Part shown: in pieces, positions 1 to 64,000 of the stretch
Layout: each line of letters starts with the position of its first letter
Numbering within the stretch: the stretch's first letter is position 1
Source of the DNA: Escherichia coli
GTDB lineage: Bacteria; Pseudomonadota; Gammaproteobacteria; Enterobacterales; Enterobacteriaceae
Direction: 5' to 3' (one strand)
Assembly: GCF_016026235.1 (NCBI RefSeq)
Contig: NZ_CP065613.1
Length of the DNA stretch: 64,000 nucleotides
The notes under the pieces: generated by a model
The model's input: only the letters and a program-made list of their open reading frames with translations
What the model was told of the DNA's origin: nothing
The model's database searches: none
Position numbers and translations under genes: made by a program

Positions 1-694
1 TATAAAGATAAAAATGCCCTTCATGTTGTGCATTTTTATCTCGACCCAGCAGGCCTTCACCTAAATAAATTGCTGTCGTTGATGCTTTTGTGCCTGAGTC
101 CGACACCTTTTCCCAGCCATTACCAACATTGTAATAATGATTGCCCAGTACCCGGCAAATATAGGTCCAGCCACGGGAGCGGAGCTGTTGGAACCATCGC
201 CCCTGAAAACCGGCATCTGTAATAACAATGACATCAGTCCCGGGGGAAAAGCACTCAGCAAGCGATTCCAGAAAACGCTCATGTACATCTGCATTCGCTG
301 TCTGTGATGATGGAACGACACAACTCATCAACGGTAAAGAACGCCCGTCACATGCCAGGCTTGCCCGCAAAAGCTGAAAACGAGAGGCATGATAAGCACT
401 CCAGTCAATGAGTATCACAACACGAGACATTCCCCGCGTAATCTTTTGGGTAATTCGCTGAAAAATGGTGGAAACCTCATTTTGCAAATGTCGATTCCCC
501 AACAGTCGATCCACCCGCTTTATTTTGTTTTTAACTGATGCCGTACCGGTTAAATGACGCCCGATACTGGTAAGTGTGAGGGAAGCGCCATTTATTACAG
601 CATTAGTTGCGTCAATCAGTGATTTTTGACGGTAAAGATGCAAAGGGGCCAGTATGTTGTTAAGGAAATTTTGGCATAATGAACGTGCAGGCAT
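1..694 (-). CDS. IS4-family (IS10-like) transposase, N-terminal 231 codons; gene continues past window start
   Basis: Manual translation of minus strand from ATG at 694 gives an open frame to position 1; N-terminus aligns residue-for-residue in length and motif pattern with recalled IS10 transposase (IKRxDRLLGNRHL, VxLxDWS, DAGF). Not in ORF track because stop lies outside window. Confidence 0.6.
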   Translation of the reverse strand, partial: MPARSLCQNFLNNILAPLHLYRQKSLIDATNAVINGASLTLTSIGRHLTGTASVKNKIKRVDRLLGNRHLQNEVSTIFQRITQKITRGMSRVVILIDWSAYHASRFQLLRASLACDGRSLPLMSCVVPSSQTANADVHERFLESLAECFSPGTDVIVITDAGFQGRWFQQLRSRGWTYICRVLGNHYYNVGNGWEKVSDSGTKASTTAIYLGEGLLGRDKNAQHEGHFYLY

Positions 695-880
695 AGTGGT
701 GATCTCCTTGAAATTGTTAGCACAATCAATTAGATCACATCTCACTATGCCTGTCTTGTTTTCTGGGGATTCCTCAGGGGTGTTCCCTCCTCCGGTTCGC
801 TGTTCTGGTGCTGTTTATCTTCAGTCTGTCGCACTTCATTTTCCGTTTTTTTGACTTCATTTGAGGAGATATGATGACCG
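1..880 (-). mobile_element. IS4-family insertion sequence, partial; inner end somewhere in 745-880
   Basis: Transposase gene above; terminal inverted repeat not identified, so boundary is approximate. Confidence 0.4.
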
Positions 881-2352
881 GGAATCCATTTCGGATCATT
901 CGGGTCGCTAATCCCTTCAACAAATTCTCCGCGAGAGGCAGCCAGTAATTTGTCTGCATCGACAGGATTTTTGGGCGGAATGTTTTTCCGGGCTTCATGG
1001 AGTTCTGCCCGCAGTTCCTGATATTTCTCATCAACAGCATTTACCTGTGACTGAGCATCCAGCGGCTGCGTGTCCTGATGATGTTCAGTTGCATCCGGTT
1101 CCACTGTTTCAGCCGTTGCCTGTTCATCTGCCATTGCGCAAGATGGTTGCGGTTTTTCTTCATCATCCTGTTTTCCTTCTTCTGTTACTCGCTGCGGCAT
1201 CGGGGCAGAGGAGCGACCGCAGGCAATATCCACGATTTCCGGATCAGGGTTGGCATGATCGGTTTCAGTCAGTACCTTGTTCAGATATTCAGTGACGTGC
1301 GCGGGGATGACCTCGATACCAATCGGTGCTTCTTTCACTGACGCAACCACGATGGCGCGGGAATAATCCATCCCGCCAGGCATGGTGATGAATTTGTCGC
1401 GGAAAACAGAAAAGGGCGGTTTATTTTCAGTGATAATTTCCTCAATGCGTTTAGCGTGTGCCGGATGAAGATTATAAATATCCACGTCCATTGAACGGGC
1501 CAGTACGCCAGTGGCTACGTCGCGCGCCAGCGACGTCAGATCGTGGACGAAACCTTCGCCGCGATCGGTGAGGTTCCCGCCGCCAGCATTAGCACCGGAA
1601 GCCGTGCGAGTGATACGCGAAACACGATTTCCTTTCATCCACTCTTTTGTCAGCAGACCGCGATCGGTGTAGTTGGCATCCAGATATGCTTCGAAAAAAG
1701 CAGTCATCAGTCCCAGATTTGAATTGCCAGGATTAGGGAAAACTTTGTCAGTATCACGCACGAGTTTGTGGAGGTCGCGAATCTCCAGCGGGTCGAGCAG
1801 ACTGGTTTTATGCGAAACAGCCAGAGCAGTAACAGCCGGTAGTTCTTCATCCCGAGCAATGTGTAATGCCTGGAGTTCGTCGCGTGAAACGTGCGTTACC
1901 GGTTTTTCGCTGCCGTGTTGCGCAAGCCAACGAATGGGCAGTTCCTGACCGGAAACTGGCAGGAGCATGTTCTCCTCAATTTCTGTCATGTCTTCGCCGT
2001 TGACGTTGGTATTGTCAGTGCTGGCTGGTTTGTCCTGAACAGAGGGAGAAGATGCGATAAATACCATTGTGATGCCATCTTCCCCGCCTTTTTCGTAACG
2101 GTTGCAGAATTCCGTATCAAACACGCCTTCTGGTGGGAGGTCATCAACAACGGGCAAATTGACGCGAACAGGTTTTTTAAAGTCATCTTCATCGTAGCCA
2201 GCATCGTCAATCGCAACAGCACCACGGGAGATGGCAATGGATAATTTTTTCGCTTCAGCCCAGTAAAAACCGCCTTTAATACCGAGGCGTTTTCTTACTT
2301 TGTCATTTTTTGCTTCGTAATACAGTGGGTAAACTTGTTTATCGGTGCTCAT
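745..2352 (-). CDS. recE: RecE-like exonuclease VIII, N-terminal region (about 535 aa); C-terminal nuclease domain absent, 3' end apparently read into IS-proximal sequence
   Basis: 535-aa ORF in the Rac-like leftward recombination operon; sequence resembles recalled RecE N-terminal/central region; full RecE is about 866 aa. Confidence 0.45.
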
Positions 2353-2375
2353 TGTTTTTTAACCTCAACTCATAT

Positions 2376-2672
2376 TCAGATTGCATAAAAGAAACGAACT
2401 GATGATGCGATATGAGAGAGTTCTTTCAGTCGTTGATAACTGATACCGTATTTCTTGTCAGCCTCTTCAATGCGAGCTGTGAGTAATGCAATTTCTTTAA
2501 TGGCACATACACAACAATCAAATGTTCCCAGAACGTAACCGTCATCAATAATTACCGTGACGTTTTCTTTTTGGGAAATCTGAATGAAACTATGTAATGT
2601 ATTCCCACATTTAAATTCGGCGAGAGAATCGTTAATAACATCAAGTTCAATTTCACATTCAATAATGCTCAT
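2376..2672 (-). CDS. hypothetical protein (RacC-like position), 98 aa
   Basis: ORF track 2376..2720; internal ATG at 2672 preceded by AAGGAA Shine-Dalgarno; immediately upstream of recE-like gene. Confidence 0.45.
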   Translation of the reverse strand: MSIIECEIELDVINDSLAEFKCGNTLHSFIQISQKENVTVIIDDGYVLGTFDCCVCAIKEIALLTARIEEADKKYGISYQRLKELSHIASSVRFFYAI

Positions 2673-2746
2673 TGCTGTTTCCTTTTTTAAGGTTGAGTGA
2701 ATCCCTGCCATTGCTGGCATAAATTCAGTTTCGAATATTCAGTTAA

Positions 2747-3034
2747 TTAAAGTTCGTGTGCCATCTTGTCTTTTTCGGCACAAGCTGCACTGCAATATTT
2801 TCGTTTCTTTCTGGCAATCATGTTTCCATGCATATAAATAAGCTCGCCAGTAAAAGCTTTTTCAGGTAAAAACTGTTTATTGCAGAGATGGTAATCACAT
2901 TGTATTAAATCCAGGTCACCTTTTTGCTGGAGAATTTTTCTGATTCTCCACAGCCATTTTTTAATCCCGGTATGACTGATGGTCTGCCTGAGGGCAGGTG
3001 TAAAACAATAATCAAGCATGGGGTTCATATCCAT
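2747..3034 (-). CDS. hypothetical small Cys-containing protein
   Basis: 95-aa ORF in operon context; no family recognised. Confidence 0.3.
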   Translation of the reverse strand: MDMNPMLDYCFTPALRQTISHTGIKKWLWRIRKILQQKGDLDLIQCDYHLCNKQFLPEKAFTGELIYMHGNMIARKKRKYCSAACAEKDKMAHEL

Positions 3035-3044
3035 AGCTCCATTT

Positions 3045-3590
3045 TTATTTTAAGGAAAGCAACTGCTCTACGGTCATGTTTTTAATTGCGCCCCGGTTTA
3101 CAAGAGTCCAGCCCTGTTTTTCCAGATAAAACCGGAAAGTCTCCAGGGTACAGACCAGTGCGCCATCAGGAACGGTTTCGGTGAATTCGACATTGCCGAA
3201 TTTGTCGAAGTGAACAACCAGAGTGCGACCATCACCCGGAATCATCTTGTCAGCAGGTGGGGTGTTATTCTGGCGCAGTTCGGCCTCCATGCGGTCGAAC
3301 TCAGCAATGTAGGCTTCCTTGAATGTGGCGGCTTTTTTGCCCGTGAAGCCCATCACCAGGAAAACGAAGCCGTTTTTGGTGATTTGGTAGGCGTTATAAG
3401 AATTGCCGCGGTGTTCGAATTTAACCCGCGAAAAGTTGCTGGTTAAAAATAGTTCAGAACATTCGAGGGATTCTATTTTTTGAACAACATGGTGATGCTG
3501 CTTGCCAAAAAACTCAGCAATCGAAATAGAAGTAGTGACGGCGCGACCATTTTCGATGGTTACGTCAGGGTGAGAAAGGGTAGTAGCCAT
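3045..3590 (-). CDS. Rha-family phage regulatory protein
   Basis: Rha-like N-terminal domain from MATTLSHPDVTIENGRAVTTSISIAEFFGK; ATG at 3590. The 98-codon in-frame extension up to 3884 is low-complexity and contains a terminator, so not taken as coding. Confidence 0.55.
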   Translation of the reverse strand: MATTLSHPDVTIENGRAVTTSISIAEFFGKQHHHVVQKIESLECSELFLTSNFSRVKFEHRGNSYNAYQITKNGFVFLVMGFTGKKAATFKEAYIAEFDRMEAELRQNNTPPADKMIPGDGRTLVVHFDKFGNVEFTETVPDGALVCTLETFRFYLEKQGWTLVNRGAIKNMTVEQLLSLK

Positions 3591-3754
3591 AATGACATCC
3601 TCAAGTGATAAGTTAATTAACTCACCAGCAGAGGTGCTAATCTCATGGGTGGTGAGACGCACAGGGTTAGCACTACCGGTCACTCGAGAACCCGGCCAGC
3701 CTTGCGGCTGCCCCGCACGCCTCACCATAATTTGAATGTGGCTGTGCATTACGC

Positions 3755-3781
3755 ATAAAAAAACCGCTTCAGCGCGGTTAT
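3755..3781 (-). terminator. Rho-independent terminator (minus strand)
   Basis: Minus-strand hairpin AACCGC-GCTGAA-GCGGTT followed by TTTTTTT. Confidence 0.4.
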
Positions 3782-3905
3782 GCGCTCGAGTAACTTTCGG
3801 GGTGCTAATCCCGGCACCCGTTTTATGAGGTGCAGGTGCACTATAATTCCACCCGTTCTGGTTTTCAATAGCTACATTCAACATTTTCTCTTTCCTTTCA
3901 TCACC

Positions 3906-4060
3906 GAAGTGAATTTTGTGATGCGGTGCCTGGTGCCTCCAGGTGACGTTAACCAGTTAACAATTACAGTCGGCTTTCCCACCCAAAACAATAAGGACTA
4001 ACATGACTTTTAACTGTGCCGCGTGCGCTTAGCCGCATTCACCGCATCACAAAATTCACT
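3906..4060. repeat. Perfect 22-bp inverted repeat pair (3906-3927 and 4039-4060) flanking 111 bp
   Basis: AAGTGAATTTTGTGATGCGGTG at 3906-3927 and its exact reverse complement at 4039-4060; encloses palindrome GTTAACCAGTTAAC. Confidence 0.7.
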
Positions 4061-4291
4061 TTAAAAAGGGCGGACATCAGCCAGCAATTAAACCGATGCC
4101 GCCAACTGGTACTTCACACAGCAATGTCGTTATTTACAACCGGAAGCGCACTCCCACCATTTAAATTTCACAGACAAGACCGACTCTTTATGAATACCGG
4201 AAATGCGCCTTCGTGTTGTGCCCGGTTTTATTTCACCACCTCCGGGCTTTGGTGGTATCTTTACTGAAGTTCTCACACAACCAGTAAGGAA

Positions 4292-4615
4292 ATGAATATG
4301 CCAACGTATCTCGCCAGAGTAGAACTATATAATGCTGAGCCAGAGGATTACGAAGGGCTTCATAAATATATGCTCTCACTAGGATTCAGGAGAACGATCC
4401 CCCATGGAGATGGTTCGTATAATCAACTCCCGGACGGAACTTATGTTTCCGAAAAGGGCGGTGATATTTATCAAATTCGCAGCCAGATATCTGACTATGC
4501 AGACCGACTATCCGGGTATCGCGCGTCTGTTTTGTTTGCGAATTCAGTCAATGCGCATGGTATTTATACCCCGCCAAGACCCGGTGAATATCCTGCACGG
4601 CCTTCTGCTTTGTAG
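4292..4615 (+). CDS. hypothetical protein
   Basis: 107-aa ORF with AAGGAA Shine-Dalgarno before ATG. Confidence 0.4.
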   Translation: MNMPTYLARVELYNAEPEDYEGLHKYMLSLGFRRTIPHGDGSYNQLPDGTYVSEKGGDIYQIRSQISDYADRLSGYRASVLFANSVNAHGIYTPPRPGEYPARPSAL

Positions 4616-4767
4616 AAGGCTTCTTCGCTATCATAATCGCCAGATTCCAGCGCTTCTTTAGCCAGCCAGATGCGTGCCCCAGTGCCTGCATTTGGCTCCA
4701 GTTGCTGGAGGCGTTTTGCATCTTCTAGGAGTAGAGCGATAACGTGTTTTAATTCTGTCTCGTTCAT
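4564..4767 (-). CDS. hypothetical small protein (67 aa)
   Basis: ATG at 4767 preceded by AGGTGAG; track start at 4776 is a GTG. Confidence 0.35.
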   Translation of the reverse strand: MNETELKHVIALLLEDAKRLQQLEPNAGTGARIWLAKEALESGDYDSEEAFYKAEGRAGYSPGLGGV

Positions 4768-4768
4768 T

Positions 4769-4924
4769 TTACTCACCTGAATGTCTTCCCAACCAACGAC
4801 GTGCGCCAGCTTCGGTTTTAAACGTTTTGCTTTTGGTATACGTCATGGCGGTGAATGTGCCGTCTTGATTGGGAAACACGCCACATACCAGAGATTCGTT
4901 GTTGCCAAGATCGATAGTATTCAT
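4769..4924 (-). CDS. small prophage protein (YdaG-like), 52 aa; alternative start at 4987
   Basis: ATG at 4924 with AGGGGA upstream; immediately downstream of repressor gene as ydaF/ydaG are in Rac. Confidence 0.4.
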   Translation of the reverse strand: MNTIDLGNNESLVCGVFPNQDGTFTAMTYTKSKTFKTEAGARRWLGRHSGE

Positions 4925-5229
4925 GTTGACCCCATTTCCCCTTAACGCCGGGTGGCGGAACGTTTTATCTACTGCGCTTTGTATCAATCAACAACTGCCG
5001 TCATGTTCGTATGCCTCAGGCTGGCTACTTAGCCCTGTTCAGTGACTGGATAACTCGAGGTATTGTCCTGCCGTTCTCTGGTGGGGCGTTGTTTGGATAT
5101 GCTTATTAAACACAATTTGTTTTCTTATGTCAACACGTAATGTGTTTTATGGTGGGTGTCATATGATGATGCTACAAAAAAGCCCGCTGATAGCGGGCTG
5201 ATTGGCATATTACTGTGATAGCAAGATCA

Positions 5230-5649
5230 TTATTCCGGTGGGGGATTATCTTTAATCCTGCCTCTCAAATATTTTTCTACATACTCATCGATTTCTTTTA
5301 GCCGGACTTCAAATAGCTCAATCATTCGTTGTTGTTCTGAGCCCGGTAGCTGGTTAAACAACTCAAGAAGTTTTCGTTGGGATTCATTTAACCACAATTC
5401 AGAAGATTCCTGTTCTCCAAAGAGGAGCTCAGGAGGAGATATGCCAAGTGCCTTTCCCAATACGACAGCGTCATGTACTCCAACATTTCTGCTGCCCGCC
5501 TCATAGTTACCTATACGCGATTGCGTCCATCCGCAGATTTCAGCAAGTTTTCCTTGAGATAAACCAAGCTTCTGCCTGCGCTCTTTAAGACGCATTGCAA
5601 TTTTGTCATTGAGCCTACTAGCGGCAATTTTTTCGTTTTCTTTTTCCAT
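5230..5649 (-). CDS. HTH (XRE-family) prophage repressor, cI/RacR-like; no S24 peptidase domain
   Basis: HTH motif LGLSQGKLAEICGWTQSRIGNYE; divergent from cro-like gene; AAGGA Shine-Dalgarno. Confidence 0.7.
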   Translation of the reverse strand: MEKENEKIAASRLNDKIAMRLKERRQKLGLSQGKLAEICGWTQSRIGNYEAGSRNVGVHDAVVLGKALGISPPELLFGEQESSELWLNESQRKLLELFNQLPGSEQQRMIELFEVRLKEIDEYVEKYLRGRIKDNPPPE

Positions 5650-5660
5650 TGCATCCTTGT

Positions 5661-5721
5661 ATCACGAATCGTGATTTACATAAAACACAAAACAGCTTGA
5701 CTATATAACACAAGGTGTGTT
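5661..5721. promoter_or_regulatory. Immunity-region operators and divergent promoters
   Basis: Perfect palindrome ATCACGAATCGTGAT (5661-5675); inverted repeat AACACA-agg-TGTGTT (5707-5721) overlapping a TTGACT -35-like hexamer (5697-5702) upstream of the cro-like gene. Confidence 0.45.
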
Positions 5722-5745
5722 TAAAATTGTCATCGGAGGTTTTCA

Positions 5746-5988
5746 ATGAACAAAATTTCAACATATCGAAAACAGCTTGGGCTGTCTCAAAGACAACTTG
5801 CTGTTCAGTTAGGGTGGATACAAAGCCGACTGGCAAATTACGAAGCAAATTTTCGTACCCCTGGACTAGAGGAGTGCAGAAAAATTGTTTCTACCCTTAA
5901 TCGGCTTGGCGCTCATTGTGGACTTGACGATGTATTCCCCCCAGACGGTAAGCATAGCGAAAACAGCATAGGAGCGGTTGATTCATGA
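5746..5988 (+). CDS. Cro/YdaS-like HTH regulator
   Basis: HTH LGLSQRQLAVQLGWIQSRLANYE; GGAGG Shine-Dalgarno; divergent from repressor. Confidence 0.65.
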   Translation: MNKISTYRKQLGLSQRQLAVQLGWIQSRLANYEANFRTPGLEECRKIVSTLNRLGAHCGLDDVFPPDGKHSENSIGAVDS

Positions 5989-6407
5989 AAATCAGGCATG
6001 AGCACATCGAATCAGTGTTGTTAGCCCTGGCAGCCGAAAAAGGGCAGGCGTGGGTCGCTAACGCAATTACTGAAGAATATCTGCGCCAGGGGGGAGGTGA
6101 ATTGTCTCTGACACCAGGCAAGGACTGGAATAATCAGCAGAACATCTATCATCGTTGGTTAAAAGGTGAAACGAAAGCGCAAAGGGAAAAAATTCAGAAA
6201 CTGATCCCTGCGGTTCTGGCAATTCTTCCGCGCGAGCTGCGTCACCGACTCTGCATCTTCGATACCCTGGAACGCCGTGCATTACTGGCGGCGCAGGAAG
6301 CGTTGAGTACGGCAATTGATGCGCATGATGATGCAGTCCAGGCCGTTTACCGGAAAGCGCATTTCAGCGGCGGCGGGTCTTCCGACGATTCTGTCATTGT
6401 TCATTAA
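5985..6407 (+). CDS. YdaT-like prophage protein
   Basis: 140 aa, same length and position as Rac YdaT; start overlaps cro-like stop. Confidence 0.5.
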   Translation: MKIRHEHIESVLLALAAEKGQAWVANAITEEYLRQGGGELSLTPGKDWNNQQNIYHRWLKGETKAQREKIQKLIPAVLAILPRELRHRLCIFDTLERRALLAAQEALSTAIDAHDDAVQAVYRKAHFSGGGSSDDSVIVH

Positions 6408-6470
6408 GCAAAAGTTTCCATGCTGTTTGTGCTTATTCTAAGCAACCGGGCAGCATCATACGGGGCAATT

Positions 6471-7619
6471 ATGGCCGCATTACCATACATGCAACTGTAC
6501 ATAGCTGATTACCTGGCTGACACCATGCATTTGTCAGCAGAGGAGCACGGCGCGTATTTGTTGCTGATGTTCAATTACTGGCAAACAGGAAAGCCAATAC
6601 CCAAAAACAGGTTGGCAAAAATTGCCCGTCTGACTAACGAGCGATGGGTTGATGTTGAACCATCCTTGCGGGAGTTTTTTTGTGATAACGGCGACGAATG
6701 GATGCATCTTCGGATTGAGGAAGATCTGGCATCTGTCAGAGAAAAATTAACCAAAAAATCAGCCGCAGGAAAAGCATCTGTTCAGGCCAGAAGAAGCAGA
6801 AAGGAAGCAGATGTTCAAACAAAACAAGAGAGAAATTTAACAGGTGTTCAAACAGATGTTGGAGTGATGTTCGAACATGATGCCAACACAAAGGCAACTA
6901 ATAAAGATACAGATAAAGATCTAAAAACAGATCTAACCCATCCCAAACCCTTCCCTTCCGGAAGGGAGTTTCGGGATTTTGTGGCTGGAGTGCTTGAGGG
7001 GAGATTATCTGGCGGTACTGCAGCGGAATTTTGTAATTCTGCGGTGGTTGCGTTGCAGGCTGCTGGCCTGGATGTCTGTCGTGAGTATCCGGTGCCAGAG
7101 CGTGGTGACGGTTGCGGAGGGCGGATTGATATCGTCGTGACTGACAGGAACGGTGTCCGGTGTGGGATCGAGCTTGACCGAAATTCTCCGCGACAGAAAT
7201 CACTGCTCAAAATCGGTGCTGTTGAAACCGGGATATGTGTCTTGCGGCGCAGTGATATCGCAAGGCACACCGAGCAGGGAATTCTGGTTATCGGTGGGGC
7301 TGTTCGCCAGAAAAAATTTGACCCGTTGTCAGTTGATCTGCCCGACTGGTTGCCAGAAACACTCTGGCATGAGTGGGTCCAGTTCAGGCAGGCATTGCGA
7401 AAACCGATTCGAACGGAGCAGGGCGCTAACGGGGCGATACGGGAACTGGAAAAATTCCGTCAGCAGGGTTTTACACCTGAGCAGGTGATTCGACACAGCA
7501 TCGCCAATGAATACCAGGGTCTGTTCGCGCCGAAAGGTGTTCGGCCTGAGACGTTGCTCCGACAGGTTAACACCGTCTCGTTGCCGGACAGTGCGATCCC
7601 GCCAGGCTTCAGGGGGTAA
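6471..7619 (+). CDS. Replication initiation protein (DUF1376/YdaU-like) with extended central region
   Basis: N-terminal YMQLYIADYLADTMHLSAEEHGAYLLLMFNYW resembles DUF1376; ATG at 6471 chosen over track start 6420. Confidence 0.55.
   Translation: MAALPYMQLYIADYLADTMHLSAEEHGAYLLLMFNYWQTGKPIPKNRLAKIARLTNERWVDVEPSLREFFCDNGDEWMHLRIEEDLASVREKLTKKSAAGKASVQARRSRKEADVQTKQERNLTGVQTDVGVMFEHDANTKATNKDTDKDLKTDLTHPKPFPSGREFRDFVAGVLEGRLSGGTAAEFCNSAVVALQAAGLDVCREYPVPERGDGCGGRIDIVVTDRNGVRCGIELDRNSPRQKSLLKIGAVETGICVLRRSDIARHTEQGILVIGGAVRQKKFDPLSVDLPDWLPETLWHEWVQFRQALRKPIRTEQGANGAIRELEKFRQQGFTPEQVIRHSIANEYQGLFAPKGVRPETLLRQVNTVSLPDSAIPPGFRG
6811..6935. repeat. Iteron-like repeats plus AT-rich tract inside replication gene (putative ori)
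   Basis: ATGTTCAAAC (6811), GTGTTCAAAC (6845), ATGTTCGAAC (6867) followed by AT-rich AATAAAGATACAGATAAAGATCTAAAAACAGATC. Confidence 0.4.
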
Positions 7620-7625
7620 CAGACC

Positions 7626-8372
7626 ATGAAAAATATTGCGACAGGAGGCGTTCTGGAGCGTATCCGCAGACTGACCCCACCACATGTAACCGCCCCATTC
7701 AGAACGGTTGCGGAGTGGCGCGAGTGGCAACTTGCTGAAGGCCAGAAACGTTGCGAGGAGATCAACCGCCTGAATCGTCAGTTGCGGGTGGAAAAAATCC
7801 TGAACCGCTCCGGCATCCAGCCGTTGCACCGGAAGTGTTCGTTTGCGAATTACCGGGCGCAGAACGACGGTCAGCGACATGCACTGAGTCAGGCGAAATC
7901 CATAGCTGACGAACTGATGACAGGCTGTACGAATTTTGTGTTCAGCGGTAAGCCCGGCACCGGAAAAAATCATCTTGCAGCCGCGATTGGCAACCGGCTG
8001 ATGGCGAAGGGGCGTAGCGTGATTATCGTCACCGTGTCCGATGTCATGAGCGTGTTGCATGAGAGCTACGACAACGGCAAATCCGGTGAAAAATTTTTAC
8101 AGGAGCTTTGTGGTGTTGACCTGCTGGTCCTGGATGAAATTGGCATGCAGCGGGATACGAAAAACGAGCAGGTGGTACTGAACCAGATTGTTGATCGCCG
8201 GACGGCATCGTTACGCGGTGTGGGGATGCTGACAAATATTAACCATGCAGCGATGAATACACTTCTCGGCGAGCGGGTGATGGATCGCATGGTCATGAAC
8301 GGCGGGCGCTGGGTGAATTTTAACTGGGAGAGCTGGCGTCCGAATGTTAGCCATTCGAGGGTTGTTAAGTAG
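7626..8372 (+). CDS. DnaC-like helicase loader (IstB-like AAA+ ATPase)
   Basis: Walker A GKPGTGKNHLAAAIG, Walker B LLVLDEIG; follows initiator gene. Confidence 0.75.
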   Translation: MKNIATGGVLERIRRLTPPHVTAPFRTVAEWREWQLAEGQKRCEEINRLNRQLRVEKILNRSGIQPLHRKCSFANYRAQNDGQRHALSQAKSIADELMTGCTNFVFSGKPGTGKNHLAAAIGNRLMAKGRSVIIVTVSDVMSVLHESYDNGKSGEKFLQELCGVDLLVLDEIGMQRDTKNEQVVLNQIVDRRTASLRGVGMLTNINHAAMNTLLGERVMDRMVMNGGRWVNFNWESWRPNVSHSRVVK

Positions 8373-8386
8373 TTTCAGGAGGATTT

Positions 8387-8809
8387 ATGGCGAAACCTTT
8401 TACTCCCGAACAGCGGGAAGAACTGAAGACGCGAATTGTGGAACTCGTGCATCAGGACGGTCGGGTCACGATTCGGCAGTTGTCAGATGAAACAGGTATC
8501 AGTCGTGCGTCTGTCGGTCGCTTATGCATGGAACTGGTCGCAAGTGGTGATGTATATAATTCTGGCTACGGGGTATTTCCCTCTGAACAGGCTCATAAAG
8601 ACTGGCAAAACGCCCGCAAAAAGCTATCGAGGGTAAAGGTGAAGAAACCGGTTGTGGTTGATCCTGACCTTATCTGGTCATTACCAGACGGAGAAATACG
8701 CCGCTACGACAGGCGCCTGAATATAATCTGTCGCGAGTGCCGGAAGAGCGAAGCTATGCAGCGCGTGCTGGCGTTTTATCAGGGGAAATTTCAGGAGGCG
8801 GTACTGTGA
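8387..8809 (+). CDS. hypothetical prophage protein (possible winged-helix)
   Basis: 140-aa ORF directly after dnaC-like gene. Confidence 0.45.
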   Translation: MAKPFTPEQREELKTRIVELVHQDGRVTIRQLSDETGISRASVGRLCMELVASGDVYNSGYGVFPSEQAHKDWQNARKKLSRVKVKKPVVVDPDLIWSLPDGEIRRYDRRLNIICRECRKSEAMQRVLAFYQGKFQEAVL

Positions 8810-8852
8810 GTAAAATTAGCTATGAAGTGGTCAACAAAAACTGGCCACCGAG

Positions 8853-10000
<1,148 letters not shown>

Positions 10001-10119
10001 TATGGCACCTGTGTTGTTCTGAGGTGAGCATATCACCTCTGTTCAGGTGGCCAAATTCAGTAAACCACTTCACTATCAGGCTTCAATTACCGCTGGTATT
10101 CGCATCAAAGGAGAGGAGC

Positions 10120-10476
10120 ATGGAAATAAAACCAGAAGATGAGTTAAGCAATATCGTTTTATTTCCGGTAAAAGAGGATGACCCACGTAATCAGGTTAAT
10201 TTTCTTTATGAACCATCGGAAAGACCATATTGCCATCACGCCTCTGTCCGGGTTGACGAAAAAGAGCGTCAGGTCCGCTGTAAAATCTGCGGTGCGGTTG
10301 TGGAGCCGTTTGACTGGATGCTCTCTGTGGCAAAAAGAGAAACCAGACTGGCAGATGATGTAAGGCTATTGCGCCAGGAGGAACAGGAAAGGCGGAGAAA
10401 TATAGAAAAGCTGATACAGATTGAGCGTAACGCGAAAGCGCGGATACGCAGGGCGACAAAATCCAGAACTGAATAA
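10120..10476 (+). CDS. hypothetical protein with Cys-rich segment and basic coiled-coil tail
   Basis: ATG at 10120 after AAAGGAGAGGAG; 118 aa. Confidence 0.5.
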   Translation: MEIKPEDELSNIVLFPVKEDDPRNQVNFLYEPSERPYCHHASVRVDEKERQVRCKICGAVVEPFDWMLSVAKRETRLADDVRLLRQEEQERRRNIEKLIQIERNAKARIRRATKSRTE

Positions 10477-10568
10477 TTAAATTTAGCACTGTTAAAAATT
10501 TAATCCTTAACCGGAGGGATTTCTGCACCCTCAAATCATCAGGAGACCGCCCGAAAGGGCGGTAATGA

Positions 10569-10787
10569 ATGGTTACATTATTTAGAAAAAAATATCCGCG
10601 AAAGAGTAGAACAACAGAATTCCTGTTTCTCATTCTGTTTATCGTGTTGATGACACCGATATCCCCACTAATTTTTGTCTGGATAATCGGAAAAATAATT
10701 GAGCCAGTTATTGAATTGTATAACGACGTGGTATGGGCGTCATTCAACACACTGCACAATAAAATTAATCCGTATAAGGAAAGCTGA
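10569..10787 (+). CDS. hypothetical small membrane protein
   Basis: 72-aa ORF with a hydrophobic core (two predicted transmembrane segments). Confidence 0.4.
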   Translation: MVTLFRKKYPRKSRTTEFLFLILFIVLMTPISPLIFVWIIGKIIEPVIELYNDVVWASFNTLHNKINPYKES

Positions 10788-10788
10788 T

Positions 10789-11154
10789 ATGGCACTGACG
10801 AAAAAACAACGTGCAGAACTGCGCATGAAGTTCGGTGGTCGCTGCGCTTATTGCGGCTGCGAACTTGGCGAAAAGTGGCATGCAGACCATGTAAAACCGG
10901 TCATTCGTTTTGATGGAAATATGCTTCACCAGGAACGTGACGATATATCCAACATGGTACCAGCATGCCACCCATGCAATCTGCACAAGCATTGCAGTAG
11001 CCTGGAAGATTATCGACGAATTATCAGTGATGGTCGTCGTGAATTCCTTGCGTCCGGGAAAGGCAAAGCGCTGGTTCGTATGGGATTGGTTGAAATGAAA
11101 TCTGACCCGGTTGTGTTCTGGTTTGAAAAATATCAAGAAGGGGCTACGGCATGA
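10789..11154 (+). CDS. HNH endonuclease
   Basis: CAYCGCEL...HADHVKP...CHPCNLHKH HNH motif; ATG at 10789 after TAAGGAAAG. Confidence 0.7.
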   Translation: MALTKKQRAELRMKFGGRCAYCGCELGEKWHADHVKPVIRFDGNMLHQERDDISNMVPACHPCNLHKHCSSLEDYRRIISDGRREFLASGKGKALVRMGLVEMKSDPVVFWFEKYQEGATA

Positions 11155-11816
11155 CCACTATTACCAAAGAGCGACTGCAATGGCTGGCTAACATTTCTGG
11201 CCGCGATGATATTGACGATATAGACGGCGGTGAAATTCGTGAACTGGCGCTTATCGCTCTGGCATCACTGGAAGCAGAGCCTGTAGCGGAATGCATTGTT
11301 GAAGATGGGGGCATGTGTATTGACGGGTTCGGTGAGTATGTGGGTCACTCGCTGCCTGATGGAATGCATGAGCTTTATGCTGCCCCGCGAATGCGACAAC
11401 CTGATGGATGGAAAGCCGTAGCTGTAGCGTGGAAGGTGACGTTTACTCAAGTTGACCAGGAATCTAATACGTTCACTGCTATATATTTTGACAAAGCGGA
11501 AGTTGAGCGTTGGGTACGACTGCATAAAGCATGTGATTTTCGGGCAGATATAACACCGCTTTACGCAGCGCCGGCAGTGCCGGTTGCAGTAAACGACGAC
11601 ATGGCTTACGCATTCCATCACGCACTGTCAGATTCATCGCTTGGCTCTGATGAAATCGAAGAAATTAAAACCGGTTTGCGTGCTGCCTTTGCCAACGTCA
11701 CTATCCAACCAGAGCCGATAGTGCCGGATGAAATCGGGCCAAACGATAGTAATACGTTTGATTATGTTGATGGCTGGAACGCCTGCCGCGCTGCCATGCT
11801 TAAGGGAGATAAATAA
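11151..11816 (+). CDS. hypothetical prophage protein
   Basis: 221-aa ORF, start overlaps HNH stop. Confidence 0.5.
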   Translation: MTTITKERLQWLANISGRDDIDDIDGGEIRELALIALASLEAEPVAECIVEDGGMCIDGFGEYVGHSLPDGMHELYAAPRMRQPDGWKAVAVAWKVTFTQVDQESNTFTAIYFDKAEVERWVRLHKACDFRADITPLYAAPAVPVAVNDDMAYAFHHALSDSSLGSDEIEEIKTGLRAAFANVTIQPEPIVPDEIGPNDSNTFDYVDGWNACRAAMLKGDK

Positions 11817-12181
11817 TGATTAATCGAACCAAACTGGAGCACATTCTCGAATATGCCAGGCAGCAGAAATGTATTGGGCAACTTTGTAAAATTCCACCAG
11901 GAGATATGGTTGAAATCGTGGAAATGGCCATGCGTAAGGCTGGCAACTCTCCGGTAACTCCGGCTGGCTGGATAAGCTGTAGTGATGCAGTTCCTGCTGA
12001 ATATTGCGATGTGATTCTTCTCGATGATCTCGGGAATGTATTCCCCGGTTCCTGGGATAAGGTTTTTTGCCCCACTCGTGGCGGGAATAAGATGGCTTTT
12101 GTGGACAAAGACGGCGTTGAAGTAGAGAGCTCAACTCACTGGATGCCGCTACCGGAACCACCGCAGGAGGTGAATCAATGA
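11816..12181 (+). CDS. DUF551-like prophage protein
   Basis: C-terminal FVDKDGVEVESSTHWMPLPEPP resembles DUF551. Confidence 0.55.
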   Translation: MINRTKLEHILEYARQQKCIGQLCKIPPGDMVEIVEMAMRKAGNSPVTPAGWISCSDAVPAEYCDVILLDDLGNVFPGSWDKVFCPTRGGNKMAFVDKDGVEVESSTHWMPLPEPPQEVNQ

Positions 12182-12261
12182 CCTGGCCTGAGGCATTCAC
12201 CACGGTAGGAATTGCGATGGCGGTGGCGCTGGTGGTGTATTCGATTTGCCGTTGGGGTTAA
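12178..12261 (+). CDS. possible 27-aa hydrophobic peptide
   Basis: ATGA overlap with upstream stop; MTWPEAFTTVGIAMAVALVVYSICRWG; directly followed by a terminator. Confidence 0.25.
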   Translation: MTWPEAFTTVGIAMAVALVVYSICRWG

Positions 12262-12266
12262 CAAAC

Positions 12267-12298
12267 AAAAACCCCGGATTGATGGTCCGGGGTTTTTG
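12267..12298 (+). terminator. Rho-independent terminator
   Basis: CCCCGGA-TTGATGG-TCCGGGG hairpin followed by TTTTT. Confidence 0.6.
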
Positions 12299-12479
12299 AA
12301 GGAAACAAAACAGAAACAGCAATTGCCGTTACCTGTTGTTACCATGGCAAGTAAACGTATCTCAGGCGAGCGCATTGCGCCGTTCTGACGCAGATAAACT
12401 AGCCTGGATAGATGGTGCTGGCAATAAAAAATAGCGTTTTCTTATCGGTGTCGGTAAGATTGCTGCGGGTGCTTGAGGC

Positions 12480-12635
12480 TGTCTGCCTCGGGCATGTCAC
12501 TGTAAGGCAGACAGAGAAAAGCCCCAGTTAACATTACGCGTCCTGCAAGACGCTTAACATTAATCTGAGGCCCAATCTATGTCTCACAAATGTAGGTTAG
12601 CCTCTTACGTGCCGAAAGGCAAGGAGAAGCAGGCT
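12480..12635. promoter_or_regulatory. hok mRNA leader with stem-loops; expected location of sok antisense RNA
   Basis: Inverted repeat GTCTGCCT...AGGCAGAC (12481-12512); 9-bp hairpin GGCGGGAGA-GTAA-TCTCCCGCC downstream at 12800-12822. Confidence 0.35.
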
Positions 12636-12791
12636 ATGAAGCAGCAAAAGGCGATGTTAATCGCCCTGATCGTCATCTGTTTAACCGTCATTGTGACGGC
12701 ACTGGTAACGAGGAAAGACCTCTGCGAGGTACGAATCCGAACCGGCCAGACGGAGGTCGCTGTCTTCGTAGACTACGAATCTAGAGAGTAA
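12579..12791 (+). CDS. mok: mok-like in-frame extended reading frame overlapping hok
   Basis: 70-aa ORF ending at the hok stop, as MokC extends HokC in E. coli. Confidence 0.4.
   Translation: MSHKCRLASYVPKGKEKQAMKQQKAMLIALIVICLTVIVTALVTRKDLCEVRIRTGQTEVAVFVDYESRE
12636..12791 (+). CDS. hok: Hok/Gef-family type I toxin
   Basis: MKQQKAMLIALIVICLTVIVTALVTRKDLCEVRIRTGQTEVAVF is near-identical in pattern to HokD/RelF; AAGGAG Shine-Dalgarno. Confidence 0.8.
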   Translation: MKQQKAMLIALIVICLTVIVTALVTRKDLCEVRIRTGQTEVAVFVDYESRE

Positions 12792-13069
12792 GAGTGACCA
12801 GGCGGGAGAGTAATCTCCCGCCACCTTTGATGTGTCAGGCATCCTCAACGCACCCGCACTTAACCCGTTTCGGCGGTTTTTTTTGTTGCGTGCTGAATAC
12901 GCAGGGTGAAAAATAACCATATATTTGATTATATACACAACAAAAAATAAAAGTCATTGTACTTGCACATTAAACAATCAAATATACGGCGTGAAATAAA
13001 TGTTTTTCAGATTAATATTTTTGTCTCTATGTGGATATAACCGTTTGTACTTATAAACCTGGAGGCATC

Positions 13070-13282
13070 GTGGAAAAAATAAAGAAACTATTTAGTAGCA
13101 AATACGCAGTCATACGTCGTGATGACCTGTCAGTTATAGTCGAAATGGATTACTTCCCTGAAACCCCAAAATCAATAATGTATCGTAATGGTCGAAAGGC
13201 AATTTTTTTACCGATGAGGGTAAGTGACATTATGGGAAATGATAAACTGCTGGATGAATTGCGAGTCAGAGCATCCTGTTAG
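13070..13282 (+). CDS. hypothetical protein
   Basis: GTG at 13070 preceded by GGAGG; track start 13031 lacks a ribosome-binding site. Confidence 0.4.
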   Translation: MEKIKKLFSSKYAVIRRDDLSVIVEMDYFPETPKSIMYRNGRKAIFLPMRVSDIMGNDKLLDELRVRASC

Positions 13283-13353
13283 TATTGGCATTAATTCTGG
13301 TATACTACATAACGGGCTGAACACCCATTCTACTGCGCCAGCGGAGAACTACG

Positions 13354-13953
13354 ATGGCGCATATACAACTGGTCAAACAAACCTCTTCCGGATTACTTCT
13401 CCCGGCGACGCCGGAGAGTTGCGATTTTTTGCATCAAATCAAAATAGGTGAGTGGATACACGCAGACTTTAAGCGTGTGCGTAACTACGCATTCCACAAG
13501 CGTTTTTTCAAACTCCTGCAACTGGGATTTGATTACTGGACTCCGGTCGGTGGGGCGATCACGCCTCGCGAACGAAAACTGGTATCAGGCTTCGTTGATT
13601 ACCTGTGCGAATCAGTAGGTCGGGAACACACTCCAGCCCTGAGTGATGCCGCAGAGCAATACCTTAATACAGTTGCGACATGCAGAACCCGGGATACGGC
13701 ATTGCTAAAGTCGTTTGACGCTTTCCGCGAGTGGGTAACCATTCAGGCCGGATTTTACACCGAGCATATTTATCCTGATGGTAGTCGTGGGCGCAGGGCA
13801 AAATCTATCGCATTTGCGAACATGGACGAAACCGAGTTTCAGCAGGTTTATAAATCTGTACTGAATGTGCTGTGGAACTGGATCCTGTTCCGTAAATTTT
13901 CCTCTCCGGAACAAGTCGAAAATGTGGCCGCGCAGCTACTGGAGTTTGCGTAA
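13354..13953 (+). CDS. DUF1367-like lambdoid prophage protein
   Basis: 199-aa ORF in the nin-like region upstream of Q. Confidence 0.5.
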   Translation: MAHIQLVKQTSSGLLLPATPESCDFLHQIKIGEWIHADFKRVRNYAFHKRFFKLLQLGFDYWTPVGGAITPRERKLVSGFVDYLCESVGREHTPALSDAAEQYLNTVATCRTRDTALLKSFDAFREWVTIQAGFYTEHIYPDGSRGRRAKSIAFANMDETEFQQVYKSVLNVLWNWILFRKFSSPEQVENVAAQLLEFA

Positions 13954-14243
13954 TGGTGGATTTACGTAAAGCGGCGCGGGGGCAGATGTGCACCGTCAGA
14001 ATTCCTGGCTACTGCAATCACGATCCGGAAACGTCTGTGCTGGCGCATTACCGACTGGCGGGAACGTGCGGAACAGCGACAAAACCACACGATATGCAGG
14101 CGGCGATTGCCTGTAGCTCATGCCACGATTTAATCGACGGGCGGGTAAAAACAAGCGATTACACCAAAGAAGAATTACGCCTGATACATGCAGAAGGTGT
14201 TTTTCGCACGCAAGAAATCTGGAGAAAGGAAGGTTATTTATGA
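13953..14243 (+). CDS. Zinc-binding prophage protein (DUF1364-like)
   Basis: Cys/His pattern C..C...CSSCH; translationally coupled to neighbours. Confidence 0.45.
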   Translation: MVDLRKAARGQMCTVRIPGYCNHDPETSVLAHYRLAGTCGTATKPHDMQAAIACSSCHDLIDGRVKTSDYTKEELRLIHAEGVFRTQEIWRKEGYL

Positions 14244-14794
14244 TTTACCCAACAAATACAGGCAAAAGCGGGGAACACCTTCGTCTCACCACGCTGGAAA
14301 GTGTCTGGATTCAGGGAAAACTGCGCATGTGGGGGCGCTGGTCGTATATTGGCGGCGGTAAGACGGGGAATATGTTCAACCAGTTGTTGGCCTCTAAAAA
14401 GCTGACAAAAACGGCAATTAACGAGGCGCTCCGGAGGATGAAAAAAGCAGGTCTGGACAAACCTGAACTTGAGGCTTTTTTGCGGGATATGATCAACGGC
14501 AAGCAAAAAAGCTGGCTGGTGCATTGTACTGACGCAGAGGCGTTATGCATTGATCGGGTGATTAGTGAAGTGCTGGCAGAACACCCAGGATTGATTTGTA
14601 TCCTCCGGCAACGATATGAAGGGAGTGGGATGACTAAGCGAAAAATGGCTGAATTGCTGAATGATTCACACCCTGAGTGGTGTTATCGGACGTGTTGCAG
14701 TCGGGTTGATGTATGGCTAAATCTTGCTGAATATATGCTCTATCTACCGATGCGTGATGCATTCTCTTCCGGGGATCTAAAAACCGTCTGTTGA
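14240..14794 (+). CDS. Late-gene antitermination protein Q
   Basis: Position before tRNA/lysis region; AAGGAAGG Shine-Dalgarno; Cys-containing C-terminus. Confidence 0.55.
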   Translation: MIYPTNTGKSGEHLRLTTLESVWIQGKLRMWGRWSYIGGGKTGNMFNQLLASKKLTKTAINEALRRMKKAGLDKPELEAFLRDMINGKQKSWLVHCTDAEALCIDRVISEVLAEHPGLICILRQRYEGSGMTKRKMAELLNDSHPEWCYRTCCSRVDVWLNLAEYMLYLPMRDAFSSGDLKTVC

Positions 14795-14883
14795 CTCAAT
14801 CTGTTATCCGGGGCTATATTCCTCACGCGCCAGCAAAATCTGGCGTCGGGATTGGCGTCCCGGATGTTTACGGAGCGATATGA

Positions 14884-14904
14884 GACGCGCCCGCGTCTTT
14901 TTTC
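14884..14904 (+). terminator. Hairpin plus T-run downstream of Q (possible tR'-like terminator)
   Basis: GACGCG-CCC-GCGTC followed by TTTTTT. Confidence 0.4.
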
Positions 14905-15066
14905 ATATCGTTTGCACAGTCTCATTCGCGATTTATGGCGGGCTGTGTGGGGGAGCCGAAAGGCTCGCCGGTTTCCGTACCCGGTTACGCCAACCCTGCA
15001 CAGTTCGCCACCAGTTCGATTGGCGTCGTCGGTGGCGATAATTTCCAAATGTACGGAGTTATCGTT

Positions 15067-15624
15067 ATGACCACTCAAATCTCTGTTGAAACTCTCTCCC
15101 CGATCACCCATAACCAGATTCCTGTTATTACCACCGAACTTTTGGCGCAGCTTTACGGCACTGAGCCGGTGCGTATTCGCCAGAATCATCATGAGAACAA
15201 AGTACGCTTCGTTGAAGGGAAACACTTTTTCAAAGTTGTTGGTAATGACCTTAAAGAATTGCGGGTAGCTTTAAACTACTCACAAAATCCCATCTCTCCC
15301 AAAGCCCGCTCCCTCATCCTCTGGACAGAACGAGGCGCAGCACGCCACGCCAAAATGCTCGAAACCGATCAGGCGTGGGATGTGTTCGAAAAACTGGAAG
15401 ACTGCTATTTCAGTCAAAAGGATCCGTCAACGCCAGTTTCATGCCAGAAAAGTTACGACACGCGAGTTCTCTGTTATCAGAGAGGCGGTGTCACTGTTTC
15501 CACAATTCAGTTACGGGATGATGATATTGTTATTTCCCTTGAGTCATGGCTGGAACTGGCGAGAGCCAATGGTTGGTTTGTTGTTCGCAGAGATAAACTG
15601 GTGGAAAGGTTGATGCAGCTTTAA
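15067..15624 (+). CDS. ORF6N/Bro-N-like antirepressor-family protein
   Basis: ATG at 15067 after GGAG; N-terminal IPVITTELLAQLYG...KVRFVEGKHFFKV resembles ORF6N domain. Confidence 0.5.
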   Translation: MTTQISVETLSPITHNQIPVITTELLAQLYGTEPVRIRQNHHENKVRFVEGKHFFKVVGNDLKELRVALNYSQNPISPKARSLILWTERGAARHAKMLETDQAWDVFEKLEDCYFSQKDPSTPVSCQKSYDTRVLCYQRGGVTVSTIQLRDDDIVISLESWLELARANGWFVVRRDKLVERLMQL

Positions 15625-15718
15625 AAAAGTTCTTGCATTTTTGCACATAAACTGCTTCAATTCCGGTAAGCTTCGCAAAGCTGTATCGCGAGGCGAATAG
15701 CAGACATGGACATTTGAA

Positions 15719-15746
15719 AGAGCCCGCTTTATGCGGGTTTTTTTAT
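15719..15746 (+). terminator. Rho-independent terminator
   Basis: AGCCCGC-TTTA-TGCGGGT followed by TTTTTTT. Confidence 0.55.
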
Positions 15747-15832
15747 ACCTGAAAAACGGCACAGGACGTTAAACGTGCTGGTGGTCAGATGAGTTTGCAG
15801 ATGTGATGACATATGGTTATTATTCTGCCTCC

Positions 15833-15909
15833 GGCCCTTTAGCTCAGTTGGTCAGAGCGAGCGACTCATAATCGCCAGGTCGCTGGTTCAAGTCCAGCAA
15901 GGGCCACCA
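15833..15909 (+). tRNA. tRNA with CAU anticodon (Met or Ile2, ileZ-like)
   Basis: Manual cloverleaf: acceptor GGCCCTT/AAGGGCC, anticodon loop CTCATAA, 3' CCA. Confidence 0.8.
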
Positions 15910-15910
15910 A

Positions 15911-15987
15911 CCACCACTAGCTCATCCGGATAGAGCATCAACCTTCTAAGTTGACGGTGCGAGGTTCGAGTCCTCGGTGGTGGGCCA
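15911..15987 (+). tRNA. tRNA-Arg (UCU)
   Basis: Acceptor CCACCAC/GTGGTGG, anticodon loop CTTCTAA, T-loop TTCGAGT, 3' CCA. Confidence 0.75.
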
Positions 15988-15989
15988 GC

Positions 15990-16065
<76 letters not shown>

Positions 16066-16068
16066 TAT

Positions 16069-16143
<75 letters not shown>

Positions 16144-16435
16144 GTCAGAGTCTTTCAGTCTGCGATGATGGGAAATCCCGGAGTGACTGAAAGACGTTTA
16201 AGTTATGAATGATCGCCTTTTTTTGCAAAATTGCTGTGCAGAAATACTAACCTTCGGGCGTGCGATCATTCATAAGCACTCTGCTTTTATTCCGATTAAC
16301 TGTGGGTGGTTTGTTGGATAGAGTGCTTTCCTTACTGTATATATCGTTTCGCCCGCTTTTGCGTTTTTTTCTTTTCAAATCCCTTTCATTTCTCAGTGTA
16401 AAACTACGCCATCCGTTATTTGCGGAGGTGAGGCT

Positions 16436-16651
16436 ATGAAATCCATGGACAAAATTTCAACGGGCATTGCCTACGGCACCTCCGCCGGCAGTGCCGGCTA
16501 CTGGTTTTTGCAGTGGTTGGATCAGGTCAGTCCATCACAGTGGGCTGCGATTGGTGTGCTGGGAAGTCTGCTTCTGGGGCTTCTGACTTATCTGACGAAT
16601 CTGTATTTCAAAATAAGAGAAGACAAGCGTAAGGCTGCACGGGGAGAGTAA
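16436..16651 (+). CDS. Pinholin (phage 21 S21-like class II holin)
   Basis: [29 protein letters not shown]...[13 protein letters not shown] matches recalled S21; GGAGGTGA Shine-Dalgarno. Confidence 0.8.
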
Positions 16652-16654
16652 ATA

Positions 16655-17284
16655 ATGAAGCATGAAGAAATGAATCAGCGATTCAATCACCTGGAAAATG
16701 AAATCACTGAGCTTAATAAAAAATTGTCGGCGTTGGTGAGTTCTGAAGATGAAAACAAACGCCGCGATGAGCATTATGCGGCGATTTACGATTACTGCCA
16801 CAAAGTCGCTCACGAGACTTTTATGAAGTTTTTGCAGGAAAAGTTTTTACCGGCCGCATTGTCAGAAAAAGAGGCGGCTTACCTGCGGCCTGAGTACGTC
16901 ATTACGGTTAACAGTGCCGGAGAGGAAGAGCATAAAAGTGATTTTATTGCGTCTGCACCGGATAAAGACCAGGAACCCCGTCGGCCTTTCAGGGTTTCCT
17001 GTGAAGAGGGTGAGTTCGTCGTTTATGAGAACGGAAAACCTGTCCGGGCATCGCATCATCACTGCCTGAAAATTATTAATCTCGCTATCAGATGCCTGAA
17101 AGACGAAAACACCAGAGTTATGAAACGCATTGGCCGTTGCATGGGGTATTTGCAGGTGGCGGCAGAGATTGAAGCACTTGCCAGTGGTGCAGACATGGAT
17201 GCTGCGGTGCGGGAGGCTCTTCTTCGTGATTTCAATACTCCCCCTTTAAGAAAGAGCCTGATGACTGGATCCAGCCGGGGCTGA
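16655..17284 (+). CDS. hypothetical 209-aa protein inserted between holin and endolysin
   Basis: ORF starts 4 bp after holin stop; N-terminal coiled-coil-like segment; no family recognised. Confidence 0.55.
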   Translation: MKHEEMNQRFNHLENEITELNKKLSALVSSEDENKRRDEHYAAIYDYCHKVAHETFMKFLQEKFLPAALSEKEAAYLRPEYVITVNSAGEEEHKSDFIASAPDKDQEPRRPFRVSCEEGEFVVYENGKPVRASHHHCLKIINLAIRCLKDENTRVMKRIGRCMGYLQVAAEIEALASGADMDAAVREALLRDFNTPPLRKSLMTGSSRG

Positions 17285-17349
17285 CTTATCTTAAAAGGCG
17301 TATATAAGTTGGCTCGTTATTTGTTGCCGATAAATCCTGATAAATATCC

Positions 17350-17883
17350 ATGAGCGCAAAAATCAAATACGGCCTGTCGGCTGCTGTTCTGGCGCTGATT
17401 GCCGCAGGCGCGTCTGCTCCCCAGATACTTGACCAGTTTCTGAACGAAAAAGAGGGTAATCACACAACGGCATACCGTGATGGTTCTGGCATATGGACCA
17501 TCTGTCGTGGTGCCACAATGGTGGATGGTAAGCCTGTCATACCGGGAATGAAGCTGTCGAAGGAAAAATGTGACCAGGTTAACGCTATTGAACGTGATAA
17601 GGCGCTGGCATGGGTGGAGCGCAATATTAAAGTACCTCTGACCGAACCACAAAAAGCGGGTATAGCGTCATTTTGCCCCTATAACATTGGCCCCGGTAAG
17701 TGTTTCCCGTCGACGTTTTATAAGCGGCTGAATGCCGGTGATCGTAAGGGCGCATGCGAGGCGATTCGCTGGTGGATAAAAGATGTTGGGCGCGATTGCC
17801 GCATACGTTCAAATAACTGCTATGGACAGGTTATTCGTCGTGACCAGGAAAGCGCATTAGCCTGTTGGGGGATAGATCAATGA
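17350..17883 (+). CDS. SAR endolysin (lysozyme, R21-like)
   Basis: N-terminal signal-anchor-release segment [16 protein letters not shown] followed by lysozyme-like domain. Confidence 0.8.
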
Positions 17884-18347
17884 GCAGAGTCACCGCGATT
17901 ATCTCCGCTCTGGTTATCTGCATCATCGTCTGCCTGTCATGGGCTGTTAATCATTACCGTGATAACGCCATTACCTACAAAGAGCAGCGCGACAAAAACG
18001 CAAGAGAACTGAAGCTGGCGAACGCAACCATTACTGACATGCAGCAGCGCCAGCGTTCTGTTGATGCACTCGATGCTAAATACACGAAGGAGTTAGCTGA
18101 TGCGAAAGCTGAAAATGATGCTCTTCGGCGCAAGCTTGATAATGGTGGTCGGGTGCTCGTCAAAGGAAAATGCCCTGTGCCAGCCTCAGCCAAAACCTCC
18201 AGCGCCTCCGGCATGGGCAATGATGCCACCGTCGAACTCTCTTCAGTTGCTGGACGAAACGTTCTCGGTATCCGGGACGGAATTATCCGCGACCAAACAG
18301 CACTGAGAACGCTTCAGGAATACATCAATACGCAATGCCTGAATTAA
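17880..18347 (+). CDS. Rz i-spanin
   Basis: ATGA overlap with endolysin stop; N-terminal transmembrane segment then coiled-coil periplasmic domain. Confidence 0.7.
18100..18306 (+). CDS. Rz1 o-spanin lipoprotein embedded in Rz (+1 frame)
   Basis: Lipobox VVGCSS; Pro-rich mature region; entirely within Rz. Confidence 0.65.
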
Positions 18348-18388
18348 TCCCTCTGTATCAAAAACGAACTCAATTTGTTGGATAGTGA

Positions 18389-18700
18389 ATGAAAATTTAT
18401 ATTGCCGGGCCAATGACGGGATATGAGAACTTTAATCGTGACGCCTTTAATAAAGAGGCAGATCGTTTGTCACGACATGGTCACTCTGTCTTGAATCCAG
18501 CCACTTTGCCTAATGGTCTGACACAACGTGAATACATGGATATTTGCTTTGCAATGCTTCGTTGTGCGGATGCTATTTTGATGCTTCCTGGCTGGAAAGC
18601 GTCTGCTGGAGCAACTGCTGAGTATCATTACGCATACAAGATGGAGATGCCGGTATTCACTACGCTGAATTACCCGCCAGCTTGTTCCTCTGCAGTATAA
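18389..18700 (+). CDS. DUF4406 / nucleoside 2-deoxyribosyltransferase-like protein
   Basis: MKIYIAGPMTGYENFNRDAF N-terminus typical of the family. Confidence 0.5.
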   Translation: MKIYIAGPMTGYENFNRDAFNKEADRLSRHGHSVLNPATLPNGLTQREYMDICFAMLRCADAILMLPGWKASAGATAEYHYAYKMEMPVFTTLNYPPACSSAV

Positions 18701-19039
18701 AAATCTCTTTGTTTCTCGTGTGCGATCGTGGTCGCTCGCTAAATTCCGCGCTGCATCGTCGCCGTATTTCCGCATTAACTATGACCGTAGCCCGACGGGG
18801 AACTCCTTCTGCGCGAGTGTGCGGGAATAATCAAAAACGATGCACACCGGGTTTTTACCGCGTTTATGGTTCGCGGGTTTGTCCCTCATGCTCGCCAGTC
18901 CTGTGCGGGGGTGGAAGAAACAGGACACTTACACTGATTCTTGTGGGTACGATGCTATTCCTTTCTGGATTATCCCGATGTCATTCATGCAGGGCGCTGT
19001 ATCAGACGTTCGTCATGGCTGTCAGGCTGACGGGTCCTC

Positions 19040-19150
19040 CCGGTGGGGTGGCCTGCCACGGGGCGGGAGCGGCGCGGAAAAAGGCTAGTTTTTGAAATTT
19101 CATTCGTCATCACCACTACTGTAATGTATTGATATTACAGTGGTTTTATT
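19040..19150. other. Putative cos/packaging site region upstream of terminase
   Basis: GC-rich GGGGCGGGAGCGGCGCGG followed by AT-rich tract with palindrome CTGTAAT...ATTACAG; ORF-poor 550 bp. Confidence 0.25.
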
Positions 19151-19246
19151 TTTGTGCTGTCGGTTTTGATTGTTTTTTGTTCATCACTAACACCGTTTGC
19201 CTAAAGTTGTTCGCAAGATGCATGTTTAAAACATTCTGGAGCGGGT

Positions 19247-19740
19247 ATGGATCGAGAGTTAAAAAATCTGACGCTGAATATCAGTCAACTGGCGGCACTG
19301 TCAGGTGTACATCGCCAGACTGCTGCGGCAAGGCTGCAAAATCTACCCGTTGCAGGGGGCATGAAAGCAACCTCAAGCTTTATCGGGTGGTTGATATTGT
19401 GTCGGCATTTCTGGCATTACCACCGCCGGTTGCAGAAGGCGAAATGGACGCGCATGAGCGCAAAGCCTGGTATCAGTCTGAACGTGAGCGTCTTAAGTTC
19501 GAACAGGAAACGGCACAACTCATTCCGGCCAGTGATGTCAGACGGGAGTTTGCCATCTGGGCAAAAGCGGTCGTGCAGGTGCTGGAGACATTACCGGATA
19601 TTCTTGAACGTGACTGCGGTCTGCAGCCTGCCGCTGTGAGCCGTGTTCAGTCCATTATTGATGATCTGCGCGATCAGATAGCCCTGCGGGTGACTGAAGC
19701 AGGTGCGGATGATGAGGAGGAATTACAGCAGGAGGAGTAA
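19247..19740 (+). pseudogene. Terminase small subunit (Nu1-like), frameshifted at G-run 19355-19359
   Basis: N-terminal HTH MDRELKNLTLNISQLAALSGVHRQT in one frame; C-terminal part in the -1 frame; one extra G restores a Nu1-like protein. Confidence 0.6.
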
Positions 19741-21820
19741 TGCTGAATCAGGAAACCGCAAAGGCAGCACGAACCGATTCAGGTTATATCCTTCGCGCAC
19801 CAAGACGAATGCGGGTTGCTGATGCCGTTGCTCAGTATATGCGGGTGCCCATGGGGCAGGGAACTCAGTCCCGTGGGATCCGCTGGTGGCACCGTATGTT
19901 ATTGAGCCGATGAACTGCCTGGCCTCGCGTGAATACGACGCAGTGATATTTGTTGGCCCGGCACGAACCGGCAAGACTATCGGCCTGATTGACGGCTGGG
20001 TGATTTACAACGTGATTTGCGATCCTGCTGATATGCTGATCATTCAGATGACGGAGGAAAAAGCCCGCGAACACTCCAAAAAACGACTCGCCAGAACGTT
20101 TCGCGTCAGCCCGGAAGTGGTCAGTCGCCTGAGTCCGAACAAAAATGACAACAACGTTTATGACAGAACATTCCTTGCTGGCAACTACCTGAAAATCGGC
20201 TGGCCGTCAGTCAATATCATGTCCTCATCAGATTATAAATGCGTCGCGCTGACGGATTATGACCGTTTTCCGGAAGATATTGATGGTGAGGGGGATGCTT
20301 TCTCTCTTGCCTCAAAACGTACCACAACATTTATGTCCAGTGGTATGACGCTGGTGGAGAGTTCCCCCGGCAGGGATGTGAAGGATGTGAAATGGCGACG
20401 GACTTCACCGCATGAGGCTCCACCAACCACGGGGATACTGTCGCTCTATAACCGTGGCGATCGCCGTCGCTGGTACTGGCCCTGTCCACACTGTGGTGAG
20501 TATTTTCAGCCCTGCGGCGATGTGGTTGCTGGTTTCCGTGATATTGCCGATCCCGTGCTGGCAAGTGAGGCGGCTTATATTCAGTGTCCTTCCTGTTCAG
20601 GACGGATTATGCCTGAACAAAAACGTGAGCTGAACGGACGTGGGGTCTGGTTGCGGGATGGTGAATCCATCAATGCGGATGGCAGTCGTTATGGTGATCC
20701 CAGGCGTTCACGTATTGCGTCATTCTGGATGGAGGGTCCGGCAGCTGCTTACCAGACACTCTCGCAACTCGTTTACAAACTGCTTACTGCAGAACAGGAA
20801 TACGAGACAACCGGAAGTGAAGAAACACTCAGGGCGGTTATCAACACCGACTGGGGATTACCTTATCTTCCCCGCGCCAGCATGGAGCAACGAAAAAGTG
20901 AACTGCTTGAGCAGCGGGCAGAGCCTGTTCCTCCCCGCTGCGTGCCGGATGGTGTTAATTTCCTGGCGGCGACAGTGGATGTGCAGGCGGGACGTCATCG
21001 CCGTTTTGTGGTTCAGGTAACGGGTTATGGTTGCCGTGGCGAACGCTGGATTATTGATCGTTACAACATCACGCAGTCATTGCGTTGTGACAACAACGGA
21101 GAAAGCCTGCGAATTGATCCTGCTGGTTATCCTGAGGACTGGGATGTCCTGCTGACGGATGTTTTTCATAAAAGCTGGCCGTTGGCCTCCGATCCTTCTC
21201 AACAAATGCGACTGATGGCAATGGCGGTGGACTCCGGCGGTGAAGACGGGGTCACTGATAATGCCTATAAATTCTGGCGTCGTTGCCGTCGTGATGGCCT
21301 TGGTAAACGTATTTACCTGTTTAAGGGCGACAGCATCCGGCGCGCAAAACTGATCACCCGTACATTCCCTGATAACACCGGACGAACGGGCCGACGGGCG
21401 CAGGCCGCAGGTGATGTGCCGCTCTGGCTTCTTCAGACGGATGCCCTGAAAGACCGGGTGAATAACGCGTTATGGCGTGACTCGCCAGGTCCCGGCTATG
21501 TGCATTTCCCTGACTGGCTGGGGAGCTGGTTTTACGACGAACTGACGTATGAAGAGCGGAGCAGTGACGGGAAATGGAGTAAGCCGGGTCGAGGTGCCAA
21601 CGAAGCTTTTGACCTGATGGTGTATGCCGAGGCTCTGGTCATTCTGCATGGTTACGAGAAAATTCAGTGGCCGGATGCGCCGGAATGGGCATGCAGGGAA
21701 ACCTGGCTGGAGCGTGTCAGGGACGATGCCGGACTGTCAGCCTCGCCGGAGCCGGTATCCGTGTCCGTTAAAAAAAGAAACGAAAAAAAGTGGTGCCTGA
21801 TGAAGAAAACCCATGGGTGA
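19740..21820 (+). pseudogene. Terminase large subunit (gpA-like), frameshifted at G-run 19859-19861
   Basis: Conserved N-terminal segment (RAPRRMRVADAVAQYMRVP) starts at ATG 19740 in one frame; main body 19886..21820 (Walker A GPARTGKT) in another; one extra G joins them. Confidence 0.65.
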
Positions 21821-22049
21821 CTTCCGGAGGATGGTTGTGAACCAGAATGATATTGAAGCCATGATCCATCGTTATATCAATGCGGAAATGGCAGTGCTGG
21901 ACGGAAAGTCCATTACTTTTAATGGTCAGCAGATGACCATGGAAAACTTATCCGAGATCCGACAGGGGCGGCAGGAGTGGGAACGTCGCCTTGCGACTCT
22001 GGCTGCGCGGCGACGGGGGACGCCGGGCTATAAACTGGCGAGGTTCTGA
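21813..22049 (+). CDS. Head-tail joining protein W-like
   Basis: Size and C-terminus RRRGTPGYKLARF resemble lambda gpW; start uncertain. Confidence 0.5.
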   Translation: MGDFRRMVVNQNDIEAMIHRYINAEMAVLDGKSITFNGQQMTMENLSEIRQGRQEWERRLATLAARRRGTPGYKLARF

Positions 22050-23553
22050 TGGCAATTCTTGATGATGTGATTGGTGTTTTTTCACCTGGCTGGAAAGCTG
22101 CGAGATTGCGCTCAAGGGCATTAATTCGTGCCTATGAGGCAGTGAAGCCTACTCGTACACATAAAGCCCGGCGGGAAAATCGTTCTGCCGACCAGCTCAG
22201 TAAGTACGGTGCAGTTTCCCTGCGGGAGCAGGCTCGTTTTCTGGACATCAATCATGATCTGGTAATCGGTGTTTTCGACAAACTTGAGGAACGGGTGATT
22301 GGTGCAAAAGGGATCGTTGTCGAACCCCAGCCATTACTGAAGAACGGTGATATAGCCACAGAGCTGGCAATGATTATCCGTCGCTTGTGGGTGGAATGGT
22401 CTGTCAGTCCGGATGTGACCGGGCAGTATACGCGCCCCATGCTCGAGCGTCTGCTGCTGCGTACCTGGTTACGTGATGGTGAAGTGTTTGCCCAGCTGGT
22501 TCGTGGTGCCGGCGGCGGGCTGGTGCGGACTGCTGGCGTGCCTTTCTGGATCGAGGCAATGGAGCCGGATTTTGTGCCCATGCTCAGTGATGAATCTGTG
22601 GGGTTGAATCAGGGTGTTTTTCTGGATGACTGGGGCAGACCGAAAAAATACCTGGTTTATAAAAATCATCCGACTACCGGGCGGCTGAGTGATACCAAAG
22701 AGATCGTTGCCGAAAATATGGTGCATCTGAAATTTACCCGTCGTCTGCATCAGACGCGTGGTACATCCATGTTGTCAGGTGTGCTGATGCGGATCAGTGC
22801 GCTTAAGGAATATGAAGATGCTGAGCTGACAGCGGCGCGTGTTGCTGCGGCTCTGGGGCTGTATATCCGTAAAGGAGATGGGCAGGATTATGAAGACGCC
22901 ACGATAAATAAAGATAATGACCGGGAACTGCATATCACCCCTGGCATTATTTATGACGATTTGCGCAAGGGGAAGATATTGGCATGGTCAAATCTGATCG
23001 GCCCAATCCTAACCTTGAAACTTTTCGTAACGGGCAGCTGCGTGCGGTGGCCGCAGGCAGTCGTATGAGTTTTTCCAGTGCGGCGCGCAATTACAACGGT
23101 ACCTACAGCGCTCAGCGACAGGAGCTGGTCGAGTCCACTGACGGGTATCTGATCCTGCAGGACTGCTTTATTGGTGCTGTAACCCGTCCCGTGTACCGGA
23201 CGTGGCTGAACATGGTGGTAGCAGCAGGTCTGCTGAAAATCCCGTCGGATGTGGATATGAAAACGTTGTGTAACGCAACATATTCCGGTCCGGTCATGCC
23301 GTGGATTGATCCGGTTAAGGAGGCTGAGGCCTGGAAAATCCAGATTCGCGGTGGAGCGGCGACAGAATCAGACTGGGTGCGAGCAGGTGGGCGTAATCCG
23401 GATGATGTCAAACGTCGGCGCAAGGCTGAAATTGATGAAAACCGCAAGCTGGGTCTGATATTTGATACCGATCCGGCCAGTGATAAAGGAGGCAGCAGTG
23501 TCGCAACGAAACGACAGGAGCCGCAGCACACCGACGGCCAGTCCGAAGAATAA
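22049..23553 (+). pseudogene. Portal protein, frameshifted at G-run 22969-22972
   Basis: Two overlapping ORFs (22049..23068, 22984..23553); one extra G makes a single reading frame of about 500 aa; position between W and protease. Confidence 0.6.
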
Positions 23554-23566
23554 TTCCTGGTTCAGG

Positions 23567-25557
23567 ATGCAGGCAGGTCACCAGAGTGACGCGGATATTT
23601 ATATTTATGACGAGATTGGTTTCTGGGGTGTTACGGCGAAGCAGTTTATCAGCGATCTGAATGCACTGGGCGATATCACCCACATTAATCTCCATATCAA
23701 TTCACCGGGTGGCGATGTCTTTGAAGGCATCGCCATTTTTAATGCACTGAAAACACATGGTGCGTCCATTACCGTTTATGTCGACGGTGTGGCGGCATCA
23801 ATGGCGTCGGTCATTGCGATGGTGGGAAACCCGGTCATTATGCCGGAAAACACCTTCATGATGATTCATAAACCATTTGGCTTTACGGGCGGTGATGCGG
23901 AGGACATGCGCACCTATGCCGACCTGCTCGATAAAGTTGAGGCGGTTCTGTTACCCGCTTATGCACAGAAAACCGGGAAAACCACCGATGAAGTTGCTGC
24001 CATGCTGGCGGATGAGACCTGGATGTCCGGTGCCGAATGTCTGGCACATGGATTTGCTGATCAGGTGACGCCAGCCGTTAAGGCAATGGCATGTATTCAG
24101 TCAAAACGTACAGAGGAATTTAAAAAGATGCCGGAATCCATTCGAAACATGATTACTCCGCCACGCAACAGTGCAACGCGTGAACCTGAAAACAAAAATA
24201 CTGCATCTCAGACACAGGAGCAGACTACGGCTCAGGTTGCCACAACCGCGACCACCACAAATGCACCTTCCGCAGATGAAAGCAGTATCCGTGCGCAGGT
24301 ACTGGCAGAGCAAAAAGCACGTGTGAGTGGTATTAATGAACTGTTTGGTATGTTTGGCGGGCGTTATCAGACATTGCAGGCCAGTTGTCTTTCCGATCCG
24401 GAGTGCTCGCTTGAGCAGGCCCGTGAGAAATTACTTAACGAAATGGGTAAGGAATTTTCACCATCAAATAAAAATACCCCGGCCCATATTTATGCCGGAA
24501 ACGGTAATTTTGTGGGGGACGGGATCCGCCAGGCGCTGATGGCGCGTGCCGGGTTTGAAAAAACTGAACGTGATAATGTCTACAACGGGATGACCCTGCG
24601 TGAATATGCCCGTATGTCACTGACTGAACGGGGTATTGGGGTTTCCGGTTATAACCCGATGCAGATGGTCGGGGCAGCGTTCACACACAGTACGTCTGAC
24701 TTCGGTAATATTCTGCTGGATGTTGCGAACAAAGCCATTCTGCAGGGCTGGGAAGATGCCCCTGAAACCTATGAACAGTGGACGCGGAAAGGTCAGCTGT
24801 CTGATTTTAAAATTGCCCATCGTGTGGGTATGGGGGCTTCAGTGCTCTGCGTCAGGTGCGTGAAGGAGCGGAATATAAATACGTTACTACCGGAGATAAA
24901 CAGGCCACGATTGCACTGGCGACCTATGGTGAACTGTTCAGTATCACCCGTCAGGCCATTATCAACGATGATCTGAATATGCTGACCGATGTCCCGATGA
25001 AACTGGGCCGTGCGGCAAAATCCACTATTGCCGATCTGGTTTATGCCATTCTGACGTCTAACCCGAAAATCTCCACAGATAATGTAAGTCTGTTCGATAA
25101 AGCGAAACATGCAAACGTACTGGAGAGCGCTGCAATGGACGTGGCATCGCTGGATAAAGCCCGCCAGTTGATGCGTGTTCAGAAAGAGGGTGAGCGTCAT
25201 CTGAATATTCGTCCTGCGTTCGTACTGGTACCGACGGCGATGGAGTCTGTTGCTAACCAGGTCATTCGCTCCTCAAGTGTCAAGGGGGCTGACATTAACG
25301 CCGGTATTATTAACCCGGTGAAAGATTTTGCGACCGTTATTGCAGAGCCTCGTCTTGATGATAACAGCCAGACCACCTTCTACCTGGCTGCGTCCAAAGG
25401 CTCCGATACGATTGAAGTGGCTTATCTCAACGGTGTGGATACGCCATATATTGATCAGATGGAGGGCTTCAGTGTGGATGGCGTGACAACGAAAGTGCGT
25501 ATTGACGCTGGTGTCGCGCCAGTTGATCACCGCGGTCTGGTGAAATGTACGGCGTAA
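23567..25557 (+). pseudogene. Prohead protease (ClpP/S49-like) - scaffold - major capsid fusion, frameshifted at G-run 24832-24836
   Basis: N-terminal ClpP-like GDVFEGIAIFNALKTHGASITVYVDGVAASMASVIA; capsid-like C-terminal part continues in ORF 24856..25557; one extra G restores continuity. Confidence 0.6.
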
Positions 25558-25643
25558 ACGTCGCAGATAACAACTCTGATGGCCCGTAAGGGCTTTTTTT
25601 GTACCTGAAATCAGCCCCTGAACGGGGCTGTGCGGAGACAGTT

Positions 25644-25967
25644 ATGGCAAAGAATTTTGTAGAAGAAGGGAAAACGGTGGCGATTGTTGCCAGTGCAGCC
25701 ATCAGCAGCGGAGATCTGGTGCAGGTGGGTGATGTTTTTGCGGTGGCGCTGACCGATATTCCACAGGGTGAAACAGGCGACGGCCTGACCGAAGGTGTGT
25801 TTATGCTGCCTAAGCTGAAAACGGATGACATGAAAACGGGTAAGAAGGTTTTTCTGAAGTCCGGAAAAGTTCAGCTGACTAACAGCGGCTCTGATCCGCT
25901 GGTCGGGGTTGTCTGGGCAGATGCCGGAGCTGGTGCAGAAGAAGTGCCGGTAAAACTCAATGTCTGA
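25644..25967 (+). CDS. DUF2190-like head protein
   Basis: ATG at 25644 after GGAG; 107 aa immediately after capsid gene. Confidence 0.45.
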   Translation: MAKNFVEEGKTVAIVASAAISSGDLVQVGDVFAVALTDIPQGETGDGLTEGVFMLPKLKTDDMKTGKKVFLKSGKVQLTNSGSDPLVGVVWADAGAGAEEVPVKLNV

Positions 25968-26235
25968 TCCCTTTTCCCGGCTGGCAGCGCGTATGGATGC
26001 GATCACGGTCAGAAAGATGGGAAAGATGGCCTCGATTAATGATGTTTATATGCCTGTGCTCCCGGGAGAAACTCTGGCAGAGCTGAACGCTCTGTCCGGA
26101 CCGGCGGTCTCTCTGGTGGTGTTTTCTTCGGGATACCGCCCACGGCGCGGGGACCGCGTTGTTTATGACGGACAACAATGGACGGTCACACGGCATGAAC
26201 GCTTTAACGGTAAACCAATGATCTTTATTGAGTAA
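25960..26235 (+). CDS. Head-tail connector protein (gpFII-like)
   Basis: RRGDRVVYDGQQW motif resembles lambda FII RRGDTLTIGEENFW; gene order. Confidence 0.5.
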   Translation: MSDPFSRLAARMDAITVRKMGKMASINDVYMPVLPGETLAELNALSGPAVSLVVFSSGYRPRRGDRVVYDGQQWTVTRHERFNGKPMIFIE

Positions 26236-26246
26236 AGAGGTGTGGG

Positions 26247-26831
26247 ATGAAGGGGCTTGAGAATGCCATCCGTAATCTGAACAGCCTCGATACCCGCATG
26301 GTGCCACAGGCCAGCGCATGGGCGGTAAACCGTGTGGCGGCAAAGATTATTTCTGTCGCCACACGGCAGGTTGCGCAGAATACCGTTGCCGGGGATAACC
26401 AGGTGAAAGGTATTCCCCTGAAAACGGTCAGGGAGCGTGTCAGGCTGCTTAAAGCCAGCCCCTCAGGAAAAATGTATGCCCGCATGCGTGTTAACCGGGG
26501 TAACCTGCCCGCCATTAAGCTGGGTACCGCACAGGTCAGACTGGCCCGCTCCCGGCATGGCAGCAACTCACGTCATCGTGGCAGCGTACTGAAAGTGGGG
26601 AAATACCTTTTCCGGGATGCGTTTATTCAGCAACTGGCGAATGGTCGCTGGCATGTGATGCGGCGTATTGACGGCAAAAATCGTTACCCCATTGATGTGG
26701 TGAAAATCCCGCTGTCCGGACCGCTGACACAGGCATTTGAAGATGCCCGCGACCGCATCATTGCTGCGGAAATGCCGAAACAGCTGGGGTATGCACTGAA
26801 ACAACAACTGAGGTTATGGCTGACCCGATGA
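26247..26831 (+). CDS. Tail completion protein Z-like
   Basis: 194 aa, position before U; AGAGG Shine-Dalgarno. Confidence 0.55.
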   Translation: MKGLENAIRNLNSLDTRMVPQASAWAVNRVAAKIISVATRQVAQNTVAGDNQVKGIPLKTVRERVRLLKASPSGKMYARMRVNRGNLPAIKLGTAQVRLARSRHGSNSRHRGSVLKVGKYLFRDAFIQQLANGRWHVMRRIDGKNRYPIDVVKIPLSGPLTQAFEDARDRIIAAEMPKQLGYALKQQLRLWLTR

Positions 26832-27229
26832 ACCGACATACACAGATCCGCCAGGTCGTACTGGCACGCCTTCGGGAACAGTGTGGAGACAGCGCCACGT
26901 TTTTTGACGGGCTTCCGGCATTTGTTGATGCGCAGGAACTGCCTGCCGTGGCGGTGTGGCTGAGTGATGCTCAGTACACCGGAAAAATGACGGATGAAGA
27001 TGACTGGCAGGCTGTTCTGCATATTGCTGTCTTCATCCGGGCACAGGCACCGGATTCAGAGCTGGATATGTGGATGGAGAGCACCATTTTCCCGGCCCTG
27101 AATGATGTACCGGCACTTTCCGGACTCATCGACACCATGAACCCACTCGGTTTTAACTATCAACGTGATAATGAGATGGCCACCTGGGCGATGGCGGAAA
27201 TCACGTACCAGATCACGTACACGAATTAA
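26816..27229 (+). CDS. Tail terminator protein U
   Basis: ATFFDG...AVAVWL...PDSELDMWMES...ITYQITY closely resembles recalled lambda gpU. Confidence 0.7.
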   Translation: MADPMNRHTQIRQVVLARLREQCGDSATFFDGLPAFVDAQELPAVAVWLSDAQYTGKMTDEDDWQAVLHIAVFIRAQAPDSELDMWMESTIFPALNDVPALSGLIDTMNPLGFNYQRDNEMATWAMAEITYQITYTN

Positions 27230-27239
27230 GGAGGTGGCA

Positions 27240-27980
27240 ATGACCACACCAAATCCACTGGCAAAAACGAAAGGTGCGGGAACGACGTTCTGGATGTACA
27301 CCGGCAAGGGCGATGCGTTTGCGAACCCTTTGTCGGACACTGACTGGCTGCGTCTTGCGATGGTGAAGGATCTGCAACCTGGCGAAATGACCGCTGATGC
27401 AGAAGATGACACTTATCTCGATGATGAAGATGCAGACTGGAAAACGACAACCCAGGGGCAGAAATCCGTCGGTGATACTTTGGCGACGCTGGCCTGGCGT
27501 CCGGGTGACAGCGGGCAGAAAAAACTGGTTCAGTTGTTCGATTCCGGTGAAGTCTGCGCGTTTCGTATCAAATACCCCAACGGTACGGTTGATGTTTTCC
27601 GTGGCTGGCTGAGTTCACTGGGTAAAACCATTACCTCAAAAGAGGTGATGACCCGTACTGTAAAAATCAGCGGTGTGGGGCGTCCGTATCTGGCAGAGGA
27701 GGGCGCTGAAACCGTGGGTGTTACCGGACTGACGGTGGCACCGGCATCTGTCAGTGTCAAAGCGGGAGCAACCACCACACTGACCTTTACAGTAAAACCT
27801 GACGGGGCCAGTGACAAAGCGATCAGTGTGCATTCGTCAGATCCTCAGACTGCTTCGGTGACCCTGAGCGGGCTTGTGGCCACGGTGAAAGGCGTGAAGC
27901 AGGGCAGTGTCAGCATCGTGGGCATGACCTCTGACGGAGAGTTTGTGGCAGTGGCTGCGGTGACCGTCAGCGCACCATAA
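27240..27980 (+). CDS. Major tail protein V with C-terminal Ig-like domain
   Basis: 246 aa as lambda gpV; AAGGAGGTG Shine-Dalgarno; C-terminal Big_2-like repeat. Confidence 0.8.
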   Translation: MTTPNPLAKTKGAGTTFWMYTGKGDAFANPLSDTDWLRLAMVKDLQPGEMTADAEDDTYLDDEDADWKTTTQGQKSVGDTLATLAWRPGDSGQKKLVQLFDSGEVCAFRIKYPNGTVDVFRGWLSSLGKTITSKEVMTRTVKISGVGRPYLAEEGAETVGVTGLTVAPASVSVKAGATTTLTFTVKPDGASDKAISVHSSDPQTASVTLSGLVATVKGVKQGSVSIVGMTSDGEFVAVAAVTVSAP

Positions 27981-28035
27981 CAGGACGATACTCATCATTG
28001 CCCCGGTTATCCGGGGCTTTTTGCATCCGGAGAAC

Positions 28036-28425
28036 ATGATGTTTCTGAAACAGGATACGTTTAATTATGAAAAACAGTCCGTGGTGCTCAGTGAGCTGTC
28101 CGGGCTGCAGAGAATTGAATATCTGACGTTTGTTCAGCAGCGAACGGCAAAGTTTGATGCACAGGAGGGAGAACTGCCGGAGGCTGAACGACAGATTGCT
28201 TTTCTGCGTATGGGAATGGATATCAATGCCTGGCTGGTTTCCCGCTCACTGTGGAATGCTGAGCAGTCTCAGGATGTTGAGACGCTTTGCGCATCCATTA
28301 TGACAACATGGTCGTATGATGCGCTGGGCGCGGGGGCGGAGAGGGTTCTGTCGCTGAGCGGTATGGGGACCATTGAGAATGCCGGGGATGATGATCATGA
28401 GGCGCTGACGCCGGAAAAGTCCTGA
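28036..28425 (+). CDS. Tail assembly chaperone G
   Basis: MFLKQ...LSELSGLQRIEYL resembles lambda gpG. Confidence 0.7.
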   Translation: MMFLKQDTFNYEKQSVVLSELSGLQRIEYLTFVQQRTAKFDAQEGELPEAERQIAFLRMGMDINAWLVSRSLWNAEQSQDVETLCASIMTTWSYDALGAGAERVLSLSGMGTIENAGDDDHEALTPEKS

Positions 28426-28763
28426 CGCGGGAAATGCAGTTTGTCATGCGGCTTGCCCGGGAGTTCCGGCGGGCAGACTGGCGGCGGATGCTGTCGGAAA
28501 TGTCGGCCACTGAGCTTGGTGAGTGGGGCGATTATTTCCGGATGCAGAGCTTCAGTGATGTGTGGATGGATGCGCAGTTTGCCTCGCTGAAGGCATTGAT
28601 CGTGAGAATGGTGTCCGGCAGCAGCGATGCTGCGGTGGCTGATTTCAGCCTTTTACCGGAAGAGAACGGGATACCGGAGCGAACGGACGAAGAACTGATG
28701 CATCTTGGGGAAGGTATTTCCGGAGGTGTGCGTTATGGACCAGATAGCCAACCTGGTCATTGA
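28410..28763 (+). CDS. T-frame of tail assembly chaperone GT (expressed as G-T fusion by -1 programmed frameshift)
   Basis: -1 frame opens at 28410 and overlaps the end of G; heptamer GGAAAAG at 28413-28419 sits where lambda has GGGAAAG. Confidence 0.55.
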   Translation, partial: AGKVLTREMQFVMRLAREFRRADWRRMLSEMSATELGEWGDYFRMQSFSDVWMDAQFASLKALIVRMVSGSSDAAVADFSLLPEENGIPERTDEELMHLGEGISGGVRYGPDSQPGH

Positions 28764-31700
28764 TTTGGGGATTGATGCGGCAGAGTTTAAAAATGAAATT
28801 CCCCGTATCAAAAACCTTCTGAATGGTGCAGCCAGCGATGCAGAACGGTCTTCTGCCCGTATGCAGCGTTTTATGGAGCGTCAGACTCAGGCCGCCCGGC
28901 AGACAACGCAGGCGGCTTCTTCGGCTGCAACAGCCGCATCCGTCCATGCGCAGACGGTGGAGAAGAACGCACAGGCTCATGAACGCATGGCCCGCGAGGT
29001 GGAGAAAACCCGCCAGCGCATGGAGGCGCTGAGCCAGAAAATGCGCGAGGAACAGGCGCAGGCCAGGGCACTGGCGGAGGCGCAGGATAAAGCGGCTGCC
29101 GCCTTTTATCGCCAGATTGACAGTGTGAAACAGGCCGGTGCGGGGCTTCAGGAATTACAGCGTATTCAGCAGCAGATCCGACAGGCCAGAAACAGTGGCG
29201 GGGTTGGTCAGCAGGATTATCTGGCGCTGATTTCGGAGATCACGGCGAAAACCCGTGCCCTGACGCAGGCAGAGGAACAGGCCACCCGGCAGAAAGCGGC
29301 GTTTATCCGCCAGCTTAAAGAGCAGGCAACCCGCCAGAATCTGTCGTCTTCTGAGTTGCTTCGCGCCAGGGCGGCTCAGCTGGGGGTAAGCAGTGCTGCA
29401 GAAGTGTATATCCGCAAAATGGAGCGGGCAGGAAAAGCCACACATTCGCTGGGGCTGAAAAGTGCGGCAGCCCGGCGGGAGCTGGGGGTGTTAATCAGTC
29501 AGATGGCGCGCGGCAATTTTGGTGCGCTGAGGGGATCCGGGATAACGCTGGCTAACCGTGCCGGATGGACAGGCGCACTGATGTCGCCGAAAGGCATGAT
29601 GACTGGCGGCGTTATTGGCGGACTTGTCGCGGCGGTCCTGGGTCTGGGTAAAGCCTGGCATGACGGCCGGAAGGAGGGCGAGGAATTTAACCGTCAGCTG
29701 GCGCTGACGGGACATTATGCCGGTGTCACTGTCGGGCAGTTGTGGAAACTCAGCCGGGCCATATCCGGGAATGGTATCACGCAACATGCGGCAGCCGGTG
29801 CGCTGGCACAGGTGGTGGGCAGTGGGGCATTTCATGGAAACGATATTGGTATGGTGGCGAAAGCTGCCGCACAGATGGAGCGATCGGTTGGCCAGTCGGT
29901 CAGCGATACCATAAATCAGTTTAAGCGGCTGAAGGATGATCCTGTAAATGCCGCGAAGGCGCTGGACAATGCGCTGCATTTTTTGACTGCCACTCAGCTT
30001 GAGCAGATACGCGTCCTTGGGGAGCAGGGGCGGTCCAGTGATGCGGCCCGGATCGCCATGTCTGCGCTGGCAGAGGAAACCGGTAAACGCACATCTGATA
30101 TTGATAATAATCTCAATGCGCTGGGTAGTACGCTGCAAACCTTGTCTGACTGGTGGAAGCAGTTCTGGGATGCGGCCATGAATATTGGTCGTGAAGACTC
30201 GCTGGATGCGCAGATTGATGCGTTACAGGAAAAAATTCAGCGCGCGAAAAAATATCCGTGGACAAACGCCTCCACACAGGTGGAGTACGATCAGCAGCGT
30301 CTTAACGATCTTCAGGAGAAAAAACGCCGGAAGGATTTGCAGGATGCAAAAGCGCAGGCAGAACGGAATTACCAGGAGCAACAGAAACGCCGGAATGCTG
30401 AAAATGCCGCGCTGAACCGGATGAATGAAACGGAAGCTGCACGACATCAGCGGGAAATTGCGCGTATTAATGCCATGCAGTACGCCGACCAGGCTGTCAG
30501 GGATGCGGCGATACAGCGTGAAAATGAACGTTACGAAAAAGCCATTAAGAAAAATACACGGGCAACCCGTAATGATGAGGCCACCCGGTTATTGCTGCAG
30601 TACAGTCAGCAGCAGGCACAGGTGGAAGGGCAGATTGCTGCTGCCAGACAGTCAGCAGGCATTGCCACTGAAAGGATGACTGAAGCGCATAAACAGCTTC
30701 TGGCCCTGCAGCAGCGCATCAGCGACCTGGGCGGGAAAAAGCTGACGGCAGATGAAAAGAGTGTGCTGGCCCGTAAGAATGAGCTGATTCAGGCGCTGAC
30801 GCTGCTGGATGTGAAACAGCAGGAGCTGCAGAAACAGACAGCGCTTAACGACCTGAGAAAAAAAACGGTTCAGCTGACCAGCCAGCTGGCAGACAAAGAA
30901 CGTGCACTGCGTGAGCAGCACAATCTGGATATTGCCACTGCAGGTATGGGGATAAGCAGCGGCAGCGCTACCAGGCACAGTTGCGCATCCGGCAGGAATA
31001 CCGGCAACAGTTGCAACAGCTTGAGAATGACAGTCGCCAGAAAGGCACTTACGGGACGGAGGACTACCGGAGGGCTGAGGAGGTGCTGAAGGGGAGCCTG
31101 AAGCGACAACTGAATGAAAACAAACGCTACTGGCAGGAACTGGAAGTGGCGCAGGGCGACTGGAAAAACGGTGCCATGCGGGCGTTTCAGAATTTTACGG
31201 CGGATGCGGATAATGCGGCGGGAACGGCAGAACAGATGTTTACAGTGGCATTCAGCAGTGCCGGTAATGCACTGGCGACATTCTGTACCACCGGTAAGCT
31301 GAATTTTAAATCCTTTACCTCTTCCCTGTTGTCAGATATGGCCAGAATTATGGCACAGATGGCCATGATGCAGGCGGTAAAGGGCGTCGGTTCTTTATTC
31401 GGCTTCACGACTAATGCTGATGGCGGTGTTTACCAGTCTGCTGATTTGAGTCGCTACAGTGGCACGGTGGTTAACCGTCCGACGTTTTTTGCTTTTGCAA
31501 AAGGCGCGGGTGTGATGGGGGAAGCGGGACCTGAAGCCATTCTGCCACTGCGTCGCGGTGCTGATGGTAAGCTGGGGGTTGTGGCGGATACTGGTGGTTC
31601 AGGCATGGTGATGTTTGCCCCGCAGTACAACATTGAGATCAATAACGATGGCACGAACGGGCAGATAGGTCCGGCTGCCCTGAAGGTGGTTTATGACCTC

Positions 31701-31775
31701 GGGAAAAAAGCGGCCGCGGACTTTATGCAACAGCAGGCCCGTGATGGTGGCCGGTTAAGTGGAGCATACCGGTAA
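28735..31775 (+). pseudogene. Tail tape measure protein H, frameshifted at G-run 30948-30951
   Basis: Long Ala/Gln-rich coiled-coil ORF 28705..31089 continues in ORF 30981..31775; one extra G gives a continuous protein of about 1010 aa. Confidence 0.7.
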
Positions 31776-32104
31776 TGGAGACGTTTCACTGGAAAGTGCG
31801 CCCGGATATGAATGTGGTATCAGAGCCGAAAGTGGTGACAGTGAAGCTGGGCGATGGTTATGAACAGCGTCGTGCGGCGGGACTGAATAACCAGTTGTCG
31901 ACTTACAGCGTGACGATACGTGTTCGTAAAGGTGAACACCCATCTTTAAAAGCCTTTCTGGAACGGCACGGTGGCGTCCGCGCATTTCAGTGGACGCCAC
32001 CTTATGACTGGAAGCCGATCAGGGTGGTTTGTCGTAAATGGTCGGCAAGCGTGGGGGCGTTGTGGGTAACCATAACGGCAGATTTTGAACAGGTCGTGGC
32101 ATAG
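31775..32104 (+). CDS. Minor tail protein M
   Basis: 109 aa, same length and gene order as lambda gpM. Confidence 0.8.
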   Translation: METFHWKVRPDMNVVSEPKVVTVKLGDGYEQRRAAGLNNQLSTYSVTIRVRKGEHPSLKAFLERHGGVRAFQWTPPYDWKPIRVVCRKWSASVGALWVTITADFEQVVA

Positions 32105-32113
32105 GAGTCTCTG

Positions 32114-32812
32114 ATGCAGGATATTCCACAGGAAACACATCATGAGACGACACGCCTCACTCAGTCAGCCCAGGTGGTGCTCTGGGAAATCGATCTGACA
32201 GTGGTCGGTGGAGAACGTTATTTTTTCTGTAATGAGCAGAACGATAAAGGTGAGCCGGTCACCTGGCAGAGGCGACAGTATCAGGCGTATCCCATTCAGG
32301 GGACGGGATTTGAACTGAACGGCAAAGGCAGTGCTGCCCGTCCGACACTGACGGTTTCTAACCTGCACGGCATGGTCACCGGGATGGCGGAAGACCTGCA
32401 GAGTCTGGTCGGAGGAACGGTGGTCCGGCGTAAGGTTTACGCCCGTTTTCTGGATGCGGTGAACTTCGTCAACGGAAACAGTGACGCCGATCCGGAGCAG
32501 GAGGTGATCAGCCGCTGGCGCATCGAGCAGTGCAGCGAACTGAGCGCGGTGAGTGCCTCTTTTGTACTGTCCACGCCGACGGAAACGGACGGCGCTGTTT
32601 TTCCGGGGCGCATCATGCTGGCTAATACCTGCACCTGGACCTATCGCGGTGATGAGTGCGGTTATCACGGTCCGGCGGTCGCGGATGAATATGACCAGCC
32701 GACCTCCGATATCACGAAGGATAAATGCAGCAAATGCCTGAGCGGCTGTAAGTTTCGCAATAACGTCGGCAACTTTGGCGGCTTCCTTTCCATTAACAAA
32801 CTTTCGCAGTGA
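32114..32812 (+). CDS. Minor tail protein L
   Basis: 232 aa as lambda gpL; Cys cluster near C-terminus. Confidence 0.8.
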   Translation: MQDIPQETHHETTRLTQSAQVVLWEIDLTVVGGERYFFCNEQNDKGEPVTWQRRQYQAYPIQGTGFELNGKGSAARPTLTVSNLHGMVTGMAEDLQSLVGGTVVRRKVYARFLDAVNFVNGNSDADPEQEVISRWRIEQCSELSAVSASFVLSTPTETDGAVFPGRIMLANTCTWTYRGDECGYHGPAVADEYDQPTSDITKDKCSKCLSGCKFRNNVGNFGGFLSINKLSQ

Positions 32813-33561
32813 ATCCCATGACAGAGACAGAATCAGCGATTCTGGCGCACGCCCGGCGATGTGCGCCAGCGGAGTCGTGCGGCTTCGTGGTGAGAACACC
32901 GGAGGGGGAAAGATATTTTCCCTGCGTGAATATCTCCGGTGAGCCGGAGGAGTATTTCCGGATGTCGCCGGAGGACTGGCTGCGGGCAGAGATGCAGGGT
33001 GAGATTGTGGCGCTGGTCCACAGCCACCCCGGTGGTCTGCCCTGGCTGAGTGAGACCGACCGGCGGCTGCAGGTGCAGAGTGATTTGCCGTGGTGGCTGG
33101 TTTGCCGGGGGGCGATTCACAAGTTCCGCTGTGTGCCACATCTTTCCGGGCGGCGCTTTGAGCACGGGGTGACGGACTGTTACACGCTGTTCCGGGATGC
33201 TTACCATCTGGCGGGGATTGAGATGCCGGATTTTCATCGCGAGGATGACTGGTGGCGTAACGGTCAGAATCTCTATCTGGATAATCTGGAGGCCACAGGG
33301 CTGTATCAGGTGCCGTTGTCAGCGGCGCAGCCGGGCGATGTGCTGCTGTGCTGTTTTGGTTCATCGGTGCCGAATCATGCCGCCATTTACTGTGGTGACG
33401 GCGAGCTGCTGCACCATATTCCTGAACAACTGAGCAAACGAGAGAGGTACACCGACAAATGGCAGCGACGCACACACTCCCTCTGGCGTCACCGGGCATG
33501 GCACGCATCTGCCTTTACGGGGATTTACAACGATTTGGCCGCCGCATCGACCTTCGAGTGA
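32809..33561 (+). CDS. Tail assembly protein K (MPN/JAB + NlpC/P60)
   Basis: HSHPGG JAB motif and Cys/His peptidase motifs. Confidence 0.75.
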   Translation: MNPMTETESAILAHARRCAPAESCGFVVRTPEGERYFPCVNISGEPEEYFRMSPEDWLRAEMQGEIVALVHSHPGGLPWLSETDRRLQVQSDLPWWLVCRGAIHKFRCVPHLSGRRFEHGVTDCYTLFRDAYHLAGIEMPDFHREDDWWRNGQNLYLDNLEATGLYQVPLSAAQPGDVLLCCFGSSVPNHAAIYCGDGELLHHIPEQLSKRERYTDKWQRRTHSLWRHRAWHASAFTGIYNDLAAASTFE

Positions 33562-34106
33562 AAACGGGGTCCGAAGCCATCCGGGCGCTGGCCATGCAGA
33601 TCCCGGCGTTTCGTCAGAAACTGAGCGACGGCTGGTACCAGGTACGCATTGCCGGGCGTGATGCAGGTGAAACCGAATTGTCTGCCCGTCTTAATGAGCC
33701 GCTGGCAAATGGTGCCGTGATCCACATCGTGCCGCGTCTGGCGGGAGCTAAAAGTGGCAGTGTGTTTCAGGTGGTGCTGGGGGTGGCGCTGATTGCGGTG
33801 GCATGGTGGAACCCTGTGGGCTGGCTGGGTGCCGCGGCTGTATCGGGCATGTATGCGGCAGGGGCCAGTATGATCCTGGGCGGAGTGGCGCAGATGCTGG
33901 CACCGAAAGCCAGGACGCCCACGGCAGCAAGTACAGATAACGGCAAACAGAACACCTATTTCTCCTCACTGGATAACATGGTTGCCCAGGGCAATGTTCT
34001 GCCCGTTCTGTACGGTGAAATGCGCGTGGGGTCGCGGGTGGTCTCTCAGGAGATCCGCACGGCAGACGAAGGGGATGGTGGTCAGGTTGTGGTGATTGGT
34101 CGCTGA
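33459..34106 (+). CDS. Tail assembly protein I
   Basis: MAATHTLPLASPGMARICLYGDLQRFGRRIDLRVKTG matches recalled lambda gpI; overlaps 3' end of K. Confidence 0.7.
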   Translation: MAATHTLPLASPGMARICLYGDLQRFGRRIDLRVKTGSEAIRALAMQIPAFRQKLSDGWYQVRIAGRDAGETELSARLNEPLANGAVIHIVPRLAGAKSGSVFQVVLGVALIAVAWWNPVGWLGAAAVSGMYAAGASMILGGVAQMLAPKARTPTAASTDNGKQNTYFSSLDNMVAQGNVLPVLYGEMRVGSRVVSQEIRTADEGDGGQVVVIGR

Positions 34107-34163
34107 TGAAAAACGTTTTATGTGAAACCGCCTCCGGGCGGTTTTGTCGTTTATGGAGCGTGA

Positions 34164-37575
<3,412 letters not shown>

Positions 37576-37644
37576 AATTGTTATAACCCATATAAGGGCA
37601 CCAGAAATGGTGCCTTTTTTATTGCAGAAAAGCGAGAGGTAATT

Positions 37645-38244
37645 ATGCGTAAACTTTATGCCGCCATTTTGTCCGCAGCCATTTGTCTGGCCGTATCCGG
37701 TGCGCCTGCATGGGCATCTGAACATCAGTCCACGCTGAGCGCGGGGTATCTTCATGCCTCGACGAACGTTCCCGGCAGCGATGATCTTAACGGGATTAAC
37801 GTGAAATACCGTTATGAGTTTACGGACACACTGGGGCTGGTGACGTCATTCAGCTATGCAGGAGACAAGAATCGCCAGCTTACCCGTTACAGCGATACCC
37901 GCTGGCATGAAGATTCCGTGCGTAACCGCTGGTTCAGCGTGATGGTGGGGCCGTCTGTGCGCGTGAATGAATGGTTCAGCGCGTATGCGATGGCGGGTAT
38001 GGCTTACAGCCGTGTGTCGACTTTCTCCGGGGATTATCTCCGCGTAACTGACAACAAGGGGAAAACGCACGACGTGCTGACCGGAAGTGATGACGGTCGC
38101 CACAGCAACACGTCTCTGGCGTGGGGAGCTGGCGTGCAGTTTAACCCGACCGAATCCGTGGCCATTGACCTTGCTTATGAAGGTTCCGGCAGTGGCGACT
38201 GGCGCACTGACGGTTTCATCGTGGGTGTCGGTTATAAGTTCTGA
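37645..38244 (+). CDS. lom: Lom-like outer membrane protein (Ail/OmpX family)
   Basis: Signal peptide, beta-barrel pattern ending GYKF; position between J and stf as in lambda. Confidence 0.75.
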
Positions 38245-38270
38245 TTAGCCAGGTAACACAGTGTTATGAC

Positions 38271-38296
38271 AGCCCGCTGGTTCAGGCGGGCTTTTT
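38271..38296 (+). terminator. Rho-independent terminator after lom
   Basis: AGCCCGC-TGGTTCAG-GCGGGCT followed by TTTTT. Confidence 0.55.
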
Positions 38297-38307
38297 GTGG
38301 GGTGAAT

Positions 38308-39720
38308 ATGGCAGTAAAGATTTCAGGTGTACTGAAAGATGGGGCGGGTAAACCTGTCGTAAATTGTGCGATTGAACTGCGGGCCAGAAGAACCAGTCCG
38401 ACCGTTGTGGCACACGTTGTTGCCACTTGCGTGACGGACAATAACGGTGCTTATGTGATTGAGGCTGAGCCGGGGTATTACGAGGTTGCGCTTCACTGTA
38501 ACGGCTGGCAGCCAACCCGTGTCGGGGATATTGATGTGGCACCGACTGATGCACCGGGGACACTGAACGCGTTTCTGAATGCACCAAAGGATGGTGATTT
38601 ACGTCCGGAGGTGATGAAGCGCTTTGAGGAAATGGTGGCGCAGGCGCAGCAGAGTGCCGGGGCTGCAGCCGGAAACGCACAGCAGACGGCGCAGAATGTG
38701 GCGGCAGCCGCAACGGCCCGTGATGATGCACAACGTTTTGCGGAGAATGCCAGACAGGATGCAGTTGCCACTGCAGAGGACAGAAAGGCCACTGCGGAAG
38801 ACGTGAAAAGCACGGGGAAAAACGCCGTCTTATCCGGTCAGCGTGCACAGGCAGCCGCAGGTTATGCCCGCGCAGCAGAACAGGCCAAAAATGACATTGA
38901 TGCTGCGCTGACCGGCACTCTGAAAACGGCTAACCATCTGTCAGAAATCGCAGCAGCAGGCGAAAAGGCACAACAGAAGTCCCGGGATAATCTGGGGCTG
39001 AAAAGTGCGGCCACGATGGAAGCACAGAGCGACATTTACGACCGGACAAAAGGCCGTCTGGCGATACCCGGCGCATTCGGCTTTGGGTGTGCTTTTCTGC
39101 CTGAAGATGTTATCCGTTTTGACACTAAGAGTGATTTCCTGGCCTGGGTAAGGAATGCGCTGCCAGGTGAGTATTCCGTTGCTGGCCGCCTGGGCATCAT
39201 ACCCGACACACGGTTTGAAGGGGTGCTCAGCATCCGGTGGACTGATGCACGCCCTGAGACAACAGAACCGCGGTACAGAGCCAAATCCCTTACTTTTTAC
39301 GGCATTAACGGCCCCATTTATCACACCCGCTACTGCTACTGGCCCATATCCAGACTGACTGACTGGGTGAAAATAAATATAACCACAGAAGATATTATTT
39401 ACAGAATCGTGGCGAGCTCTGTCTGCAACAGATGGGGAGACCCTGACATTGGCGGGCTGATTATTGCTGCGTACCAGGGAGAAGCTGACGGTGATAAAGT
39501 CATCAGACTTGTCAGGGGGCAGTCATACAGAGGCTCACGACTGGGACCGGTGGGGATTTCAGTGCCCAGTACTCCCACCGGAACGCATATAGCATACCCA
39601 CAATTTTTCATTACGGGATGTTCAGAGCATTCATTACCGGGGTCATATTGCGCCCTGTCCGGGGTGCCGGATGCACATGTCTCTGGCGCAATGCCCGGGC
39701 TTTTTATTCGCACATCGTGA
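38308..39720 (+). CDS. Side tail fibre protein (Stf-like)
   Basis: ATG at 38308; N-terminal prophage tail-fibre domain, Ala/Gln-rich central region. Confidence 0.55.
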   Translation: MAVKISGVLKDGAGKPVVNCAIELRARRTSPTVVAHVVATCVTDNNGAYVIEAEPGYYEVALHCNGWQPTRVGDIDVAPTDAPGTLNAFLNAPKDGDLRPEVMKRFEEMVAQAQQSAGAAAGNAQQTAQNVAAAATARDDAQRFAENARQDAVATAEDRKATAEDVKSTGKNAVLSGQRAQAAAGYARAAEQAKNDIDAALTGTLKTANHLSEIAAAGEKAQQKSRDNLGLKSAATMEAQSDIYDRTKGRLAIPGAFGFGCAFLPEDVIRFDTKSDFLAWVRNALPGEYSVAGRLGIIPDTRFEGVLSIRWTDARPETTEPRYRAKSLTFYGINGPIYHTRYCYWPISRLTDWVKINITTEDIIYRIVASSVCNRWGDPDIGGLIIAAYQGEADGDKVIRLVRGQSYRGSRLGPVGISVPSTPTGTHIAYPQFFITGCSEHSLPGSYCALSGVPDAHVSGAMPGLFIRTS

Positions 39721-39730
39721 GGAATGCACC

Positions 39731-40294
39731 GTGGAAATTAAAAAAATCATTAATCCCCGTTATACCGAAAGTGGCGCAGTAGACTGTGACGTTTTTTTTG
39801 ACGACAGGGACCAGGCAGTTCCCTACACAGCCACCGCTGATGATGTCGCACCGACGGGTCAGCAAATCTGGCAGGAACTGCAAAGTGGCAAATGGGGTGA
39901 GATAGCCCCATTCACTGTGACACCAGAAATGCTGGAAGCGGCCAGAGAGGCCAGACGTCAGGAAATTGAAGCATGGCGCGCAGAACAGGAGGCGAAGCCG
40001 TTCACGTTTGAATGGAACGGTCGTATCTGGAATGCTGGTCCCGACTCACTGGGCCGCCTGTCCCCGGTAGTCATGCTGGCAAAATCTGTCACAGCACAAA
40101 CACATATGGCGTGGAGCGATGCCGATAATCAGCAGGTGAAACTGTCGATGCCGGAACTGGAAGAACTGGCGGCAGCAATGGTGCAGGCGCAGGTCGATCG
40201 CAACGATGAGATTTATCGCCGTCAGCGGGAGCTGAAGGAAGAGCTGAATAGTCTGAAGGATTTGAATTCGGTTAGGAATTTTATCGTGGAATAA
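39731..40294 (+). CDS. hypothetical protein following stf (possible tail fibre assembly/chaperone)
   Basis: GTG at 39731 after GAGGAA; function inferred only from position. Confidence 0.35.
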   Translation: MEIKKIINPRYTESGAVDCDVFFDDRDQAVPYTATADDVAPTGQQIWQELQSGKWGEIAPFTVTPEMLEAAREARRQEIEAWRAEQEAKPFTFEWNGRIWNAGPDSLGRLSPVVMLAKSVTAQTHMAWSDADNQQVKLSMPELEELAAAMVQAQVDRNDEIYRRQRELKEELNSLKDLNSVRNFIVE

Positions 40295-40494
40295 CAGAAG
40301 CTGCGGCACGTCGTATGCAGGAACGTGCCGCGGTTGGCTGGTAAACTTTCGATAGTGCGAGTATTGAATGATTTCTAGGCGTTATCGATTTTACGTATTT
40401 TTTGCATGATAGAATTCGTACCTCCTCCCAACGACCTTCCATGGCTTTCCGGACTTCTGTAGGCTGGCGGACGATGCTGTCCTCGGATGTTGTG

Positions 40495-41352
40495 CTAATT
40501 GGGTGATAACAGATCCTGTGTATGGGCGTTTCCCTTTGTGCGTGCGTTGATGCTGGTAACGGTAAACGTCATGATGAACACGACCGCGAATAAGACGACA
40601 ATCGTCGGAGCTGGTGCGCTGTCGATAAAAAAGGACAGCCAGACACCAGTCATTGACACTATTACCGATATGCCAGTCGCCAGTAGGAGCGCAATATGAA
40701 AGCGTTGTGTCAGGAGTACTGCAATGGCGCCAGGCGCAATGAGCAGAGAAATAGAGAGAATGATACCTACTGCTTTCAGCGTCGCCACAATGGTCAGGGA
40801 AACCATGCACAGCAGCCCATAATGCAGCCATCTCGTATGCAAACCGCTTACCTGCGCCTGTTGATAATCAAAGCTGAACAGCAAAAAATCCCGCCATTTT
40901 ACGCTAATAACAAGTGTAACCAGCCCGGCAATAATCACCGTCTGGATTATATCGCCGATGGTTATCCCGAGCATGTCGCCGAAAAGAATATGGTCAAGAT
41001 GTACGTCTGGTTTGATTGCAATATACAAGATCAGACCTGCGGCAAACATGCCAGAAAAAACAATCCCCATAACTGTATCTTGCTTGATTCGGCTGTTGTC
41101 TTTCAGGTATCCCGTCGCCACCGCGCAGAATACTCCGGCGACGAATGCCCCTGTAGCCAGAGGTAACCCCAGAATCCAGGTAAGCACGATGCCAGGAAAA
41201 ACCGCATGACTCATCGCGTCACCCATCAGTGCCCAACCTTTCAGGACCAGAAAGACCGACAGCAGCGCACAGGGTATGGAAACTACCAGTGAAATCAGCA
41301 GTGCGTGACTCATAAAGGTGAACTGCAGTGGCTCCAGTAATAATGCCATCAT
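40495..41352 (-). CDS. sitD: Mn/Fe ABC transporter permease SitD
   Basis: 285-aa polytopic membrane protein; last gene of sitABCD; 4-bp overlap with sitC. Confidence 0.85.
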   Translation of the reverse strand: MMALLLEPLQFTFMSHALLISLVVSIPCALLSVFLVLKGWALMGDAMSHAVFPGIVLTWILGLPLATGAFVAGVFCAVATGYLKDNSRIKQDTVMGIVFSGMFAAGLILYIAIKPDVHLDHILFGDMLGITIGDIIQTVIIAGLVTLVISVKWRDFLLFSFDYQQAQVSGLHTRWLHYGLLCMVSLTIVATLKAVGIILSISLLIAPGAIAVLLTQRFHIALLLATGISVIVSMTGVWLSFFIDSAPAPTIVVLFAVVFIMTFTVTSINARTKGNAHTQDLLSPN

Positions 41353-42206
41353 GAGCGATCCTCCAGCGCTTTATGCGCACGCCGACGATTTGCCAAAAGT
41401 CCATGGGTGGGCGCAAATACAAATGCTAAAAGAAACAGCAGTGTCTGCGCCACCACGATGATTCCACCTGTCGCGCCGTCCAGAAAGTAACTGACCCACG
41501 CGCCGAGGAAACTGGTTACACTGCCAATAGTTACAGCAATTATGAGCAGGCGGGGAAAACGATCGGTTAACAACCATGCTGTTGCACCGGGAGTCACCAC
41601 CAGACAGATCACCAGAAAGGCACCAACCGTTTGCAGCGCCGCAACGGTCGAAACCGACAGCAGGGTGAAGAAGAGGATTTTTAATCTGCCCGGATGTAAT
41701 CCAATAGCACGGGCGTGATTCTCGTCGAAAAAGGTCACCATAAGATCTTTCCATTTGAAAAAAAGCACGATGATCGAGAGAATGCCAATGATAGTGAGTT
41801 GCAGGATATCCGCCGGATCGATTGCCAGAATATTGCCCAGGACGATGGTCTGAATGTTCACGGATGTCGGGTTCAATGACACCATAAACAGCCCCAGGCC
41901 AAAAAAGGACGAGAAGATCAGGCCGATGATGGCATCTTCTTTTAAGCGGGTGCGTTGGTTAAGAAACAGCATGCTGCCCGCTGCCAGTCCGCCGGAAAAG
42001 AAGGCTCCCAGAGAAAACGGAAGCCCCAGCATATATGCCCCCGCAACACCCGGGACAATAGAGTGCGACAGCGCATCGCCAATCAGCGACCAGCCTTTTA
42101 GCATCAGATAGCATGACAGGAAAGCGCAGAGACCGCCGACCATTGCCGAGACCCACATCGCATTGAGCATATATTCATAGCTGAAGGGTTCCAGTAGCAC
42201 GTTCAT
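41349..42206 (-). CDS. sitC: Mn/Fe ABC transporter permease SitC
   Basis: 285-aa ABC-3 family permease. Confidence 0.85.
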
Positions 42207-43030
42207 CTTGCTTCCCTCTGCACCGCTGACGGTCGATGTGCCACAAAAGGGCGTTCATCGTCAGTAATAATGCTTTCTTCCGAGCCGTTAAGTGTGACAT
42301 GGCGCAGTACGCCGCTAAAAGCCAGCTCCAGGTTCTCGGCTGTAAAAGTGGTGTCTGTCGGCCCGCTTGCCAGGACGGTGCCTTTGACCATGACCGTATA
42401 ATCGCAAAATGTCGTGACTGAGCCGAGATTGTGCGTTGAGACAAGCATCGTTTTGCCTTCCGCGCGTAACTCCCTCAACAGGCTGATGATTTTCGCTTCG
42501 GTTTTCACATCAACGCCGGTAAAAGGTTCATCCAGCAGGATCACATCACCCTGCTGTGCAATCGCTCTCGCCAGAAAGACGCGTTTCTTTTGTCCACCGG
42601 AAAGCTCGCCGATTTGACGATGGCGAAAATCCACCATATCGACACGTTCCAGCGCATCGGTGACAATCTGACGATCCCTCTTTTTGGCTATACGCAACAT
42701 ACCCATATGCCCATAGCGGCCCATCATCACCACATCTTCCACCAGTACAGGAAATGACCAGTCAACCTCTTCTGACTGAGGGACGTAGGCAACCAGGTTT
42801 TTCTGTAGCGCCTGTCGCGTGGGAATACCCAGAACAGATATCTTTCCGCTGGTCAGACGCACAAATCCCATAATCGCTTTAAACAACGTCGATTTTCCGG
42901 AACCGTTTACCCCAACCAGAGCGGCAATAGATCCACTTGGTACTGTGAAGGATGCATCGCGCAGTGCTGTGTGCCCGTTACGCCAGGTGACAGTAACATC
43001 ATTAACGACAATGCCTGCAGATTGCATCAT
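42203..43030 (-). CDS. sitB: Mn/Fe ABC transporter ATP-binding protein SitB
   Basis: Walker [10 protein letters not shown], signature LSGGQKKR, Walker B ILLDEP. Confidence 0.85.
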
Positions 43031-43944
43031 TATTTCTCCCTTTTCCCGGCTTTAATTCCCTGTACCAGCGTACTGGTAGTAACCTTAAGAAGGTCGATAT
43101 ACGTAGGTACCGGGCCGTTTTCTGTGCTCAGGGAATCGACATAGAGCACACCGCCGTAGTGTGCGCCGGTTTCACGCGCAACCTGACGCGCTGGTTTATC
43201 GGAAATCGTACTCTCGCTAAAGACTGCCGGGATATGATTTTTCTTAACTATATCAACAACCTTACGTACCTGCTGCGGTGTTCCTTGTTGATCGGCATTA
43301 ATCGGCCACAGATAAAGCTCTTTTAGCCCCAAATCGCGTGCGAGATAAGAAAAAGCCCCTTCACTGGTGACCATCCATCGCTGATTCTCAGGGAGTTCCG
43401 TAATCTGCTTACGCAGGGGGGCAAGGGTTTGGGTAATCTTGGCTTTATAAGTATCGGCATTACGTTGGTAGGTTTGTGCATTTGCCGGATCGTATTTTAT
43501 CAACGCATCACGAATATTATCGACGTAAATCAGAGCATTATCTGGCGACATCCATGCATGGGGATTAGGTTTGCCCTCATAGGGTCCTTCGGTGATCCCT
43601 ACTGGCGTCACACCCGAAGAGACAATTACTTCTGGAACCCCATTGAGATGCTGGTAAAAGCGTTGGAACCACAATTCCAGATTCATACCATTGGCGAGAA
43701 TCAGTTGTGCCCCCTGCGCACGTTTAATATCGCCAGGGGTAGGCTGATACTCATGAATTTCTGCACCAGGCTTGGTTATGGATGAGACTTCTGCAGCATC
43801 TCCAGCCACGTTTTTGGCCATATCCGCGATGATGGTAAATGTTGTAATGACCTTGAATTTTTCAGTTGCACTTGCCTGAAATGCGATCGAGCAGGTGAGG
43901 GCGAGGCACCCCAAGAGCATGGTTACTTTTTTTATTGAGTGCAT
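43030..43944 (-). CDS. sitA: Periplasmic Mn/Fe-binding protein SitA
   Basis: 304 aa, signal peptide, cluster A-I substrate-binding family. Confidence 0.85.
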
Positions 43945-43976
43945 AATTTAGTACCTATAGTGAGCAAAATTAGAAC

Positions 43977-43998
43977 AAACATAGCAACGGCTATGTTT
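43977..43998. promoter_or_regulatory. MntR box upstream of sitA
   Basis: Perfect inverted repeat AAACATAGC-AACG-GCTATGTTT, 33-54 bp upstream of the sitA start codon. Confidence 0.6.
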
Positions 43999-44020
43999 TA
44001 TAGCATAACCTATACAAAAT

Positions 44021-44039
44021 GAAAATAATTATCATTAAC
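44021..44039. promoter_or_regulatory. Fur box upstream of sitA
   Basis: GAAAATAATTATCATTAAC matches Fur consensus GATAATGATAATCATTATC at 15 of 19 positions. Confidence 0.5.
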
Positions 44040-44497
44040 AGCTTTGAGGCCTAAAACAGGGATTAGGTTGTTTCCTGCTGGCGACATGATATTGAGGAAA
44101 AAAGTAGAGCAGCTATTAGGCTTTGAAATGACTTTATGAGGAAAATTGTTGATGGCAAAAATGGGGCAAAACGCTGTAGAAGGGGCAAAAAAGGGGCAAA
44201 AAAAGAGTGGGTTATCGTAGCTTATTGTTGTCGCTGATAATGTTTAACATATTGAAAAATAAATAAAATACTTATGAGTCAGATAGTTGTGATTTTTGCC
44301 CTTACTTGTTCAGATTGTATTGTTCTTTCTTGCTAATTTCTTGATTTTGCGACATTTAAAAGCGACTCAATTCGTTATATGGCATCAGAAGAGTATGCGT
44401 CATGCCGGAACGCCCAGCATAAGAAATCTGATATAAAAACTGTGGCGTGTATGGTACGGATTAGAGGGGAAAATGTCAGCACATTTGCGAAATGAAT

Positions 44498-44524
44498 CAA
44501 AAAGCCCGCAGCAATGTGCGGGCG
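44498..44524 (-). terminator. Rho-independent terminator of uspF
   Basis: Minus-strand GCCCGCA-CATTGCT-GCGGGC followed by TTTTT. Confidence 0.5.
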
Positions 44525-44530
44525 TTAGTG

Positions 44531-45046
<516 letters not shown>

Positions 45047-45075
45047 TTAGATCAAAGGAGGAAGAATAAGCAGAA

Positions 45076-45102
45076 AAAGCCCGCCATAACAGCGGGCAGG
45101 AG
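45076..45102 (-). terminator. Rho-independent terminator of ompN
   Basis: Minus-strand GCCCGC-TGTTATG-GCGGGC followed by TTTTT. Confidence 0.5.
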
Positions 45103-45105
45103 GAT

Positions 45106-46239
45106 TTAGAACTGATAAACCAGACCTAAAGCGACAATATCATCGGTAGAGATGCCGTTGGCAGCGTAGAAACTGTCATCTTCATCCAACAGGTTGATTT
45201 TATAGTCAACATAAGTGGACATGTTTTTATTGAAATAGTAAGTCGCGCCAACATCGGCGTATTTAACCAGATCTTTATCATCAACACCTGCCGGGTTGTC
45301 TGCACCACCGGCAGCGTGCAGGTCACGGCCTTTAGACATCAGGAAAGAGACTGCCGGACGCAGACCAAAATCAAACTGGTACTGTGCAGTGACTTCAAAG
45401 TTCTGGGTTTTGTTTGCAACAGCATAATCGCTGTCGCCAAACGGGGTCATATTACGCGTTTCTGAATACATGGTTGCCAAGTAAATATTGTTAGCATCGT
45501 ATTTTAGCCCAGCAGTCCACGCGTCTGCTTTATCACCACCCGCCGCAGTATGGTTAACCTGGTCATTGGTGCGGTCAGAAGAGGTGTATGCCGCACCAGC
45601 GCTAAAGCCCATGCCTAAATCATATGTTGTGGAAAGACCCCAGCCGTCACCGTTTTCATGGCGAACATCACGTCCGTTGTTGGTGCCTTCCTGACCATTA
45701 CTGGCACCTTCGTTGTTACCTTGATACTGCACCGCGAAGTTCAGACCATTTACCAGACCGAAGAAATCAGTATTACGATAAGTCGCGACGCCATTGGCAC
45801 GACCAGTCATAAAGTTGTCTGCATTGGTATAAGAGTCACCGCCAAATTCAGGCAGCATATCGGTCCAGCCTTCGATGTCGTACATTACGCCATAATTACG
45901 TCCGTAATCGAAAGAACCGTAATCTGAAAATTTCAGTCCGGCAAATGCCAGACGGGTCCATGACTGGTTTTTTGAAGATTCAGTGTTGTTTGCCTGAATA
46001 TTGTATTCCCATTGACCGTAGCCAGTAAGTTGATCGTTAATTTGGGTTTCGCCTTTAAAACCCAGACGCGCATAGCTCTGGTCGCCATCTTTCGCTGAAT
46101 TATCAGAAAAATAATGCAGGCCATCAACTTTGCCATACAGATCTAATTTGTTGCCGTCTTTATTATAAACTTCGGCTGCATGTGCAGCACCTGCGCCGAG
46201 CAGGGCAGGAATTAAAAGTGCCAGTACTTTGCTTTTCAT
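45106..46239 (-). CDS. ompN: Outer membrane porin OmpN
   Basis: 377-aa OmpC/F-family porin with signal peptide, C-terminal LVYQF. Confidence 0.85.
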
Positions 46240-46548
46240 TGAATAAATCCTTTAGTTATTTTATTTGCCTTTTATCCCCATTTCGGGGAGTGAAAACATC
46301 CTAAAGGAGAAGTTCAGTTAGCCGATAAATATCATTTGTTACGCCTTAAGTAAAACCTTAATCAAAAAATTCCTCTGAAATGATAATAAGTCTGGTGAAT
46401 GTATCGAAGATAATACATACAAAATAAAAATTATACTTTTAATTTTCTATACGTTATTCTGCGCGGGTTATATGCCTTTATTGTCACAGATTTTATTTTC
46501 TGTTGGGCCATTGCATTGCCACTGATTTTCCAACATATAAAAAGACAA

Positions 46549-46580
46549 GCCCGAACAGTCGTCTGGGCTTTTTTTTAGAA
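46549..46580. terminator. Bidirectional hairpin terminator between ydbK and ompN
   Basis: AAGCCC...GGGCTT hairpin flanked by A-run and T-run. Confidence 0.45.
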
Positions 46581-46604
46581 TTGGATAATCCTTATCCAGA
46601 GCAT

Positions 46605-49600
46605 TTAATCGGTGTTGCTTTTTTCCGCTTTTCCGGCCATTTGTGCCAGGAAGTCATAGCGTTTTTGCAAATCAGCTGCAGCATCTTTCCATAACTGTTC
46701 TGCCACTTCTGGCTGCTGAGAATTCAGACGACGGAAACGTTGCTCGTGAAGTAACGTTTCTTCCAGTGCTTCTGACGGCGGGCGTGAATCCAGCGCCAGC
46801 GGCAGTTTGCCTTCATCGGCACGACGCGGATCGAAGCGATATAGCGGCCAGAAGCCGGTAGCTGTGAGTTGGCGCATCTGGTCATGGCTGAGTGCCAGAT
46901 CGTAACCATGCTCTTCACACGGGCTATAAGCAATGATCAGCGATGGTCCCGGATACGCTTCCGCTTCCTGAATCGCTTTCACCGTCTGGTTCAGTTGCGC
47001 GCCGAGAGAAATCTGCGCCACATAAACATGACCGTACATCATCATACTGACGCCAAGATCTTTACGCGCTTTACGTTTGCCGTGCTCGCCAAATTTAGTT
47101 ACTGCACCCAGCGGTGTCGCTTTCGACGCCTGACCACCGGTGTTGGAATAGCATTGCGTATCCAGCACCAGAATGTTGACGTTTTCCGTCAAACTCAATA
47201 CATGATCCAGACCGCCAAAGCCGATATCGTAAGCCCAGCCGTCGCCACCAATCAGCCAGATTGATTTTTCTACCAGTGCATCTGCGTCACGCAGCAGTTC
47301 ATGTGCTTCGGCAACATCGTTGAGTTGCTGGCGTAAAGCTGCAACCTGTTCACGACGAACCTCTGGCGTGGCGTCTGATTTCAACGCAGTCAGTAATTCC
47401 GCCGGGATTTTATCGGCAAATTGATCCAGCAGACGCAGCACGCGGACACGGTGTTGATCGACCGTCAGGCGGAAACCAAGGCCAAATTCGGCATTATCTT
47501 CAAATAGAGAGTTCGCCCATGCCGGCCCACGACCGTTGGCATCGGTGGTATACGGTGTAGAGGGCAGGTTACCGCCATAAATTGAAGAACAGCCGGTGGC
47601 GTTAGCGATCAACATCCGGTCGCCATAGAGCTGAGTCAGCAATTTAATATACGGCGTCTCGCCACAACCGGAGCAAGCACCGGAATATTCAAACAGCGGT
47701 GTAATCAGCTGCGATGTACGAATATCAATACGTTCCAGTTTGCTACGGTCGATTTCTGGCAGGTTGAGGAAGAAATCGTAATTGATTTTCTCTTCTTCGA
47801 CATGTTCCAGGCGCGACATCATATTGATGGCTTTAATCTCTGGATTCTGACGGTCTTTCGCCGGGCAAACTTCGACGCACAGGTTACAACCGGTGCAATC
47901 TTCCGGAGCCACCTGCAAGACATATTTCTGCCCGCGCATATCACGCGATTTCACATCCAGCGAATGCAGGCTGGCAGGGGCGTTTTCCATCGCTTCAGGC
48001 GGTACCACTTTTGCGCGAATAGCTGAGTGTGGGCAAGCGGCGACGCAGTGGTTACATTGGGTACAGAGTTCCTCTTTCCAGATGGGGATCTCTTCGGCGA
48101 TATTGCGTTTTTCCCAGCGAGTGGTGCCCATCGGCCAGGTGCCGTCTGGCGGCAGCGCCGAAACGGGGAGGGCATCACCAAGCCCGGCGAGCATCGCAGC
48201 GGTTACGGTTTTCACGAAATCAGGGGCGGCATCGGAAACCACTGGCGGTCGATTGGCGCTGTGCGGATTTACCGGTTGCAACGGAACTTCTTCTACGGAT
48301 TCACGCGCCAGCGCCAGAGCCTGCCAGTTGCGTTCCACCAGATCCTGACCTTTGCTGCTGTAACTTTTGGCAATCGCACCCTGCAATTCTGCGAGGGCGC
48401 TATCGCCAGGCAGAATTTGTGTCAGATGGAAAAAAGCCATCTGCATGACGGTATTAATACGGGCCGCCAGGCCACATTCGCGGGCGATTTTCGCCGCGTT
48501 AATCACATAGAAGCGCGCTTTTTTCTGATTTAGCACGGCCTGAACTTCCTGCGGCAAGCGCGACCACACTTCATCTGCGCTGTACGGCGTGTTGAGCAGG
48601 AAAATGCCGCCAGGTTTTAAACGCTCAGCCATCTGATATTTATCGATAAACTGCAACTGGTGGCAGCCAACAAAATCAGCCTGGGAAATGAGATAAGCGG
48701 AACGAATCGGCTGTTCGCTCACGCGAAGGTGAGAAACCGTCAGGCCGCCCGCCTTTTTGGAGTCGTAAACAAAATAGCCCTGTGCGTACCACGGCGTGGA
48801 ATTACCGATAATCTTGATATTGTTTTTGGTCGCGGAAACGCTGCCATCACTACCAAGGCCATAAAACAAGGCTTCCAGTTTCGCCGAGTTTGGCAGGGTG
48901 TTTTCCGGCAACGGCAGTGACAGATTGGTCACATCATCGTAAATACCAACCGTAAAGCGCGCTTTCGGTTTAGCCGCGTTGAGCTCGGCAAATACCGCCA
49001 GTACACAGTCCGGGCCAAATTCTTTGGATGAAAGACCATAGCGCCCACCAATGATACGGGGCAGAGTTTCGCGCTCGCCATTATTAAAGGCTTCTGCCAG
49101 TGCGGTCATTACATCCAGATAGAGCGGTTCTGCCTGGGCACTGGGTTCTTTGGTTCTGTCCAGTACCGCCACGCTGCGTACGGATCCCGGCAGAGCTTGC
49201 AGCAAGTGTTTGGCGGAGAAGGGACGGTACAGGCGAACTTTCAGCACGCCAACTTTTTCGCCACGGGTTAGCAATTCATCAACCACTTCTTCACAGGTGC
49301 CAATGGCAGAGCCCATCAGGATAATCACCCGTTCCGCTTGCGGATGCCCGTAATATTCAAACGGCTGATACTGACGACCTGTCGCGGCAGAGAAATCATT
49401 CATCGCCTGTTCAACATGGTCATAGACCGCGTTGTACCATGGGTTGGTGGCTTCGCGAGACTGGAAATAAGTGTCAGGATTCGCGGACGTACCGCGGATC
49501 ACCGGATGTTCCGGGTTGAGTGCCCGGGCGCGATGAGCATCAATTTCGGCCTGCGGCATGAGATCAAGAATCGTGTCATCGGCCAGCGGGACAATTTTGT

Positions 49601-50129
49601 TGATTTCGTGGGACGTGCGGAAACCATCAAAGAAATGAATAAATGGCACGCGGCTCTTCAGCGTCGCGATGTGCGAAATGAGAGCAAAGTCTTGCGCTTC
49701 CTGGACGTTTGCTGCACACAACATCGCGCAACCCGTCTGGCGCACCGCCATGACGTCGGAATGATCGCCAAAAATAGAGAGTGCATGTGTGGCAACGGTA
49801 CGTGCCGCTACATGCAGGACAAACGGTGTGAGTTCGCCTGCCAGTTTGTACAGCGTCGGGATCATCAGCAGCAAACCCTGCGATGACGTAAACGATGTTG
49901 AAAGGGCACCCGTCTGCAAAGCGCCATGCACGGTAGCGATAGCACCCGCTTCCGACTGCATTTCAACCACGCGTGGTGTGTCTCCCCAAACGTTCTTCAA
50001 GCCGTTTCCGGCCCAGGCATCAGCCTGTTCTGCCATCGTGGAACTGGGGGTAATAGGGTAGATGGCGATAACTTCACTGGTGCGAAACGCCACCGAAGCA
50101 ACCGCGCCATTACCGTCAATAGTAATCAT
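46605..50129 (-). CDS. ydbK: Pyruvate:flavodoxin oxidoreductase
   Basis: 1174-aa PFOR with 4Fe-4S Cys clusters (CTQCNHCVAACP, CTGCNLCVEVCP) and TPP-binding domain. Confidence 0.9.
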   Translation of the reverse strand: MITIDGNGAVASVAFRTSEVIAIYPITPSSTMAEQADAWAGNGLKNVWGDTPRVVEMQSEAGAIATVHGALQTGALSTSFTSSQGLLLMIPTLYKLAGELTPFVLHVAARTVATHALSIFGDHSDVMAVRQTGCAMLCAANVQEAQDFALISHIATLKSRVPFIHFFDGFRTSHEINKIVPLADDTILDLMPQAEIDAHRARALNPEHPVIRGTSANPDTYFQSREATNPWYNAVYDHVEQAMNDFSAATGRQYQPFEYYGHPQAERVIILMGSAIGTCEEVVDELLTRGEKVGVLKVRLYRPFSAKHLLQALPGSVRSVAVLDRTKEPSAQAEPLYLDVMTALAEAFNNGERETLPRIIGGRYGLSSKEFGPDCVLAVFAELNAAKPKARFTVGIYDDVTNLSLPLPENTLPNSAKLEALFYGLGSDGSVSATKNNIKIIGNSTPWYAQGYFVYDSKKAGGLTVSHLRVSEQPIRSAYLISQADFVGCHQLQFIDKYQMAERLKPGGIFLLNTPYSADEVWSRLPQEVQAVLNQKKARFYVINAAKIARECGLAARINTVMQMAFFHLTQILPGDSALAELQGAIAKSYSSKGQDLVERNWQALALARESVEEVPLQPVNPHSANRPPVVSDAAPDFVKTVTAAMLAGLGDALPVSALPPDGTWPMGTTRWEKRNIAEEIPIWKEELCTQCNHCVAACPHSAIRAKVVPPEAMENAPASLHSLDVKSRDMRGQKYVLQVAPEDCTGCNLCVEVCPAKDRQNPEIKAINMMSRLEHVEEEKINYDFFLNLPEIDRSKLERIDIRTSQLITPLFEYSGACSGCGETPYIKLLTQLYGDRMLIANATGCSSIYGGNLPSTPYTTDANGRGPAWANSLFEDNAEFGLGFRLTVDQHRVRVLRLLDQFADKIPAELLTALKSDATPEVRREQVAALRQQLNDVAEAHELLRDADALVEKSIWLIGGDGWAYDIGFGGLDHVLSLTENVNILVLDTQCYSNTGGQASKATPLGAVTKFGEHGKRKARKDLGVSMMMYGHVYVAQISLGAQLNQTVKAIQEAEAYPGPSLIIAYSPCEEHGYDLALSHDQMRQLTATGFWPLYRFDPRRADEGKLPLALDSRPPSEALEETLLHEQRFRRLNSQQPEVAEQLWKDAAADLQKRYDFLAQMAGKAEKSNTD

Positions 50130-50402
50130 ATGACACCCTTACATTGCGCAAATGAGGGGCGCACGAAATTGCTGCGCGCCCAGTAGTAATCCTTCAATTT
50201 TAGCAAATGGCTTTCTTCTGCATTTTCGCTTTTGTGTCCCCCACATCAGCGTAATGAATGTTTTGATCAAACAGAGGGCAAAAAAATAGCCATAAAAAAG
50301 TAAAAATGCGGGGCAACGCGCAGGACAGCTCTCGACGCCGCCCTCTGTGCTGCCTATTATTTATGGCGGTGTCGTTTGGCTTGAAGATCAGAGGAAGAAG
50401 AG

Positions 50403-50669
50403 ATGCGAGCAGCGTTTTGGGTAGGGTGTGCCGCTTTATTGTTGTCGGCGTGTAGTAGTGAACCTGTTCAGCAGGCGACTGCGGCGCACGTAGCGCCAGG
50501 TTTAAAAGCGTCGATGTCCAGTAGTGGAGAAGCAAATTGTGCAATGATCGGCGGTTCGCTTTCTGTTGCCCGTCAACTGGATGGTACGGCGATTGGGATG
50601 TGTGCATTACCCAACGGCAAACGCTGTAGCGAACAGTCACTTGCCGCCGGGAGCTGTGGCAGCTATTAA
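50403..50669 (+). CDS. ydbJ: DUF333 lipoprotein YdbJ
   Basis: 88 aa with lipobox LSAC. Confidence 0.8.
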   Translation: MRAAFWVGCAALLLSACSSEPVQQATAAHVAPGLKASMSSSGEANCAMIGGSLSVARQLDGTAIGMCALPNGKRCSEQSLAAGSCGSY

Positions 50670-51088
50670 TTCATTAAATCCGCCAGCTTATAAGTTAATG
50701 TCTGTTTCGCGGTCGCCAGCGTTAACTGGTTCGCGGTCAGATCCACTTGTGCACCTTCTTTCAGCATTTCGCTAATGGTGTTATCGAGTTCATTAAGCTG
50801 CGGGTTAGCGCACATCATACGGGTCATTGCCAGCCCTTTGGCTGTCAGTTCACCATTAGACAGTTTGCCTTCACCGCTAAAGCGGTTACACATGCTGCCG
50901 GAAATCATCATTTTTTCACCAAAGCTGATTTCTGGCGGATTTTTATCGCTGGTCACGGGCTTACCGTTTACGCTTTCCAGCACAAAGCGATGATGCTGTA
51001 GCTGTTCTGGCGTAACAGCAATTTTGTCATTACTTACACATCCCGCCATCAGCAGGCTTAGCGCAACAAACGCGGCTACTTTCTTCAT
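50666..51088 (-). CDS. hslJ: Heat-shock lipoprotein HslJ
   Basis: 140 aa from MKKVAAFVALSLLMAGC; track ORF has a 4-codon upstream extension. Confidence 0.85.
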   Translation of the reverse strand: MKKVAAFVALSLLMAGCVSNDKIAVTPEQLQHHRFVLESVNGKPVTSDKNPPEISFGEKMMISGSMCNRFSGEGKLSNGELTAKGLAMTRMMCANPQLNELDNTISEMLKEGAQVDLTANQLTLATAKQTLTYKLADLMN

Positions 51089-51198
51089 TGTGGTTCTCAA
51101 TTACAGTTTCTGACTCAGGACTATTTTAAGAATAGAGGATGAAAGGTCATTGGGGATTATCTGAATCAGCTCCCCTGGATTGCAGGGGAGCGGCAAGA

Positions 51199-52188
51199 TT
51201 AAACCAGTTCGTTCGGGCAGGTTTCACCTTTTTCCAGATTGCTTAAGTTTTGCAGCGTAGTCTGAGAAATACTGGTCAGAGCTTCTGCTGTCAGGAATGC
51301 CTGGTGCCCGGTAAACAGCACGTTGTGGCAGGCAGACAGGCGACGGAATACGTCATCCTGGATCACGTCGTTGGATTTATCTTCAAAGAACAGATCGCGT
51401 TCGTTCTCATACACGTCCATACCCAACGAACCAATTTTCTGATTTTTCAGCGCTTCAATTGCTGCCTGAGAATCAATCAATGCACCGCGACTGGTATTGA
51501 CGATCATCACGCCATTTTTCATCTGATCGAAGGCGGCTTCGTTCAACAGATGGTAGTTTTCCGGTGTCAGCGGGCAGTGCAGAGAGATAACGTCAGATTC
51601 AGAGAACAGGGTTGGCAGATCGACATACTCCACACCGAGTTCCAGCGCCGCTGCACTTGGATACGGATCGAACGCCAGCAGACGCATACCAAAACCTTTC
51701 AGAATGCGCAGCATCGCCACCCCGATTTTACCGGTACCGATAACGCCTGCCGTTTTGCCATACATAGTAAAGCCGGTCAGACCTTCCAGAGAGAAGTTAG
51801 CGTCACGGGTACGCTGATACGCGCGGTGAATACGGCGGTTCAGCGTCATCATCATACCGATGGCGTGTTCAGCAACGGCCTCTGGATCATAGGCTGGAAC
51901 ACGGACTACTTTCAGCCCCAGTTCTTTTGCCGCGTCAAGGTCGACGTTATTGAAACCGGCACAGCGCAGGGCGATATATTTAACGCCGTGCTTTTTCAGC
52001 TCTTCCAGCACCGGGCGGCTGCCGTCATCGTTTACGAAAATACATACCGCTTCGCAGCCATTGGCAGTTTTAGCGGTTTTTTCCGTCAGCAGAAAGTCAA
52101 AAAATTCCAGCTCAAAGCCAAAGGACTCGTTCACCTGTTGCAGGTACTTCTTGTCGTACTGTTTTGTGCTATAAACGGCGAGTTTCAT
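51199..52188 (-). CDS. ldhA: Fermentative D-lactate dehydrogenase
   Basis: 329-aa D-2-hydroxyacid dehydrogenase with NAD-binding GVIGTGKIG. Confidence 0.9.
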   Translation of the reverse strand: MKLAVYSTKQYDKKYLQQVNESFGFELEFFDFLLTEKTAKTANGCEAVCIFVNDDGSRPVLEELKKHGVKYIALRCAGFNNVDLDAAKELGLKVVRVPAYDPEAVAEHAIGMMMTLNRRIHRAYQRTRDANFSLEGLTGFTMYGKTAGVIGTGKIGVAMLRILKGFGMRLLAFDPYPSAAALELGVEYVDLPTLFSESDVISLHCPLTPENYHLLNEAAFDQMKNGVMIVNTSRGALIDSQAAIEALKNQKIGSLGMDVYENERDLFFEDKSNDVIQDDVFRRLSACHNVLFTGHQAFLTAEALTSISQTTLQNLSNLEKGETCPNELV

Positions 52189-52395
52189 AAGACTTTCTCC
52201 AGTGATGTTGAATCACATTTAAGCTACTAAAAATATTTTACAAAATTTCAAATTTAATTGAAAGCTATGGCGATATTGAAAAATTCATCAACAACTATGC
52301 TTAGTGTAGGCGCAACCTTCAACTGAACGGTTAAACATGCCACAATACCCGTATTGAATGCTTAATTTTTCGCTAAATCAGGATATTAACTACCC

Positions 52396-55035
52396 ATGCT
52401 GGGTAAATATAAAGCCGTTCTCGCGCTGTTATTACTGATTATTCTTGTGCCGTTGACGCTGCTGATGACGCTCGGGCTGTGGGTTCCCACGCTGGCGGGC
52501 ATCTGGCTACCGCTCGGGACACGTATTGCATTAGATGAAAGCCCACGCATTACGCGTAAAGGTTTAATCATTCCCGATCTCCGTTATCTGGTGGGAGATT
52601 GTCAGCTTGCGCATATCACCAACGCCAGCCTTTCACATCCCAGCCGCTGGTTATTGAACGTCGGCATGGTAGAACTTGATTCTGCTTGTCTGGCGAAATT
52701 GCCGCAGACGGAGCAATCGCCAGCTGCTCCAAAAACCCTCGCGCAGTGGCAGTCCATGCTGCCTAACACCTGGATCAATATCGATAAACTGATTTTTTCT
52801 CCCTGGCAGGAATGGCAGGGAAAACTCTCTCTCGCATTAACCTCTGATATCCAGCAACTGCGTTATCAGGGCGAAAAAGTTAAATTTCAAGGCCAGCTGA
52901 AAGGGCAACAACTTACAGTCAGCGAACTGGATGTCGTCGCGTTTGAAAATCAGCCGCCGGTTAAACTGGTGGGGGAATTTACTATGCCGCTCGTGCCGGA
53001 TGGACTTCCTGTAAGTGGGCATGCTACTGCGACGTTAAACTTGCCGCAGGAACCGTCACTGGTGGATGCAGAGCTGGACTGGCAGGAAAATAGCGGGCAA
53101 TTGATTGTGCTGGCACGGGATAACGGCGATCCGTTGCTCGATTTGCCGTGGCAAATTACTCGTCAACAATTGACCGTAAGCGATGGTCGCTGGAGTTGGC
53201 CGTATGCAGGTTTTCCTTTGAGTGGCCGACTGGGTGTCAAAGTCGACAACTGGCAGGCAGGGCTTGAGAACGCTCTGATCAGCGGACGACTGAGTGTGCT
53301 GACCCAGGGGCAAGCGGGTAAAGGCAACGCGGTGCTAAATTTTGGCCCAGGAAAATTAAGCATGGATAACAGCCAGCTGCCTCTGCAGCTGACCGGTGAA
53401 GCGAAACAGGCGGACCTCATTTTATATGCCCGCTTACCCGCGCAGCTAAGTGGAAGTCTGACTGACCCAACGCTGGCCTTTGAGCCAGGCGCGTTACTTC
53501 GTTCAAAGGGAAGAGTCATCGATTCGCTGGACATCGATGAAATCCGCTGGCCTTTAGCGGGTGTAAAAGTCACCCAACGTGGTGTTGACGGACGTCTGCA
53601 GGCCATTTTGCAGGCGCATGAAAATGAACTGGGCGATTTCGTGCTGCATATGGATGGTCTGGCGAATGATTTTCTCCCTGACGCTGGCCGCTGGCAGTGG
53701 CGCTACTGGGGAAAAGGGAGTTTTACACCGATGAATGCCACCTGGGATGTCGCAGGAAAAGGTGAGTGGCATGACAGCACGATTACGCTGACCGATCTAT
53801 CCACCGGTTTCGACCAGTTACAATACGGTACGATGACGGTAGAAAAGCCGCGATTAATTCTCGACAAGCCCGTCGTCTGGGTACGTGACGCACAGCATCC
53901 CTCCTTCAGCGGCGCGCTGTCACTGGACGCCGGGCAAACGCTGTTCACTGGCGGCAGTGTGTTACCGCCATCAACCTTAAAATTTAGCGTCGATGGGCGC
54001 GATCCGACGTATTTCCTCTTTAAAGGCGATTTACATGCTGGTGAGATTGGCCCGGTTCGGGTAAATGGTCGCTGGGACGGTATTCGTCTGCGCGGTAACG
54101 CCTGGTGGCCAAAACAATCACTGACTGTATTCCAGCCGCTGGTGCCACCCGACTGGAAGATGAACTTACGCGATGGTGAACTGTATGCTCAGGTTGCATT
54201 TTCTGCTGCGCCTGAACAAGGATTCCGCGCGGGAGGACACGGCGTGTTGAAAGGCGGTAGTGCCTGGATGCCAGATAATCAGGTTAACGGTGTCGATTTT
54301 GTCCTGCCTTTCCGTTTTGCCGATGGAGCCTGGCATCTGGGGACTCGCGGCCCCGTTACGTTGCGAATTGCCGAAGTGATTAATCTGGTGACAGCGAAAA
54401 ATATTACGGCTGATTTGCAAGGGCGTTATCCGTGGACTGAAGAAGAACCCTTGCTGTTGACTGATGTTAGCGTCGATGTGTTAGGCGGTAACGTACTGAT
54501 GAAACAATTACGTATGCCGCAACATGACCCGGCGCTGTTGCGGCTGAATAATCTCTCATCCAGCGAACTGGTTAGCGCCGTCAATCCAAAACAATTCGCC
54601 ATGTCCGGGGCATTTAGTGGTGCATTGCCGTTATGGCTAAACAACGAAAAATGGATAGTGAAAGATGGTTGGCTGGCAAATAGCGGGCCAATGACCTTGC
54701 GGCTGGATAAAGACACCGCAGATGCGGTGGTGAAAGACAATATGACTGCGGGTTCAGCAATTAACTGGTTGCGCTATATGGAAATTAGCCGTTCATCGAC
54801 AAAAATTAACTTAGATAATCTCGGTTTATTAACCATGCAGGCCAACATTACAGGTACCAGTCGCGTTGATGGTAAAAGCGGTACGGTAAACCTTAATTAC
54901 CATCATGAAGAGAATATTTTTACGCTGTGGCGCAGTTTACGCTTTGGCGATAATCTCCAGGCATGGTTGGAGCAGAACGCACGTCTGCTGGGAAATGACT
55001 GTCCGCAAGGAAAAGAGTGTGAGGAAAAACAATGA
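52396..55035 (+). CDS. ydbH: AsmA-family protein YdbH
   Basis: 879 aa with N-terminal transmembrane anchor; first gene of ydbH-ynbE-ydbL. Confidence 0.85.
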   Translation: MLGKYKAVLALLLLIILVPLTLLMTLGLWVPTLAGIWLPLGTRIALDESPRITRKGLIIPDLRYLVGDCQLAHITNASLSHPSRWLLNVGMVELDSACLAKLPQTEQSPAAPKTLAQWQSMLPNTWINIDKLIFSPWQEWQGKLSLALTSDIQQLRYQGEKVKFQGQLKGQQLTVSELDVVAFENQPPVKLVGEFTMPLVPDGLPVSGHATATLNLPQEPSLVDAELDWQENSGQLIVLARDNGDPLLDLPWQITRQQLTVSDGRWSWPYAGFPLSGRLGVKVDNWQAGLENALISGRLSVLTQGQAGKGNAVLNFGPGKLSMDNSQLPLQLTGEAKQADLILYARLPAQLSGSLTDPTLAFEPGALLRSKGRVIDSLDIDEIRWPLAGVKVTQRGVDGRLQAILQAHENELGDFVLHMDGLANDFLPDAGRWQWRYWGKGSFTPMNATWDVAGKGEWHDSTITLTDLSTGFDQLQYGTMTVEKPRLILDKPVVWVRDAQHPSFSGALSLDAGQTLFTGGSVLPPSTLKFSVDGRDPTYFLFKGDLHAGEIGPVRVNGRWDGIRLRGNAWWPKQSLTVFQPLVPPDWKMNLRDGELYAQVAFSAAPEQGFRAGGHGVLKGGSAWMPDNQVNGVDFVLPFRFADGAWHLGTRGPVTLRIAEVINLVTAKNITADLQGRYPWTEEEPLLLTDVSVDVLGGNVLMKQLRMPQHDPALLRLNNLSSSELVSAVNPKQFAMSGAFSGALPLWLNNEKWIVKDGWLANSGPMTLRLDKDTADAVVKDNMTAGSAINWLRYMEISRSSTKINLDNLGLLTMQANITGTSRVDGKSGTVNLNYHHEENIFTLWRSLRFGDNLQAWLEQNARLLGNDCPQGKECEEKQ

Positions 55036-55217
55036 AAATTTTACTGGCTGCGTTGACGTCATCTTTTATGCTGGCTGCCTGTACGCCGCGTATTGAAGTC
55101 GCTGCGCCCAAGGAACCGATCACTATCAATATGAACGTTAAAATTGAGCATGAGATCATCATCAAGGCAGACAAAGATGTCGAAGAGCTGCTTGAAACTC
55201 GTAGCGATCTTTTCTGA
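55032..55217 (+). CDS. ynbE: Lipoprotein YnbE
   Basis: 61 aa, lipobox LAAC; overlaps ydbH stop. Confidence 0.8.
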   Translation: MKILLAALTSSFMLAACTPRIEVAAPKEPITINMNVKIEHEIIIKADKDVEELLETRSDLF

Positions 55218-55221
55218 GGCG

Positions 55222-55551
55222 ATGATGAAGAAAACATTACTTCTTTGTGCGTTTCTTGTTGGACTGGTAAGCAGCAATGTAATGGCATTGACTCTGGATG
55301 AAGCCAGAACGCAGGGGCGGGTCGGGGAAACATTTTATGGTTATCTGGTTGCGCTGAAAACGGATGCTGAAACAGAGAAATTAGTAACCGACATTAATGC
55401 CGAACGTAAAGCGAGTTACCAACAACTGGCAAAGCAAAATAATGTGTCGGTAGATGATATCGCGAAACTCGCCGGGCAAAAGCTCGTAGCTCGGGCCAAA
55501 CCGGGGGAATATGTACAAGGGATAAACGGTAAATGGGTGCGAAAATTTTAA
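55222..55551 (+). CDS. ydbL: DUF1318 periplasmic protein YdbL
   Basis: About 108 aa from MMKKTLLLCAFLVGL; track ORF starts earlier in frame. Confidence 0.8.
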   Translation: MMKKTLLLCAFLVGLVSSNVMALTLDEARTQGRVGETFYGYLVALKTDAETEKLVTDINAERKASYQQLAKQNNVSVDDIAKLAGQKLVARAKPGEYVQGINGKWVRKF

Positions 55552-55722
55552 TAGCAAAACCGCAATATCGGGATAACGCTACAGGAGAAAGCGATTGATC
55601 TATTTTCCTGAAACAAGGTGAATATTCAAAAACTCCTGTCAAATTGCCTTTCGCCCTGAAAAATGCATAGTCAAATATCTGTTTTAACTAATTGGCGTTG
55701 CAGTACACACAACGCCAATTAG

Positions 55723-56628
55723 TTAGCGGAATTTACGTCGATACTCGCCTGGCGTCATCCCAAAGCGTTGCTTAAATACCGTTGAAAAATGACTCTGGTC
55801 AGAAAATCCCCAATGAAAGCCGATGCCTGCCAGTTTTTCATCATCTGCGGCATGGCGAATCGCATCTGCACAAAAATCGAGACGACGGTTACGAATATAT
55901 TGCGCGACTACCAAACCTTTATCGGCAAACATTCGGTACAAACTACGTACTGACATACCTGTCTCTCCTGCTATCCACTCCGGGCGTAATATCTCTTCGC
56001 GAATATTATCGTCTATCAACGTAACCACTTTTTGAAACTGACGTTCACGGCGAGGTTGAACAGATTCCCGCTGATGAAGTACCGGGCGCAGCAGACACAC
56101 CATCGCCTGTAGCGCAGCTTCACTTTCTGTTTCAGAAAGTGCCGGGTTATTCATGCTCTCCTGCAACAGGCGATGACTGAGTTGCACCATAGGTAAGTCA
56201 GCAGCCAGTCTCTCTGCGCAGACAGGTTTTTGATGGGGAAAATATTGTTCCAGCAGAGTGCGTGGCAAAAGTAATGAAATCTGTTTAGAAGACTCCTGCC
56301 AGTAAAGCGAACAGGGTCGTGAGGCATCGAGTAACGTAATATCGCCTGCGCTAATCGGCACCTGACGCTCATCCTGCTCCATTATCGCCTGACCACTAAG
56401 CTGAAAAACGGTGTAAAACCAGGCATCGTCACTGCCTTTTACCTCCTGCCAGGTGCGGGATAAATTCACCCCGCTGGTTGTCACGGTACTCAGCTTTAGT
56501 CCTTTGGCAAAATGCGTGTCCAGTACACCCGTGTAACGCTCAGTCAGCAGGCGTCCGGTAAAATTTCCGCATACCTGATTGATTTGGGAAAGCCATTGCT
56601 GAAACTCATTATCCACTGCGGGGTTCAT
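55723..56628 (-). CDS. feaR: AraC-family transcriptional activator FeaR
   Basis: 301 aa with C-terminal AraC HTH; divergent from feaB. Confidence 0.85.
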   Translation of the reverse strand: MNPAVDNEFQQWLSQINQVCGNFTGRLLTERYTGVLDTHFAKGLKLSTVTTSGVNLSRTWQEVKGSDDAWFYTVFQLSGQAIMEQDERQVPISAGDITLLDASRPCSLYWQESSKQISLLLPRTLLEQYFPHQKPVCAERLAADLPMVQLSHRLLQESMNNPALSETESEAALQAMVCLLRPVLHQRESVQPRRERQFQKVVTLIDDNIREEILRPEWIAGETGMSVRSLYRMFADKGLVVAQYIRNRRLDFCADAIRHAADDEKLAGIGFHWGFSDQSHFSTVFKQRFGMTPGEYRRKFR

Positions 56629-56863
56629 GGCACGTTTTCGCTCTGTGAAATGTATTTTTATTGTTGCATTTGTGTTGCAGTAAACGAAGCTAATGAGCCT
56701 GACTATAGGAAATAAGTCTTGTCAGGCATAGAGGCATAAGCGGTTATTGTCACGATTTGCGGAGCTTGTCACAGCTGACAAAGCGAATGTCACAGCGAAA
56801 AAAGTGACATTTCTTGTCGCTGCGTACACTGAAATCACACTGGGTAAATAATAAGGAAAAGTG

Positions 56864-58363
56864 ATGACAGAGCCGCATGTAGCAGTATTAAGCCAGGTCC
56901 AACAGTTTCTCGATCGTCAACACGGTCTTTATACTGATGGTCGTCCTGGCCCCGCACAAAGTGAAAAACGGTTAGCGATCTTTAATCCGGCAACCGGGCA
57001 AAAAATTTCGTCAACTGCTGATGCCAACGAAGCGGATGTAGATAACGCGGTCATGTCTGCCTGGCGGGCCTTTGTCTCGCGTCGCTGGGCCGGGCGATTA
57101 CCCGCAGAGCGTGAACGTATCCTGCTACGTTTTGCCGATCTGGTGGAGCAGCACAGTGAGGAGCTGGCGCAGCTGGAAACCCTGGAGCAAGGCAAGTCAA
57201 TTGCCATTTCCCGTGCTTTTGAAGTGGGCTGTACGCTGAACTGGATGCGTTATACCGCCGGGTTAACGACCAAAATCGCGGGTAAAACGCTGGACTTGTC
57301 GATTCCCTTACCCCAGGGGGCACGCTATCAGGCCTGGACACGTAAAGAGCCGGTTGGCGTAGTGGCGGGAATTGTGCCGTGGAACTTCCCGTTGATGATT
57401 GGCATGTGGAAGGTGATGCCTGCACTGGCAGCAGGCTGTTCAATCGTGATTAAGCCTTCGGAAACCACGCCACTGACGATGTTGCGCGTGGCGGAACTGG
57501 CCAGCGAGGCTGGTATTCCTGATGGCGTTTTTAATGTGGTCACCGGGGCCGGTGCTGTATGCGGCGCGGCCCTGACGTCACATCCTCATGTTGCGAAAAT
57601 CAGTTTTACCGGTTCAACCGCGACGGGCAAAGGTATTGCCAGAACTGCTGCTGATCGCTTAACGCGTGTAACGCTGGAACTGGGCGGTAAAAACCCGGCA
57701 ATTGTATTAAAAGATGCTGATCCGCAATGGGTTATTGAAGGCTTGATGACCGGAAGCTTCCTGAATCAGGGGCAAGTATGCGCCGCCAGTTCGCGAATTT
57801 ATATTGAAGCGCCGTTGTTTGACACGCTGGTTAGTGGATTTGAGCAGGCGGTAAAATCGTTGCAAGTGGGACCGGGGATGTCACCTGTTGCACAGATTAA
57901 CCCTTTGGTTTCTCGTGCGCACTGCGACAAAGTGCGTTCATTCCTCGACGATGCGCAGGCACAGCAAGCAGAGCTGATTCGCGGGTCGAATGGACCAGCC
58001 GGAGAGGGGTATTATGTTGCGCCAACGCTGGTGGTAAATCCCGATGCTAAATTGCGTTTAACTCGTGAAGAGGTGTTTGGTCCGGTGGTAAACCTGGTGC
58101 GAGTAGCGGATGGAGAAGAGGCGTTACAACTGGCAAACGACACGGAATATGGCTTAACTGCCAGTGTCTGGACGCAAAATCTCTCCCAGGCTCTGGAATA
58201 TAGCGATCGCTTACAGGCAGGTACGGTGTGGGTAAACAGCCATACCTTAATTGACGCTAACCTACCGTTTGGTGGGATGAAGCAGTCAGGAACGGGCCGT
58301 GATTTTGGCCCCGACTGGCTGGACGGTTGGTGTGAAACCAAGTCGGTGTGTGTACGGTATTAA
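56864..58363 (+). CDS. feaB: Phenylacetaldehyde dehydrogenase
   Basis: 499-aa aldehyde dehydrogenase (ELGGKNP, catalytic Cys); ATG at 56864. Confidence 0.9.
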
Positions 58364-58381
58364 TCTTGTTCGCGCATAAGT

Positions 58382-58410
58382 AAAAAACGGCACCTGGTGC
58401 CGTTTTTTTA
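58382..58410. terminator. Bidirectional Rho-independent terminator between feaB and tynA
   Basis: AAAAAACGGCACC-TGGT-GCCGTTTTTTT. Confidence 0.55.
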
Positions 58411-58421
58411 GTCTGAAACAA

Positions 58422-60695
58422 TCACTTATCTTTCTTTATCGCCCCTAGCGTTGGCGTTTCGTCAAAGAAGTTCCATGGTTTAAGCAGAGTATGTACCCAT
58501 TCGGTCGGCATAATCGGCCACTCTTCGGCACGGGCCACATGCGTGGTGCCGGTGGTCATCCAGACAACGGCGTCGGTGTTGTCCAGCGACTCGTTATTCT
58601 TACTGTATTGTCCAAGACCGGTGTCATGAGTGGAACGGTTCGGATATTTGCCTTCCGGGAAACGCTCGCCTGGATGGTAACGCGTTACCCAAAGCTGCTT
58701 GTCCATAAAGCTTAAACGATGATAGATCCACTCGTCCGGGGCGAACTGGGCACCTTTTGCTACCGGGTGAGTACCACCTGCATAAGGAATAATTTGATAG
58801 GAAACCGGATTGCCCATGCGATTCTCTTTGTTCGGGTTACTCAACAAACGAATCGTGCCCGGATCAAATTTCTGTGCGGCATCCTGTTCATTGCCGATGT
58901 TGTACTGATTAACTTGCATGGTACTGGTGCGTGGGCCACCGGTAGTATTCGGTTTTACCACCGGGTCCATCGCCACCAGGCTGTTATTTTCGCCATCTAC
59001 ATCCAGATCGAGGCGGAAATTATAAATATGTTGGTGCGTAGTACCCACGATATTGTGATCGATAAGCGTGCCGTAGCGCGTGTCATCTTTCGCCGTCTCA
59101 TCGTGCATGGTTTTCGCTTTAACACCTTTCACCGCTTCGATGCCCGTAGCACCGGCATCAATGCCAATAGTGCCGTTTTCATGGAAGATCCAGTCAAAAA
59201 TGTAGTCATAGTTACCCACTGTACTGATCCAGCGCACCACCAACTCCCGGCGTTCGGTACTGACGTTGGGCTGGCCCATTTCCTGATGCTTATACTCAGG
59301 CCCGGCATAACGTTCAAATACCGCGATAGCACGAGGGATCTCCATCGGTACGCCAGTGTAGTCGGCGATGGTTTCATTCAGGAGCACTGCGTTAGAGGGT
59401 GCATCTTTGCCACGTGCAATTGGCGAGGTTAGCGTGCCCATACCGTAGTCACCAGAGTCCAGATACGCTTTAAAGTACCAGCCAATATCAGGATCACCGT
59501 AAGGCACAATCATGCCGCCGAGAGAACCTTCGTACATGACTTTGCGTTTGGTGCCATTGTCGTTATAAGTCACGGTGGAGATCATCGGCCCGACGCGAGA
59601 GTTCATGCTGAGGTGAAAATCCCAGTTACGCCAGTGAATCATATCGCCAGTAATGGTGTAATTTTTACCTTCAGGCTCGATGATTTGCATAGGTTTAACT
59701 GCCGGAGCAACGCGGTCACGGCCATCAAATGGACGTGCGGTCATTGGCACCGGAACTACCGGACCTTCTTCAATCTTAACGATTTTTTTCTGTTCTAAAT
59801 CAACGACCGCCACCAGGTTTTCGATGGGATGTGCCCAGTAGTTGCCATCACCGACATCAAGATAGCTGATGACTTTGAGCAACCGGGCATCTTGTTTCAG
59901 GCCATCTTTACCATCGAAATAACCTACGGTCAGCGGCGTGGTAATCACTTTCTTCGCATCAGTAATACCGCGCTTCTTCACGGCAGCGGTAAATTCTTCA
60001 CTGTTGTTAATAATGTTCTGCACACTGGCGAAATCATCCAGCAACACCATTCCGTGGGCGTCTTTAATGGGTTGCCAGGAGAGCAATTTGTTGTTTTGCA
60101 GATCCACCACCGCTTCGATGATATGTTTGCCGTCGAGCATAATGACGTCGGCTTTGCGTGGCTGGTCAACCGGTTTGTTTTCCAGCGCAAACGCCCAGAC
60201 AGCTTCTTTATCTGGCGGTAGCAGGGAGATCTCAGTAAAACGGGTATTGGGTTTGAAGTCCGCGGAAGCTTTAACAATTTCAACGGCCTGTTTAATTTCG
60301 TCCGCAGTTAGCGCATTAAGTGGGTGAGGGCGCTTTTCTACCTGAAAGGTTTGATCCAGCCCGGACTGGAAAACATCGTTAATAAAGGTGTCAGAAACCC
60401 AGGCTTTATTGTCTTTCATCACTACCGGTACTTGCAGTGCCAGAGGCTGACCATTAACAATTGCTGTTTGTGCACTAGGCTTCACTTTCACGTACGCGCC
60501 ATCTTTAATCAGGGTAAAGAGCTGGGCGTAGTCGTCCCACTGCACATCGGCACCAAATTCTTTAAGCGTTTTATCCATTGGCACCATATGCGCTTCACCA
60601 CCGTGGGCAAATACCGGCGCTTGCCAGGCGAAACTTAAGGCGACTGCCAACGCCAGGGTTGTTTTACGGGCAGAATACAGAGAGGGGCTTCCCAT
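58422..60695 (-). CDS. tynA: Copper-containing primary amine oxidase
   Basis: 757 aa from MGSPSLYSARKTTLALAV (signal peptide); track ORF has a 12-codon upstream extension. Confidence 0.9.
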   Translation of the reverse strand: MGSPSLYSARKTTLALAVALSFAWQAPVFAHGGEAHMVPMDKTLKEFGADVQWDDYAQLFTLIKDGAYVKVKPSAQTAIVNGQPLALQVPVVMKDNKAWVSDTFINDVFQSGLDQTFQVEKRPHPLNALTADEIKQAVEIVKASADFKPNTRFTEISLLPPDKEAVWAFALENKPVDQPRKADVIMLDGKHIIEAVVDLQNNKLLSWQPIKDAHGMVLLDDFASVQNIINNSEEFTAAVKKRGITDAKKVITTPLTVGYFDGKDGLKQDARLLKVISYLDVGDGNYWAHPIENLVAVVDLEQKKIVKIEEGPVVPVPMTARPFDGRDRVAPAVKPMQIIEPEGKNYTITGDMIHWRNWDFHLSMNSRVGPMISTVTYNDNGTKRKVMYEGSLGGMIVPYGDPDIGWYFKAYLDSGDYGMGTLTSPIARGKDAPSNAVLLNETIADYTGVPMEIPRAIAVFERYAGPEYKHQEMGQPNVSTERRELVVRWISTVGNYDYIFDWIFHENGTIGIDAGATGIEAVKGVKAKTMHDETAKDDTRYGTLIDHNIVGTTHQHIYNFRLDLDVDGENNSLVAMDPVVKPNTTGGPRTSTMQVNQYNIGNEQDAAQKFDPGTIRLLSNPNKENRMGNPVSYQIIPYAGGTHPVAKGAQFAPDEWIYHRLSFMDKQLWVTRYHPGERFPEGKYPNRSTHDTGLGQYSKNNESLDNTDAVVWMTTGTTHVARAEEWPIMPTEWVHTLLKPWNFFDETPTLGAIKKDK

Positions 60696-60942
60696 TATTA
60701 ACCTCGTCAGATGTTGTGTTCTTGTTAGCAACCGCGCTCTGTGGGCGGTTTAGTCAGGTTCACATTATCAGCACTGATGTAAAGGGGATTGCCTGCACCT
60801 GCCAGGTTGTTTGGCAGGTGTGCCAGCTTTTCATACAGTGGGTGCCCTGAAAATAGATATATACATCATGCATAATGTGACAACGTCACAAAATTTGGTG
60901 AAATAAAAGGGCAACTATTCGCCGTTGCCCTTCATTCACCGA

Positions 60943-62988
60943 TTAATCGACAAAATCACCGTGCTGCCTTGCCACCAGCGTCAGAATTGAATACAGCGCC
61001 ACCGGGGTTTGATGCTGATTGAATACCTCTACCGCCCATTCCACCACACCTGTTGGTTTTTCTTCTGCGCTACGCTGTTTTTTCAGCGTCTTGCGCTTAC
61101 AGGTGAGACGCACCTGGATGGTATCGCCTGGTTTTACTGGCTCGATAAAACGCAAGTTTTCCAGCCCGTAGTTAGCAATGACCGGACCAACTCCGGCATC
61201 GACAAACAGACCCGCAGCCGCAGAAAGCACAAAATACCCATGCACCACACGCTCACCGAAAATAGATTCGGCAGCAGCAATCTTATCCATATGCGCATAG
61301 AAATGATCGCCGCTGAGGCAAGCAAAGTTAACAATATCGGCCTCTGTCATTGTGCGGCGGGGAGTCAGCAGGCTGTCGCCTGGTTGCAGCTCCTCAAAAT
61401 ATTTGCGGAACGGATGAATACGATCTTCTTCGACTTTCGCGCCACGCACCCACTGTTTACTGATAGCGGCAAGCATCGACGGGCTACCCTGTACAGCGGT
61501 TCGCTGCATGTAATGTTTCACCGCCCGTAAACCACCTAATTCTTCACCGCCTCCTGCGCGACCAGGCCCACCATGTACCAGTTGTGGCAGTGGGGAGCCA
61601 TGCCCGGTGGATTCTTTTGCCGACTCTTCATTGAGGATCTGAATTCGCCCATGCGTACGCGCCGCGTCGGCAATAAACTGACGCGCAATTTGCGGATCAG
61701 CCGTCACCAGCGTTCCCGCAAGGCTACCGCCGCCTGCACAAGCCAGTTGCAGAGCATGTTGCTGGTTTTGTGCTGGCATTAGCGTTGCGACAGGGCCAAA
61801 GGCTTCTGTTGCATGTACCGCCGGTGTTTCATCCGGCTGCGGACAGTACAATAAGGTTGGCGGGAAGAAGGCACCCGCAGCAGATAAATCCGCCTGACCA
61901 CCGAGGCGAATCTCGCATCCTGCAGCCAGCAATGTGTTCACTTTTTCCTGCACATCGGCACGCTGCTCAGCATTTACCAGTGCGCCCATTTTCACGCCTT
62001 CCTGCGCAGGATCACCGACCACGACTTTCTGTAATCGCGCAACCAGAGCGTCACTGACAGCATTAACCAATACTTGCGGCACAATAATCCGCCGGATTGC
62101 CGTACATTTTTGCCCGGCTTTTGTGGTCATCTCACGCACAACTTCACGAATAAACAGCGCAAACTCCGGGCGATCCGGGGTGACATCTTCGCCCAGTACG
62201 CAGCAGTTCAGGGAATCAGCTTCCATAGTGAAGGGGATAGATTTGGCTACGATATTTGGCTGAACTCGCAGCATCTGTCCGGTCGCCGCTGACCCCGTGA
62301 AAGTCACCACATCCTGGCTGTCCAGATGATCCAAAAGGTCGCCCGCACTACCGCAGATCAGACTAATTGCGCCTTCGGGAACAAGACCACTATCGACAAT
62401 TGATTTCACCATCGCCTGAGTCAGTTGGGCCGTCGCGGTAGCTGGTTTGATGATGGCTGGCATTCCGCCCAGCCACGTTGGTGCCAGCTTTTCCAGCATT
62501 CCCCAGCAGGGGAAGTTAAAGGCGTTAATATGCACTGCCACGCCTGACTTTGAGGTCAGTACATGGCGCGCGGCAAATCCACCTTCTTTTGATAAGGGGA
62601 TCAATTCATCTTCCGGCCACAGCGTATCGTCAGGCAGCTCCCGGCTACCGAGGCTGGCGTAAGTAAATAACGTCCCAATACCGCCTTCAATATCAACCCA
62701 ACTGTCTGCCCGCGTTGCGCCTGTTTGCGCAGAAAGAGCATAGAAACGCTCTTTTTCACTCAGCAGATGTTTAGCGACCGCTTTAAGCATCGCCGCACGT
62801 TCGATAAAGGTCATAGCGCGAAGGGCTGGGGCACCTTTTTCAATGGCAAACAGGCGGGCAGCCGCCATATCAAGACCTTCACGGGTCACTTCCCATAACG
62901 CCTCGCCGCTAATAGCGTGATGAATCAAACGGCTACGGCCCCGGCCAGACTGCCAGGTACCGGATAAGAAACTGGCTAACTGCTGCAT
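60943..62988 (-). CDS. paaZ: Bifunctional oxepin-CoA hydrolase / 3-oxo-5,6-dehydrosuberyl-CoA semialdehyde dehydrogenase
   Basis: 681 aa: N-terminal aldehyde dehydrogenase domain, C-terminal MaoC-like hydratase domain. Confidence 0.9.
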
Positions 62989-63272
62989 CGCTACTCTCCA
63001 GATGTTTCACATTTCTGTTGCTAATAGTTAAATCACGAATCATAAAAAGCAAGGCGTATTTTAACGAAATGTTAACTGTGCGATCTGTATATCAACTACT
63101 AAAAACATTAATGCACTGATAAATAATGAGTTATAAAAATAGGGTGCGAAATCCGTCACAGTTCAAACATACAAAATTTGTGATTTTAGTTAACCATTGT
63201 GTAACTTTCATAAAACAACATGATTCGTGTTTTTAATTAATTCACGAAAACTGGAATCGTAAAGGTGATGAC
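62989..63272. promoter_or_regulatory. Divergent paaZ / paaA promoter region
   Basis: AT-rich 284-bp intergenic region between divergent paaZ and paaA; regulatory sites not resolved by eye. Confidence 0.35.
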
Positions 63273-64000
63273 GTGACCCAAGAAGAACGCTTTGAGCAAC
63301 GGATAGCCCAGGAAATGGCTATCGAGCCGCAGGACTGGATGCCCGATGCTTACCGAAAGACATTGATCCGCCAGATTGGGCAGCATGCGCACTCCGAGAT
63401 TGTTGGTATGTTGCCTGAAGGTAACTGGATCACTCGCGCACCAACCTTGCGGCGTAAAGCCATTCTGTTAGCCAAAGTGCAGGATGAAGCAGGTCATGGC
63501 CTGTATCTCTATAGCGCCGCCGAAACACTGGGCTGTGCCAGAGAAGACATCTACCAAAAAATGCTCGACGGACGGATGAAATATTCCTCCATCTTTAATT
63601 ATCCGACATTGAGTTGGGCTGATATCGGCGTTATCGGCTGGCTGGTGGATGGCGCAGCGATCGTCAATCAGGTGGCGTTATGCCGCACTTCTTATGGCCC
63701 GTATGCCAGAGCAATGGTGAAAATCTGCAAAGAAGAGAGTTTTCACCAGCGTCAGGGGTTTGAAGCCTGCATGGCACTGGCGCAGGGCAGCGAAGCTCAA
63801 AAGCAGATGTTGCAAGACGCCATTAACCGTTTCTGGTGGCCGGCCTTAATGATGTTCGGGCCAAACGATGATAACTCGCCAAACAGCGCCAGAAGTCTCG
63901 CCTGGAAAATCAAACGTTTCACCAACGACGAACTCCGCCAGCGTTTCGTGGATAACACCGTTCCACAAGTTGAAATGCTCGGTATGACCGTTCCTGACCG
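63273..64000 (+). CDS. paaA: Phenylacetyl-CoA 1,2-epoxidase subunit A, 5' portion (runs off window end)
   Basis: GTG at 63273 then [13 protein letters not shown]...; open to window end. Confidence 0.85.

Follow-up and report, generated by a model that had tools for sequence, protein, structure and literature searches.

A conserved hairpin between tail-fibre genes and sitD in a Rac-like prophage of Escherichia coli, a probable leftward terminator at a mosaic boundary of lambdoid phages

In the 64,000-nucleotide stretch of Escherichia coli DNA analysed here (the window), the intergenic spacer between the last tail-region gene of a Rac-like prophage (+ strand) and the convergent gene sitD (minus strand), which corresponds exactly to positions 40295-40494, carries a hairpin that is most plausibly a conserved, leftward-acting (minus-strand) Rho-independent terminator. 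Such a terminator would close the accessory unit of lambda-like phages (the "b region," or moron) at the point where it converges with the tail-fibre genes. We give this reading, which is built on sequence comparison and folding, a probability of roughly 60%. Taken in this way, the hairpin is an unannotated intrinsic terminator at a phage module boundary, an element of a known kind and not of a new one. It bears no annotation in the records of lambda, HK97, phi80 and K-12 Rac that were examined, and recognition of a conserved terminator hairpin at a mosaic boundary shared by lambda, HK97, phi80, Rac and many Stx phages should aid both prophage annotation and the mapping of breakpoints. An earlier reading of the sequence alone had offered two explanations, a recombination junction at which the sit cargo was acquired and an RNA-stabilizing structure; the first of these is largely wrong, and the second roughly right, albeit probably for the opposite strand.

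The hairpin and its surroundings

The inverted repeat consists of two arms of 9 nt, GCGGCACGT and ACGTGCCGC, which are 100% complementary and enclose an 11-nt loop (Table 1); 7 of the 9 pairs are G-C, giving a stable, G+C-rich stem-loop. The 9-bp hairpin proposed in the sequence-only reading is thereby borne out, and although the place given for it, about 40298-40326, was the right neighbourhood, its true position is 5 nt to the right. The stem begins 9 nt past the TAA codon (40292-40294) of the last tail gene, a measured gap that agrees with the description of the hairpin as lying directly after that stop, and the bases next to the stem on the + strand, GGTTGGCTGGTAAAC, contain no T-run, as had also been remarked. 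As + strand RNA, in which G-U pairs can lengthen the stem to 40299-40335, the region folds with an energy of -27.4 kcal/mol (z = -4.8, with 0 of 200 shuffles as stable), and as minus strand RNA with -18.4 kcal/mol (z = -2.9, 2 of 200 shuffles as stable). The greater stability of the + strand form in the window copy speaks against a minus-strand terminator. Perfect 9-bp hairpins occur in the 64-kb window as 27 overlapping instances in approximately 17 places, compared to 3.6 +/- 3.1 in composition-preserving shuffles; since a perfect hairpin of this size is therefore not rare by itself, the case that this one goes beyond chance rests on its conservation, with compensatory changes, across phages.

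Table 1. Features of the tail gene-sitD region, in window coordinates
Feature	Coordinates	Strand	Basis or remark
Last tail-region gene, DUF4376 / tail-fibre-assembly-like	39671-40294	+	Pfam DUF4376; same annotation in identical E. coli DNA
Position of the minus-strand U-tract	40288-40302	-	Reads AGCTTCTGTTATTCC; overlaps the tail-gene stop codon
Hairpin, putative terminator	40303-40331	-	Arms 40303-40311 and 40323-40331, loop 40312-40322; folding and family covariation
Conserved non-coding segment beside the hairpin	40332-40396	-	Found with the hairpin in lambdoid phages
Lambda b-region-like spacer, continued	40397-40472		Aligns to lambda about 24265-24340
Short tail common to chromosomal and plasmid sit loci past the sitD stop	40467-40494	-	Phage/sit joint at its left end
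sitD, last gene of the leftward sitABCD operon	40495-41352	-	Stop codon 40495-40497

The hairpin is located downstream of sitD, on the sitD strand and 163 nt beyond the sitD stop codon. A consensus scan for promoters and terminators picked up no site on either strand of the spacer. With none between sitD and the hairpin, a sitABCD transcript would encounter no strong structure before the hairpin; this freedom from competing signals favours the terminator. At the hairpin itself, the consensus terminator scan gave no + strand site, and no U-tract follows the stem on that strand. The two phage-like segments of the spacer have different distributions: the first, 40332-40396, which contains the 28-mer employed below to collect copies, is in most copies the 3'UTR of a convergent dinI-like gene, while the second, 40397-40472, is missing from dinI-type copies and is common to sit-linked copies and to lambda-group phages.

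Two further observations concern the neighbouring genes. If the DUF4376 ORF is taken to begin at its first ATG, its first 50 nt (39671-39720) overlap the end of the tail-fibre ORF before it (38266-39720), and its true start may be located further downstream. At the other end of the operon, just upstream of the sitA start, there are a perfect palindrome, AAACATAGCaacgGCTATGTTT (43977-43998), and an A/T-rich sequence, aaatgaaaataattatcattaac (44017-44039), which resemble an MntR box and a Fur box, such as a sit promoter would be expected to have.

Structural conservation and the choice of strand

An exact 28-mer from the conserved flank (40348-40375) was used to collect copies from viral contigs and from the loci gathered earlier, and recovered 127 copies with 54 distinct hairpin variants. 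In 34 distinct minus-strand sequences, whose covariation was also examined with RNAalifold, 90% of the cells hold standard pairs and 8 of the 11 pairs have changed on both sides; for each of five covariation measures, none of 500 shuffles attained the observed value, and sliding the partners by 1-3 columns lowers pairing to 23-56%. The most variable stem pair occurs as A-U, G-C, and C-G. In addition, one subfamily has exchanged the whole inner stem and loop for unrelated sequence and still forms a 9-bp hairpin, indicating that it is the structure, and not the loop sequence, that is conserved. Both the covariation and the survival of the hairpin through this replacement support the terminator reading. 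The loop, of 9-11 nt, counts against it, being longer than in typical intrinsic terminators.

The same alignments bear on whether the hairpin could lie inside a small minus-strand protein-coding gene, as do the coordinates of HK629 F849_gp27 (23920-24129, minus strand), a 69-aa "hypothetical protein" that spans the hairpin and has its like in some lambda records; a 53-aa ORF can also be drawn in the window (40281-40442, minus strand). One-nucleotide bulges, however, appear and vanish in the left arm among copies, shifting the frame from one to the next and ruling out a conserved reading frame; the HK629-type frame, begun at the ATG at 40407, ends in the window after 10 codons, and in most copies the segment lies past the dinI-like stop codon. 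A coding explanation is thus hardly credible, and an ORF across the hairpin is contradicted by the alignments, its frame not being conserved among homologues. The sequence-only reading had named a hairpin conserved inside a coding region as the finding that would tell against its own views; this is not what the copies show, the frame stopping early in the window and shifting in others.

Pairing within the stem does not distinguish the two strands, as wobble pairs are equally frequent on both (30 versus 30 cells), with a mean stem energy of -14.5 kcal/mol on either, and this neutrality lends the minus strand no support. The flanking tract does. On the + strand, an A-rich tract comes before the hairpin, also in copies with unrelated DNA further upstream, and the minus-strand tails that follow the hairpin are correspondingly T-rich, as in TTTTTCTTTTTCG, TTTTCTTTATG, TTTCATTTATC, and TTTCTGTTATT; the family U-tract takes the forms TTTCTGTTATT and TTTTTCTTTTT, with CTGCGG-TTTTTCTTTTT as an example of a good tract. 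Tail strength was expressed as the d'Aubenton-Carafa T-tail score, with random 15-mers from the window as background. Over the 54 unique variants, minus-strand tails have a median score of 3.0, with scores of at least 3 in 27 and of at least 2 in 39, compared to 1.3% and 5.4%, respectively, of background 15-mers, while on the + strand a score of at least 3 is reached by 0 of 54 variants. The confinement of the T-tract to the minus strand argues for leftward termination.

The tail of the window copy is poor in comparison, a point that weighs against the reading: its minus-strand sequence AGCUUCUGUUAUU (also given as AGCTTCTG) scores 1.69 when measured from the stem end as aligned in the family. 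On its left side, the window is most closely related to phiP27, which reads ...GGAATAACAGAAACCGCGGCACGT where the window reads ...GGAATAACAGAAGCTGCGGCACGT, with GAAAC at the position of the window's GAAGC, and the tail UUUCUGUUAUU (score 3.43) has become AGCUUCUGUUAUU in the window copy through two substitutions, which also add G-U pairs to its + strand stem. Due to these two changes in the U-tract, the window copy probably terminates transcription only partly at best, and it may serve chiefly as a barrier to 3' exonucleases. The U-tract is likewise missing in the copies of lambda and VTB97432v.

An action on the RNA of the + strand must also be considered, in which the hairpin would serve as a 3' stabilizer or weak terminator of the late tail transcript, blocking 3'-to-5' exonucleases and leaving CssrB-like fragments of approximately 180 nt as the product. 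CssrB is a small RNA encoded on the chromosome of Shigella flexneri 301; a strand-specific northern blot showed it as a band of approximately 180 nt, and its 3' end was taken from terminator prediction and not mapped (PMC3071730). Rfam E-value searches of 38000-46000 and of 40000-40700 gave a partial match to CssrB (RF02799) as their sole signal, at 30.3 bits compared to a gathering score of 76; the O157 locus gave a similarly sub-threshold match to the terminal hairpin only, and ten other loci gave no Rfam family at gathering score. Within the match the likeness is close, the terminal hairpin aligning base for base together with its loop and the stop-codon/A-rich stretch before it, and with a compensatory difference of G-C to A-U; it extends, however, to only the last ~40 of the 180 positions of the model, and the upstream 130 nt are unrelated. 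The window was thus rejected as a member of CssrB, its score being below the gathering score and only the terminal hairpin aligning.

CssrB is defined on the tail-gene strand, and its model ends in the hairpin in + orientation, which makes the only experimental hint one that speaks against a purely leftward element. The hairpin is also found 5-15 nt past a + strand stop codon in most variants, and the stronger + strand fold of the window copy points the same way. On the other hand, a U-tract follows the stem on the + strand in none of the 54 variants, and lambda, WI2, AR436, and K-12 Rac all keep the hairpin in the absence of a tail gene immediately upstream. As the principal function, + strand stabilization is hence a rather doubtful candidate; the hairpin could nevertheless serve both convergent transcripts, and such a role is compatible with a terminator. 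By analogy, the CssrB match suggests that tail-strand RNA can end at such a hairpin, and that a + strand stabilizer role could be secondary and non-exclusive. The notion of an RNA-stabilizing structure in the sequence-only reading remains reasonable to that extent, the window hairpin being compatible with one that closes CssrB, but a terminator on the minus strand is better supported.

The dinI-like context and the proposed transcript end

The hairpin and approximately 65 nt of its right flank occur in 197 records of the phage collection, which include lambda, HK97, HK629/630, phi80, HK75, phiP27, mEp234, and many Stx phages. Its commonest right-hand neighbour is a convergent dinI-like gene (with the ending ...WESADEWFVH*), the stop codon of which is located ~70 nt from the hairpin, and it is such a gene that the hairpin adjoins in Stx and O157 prophages. 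In phi80, the hairpin is found between the stop codon of tail-fibre gene 25 and that of the convergent dinL, a member of the DinI family; in HK97, it lies between tfa and the annotated sib site, in a segment that directly abuts sib; in lambda (~24163-24195), it is located in the b region, with ea47 starting on one side of it and ea31 ending on the other, so that it is downstream of ea31. This constancy of relative place in HK97, lambda, and phi80 supports the terminator.

Eighty close dinI-like loci, all at least 95% identical and all with sufficient 3' flank, were retrieved by protein, and the exact 28-mer is present downstream of the gene in 61 of them. Conservation among these loci amounts to 0.91-0.99 in the CDS, 0.89-0.96 in the 3'UTR, and 0.66-0.78 in the hairpin, and similarity collapses just past the hairpin and T-tract. 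Conserved coding sequence and 3'UTR followed by a collapse after the T-tract are the signature of a gene-plus-terminator unit that ends at the hairpin, and both the dinI-like neighbour and this end of homology favour leftward termination. In its usual form, the element would thus constitute the last ~110 nt of the prophage dinI-like transcript, consisting of a ~70-nt 3'UTR, the hairpin, and the U-tract. This terminal piece would have been kept when the dinI-like gene was swapped for ea31/ea59 in lambda, for sib/att in HK97, and for sitABCD in the window, which has no dinI-like gene; the segment of ~65 nt (40332-40396) persists in these three as an orphan.

In the window, transcription of sitABCD would proceed through the 163 nt past the sitD stop to the hairpin, which would fix or shield the sit mRNA at its 3' end and restrict antisense read-through towards the tail genes. 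The bases common to all sit loci hold no terminator, and the operon would accordingly borrow that of the phage wherever it is still present. From the structure, its covariation, the asymmetry of the T-tract and the contexts described above we infer both actual termination and its efficiency in the window copy. A published Term-seq table for K-12 lists no 3' end at the Rac copy, which counts against the reading, though the region may be silent there.

The orphan persistence of the ~65-nt segment also raises the question of whether it has a function of its own, with the hairpin terminating a conserved regulatory small RNA that would be excised from prophage dinI-like mRNAs at their 3' ends, and the window holding an orphan and probably silent copy. 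A precedent exists in DinR, an Hfq-dependent small RNA processed from the dinI mRNA's 3' end in Klebsiella pneumoniae (PMC10907235), and the commonest context of the hairpin, the 3'UTR and terminator of a LexA-type dinI-like gene, is alike. The segment of ~70 nt before the hairpin is, moreover, highly conserved in phages with differing flanks, and good members of the family combine the hairpin with a long U-tract in the usual form of Hfq-binding RNAs. The likeness to DinR is nonetheless one of context only, since its pairing region is Klebsiella-specific according to its authors (PMC10907235) and the window has no dinI-like gene. The 3'UTR displays no conservation beyond that of the CDS, although in 80 loci at least 95% identical this is a weak test; Rfam assigns the segment to no family beyond the partial CssrB match, and the window spacer holds no promoter-like site. 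Literature on RNAs from prophage dinI 3'UTRs, lambda b-region terminators and the sit island yielded, besides the CssrB paper and a sit-island review, only DinR as an analogue, with no such RNA in E. coli. A small RNA of this type, which RNase E would derive from a dinI mRNA 3' end and Hfq would bind, is consequently improbable. The same low likelihood applies to the wider idea, drawn by analogy, that the hairpin and its ~65 nt form a mobile RNA module, in which a leftward terminator or insulator would be joined to a small RNA body from SOS-induced prophage dinI-like mRNAs, as a phage counterpart of DinR; were it true, phages would be keeping the module and reusing it behind new cargo such as sit for a function of its own.

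As a leftward terminator, the hairpin resembles most closely the intrinsic terminators of phage morons. The moron concept, a phage accessory gene accompanied by its terminator, reportedly goes back to Juhala and co-workers in 2000, a work that PMC4104026 cites. As in moron terminators, a G+C-rich stem-loop has, in the majority of the family, a U-rich tract behind it on the accessory gene's own strand, and it stands at the end of a gene-plus-terminator unit that coincides with a mosaic boundary; unlike in moron terminators, the U-tract of the window copy is eroded and its loop fairly long, and a single terminator piece recurs behind several kinds of cargo, namely dinI-like genes, ea31/ea59, and sit. 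Lambda sib / tI, downstream of int, also forms an RNA hairpin along this leftward transcript path; sib is, however, a long RNase III substrate next to att, whereas the hairpin described here is a stem of its own, with 9-11 pairs, further downstream. Two other classes of element were considered and set aside: a sib-like RNase III site, for which, to judge by its length, a stem of 9-11 pairs would be too short, and a REP-type host repeat, every copy with inspected annotation being located in phage or prophage DNA.

The mosaic boundary and the sit genes

Comparison of 39900-40700 with 5,426 complete E. coli genomes by megablast identified only 6 in which at least 80% of the query is present in one place. 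One group of genomes matches the window from inside the left arm (40307) through sitD, while in most chromosomal sit loci the match begins only at 40475, and in plasmid ones only at 40488; sit-negative prophages have in common with the window either the end of the tail gene, the hairpin and ~90 nt to its right, or just the hairpin and those 90 nt. Where hairpin and sit do occur together, their linkage is stable, a further point in favour of the terminator: sitD, spacer and hairpin are found together in 367 of the 5,426 genomes, and all 10 contexts obtained by looking up the identical SitD protein hold an identical hairpin and spacer. In 2 of these 10 (L220 and L223), the spacer has a tandem duplication of 10 nt, GTCCGCCAGC, which lies ~35 nt beyond the sitD stop, and in both an IS66-family element lies just beyond the spacer duplication.

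The comparison of chromosomal, plasmid and lambda sequences places the joint between sit and phage DNA ~7-35 nt past the sitD stop, at window positions 40467-40488 and ~140 nt from the hairpin, which is therefore not where sit meets phage DNA. To the left of the joint, 40297 to ~40472 aligns to lambda 24163 to ~24340, which makes nearly the whole spacer between tfa and sitD lambda b-region-like; in the Rac-like prophage, the sit genes thus lie inside such DNA and not directly against the tail genes. Alignment of the region with sit-negative prophages (K-12 Rac and those of O157, in which the hairpin is present) and with E. coli sit loci indicates that the hairpin is not specific to the sit junction, and, by these alignments, it is not the specific site of sit insertion. 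Nor is it required for sit, as it is absent from the commonest chromosomal sit locus (E. coli MNCRE44 type) and from plasmid loci, an absence that weighs against the terminator reading. In the MNCRE44 locus (L003 3990-4021), an internal tfa motif, ...AAGTATCGGGTGTTGCTG, is fused to the sequence 20 nt past the sitD stop, and the fusion has the appearance of a ~330-bp deletion between two TGCTG microhomologies, with loss of the end of tfa, the hairpin and the spacer.

The left side of the hairpin presents a different picture. Homology among sit-linked copies starts in or at the left arm, which is preceded by four different neighbours: the DUF4376 gene in the window, another tfa family in VTB97432v, an MFS transporter gene in AR436 and, in WI2, an ea47 homologue of the same length as lambda ea47 (410 aa), with lambda-like sequence up to the left arm. 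The order of genes in WI2 is that of lambda, tfa followed by the ea47-like gene and the hairpin, with sit then replacing ea31/ea59; its hairpin (L132 about 2985-3020) combines a left arm of lambda type, CCGCAGACACGT, with a right arm of window type, ACGTGCCGCGG, at the cost of an A-C mismatch, and such a hybrid suggests a crossover within the conserved loop. To judge from these junctions, mosaic breakpoints recur at the hairpin's left edge, as expected at the end of a selectable gene-plus-terminator unit. The idea of a sit-acquisition junction in the sequence-only reading finds no support in the form proposed, with sit-negative phages carrying the hairpin and the joint lying elsewhere, yet it holds in that this edge is a place of repeated exchange.

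It could thus be asked whether the hairpin and its flank are mainly a recombination joint at the DNA level, a patch of homology across which tail-fibre modules are exchanged to its left and cargo modules, sit among them, to its right. In addition to the four left neighbours and the WI2 hybrid, K-12 Rac could be cited in support, as it keeps only ~35 nt (hairpin and A-tract) between unrelated flanks, and a review describes the sit island as varying by homologous recombination (PMC7545054). A patch of homology, however, has no need of compensatory changes or of an exchanged inner stem and loop that still pairs, both of which suggest that structure is under selection; termination, and not recombination, accounts for the conserved T-tract, and breakpoints beside terminators are expected in any case if selection keeps gene-plus-terminator units together. 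The distance of ~140 nt to the sit joint itself also speaks against it, as does the lack of an invertase-type crossover site. Recombination as the main role of the hairpin is therefore unlikely.

Crossover sites of Din-family invertases (gix/hix/pix) are 26 bp in length and consist of two inverted half-sites around a central dinucleotide. A site of this type was discarded, as the consensus has no match with up to 3 mismatches anywhere in the window.

K-12 Rac, a sit-negative prophage at the same uspF/ompN site, allows the extent of the exchanged DNA to be measured. Its unannotated hairpin is located between ynaM and the prophage end (L134 10725-10763; NC_000913.3 about 1434724-1434762), preceded by GTTGAAAAA, with the AAAAA tract kept and unrelated DNA on its left side; on its right side, 47 nt away, begins the right-end sequence of the prophage, which matches the window from 44153 onward at 98.5%. 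Relative to K-12 Rac, the additional DNA of the window is thus 40338-44152 (~3.8 kb), comprising the spacer, sitDCBA and the promoter region, and the hairpin is the last common element before this spacer-plus-sit segment. Where the similarity to the K-12 Rac right end resumes, 44153-44205 (K-12 Rac L134 10807 onward) holds 3-4 direct repeats of GGGGCAAAA(A) within TGGCAAAAATGGGGCAAAACGCTGTAGAAGGGGCAAAAAAGGGGCAAAAAAAGAG, which could be arm-type sites of a recombinase near attR.

Follow-up and report, generated by a model that had tools for sequence, protein, structure and literature searches.

The locus examined here raises the question of whether an operon for manganese and iron uptake, situated between phage tail-fibre genes and the chromosomal gene uspF, was delivered by the phage or was already in place when the phage arrived, and of which regulators it obeys. 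By taking up Mn and Fe, Sit makes E. coli and Shigella more resistant to oxidative stress and aids their growth within host cells, and a sit operon in a prophage is a clean textbook case of a fitness and virulence trait brought in by a phage and controlled by the regulators of the host. Our analysis covers a 64,000-nucleotide stretch of Escherichia coli DNA (contig NZ_CP065613.1), referred to below as the window. From sequence comparison, we consider it probable, at roughly 0.9, that a lambdoid prophage of the Rac family, inserted at the 5′ end of ttcA, carries sitABCD as host-regulated cargo (a moron), in the slot that follows its tail-fibre genes and precedes its attachment site.

The four sit open reading frames (ORFs) are intact and follow each other on the minus strand in the order sitA-B-C-D, from 43944 to 40495 (Table 1). 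Their DNA is 100% identical to the sitABCD annotated in E. coli O121 strain 201805972, which bears out an earlier note on this DNA in which a complete operon was described; in strain VL40 the same annotation is given to these genes, and the exact window proteins are also present in Shigella and E. coli records. The 4-bp gene overlaps reported in that note hold for sitB/sitC and sitC/sitD (both ATGA) but not for sitA/sitB, which share only 1 bp (TAATG). In an NCBIfam profile search, SitB scored 593.7 bits against NF011630, the equivalog model for Mn/Fe ABC ATPases (cut-off 393). No NCBIfam model passed at its curated cut-off for SitA, SitC, or SitD, which are named from their identity to proteins annotated in RefSeq and from homology to YfeA. 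SitA aligns with Yersinia YfeA (5UXS) at E = 3.7e-125, and its residues His64, His129, Glu195, and Asp270 fall on His76, His141, Glu207, and Asp282, which we take to be the metal ligands of YfeA; by this alignment, SitA has the His/His/Glu/Asp site of a cluster A-I substrate-binding protein. The four-gene order of substrate-binding protein, ATPase, and two permeases is that of a SitABCD/YfeABCD-type importer. By analogy with close homologues for which transport is known (PMC3852070), the window proteins are predicted to form a Mn2+/Fe2+ ABC importer. Base composition (46–54% GC across sit) gives no foreign signal.

Table 1. Features of the sit locus and its carrier prophage (window positions; a dot marks features without an assigned strand)
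Feature	Position	Strand	Basis or remark
Defective Rac-family lambdoid prophage	791..44305	.	Carries sit; left part cut off by IS4-like element
Tail-fibre gene (38266-39720) and DUF4376 tail-fibre-assembly-like gene (39671-40294)	38266..40294	+	PHROGs tail-fibre families; VL40 annotation
Strong hairpin that follows the tail-fibre-assembly-like gene and separates the convergent late and sit operons	40303..40333	.	−27.4 kcal/mol, z = −4.8
Conserved lambdoid non-coding element X at the late-operon end	40322..40448	.	Found in lambda, HK97, and Stx phages
sit cassette	40475..44141	-	Common at 97–98% identity to sit copies in other contexts (BLAST)
sitD, permease	40495..41352	-	285 aa; ORF, family match, annotation
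sitC, permease	41349..42206	-	285 aa; ORF, family match, annotation
sitB, ABC ATPase	42203..43030	-	275 aa; NCBIfam NF011630 equivalog
sitA, periplasmic Mn2+/Fe2+ substrate-binding protein	43030..43944	-	304 aa, signal-peptide-like N-terminus; ORF and RefSeq annotation of identical gene
Predicted MntR operator (box 2), perfect 9-4-9 palindrome AAACATAGC-N4-GCTATGTTT	43977..43998	.	Pattern scan, mntH likeness, conservation
Putative sigma-70 promoter: −35 TTTTCA (44025-44020), 17-nt spacer, extended −10 TGcTATAAA (44005-43997)	43997..44025	-	Sequence reading and conservation
Second MntR-type palindrome (box 1), imperfect, ATAGg-N4-GCTAT	44000..44013	.	Invariant or nearly invariant alignment columns
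Predicted Fur box, GTTAATGATAATTATTTTC on the sit sense strand	44021..44039	-	Consensus match and conservation
Rac-type att arm	44153..44305	.	97.5% identical to K-12 Rac right end
ttcA chromosomal 5′ remnant, counterpart of K-12 ttcC′	44302..44355	-	17 codons, then stop in phage DNA; empty-site genomes have ttcA annotated in the corresponding stretch
attR core, 26 bp, identical in attR, attL, and attB	44306..44331	.	Alignment; empty-site genome matches
uspF, first chromosomal gene past the prophage	44531..44965	-	NCBIfam NF011581 and annotation

The right boundary of the prophage can be placed to the base. The attR core lies in the 5′ end of ttcA, beyond the sitA promoter. In genomes whose site is unoccupied, with ttcA adjoining uspF and no sit, the match to the window starts at 44306 and runs rightwards, and the same core recurs both in their empty attB and in the attL that lies within ttcA, beside intR/xisR, in O121 strain 201805972. 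This related lysogen, the owner of the identical sit operon, served as the reference for attL because an IS4-like element occupies the window's left end; a direct-repeat search for attL within the window found none. Its gene order is ttcA-intR-xisR ... tail fibre-sitDCBA-uspF. The empty-site match and the common core together place the sit operon and its promoter at least 266 bp inside the prophage boundary, and thus between attL and attR. The earlier note had proposed that sit is prophage cargo, had recommended the K-12 comparison for placing attR, and had named an att site on the sitD side as the finding that would make the operon chromosomal; the comparison showed a Rac-type arm common to K-12 in the 150 bp leading up to the core, and the att site proved to lie beyond sitA instead. 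The arm bears four direct copies of GGGCAAAA (44154-44202) and one inverted copy beside the core (44293-44301), which probably serve as integrase-binding sites. Past the core, the chromosome continues with uspF (residues 25-168 of its ORF score 302.6 bits against NF011581, cut-off 166), ompN, and ydbK/nifJ.

On the left flank of sit lie a Lom gene and the tail-fibre and tail-fibre-assembly-like genes, such that the location between tail-fibre genes and uspF was described correctly in the earlier note, as was the lack of sit at this locus in K-12, where we find stfR-tfaR-pinR-ydfK-ynaM. The latter two genes in the window are the last of the late operon and are convergent with sit. The hairpin that separates the two operons is common to K-12 Rac and the O157 prophage and is probably a bidirectional terminator; its match to CssrB, the only Rfam match, was below threshold and was rejected. 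In both of these prophages sit is absent and its two flanks are only about 40–60 nt apart, so that sit counts as an insertion of ~3.7 kb, with the tail-fibre operon ending on one side of it and the Rac-type att arm on the other. The extent of the cassette follows from its matches in an icd-integrated prophage and in a plasmid, where the match spans 40467-44159. When terminal direct and inverted repeats at the cassette ends were tested against shuffles, none exceeded them, and a transposon-like or integron-like cassette was therefore rejected. The plasmid copy was also searched for remains of the Rac att arm: the similarity reaches as far as the first TGGCAAA (44159), with nothing significant past that point, and descent of the plasmid copy from a version bearing the Rac arm is a weak lead.

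The carrier itself is decayed. An IS4-like element at window positions 1 to about 790 cuts recE, and the portal, tape measure, and J genes are each split into two ORFs; in the VL40 copy of the prophage, the tape measure is also frameshifted. Judged by the split portal, tape measure, and J and the truncated recE, the window prophage is no longer able to make particles, and packaging or transfer of sit by this copy is not to be expected. For practical purposes, the sit operon has become a fixed fitness locus of the chromosome that derives from a phage.

Upstream of sitA, the perfect MntR-type palindrome and the Fur-like site described in the earlier note both withstand scrutiny. The palindrome (box 2), AAACATAGC-AACG-GCTATGTTT, has 0 mismatches and is the sole match in the window even with 3 mismatches permitted, against 0.02 expected from shuffles. 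Its arms are the same as those of the K-12 mntH MntR operator, AAACATAGCCTTTGCTATGTTT, and a single spacer base differs. The Fur box, likewise the sole match in the window (0 expected), agrees with the consensus GATAATGATAATCATTATC at 16 of 19 positions. Box 1, which does not figure in the earlier account, lies 19 bp from box 2, centre to centre, and may also be bound by MntR, as its sequence and conservation suggest. In an alignment of 12 enterobacterial sit promoters from 10 genera, the ATAGC/GCTAT cores are invariant save for one arm position in one sequence; the Fur box core AATGATAAT.ATTTTC is kept in other genera, and the order Fur box, palindrome 1, palindrome 2, sitA is kept in nine enterobacterial genera besides that of the window. 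Rhizobial and pseudomonad sit loci are without the MntR palindrome, and most of them are also without a good Fur-consensus match. The mntH-identical arms, the conservation across genera, and the repression of sit via MntR and via Fur reported for Salmonella and Shigella (reviewed in PMC3852070) support the reading of these sites as candidate metal-responsive operators, which the earlier note had put forward; a Fur box upstream of phage-borne sit has also been noted previously (PMC6969025).

How such operators could act is suggested by their placement. The Fur box overlaps the putative −35, the right arm of box 1 overlaps the putative −10, and the two MntR-type palindromes together would cover the −10 and the start region. 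This promoter was missed by a strict consensus scan because its −10 ends in A. We propose that, given these overlaps, Fe2+-Fur and Mn2+-MntR would each block RNA polymerase when their own metal is plentiful, with both MntR boxes occupied, and that the operon would be switched on when both metals are scarce. SitA would then capture Mn2+ or Fe2+ in the periplasm, and SitBCD would import it. The convergent orientation, the operon's own regulatory boxes, and the hairpin between the operons would fit control separate from that of the phage. With a putative promoter of its own, and converging on the late operon of the phage, sit would be expressed independently of prophage induction; expression in a lysogen has been shown only for the sit operon of Perceval, which was described as a moron (PMC9928086).

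The arrangement is common in E. coli, has already been described, and is known biology. Among 5,426 complete E. coli genomes, sit is present in 2,336 (about 43%); 494 have the sit-attR-uspF (ttcA-type) junction of the window and 740 an icd-integrated junction, and plasmid copies occur at 1,060 places in complete E. coli genomes. In E. coli from infants, 70% of the temperate lambda phages carry sit, with a Fur box (PMC6969025), and 'PAI sit' has been found at several chromosomal sites (PMC7545054). We found sit in 28 phage records, 27 of which are phage genomes; the other, SPF_0923, is a prophage extract that includes uspF-ompN and is the only one with the ttcA-type junction. No intact ttcA-type sit phage was found among these 28 records, and virion-borne sit is documented only for icd-integrating (Jouyvirus-type) phages. 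The earlier note was unaware of the defective state of the prophage, of how common the arrangement is, and of its prior publication.

These observations bear on several ways in which the locus might be misread. Since sit directly adjoins chromosomal uspF on one side, and since the literature treats 'PAI sit' as an island at several sites (PMC7545054), one could suppose that sit is a chromosomal island that the prophage abuts, the phage having integrated beside a pre-existing operon. We regard this as very improbable: the Rac-type att arm and the 26-bp core intervene between sit and uspF, the empty-site genomes join ttcA to uspF without sit and match the window from 44306 only, and the O121 strain has attL-intR-xisR at the far side of the same element. 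A subtler supposition, more credible than the island and still unlikely, is that illegitimate or IS-assisted recombination brought sit into a Rac-like remnant that was dead by then, so that sit would be cargo by location only, never having been particle-borne in the ttcA lineage. The defects of the window prophage and the frameshifted tape measure of VL40 speak for it, as does a cassette without repeats or a recombinase of its own, and the sole ttcA-type phage record is the prophage extract. Yet the same sit-attR junction is joined to differing tail-fibre modules (window and VL40 vs. E. coli 042) and occurs in 494 genomes, as fits an old junction recombined among once-active lambdoid phages, and the same cassette occupies the same slot in phages isolated as particles (PMC6969025).

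Doubt can equally be directed at the operators, which might be chance matches in AT-rich DNA (36% GC in the box region) or have another role such as a terminator-like hairpin, the palindrome being indeed listed by a terminator scan. This, too, is hard to credit, in view of the shuffled expectations of 0.02 and 0, the arms identical to the mntH operator, the positions kept across genera, and published genetics showing that MntR and Fur control sit (PMC3852070); a terminator role makes no sense for a palindrome upstream of sitA. Host-regulated cargo of a Rac-family prophage is hence the reading that we retain.

Carriage of sit in the moron slot of lambdoid phages explains why so large a share of the complete E. 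coli genomes have the operon, and why it recurs at a small number of sites as well as on plasmids. To the published picture the window adds only detail: attR is placed to the base, the insertion is delimited against Rac, the carrier has decayed with its cargo intact, and a second conserved MntR-like site comes into view. A more speculative extension, which we offer as doubtful, starts from the occurrence of the same 3.67-kb cassette ends in two unrelated lambdoid backbones, on opposite sides of X and without repeats or a recombinase of the cassette's own. It holds that the tail-fibre/att slot has captured sit repeatedly by recombinase-independent means, and that a Fur box together with two MntR-type operators side by side, an arrangement fixed across Enterobacterales, may give cooperative two-metal gating.

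The closest parallel is the sit moron of lambda-like coliphages (1H12, ev207, ev017, and Perceval of LF82; genus Jouyvirus), a 3.67-kb cassette like that of the window and 98% identical to it. It has the same slot (after the tail fibre and before att/int; in 1H12 the order is tail fibre, sitDCBA, then int/xis), the same orientation, and the same Fur and MntR boxes. These phages integrate at icd and make particles, whereas the window harbours a defective Rac-family element at ttcA. Their sit copy has one mismatch in an MntR arm, in contrast to the perfect palindrome of the window allele, and element X, which is on the sitD side in the window, is located ahead of sitA in icd-type phages, 1H12 and p11A among them. 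In Shigella flexneri and EIEC, 'PAI sit' resembles the window in that a metal-regulated sit resides in IS-ridden prophage remnants, but the insertion sites listed in a review that summarises Fisher et al. 2009 (PMC7545054) are aspS/yecN rather than ttcA/uspF.

More distant relatives share the transporter and not the vehicle. Salmonella enterica sitABCD of SPI-1 and Yersinia pestis yfeABCD have the four-gene architecture and transporter family seen in the window, but they belong to the chromosome or to a pathogenicity island and not to a prophage. In Salmonella, MntR and Fur both repress sit; Yersinia has no MntR and relies on Fur for either metal (PMC3852070). The sitABCD of ColV/IncF plasmids is the same operon at 97% identity to the window, flanked by IS1 and Tn3 remnants and next to aerobactin genes; identity falls to only about 87% in the promoter region, where the MntR box has one mismatch. 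Conversely, the right end of K-12 Rac and the O157:H7 ttcA prophage share with the window the integration site, the att core, the att-arm repeats, and the late-operon hairpin, but fill the slot with pinR-ydfK-ynaM and with three DUF1076 (NleG-type) genes, respectively, and neither with sit.

Judged by alignment, the sitABCD operon and its promoter are inside the prophage element, 266 bp from the attR core, because the core aligns across occupied and empty sites and because, in complete E. coli genomes where ttcA adjoins uspF, similarity to the window starts only at 44306 and extends to the right. The att alignment took in the window attR, the attL of E. coli O121 strain 201805972, one empty attB, and the attR of K-12 Rac; the window, O121, and empty-site copies of the 26-bp core are identical, and to the left of the core stands phage sequence in attR and chromosomal sequence in attL and attB. 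The 5′ end of ttcA in the O121 strain provides a 43-nt match to window 44306-44348, and the gene order of that strain runs dbpA, ttcA, intR, xisR, ... recE′, ... tail fibre, DUF4376, (IS66), sitDCBA, uspF. The K-12 match to the window begins at 44153, and 44153-44305 is therefore the Rac-type end of the element. This arm, common to K-12 Rac, holds four direct GGGCAAAA repeats (44154-44202) and one inverted copy (44293-44301) beside the core, which are probably binding sites of the integrase IntR. Lambda-type morphogenesis genes precede sit on the left, the last being J, Lom, a tail-fibre gene, and a tail-fibre-assembly-like gene with DUF4376, and on the right are uspF, ompN, and ydbK/nifJ; the earlier note had likewise placed the operon between tail-fibre genes and uspF and regarded it as apparent prophage cargo. 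Had the att site been on the sitD side, sit would have been chromosomal; the comparison with K-12 and the empty-site genomes instead placed attR beyond the sitA promoter, on the uspF side.

The operon is complete, as had been proposed, with four intact minus-strand ORFs whose 3450-bp stretch (40495-43944) is 100% identical to the annotated sitABCD of the O121 strain and ~98% identical to many further chromosomal copies in complete E. coli genomes. The accompanying description of 4-bp gene overlaps was slightly overstated: it holds for sitB/sitC and sitC/sitD, both joined by ATGA, while sitA/sitB overlap by 1 bp (TAATG). SitB passed the cut-off of the curated NCBIfam Mn/Fe ABC ATPase equivalog (593.7 bits vs. 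393), and the matches of SitA, SitC, and SitD, to Mn/Zn ABC substrate-binding and permease families, fell short of the equivalog cut-offs. SitA keeps the His/His/Glu/Asp positions that serve as metal ligands in YfeA. Its residues 24-297 align with Yersinia pestis YfeA (5UXS) at E = 3.7e-125. Proteins of Rhizobium, Mesorhizobium, Bartonella, Brucella, and Pseudomonas share 65-76% identity with SitA, and those of Cedecea and Klebsiella share 73-74%, so that some Enterobacterales are about as distant as those proteins from other classes. The SitA identities hint that the operon may have moved between classes in an old transfer.

Features of the sit locus and its prophage (window coordinates unless another record is named)
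Feature	Coordinates	Strand	Remarks
IS4-like element	1 to about 790		ISEc60 family
recE, truncated	745-2352		535 aa vs. about 1042 aa in relatives
tRNA genes, four in tandem	15833-16143		Met/CAT, Arg/TCT, Thr/TGT, Gly/TCC
Portal gene	22049-23553		two ORFs, PHROG 21 positions 8-341 and 343-529
Tape measure gene	28705-31775		two ORFs, PHROG 24 positions 22-774 and 786-1056
J	34167-37575		two ORFs, PHROG 31 positions 263-1073 and 1173-1315
Hairpin	40303-40333		-27.4 kcal/mol, z = -4.8
Element X	40322-40448		127 nt
Element X, icd-type prophage locus (L005)	12656-12781
Element X, phage 1H12	25392-25517
sitD	40495-41352	minus	ORF, 285 aa; RefSeq name
sitC	41349-42206	minus	ORF, 285 aa; RefSeq name
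sitB	42203-43030	minus	ORF, 275 aa; RefSeq name; NCBIfam equivalog
sitA	43030-43944	minus	ORF, 304 aa; RefSeq name
Box 2, MntR palindrome	43977-43998		AAACATAGC-N4-GCTATGTTT, 0 mismatches
Putative extended -10	44005-43997	sense	TGcTATAAA; right arm of box 1; read from sequence
Box 1, imperfect MntR-type palindrome	44013-44000		ATAGg-TTAT-GCTAT; directly upstream of box 2; 12-sequence alignment
Putative -35	44025-44020	sense	TTTTCA; within 3′ end of Fur box; read from sequence
Fur-like site	44021-44039		GTTAATGATAATTATTTTC (sense strand); 16/19 vs. consensus
ttcA 5′ remnant	44355-44302	minus	17 codons; counterpart of K-12 ttcC′
attR core	44306-44331		26 bp

Both regulatory sites reported earlier upstream of sitA stood up to scrutiny. 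The perfect palindrome is the sole match in 64 kb with up to 3 mismatches allowed (0.02 expected), and its sit sense strand, AAACATAGCCGTTGCTATGTTT, has the same arms as the MntR operator upstream of K-12 mntH, AAACATAGCCTTTGCTATGTTT, with one spacer base different; the Fur-like site has no second match within the window (0 expected). When SitA-encoding loci were fetched for one genome per species, those of Enterobacter, Lelliottia, Pluralibacter, Shimwellia, Citrobacter, Cedecea, Klebsiella, and Erwinia had ATAGC-N4-GCTAT at 57-85 nt before sitA and, another 20-40 nt upstream, a Fur-like AATGATAAT.ATTTTC. Among the rhizobial, pseudomonad, and other non-enterobacterial loci fetched, the palindrome was absent, as was a good Fur-consensus match from most. 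An alignment of 12 enterobacterial sit promoters further revealed two adjacent palindromes where the earlier note had one; boxes 1 and 2 lie 19 bp apart, centre to centre, and in both the ATAG and GCTAT cores show little or no variation between genera. We infer a sit promoter made up of the -35 TTTTCA, a 17-nt spacer, and the extended -10, which a strict consensus promoter scan did not list because the -10 hexamer ends in A. Repression would then act by occlusion, Fur covering the -35 and MntR the -10 and start region. In Salmonella and Shigella, sit is reported to be repressed by MntR and Fur (review, PMC3852070).

The carrier itself is defective and incapable of forming particles: portal, tape measure, and J are each broken into a pair of ORFs that match consecutive parts of one PHROG profile, and recE is cut short by the IS4-like element. 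An intact sit operon within a decayed carrier fits the pattern of selection on cargo after decay. A few E. coli records contain exactly these truncated RecE and tail-fibre proteins, and Shigella has relatives of them; combined with the IS load, this hints that the lineage may be enteroinvasive or Shigella-like. In the O121 strain, an IS66 lies between the tail-fibre-assembly-like gene and sitD (L002 42609-45188) and most of the prophage middle has been deleted by IS1, yet sit is 100% identical to that of the window. The prophage also carries a tandem array of tRNA genes.

The ends of the cassette can be drawn from copies in other settings: similarity extends over 40475-44141 with the icd-integrated prophage copy and over 40467-44159 with the IncF plasmid copy. 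The plasmid match (L006 8650-8672 vs. window 44141-44159) is not significant beyond 44159, where the att arm has its first TGGCAAA. The cassette ends showed no direct or inverted repeats above chance, and the cassette contains no transposase or recombinase gene. The hairpin, between the convergent late and sit operons, probably terminates both. Across this strong hairpin and the end of the tail-fibre-assembly-like gene (window 40277-40332), Rfam gave a match to CssrB (Shigella sRNA B) that stayed below threshold, at 30 bits vs. a gathering score of 76. Element X, a conserved non-coding lambdoid sequence, is widespread at the late-operon end in lambda, HK97, and Stx phages. It is found on the sitD side of the cassette in the window (ttcA-type) and upstream of sitA in icd-type phages; the cassette ends are thus common to the two contexts, but neither junction is. 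A single capture with later rearrangement could account for this, as could separate captures.

At a query cover of at least 80%, sit is present in 2336 of 5426 complete E. coli genomes, at 1682 chromosomal and 1060 plasmid places. The sit-attR-uspF junction occurs in 494 genomes, including EAEC 042, whose upstream tail-fibre genes differ, and sit follows the tail fibres of a lambdoid prophage at icd in 740. The operon is also carried by 28 records of the phage collection; phage 1H12 has the order tail fibre, sitDCBA, a few small ORFs, int/xis. The record of 'Salmonella phage SPF_0923' (ON032529.1, L092) continues beyond sit to take in uspF, ompN, and the gene for pyruvate-flavodoxin oxidoreductase, and is thus a mis-delimited extract of an E. 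coli-type prophage, not a packaged genome. Mathieu et al. report sitABCD, in every case accompanied by a Fur box, on 70% of the temperate lambda phages that they isolated from E. coli of the infant gut (PMC6969025). In work on LF82, the sit operon of prophage Perceval is listed as an expressed moron (PMC9928086), and a review describes for Shigella/EIEC a 'PAI sit' that occupies several chromosomal sites, with many IS elements and rearrangements (PMC7545054). The observation is thus confirmed and its interpretation as prophage cargo supported, but phage-borne sit is already described; what modest interest remains attaches to the conserved MntR-like box 1 and to the movement of the cassette between phage backbones.

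In K-12 Rac and in an O157:H7 prophage, both at ttcA, the counterparts of window 40303-40381 (the hairpin and following sequence) and of the att arm from 44153 onwards are only ~40-60 nt apart, whereas in the window they are separated by 3.77 kb, and the sit cassette is an insertion into a Rac-family right end. K-12 lacks sit here, as previously noted, and has pinR-ydfK-ynaM in its slot instead; the O157:H7 prophage, likewise without sit, carries three DUF1076 (NleG-type effector) genes between tail fibre and attR (L007 5007-7007). The interval between tail fibre and attR is a general cargo slot.

Follow-up and report, generated by a model that had tools for sequence, protein, structure and literature searches.

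Putative integrase arm-type sites in the attR of a Rac-type, sit-carrying prophage of Escherichia coli

The attP of phage lambda, which spans about −152 to +82, and the attachment sites of the cryptic prophage Rac of Escherichia coli K-12 are among the closest described systems for the locus presented here. For Rac, the searchable literature defines the core, the binding of XisR to an attR fragment and an IHF peak, and arm sites are unmentioned; in the study that reported XisR binding, the words 'arm', 'repeat' and 'binding site' occur 0 times each (PMC4632033). A literature search for the motif described below or for Rac arm sites, which covered papers other than subscription-only ones, returned only a prediction for phage phiEf11 and an attR string of prophage phiKW2. 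In the Enterococcus phage phiEf11, direct repeats AAAGGGGCAAA / AAAGGGGCA in the attP arms were predicted to be bound by the integrase (PMC12540744), and the attR of the Lactococcus prophage phiKW2 was listed as aaaggggcaaaaaaggggcata (PMC3757294). Among arm-binding tyrosine recombinases, PF12167 defines the IntBPP-1 subgroup, which is described as close to IntTn916 and as consisting of putative integrases only (PMC8138268). Here, we analysed a stretch of E. coli DNA of 64,000 nucleotides (hereafter, the window), in which a conspicuous repeat lies between the sit operon and uspF. We interpret the repeats, with a probability of ca. 0.8, as putative arm-type binding sites in the P arm of a Rac-type attP, which here takes the form of attR.

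The repeats at the right end of a Rac-type prophage

The sequence of 44150-44215 reads TGATGGCAAAAATGGGGCAAAACGCTGTAGAAGGGGCAAAAAAGGGGCAAAAAAAGAGTGGGTTAT. The first-pass annotation, made from the sequence of the window, had claimed a triple repeat in this region, and direct reading bore this out, with three exact copies of GGGGCAAAA on the + strand (Table 1, sites 2 to 4). It had not seen a degenerate fourth copy, ATGGCAAAA, with which the array shows a spacing of 11/19/11 bp, and had also missed an inverted GGGCAAAAA near the att core. On both strands of the whole window, five copies of GGGGCAAAA were observed as against 1.02 expected from 100 dinucleotide-preserving shuffles, none of which (0/100) reached five, and three of the five copies are packed into 39 bp. 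The A+T content of 44136-44305 is 65% compared to 49% for the window, and tracts of A4-A7 recur at 11/19/11 bp across the array.

Table 1. Positions of attR features and neighbouring elements in the window
Feature	Position	Strand	Remarks
Arm-type site 1 (putative), degenerate ATGGCAAAA	44152..44160	+	Outermost P-arm element; K-12 Rac homology begins here
Arm-type site 2 (putative), GGGGCAAAA	44163..44171	+	TGGGGCAAA nearly invariant in 17 diverged P arms
Arm-type site 3 (putative), GGGGCAAAA	44182..44190	+	AGGGGCAAA invariant in 17 diverged P arms
Arm-type site 4 (putative), GGGGCAAAA	44193..44201	+	GGGCA(C/T) in PHB10-type relatives
attR P arm, phage-derived, between sit cargo and att core	44152..44305		154 bp; 97% identical to K-12 Rac right end
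Two IHF-consensus-like sites	44245-44257, 44262-44274	−, +	Pattern scan; one mismatch each to WATCAANNNNTTR
Inverted GGGCAAAAA	44293..44301	−	Five bases from core
26-bp Rac att core TTGTTCAGATTGTATTGTTCTTTCTT	44306..44331		One mismatch to K-12 core
ttcC, native 5' end of ttcA remaining at attR	44306..44355	−	50 nt; direct reading
Perfect IHF consensus AATCAAGAAATTA	44334..44346	−	Bacterial side
Mini-ORF	44146..44220	+	24 aa from TTG, 22 aa from ATG 44152
sitDCBA, prophage cargo operon	40495..43944	−	ORFs; annotation of near-identical loci

A 581-bp intergenic query was compared with 5,426 complete E. coli genomes, and three homology blocks emerged. The block 43950-44135 travels with sit, the block from ca. 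44146/44153 to 44530 matches K-12 and other sit-less strains, and the block 44306-44530 matches every strain, being annotated as ttcA when the prophage is absent. In the alignment to K-12, near-identity starts at 44152 with none to the left of it, and in MG1655 the counterpart is the Rac right end, with the pseudogene ttcC and then uspF beyond it. Unoccupied ttcA loci lack the DNA of the putative arm sites (44152-44201), whereas the right end of Rac has it. The published 26-bp Rac core (TTGTTCAGGTTGTATTGTTCTTTCTT), which is also annotated in phage Rac-SA53, was located with one mismatch at a distance of 105 bp from site 4, and ttcC comes next. The − strand of this ttcC fragment, which is equivalent to the K-12 pseudogene ttcC (b4638), encodes MSQNQEISKKEQYNLNK, the native TtcA N-terminus. 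Since K-12 Rac homology runs from 44152 and the core and the TtcA N-terminus lie at 44306, the attR arm of phage origin spans 44152-44305, with the repeats filling its outer 50 bp. The Rac homology, the core and the ttcC fragment together constitute the att remnant that the first-pass annotation had suspected in this region. Position 9 of the core is G in attL and A in attB and attR, the attL being from a genome with an identical attR arm; strand exchange would probably take place at or left of 44306-44313.

Since positions 1-40300 encode lambdoid phage functions (a RecE-like exonuclease, a replication protein, terminase, protease, tape measure, J and side tail fibres), the window holds most of a prophage, the right end of which is ordered as tail fibres, sitDCBA, P arm and core. 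In strain 190, whose attR arm is 100% identical, xisR-intR-ttcA is located about 49 kb away. The attachment site is most likely the attR of a lambdoid Rac-type prophage of ca. 49 kb in the 5' end of ttcA, with sitABCD as cargo beside att, and attL and intR fall outside the window. A viral contig of 50.5 kb (L139) contains, contiguously, sitA, a P arm with the window-type junction, the core, a P' arm and intR; it shows a sit-carrying phage like that of the window in its attP form. The P arm was found once per genome in 1049 of the 5426 complete E. coli genomes.

The sit promoter region (43945-44151) directly adjoins site 1, and the array is ca. 210 bp upstream of sitA in an AT-rich region of simple composition. 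This composition and distance would fit either a functionless low-complexity repeat that arose by chance or slippage, or a regulatory element of the sitA promoter. However, the excess of copies in the window and the clustering of three of them within 39 bp count against these readings, and the repeat positions are conserved across diverged phages. K-12 has identical repeats but no sit operon, and the elements that we take to regulate sitA, an MntR-type palindrome and a Fur-like box, sit further left (43976-44035). A sitA regulatory element was therefore rejected on the grounds that the K-12 repeats occur without sit, and both versions of this explanation, already refuted by the comparative data, retain practically no probability. 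The right-hand neighbours of the repeats are uspF, ompN, MicC and nifJ/ydbK, and a search of Rfam over 43800-46700 gave no RNA match apart from MicC.

Conservation of the P arm and the opposite arm

Seventeen diverged P arms, all targeting ttcA, were aligned, and the mean information content per column was determined. It was 0.55 bits upstream of site 1, 1.51 bits in site 1, 1.89 bits in site 2, 0.96 bits in the 10-bp spacer, 1.95 bits in site 3, 1.34 bits in site 4 and 1.13 bits in the rest of the P arm, while the att core, at 1.67 bits, ranked below sites 2 and 3. Sites 1 and 4 are degenerate. Site 1 reads GGGGCA in most relatives, GTGGCA in K-12 and GTAGCA in Rac-SA53; site 4 is placed 11 bp from site 3 in all relatives but one, which has a 10-bp deletion, and is missing in one relative. 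All four P-arm sites share one orientation (lambda has two P-arm sites). The similarity among the P arms stops exactly at the outer edge of site 1, beyond which the cargo varies (sit here and ynaE/ynaM in K-12), and a mosaic junction at this edge is what would be expected for a functional attP boundary. As for the composition of the sites, the first G of site 2 and the conserved AT before it make up the second in-frame ATG (44161) of the ORF in Table 1, and ATGGGGCA is the site consensus in Stx-type phages.

Between the arm sites and the core lie both IHF-like sites (44245-44274). Their TAAC....TTGA block is conserved in the P-arm alignment and forms a perfect consensus in phage PHB10, and IHF probably binds at these positions. 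In K-12, a GeF-seq peak of IHF was reported at the attL equivalent of AATCAAGAAATTA, with no peak at the ttcC copy (PMC8407004). The inverted GGGCAAAAA is conserved in Rac-type arms, and PHB10-type arms have TGGCAAAATC on the other strand instead; this element may be part of a core-type (C) site and not an arm site.

The first-pass annotation had also proposed a mini-ORF of 22 codons starting at ATG 44152. As an ORF it is present, with a TTG start and 24 aa (MLMAKMGQNAVEGAKKGQKKSGLS), and translation of the repeat stretch into a small protein of 22-24 codons, MAKMGQNAVEGAKKGQKKSGLS, would be in line with a GAGG 10 nt ahead of ATG 44152 and with the similar frame kept in close Rac-type arms (..AKMGQ..KGAK.GQKKSGLS). 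Besides, PGAP calls a 57-aa hypothetical protein over the repeats in B strains (BL21), but in a different frame. However, ATG 44152 is nothing other than the first three bases of the degenerate site 1, and its equivalents are GTG in K-12, GTA in Rac-SA53 and GGG in most other aligned relatives, the ORF start among relatives being ATG, GTG, TTG or none. K-12 lacks the SD-like GAGG, which lies to the sit side of the mosaic junction, and a scan showed no promoter-like site on the + strand upstream of the ORF. In PHB10-type arms, the frame shifts between the repeats or there is no ORF. In Rac-type relatives, the inter-repeat peptide varies (NAVEG, NAAKG, SAAKG, KVAKG, NTAKG) through non-synonymous codon changes, whereas the DNA motif does not change. 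As the repeat unit is free of stop codons, none of the three + frames is interrupted across the repeats, and RefSeq lists nothing at the repeats in K-12 MG1655, though the neighbouring small protein YnaM is listed. With frame, start and peptide all unconserved, gene status found no support, and a translated small protein is extremely unlikely; we judge the ORF to be a by-product of stop-free repeats. In essence, the stretch aligns to a known feature with no translation signal, and what stands of the first-pass reading is the att remnant and not the mini-ORF.

The motif was found in the opposite arm as well. The 51 bp between the ttcA start codon and the intR stop in K-12 attL contain ATGGGGCAAATTGGGGGCAAAC, which comprises two motif copies, GGGGCAAAT and GGGGCAAAC, 11 bp apart and in the strand orientation of the attR copies. 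When both ends of the prophage were joined, an attP of ca. 245 bp resulted, in which, relative to the core centre, four sites occupy about −165 to −120 and two about +60 to +80. This layout, four copies in P and two in P', was seen in K-12, in PHB10 and in contiguous Rac-type attP contigs. In PHB10 (MK524177), a contiguous attP lies between an SOS-response peptidase gene and int; its P arm carries AGGGGCAAA at 2348, 2360 and 2379 and GGGCAC at 2390, followed by the core near 2505 and GGGGCA at 2576 and 2587 right before the int stop, so that the 4+2 layout is kept though the surrounding arm sequence has diverged from Rac.

Pattern scans of IMG/VR yielded many further P arms. In attP/attL variants whose integrases are 61-100% identical to IntR, GGGGCA starts 49 nt past the matched core segment, and the remainder of the P' arm differs among them. 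All contiguous variants examined have at least one GGGGCA except L180, which is without an exact GGGCA, and the variants other than Rac-type and PHB10 attP have one to three P' copies. The second P' copy at 11-bp spacing is kept in Rac-type and PHB10 arms and degenerate in some others. The scanned bacterial B' flanks contained no GGGCA. A search by integrase alignment gave 80 loci, nearly all ending at the int stop (IMG/VR prophage boundaries), and the P' pair was carried by 5/5 of the loci with DNA downstream of int.

Integrase, excisionase and the likely role of the repeats

IntR has an N-terminal PF12167 domain (Arm-DNA-bind_2; residues 5-69, E = 2e-26), as does the PHB10 integrase, and in both it is followed by SAM-like and catalytic domains. 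Because of PF12167, the two enzymes can be placed in the IntBPP-1 subgroup (PMC8138268). In a PDB sequence search, IntR was matched only from residue 150 to the C-terminus, with Tn1549 Int as the closest entry, and no solved relative of the arm domain was found. Phages with other cores and integrases 35-44% identical to IntR (mEp460, phi330, phi315, SaltyDalty and Aeromonas pAEv1818, with PF12167 confirmed for mEp460 and phi330 only) have GGGGCA pairs or triplets in both arms ca. 240 bp apart. mEp460 has TGGGGCATATATGGGACA in one arm and ATGGGGCATGGTTGGGGCAAAC at the int 3' end, and the phi330 arms have ATGGGGCATCAATGGGGCATGTATGGGACAC and ATGGGGCATACATGGGACAC; in phi315, SaltyDalty and pAEv1818, the pairs or triplets are about 235-245 bp apart. 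At 29-32% integrase identity, the layout of two pairs is kept and the motifs differ (TGGGAACA in phiCTX, TGTACCAA in MD8 and TGCTGA in MR15). GGGGCA is thus retained down to 35% identity, with other paired motifs at 29-32%. The motif tracks the integrase lineage and not the host or the core, as would be expected of integrase arm sites and would not be expected of host-factor sites or a peptide.

The comparison also bears on whether DNA shape is the conserved feature, with phased A-tracts bending the arm or serving Fis or IHF and the G-rich part being incidental. The A4-A7 tracts at 11/19/11 bp and the AT-richness of the arm are in keeping with this, and IHF acts at Rac attL (PMC8407004). However, the invariant part is GGGGCA, after which relatives swap the A-run for AT, TA, CC or GC, and the motif varies with the integrase lineage within comparable hosts, which a site for a host factor should not do. 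Although selection for curvature could lie behind part of the conservation, shape as the whole explanation is very unlikely.

The usual targets of recombination directionality factors are phased direct repeats of the P arm, and the repeats might accordingly be sites for the excisionase XisR (YdaQ; PF06806 in Pfam), comparable to the tandem X1/X1.5/X2 of the lambda P arm. In an EMSA, XisR shifted a 294-bp AttR probe and left a 291-bp AttM probe unshifted (Liu et al. 2015; PMC4632033). The shifted AttR fragment includes the repeats. By primer mapping, however, AttM corresponds to 4669-4959 of the K-12 locus (L004); the four sites lie inside it (4806-4855), and it stops at the core boundary. The EMSA thus implies that XisR requires sequence at the core or to the right of it. 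Since AttM holds all four sites and yet was unshifted, the repeats are not sufficient as XisR sites, an exclusion that depends on a single published EMSA with His-tagged protein. The motif is also present in the P' arm beside int, where Xis sites are unexpected, and is common to phages with related integrases across different cores. Taken together, a role as XisR sites is unlikely.

It is close to certain that the repeats are part of the att recombination module. The evidence for putative arm-type sites comes from where the repeats lie within the phage arm, from their presence in both arms and their position-specific conservation, from the arm domain of the integrase and from a motif linked to integrase lineage. 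By analogy with lambda, IntR would be the binding protein and the sites would be required for recombination. IntR is thus pictured as a heterobivalent tyrosine recombinase whose N-terminal domain would grip (A/T)GGGGCA(A/T) at the four P-arm sites and at the two P'-arm sites abutting the int stop, while its C-terminal domains would hold the core. IHF would bend the AT-rich DNA between arm and core and thereby allow a single integrase to bridge both. The resulting intasome would give direction to the reaction, with integration between attP and attB and excision between attL and attR with XisR. Arm-type sites are a textbook kind of element, and no concept is changed by this assignment.

A wider proposition, which we regard as possible but rather doubtful, is that (A/T)GGGGCA(A/T) in direct pairs of 11 bp, ca. 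240 bp apart around the core, is an arm-site code shared by all Arm-DNA-bind_2 (IntBPP-1) integrases of enterobacterial and Aeromonas phages (Rac, Stx-phage and mEp460 types), irrespective of the core, and that many Firmicutes phage integrases without a recognisable homologous arm domain use this motif too. Seven Firmicutes-type integrases from IMG/VR that adjoin tandem GGGGCAAA pairs are 21-28% identical to IntR, and Pfam recognised no arm domain in these seven, a set separate from the integrases of phiEf11 and phiKW2 themselves. If the code were indeed shared, a single motif would suffice to predict attP arms and prophage ends, phages with different targets could swap arms as modules, and arm recognition in the Firmicutes phages would be a matter of either deep homology or convergence.

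The assignment gives a likely function to a conspicuous repeat that is present once per genome in about one-fifth of complete E. coli genomes, K-12 included, and that annotation pipelines sometimes mistake for a hypothetical protein. It also maps the putative cis-elements of Rac attachment, namely four sites in the P arm, two in the P' arm, the IHF-like sites and the approximate point of exchange, and this map is directly usable in Rac excision experiments. The sit iron/manganese transporter is commonly viewed as a virulence factor, and here it travels as cargo set right against what is probably the functional edge of a phage attP.

Comparison with known systems

The conjugative transposons Tn916 and Tn1549 follow the same heterobivalent logic, and IntBPP-1 (PF12167) is described as a close relative of IntTn916 (PMC8138268). 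Among solved structures, Tn1549 Int comes nearest to IntR in sequence, from residue 150 onward only. Unlike the Rac type, these elements have another arm sequence (DR2) and flexible targets. phiEf11 and phiKW2 have a motif practically identical to that of Rac, arranged as direct repeats in each arm beside a tyrosine integrase gene, but have Firmicutes hosts; their sites are also predictions only.

As with P1, P2 and P'1-P'3 of lambda, to which the N-terminal domain of lambda Int binds, the short repeated sites of the Rac-type attP lie in both arms outside the core at about one helical turn from each other. The Rac-type attP spans ca. 245 bp (about −165 to +80). In both systems, the P' sites abut the int 3' end, IHF-consensus sites are located between the arm sites and the core, and the excisionase gene adjoins int. 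Unlike lambda, the Rac type has the motif (A/T)GGGGCA(A/T) as against C/AAGTCACTAT, four P and two P' putative sites as against two and three, all six of them on the same strand, and PF12167 in IntR as against PF09003 as the arm-binding domain. Its core lies within the 5' end of a protein gene (ttcA), and its arm sites are predicted.

The attL and attR of K-12 Rac share with the present locus the 26-bp core, the ttcA/ttcC arrangement and a P arm 97% identical from 44152 onward; unlike in K-12, the arm in the window is joined to sit cargo and not to ynaE/ynaM.

The sit cargo, the attP form of the phage and annotation across the repeats

The outermost putative IntR arm site of the P arm directly adjoins the sit promoter region in the window, with no gap between them. 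In a single 50.5-kb viral contig of IMG/VR, sitA, the P arm, the core, the P' arm and intR are contiguous, and this arrangement is the attP form of a sit-carrying phage. Upstream of sitA, a perfect palindrome and an AT-rich box were found; by consensus they look like candidate operator sites for MntR and Fur in the sit promoter.

Over the repeats, PGAP calls a 57-aa hypothetical protein, WP_001157925.1, in B strains, and its frame differs from that of the 22-codon mini-ORF which the first-pass annotation had suggested there. The PGAP call is probably an artefact that arises from the lack of stop codons in the repeats.

Coordinates of features in the window and in compared loci
Feature	Sequence	Locus and position	Strand	Remark
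sitDCBA and promoter region		window 40495-44151		phage cargo, between side tail-fibre genes and attP
AT-rich box	GAAAATAATTATCATTAAC	region window 43976-44035
Perfect palindrome	AAACATAGC-N4-GCTATGTTT	window 43977-43998		flagged terminator-like in scan
EMSA probes (primer mapping)		K-12 attR (L004) 4669-5083; window about 44015-44429
WP_001157925.1		BL21-AI (L197) 1441-1614; window about 44090-44265
Core-side element, Rac-type	GGGCAAAAATC-like	window 44293-44301	-	five bases off core
Core-side element, PHB10-type	TGGCAAAATC	PHB10 (L009) about 2484-2494	+	equivalent place
attR core	TTGTTCAGATTGTATTGTTCTTTCTT	window 44306-44331
attL core	TTGTTCAGGTTGTATATCTCTTTCTT	L281 15530-15570		genome with identical attR arm
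MicC sRNA		window 46464-46584	+	Rfam RF00121, 121 bits; between ompN and nifJ/ydbK, as in K-12
New TtcA N-terminus		K-12 attL (L003) 4950-5003; L281 15469-15520
sitA to intR, contiguous		viral contig L139 4348-6955
Motif in both arms	(A/T)GGGGCA(A/T)	L199 1558-1795; L200 1517-1774; L282-L284
Changed motifs, in order	TGGGAACA; TGCTGA(A/G)A; TGTACCAA	phiCTX (L285); MR15 (L286); MD8 (L287)		29-32% identity

Core, XisR EMSA and ttcA leader

The attL core was compared with the attR core of the window, and position 9 was found to be A in unoccupied attB. Taken together, these sequence comparisons predict that the strands are exchanged no further right than the first 8 bp of the "26-bp core". The element beside the core lies on opposite strands in Rac-type and PHB10-type arms, and the Rac-type element may be part of a core-type site.

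In the EMSA of Liu et al. 2015 (PMC4632033), XisR was positive with the AttR probe and negative with AttM. This result, along with the location of the probes by primer mapping, implies that the XisR determinant is at the core boundary or right of it, which is unusual for an excisionase.

At attL, the new N-terminus of TtcA is supplied by the phage, MQENQQIT replacing MSQNQEIS, and the intR stop and the ttcA start are just 51 bp apart. Since both putative P' arm sites lie in the ttcA leader there, as does the IHF site, one idea is that ttcA expression might be affected by the occupancy of integrase or IHF.

Arm motifs beside other integrases

In low-GC (Firmicutes-type) phages of IMG/VR (L010-L129; e.g. 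L118, L052, L033 and L071), tandem GGGGCAAA-N3-4-GGGGCAAA was common beside the tyrosine integrase gene, in a scan for which we estimated roughly 80 chance matches. Among the matches listed, the tandem followed the int stop by no more than 300 bp in 39 of the 42 instances in loci with a recognisable integrase C-terminus, and the distances formed two clusters, one near 4-9 bp and the other near 220 bp. The adjacent integrases share only 21-28% identity with IntR, and Pfam showed no arm domain in the seven scanned.

Pairs or triplets of (A/T)GGGGCA(A/T), about 240 bp apart, were present in both arms of mEp460, phi330, phi315, SaltyDalty and Aeromonas pAEv1818, whose integrases are related to IntR and whose cores are different. 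Among these five, mEp460 and phi330 are the two for which PF12167 (Arm-DNA-bind_2) was confirmed, and the P' pair of the group overlaps the last int codons. For integrases at 29-32% identity (phiCTX, MR15 and MD8), an 11-bp-spaced pair per arm is kept downstream of int, with the motif changed.
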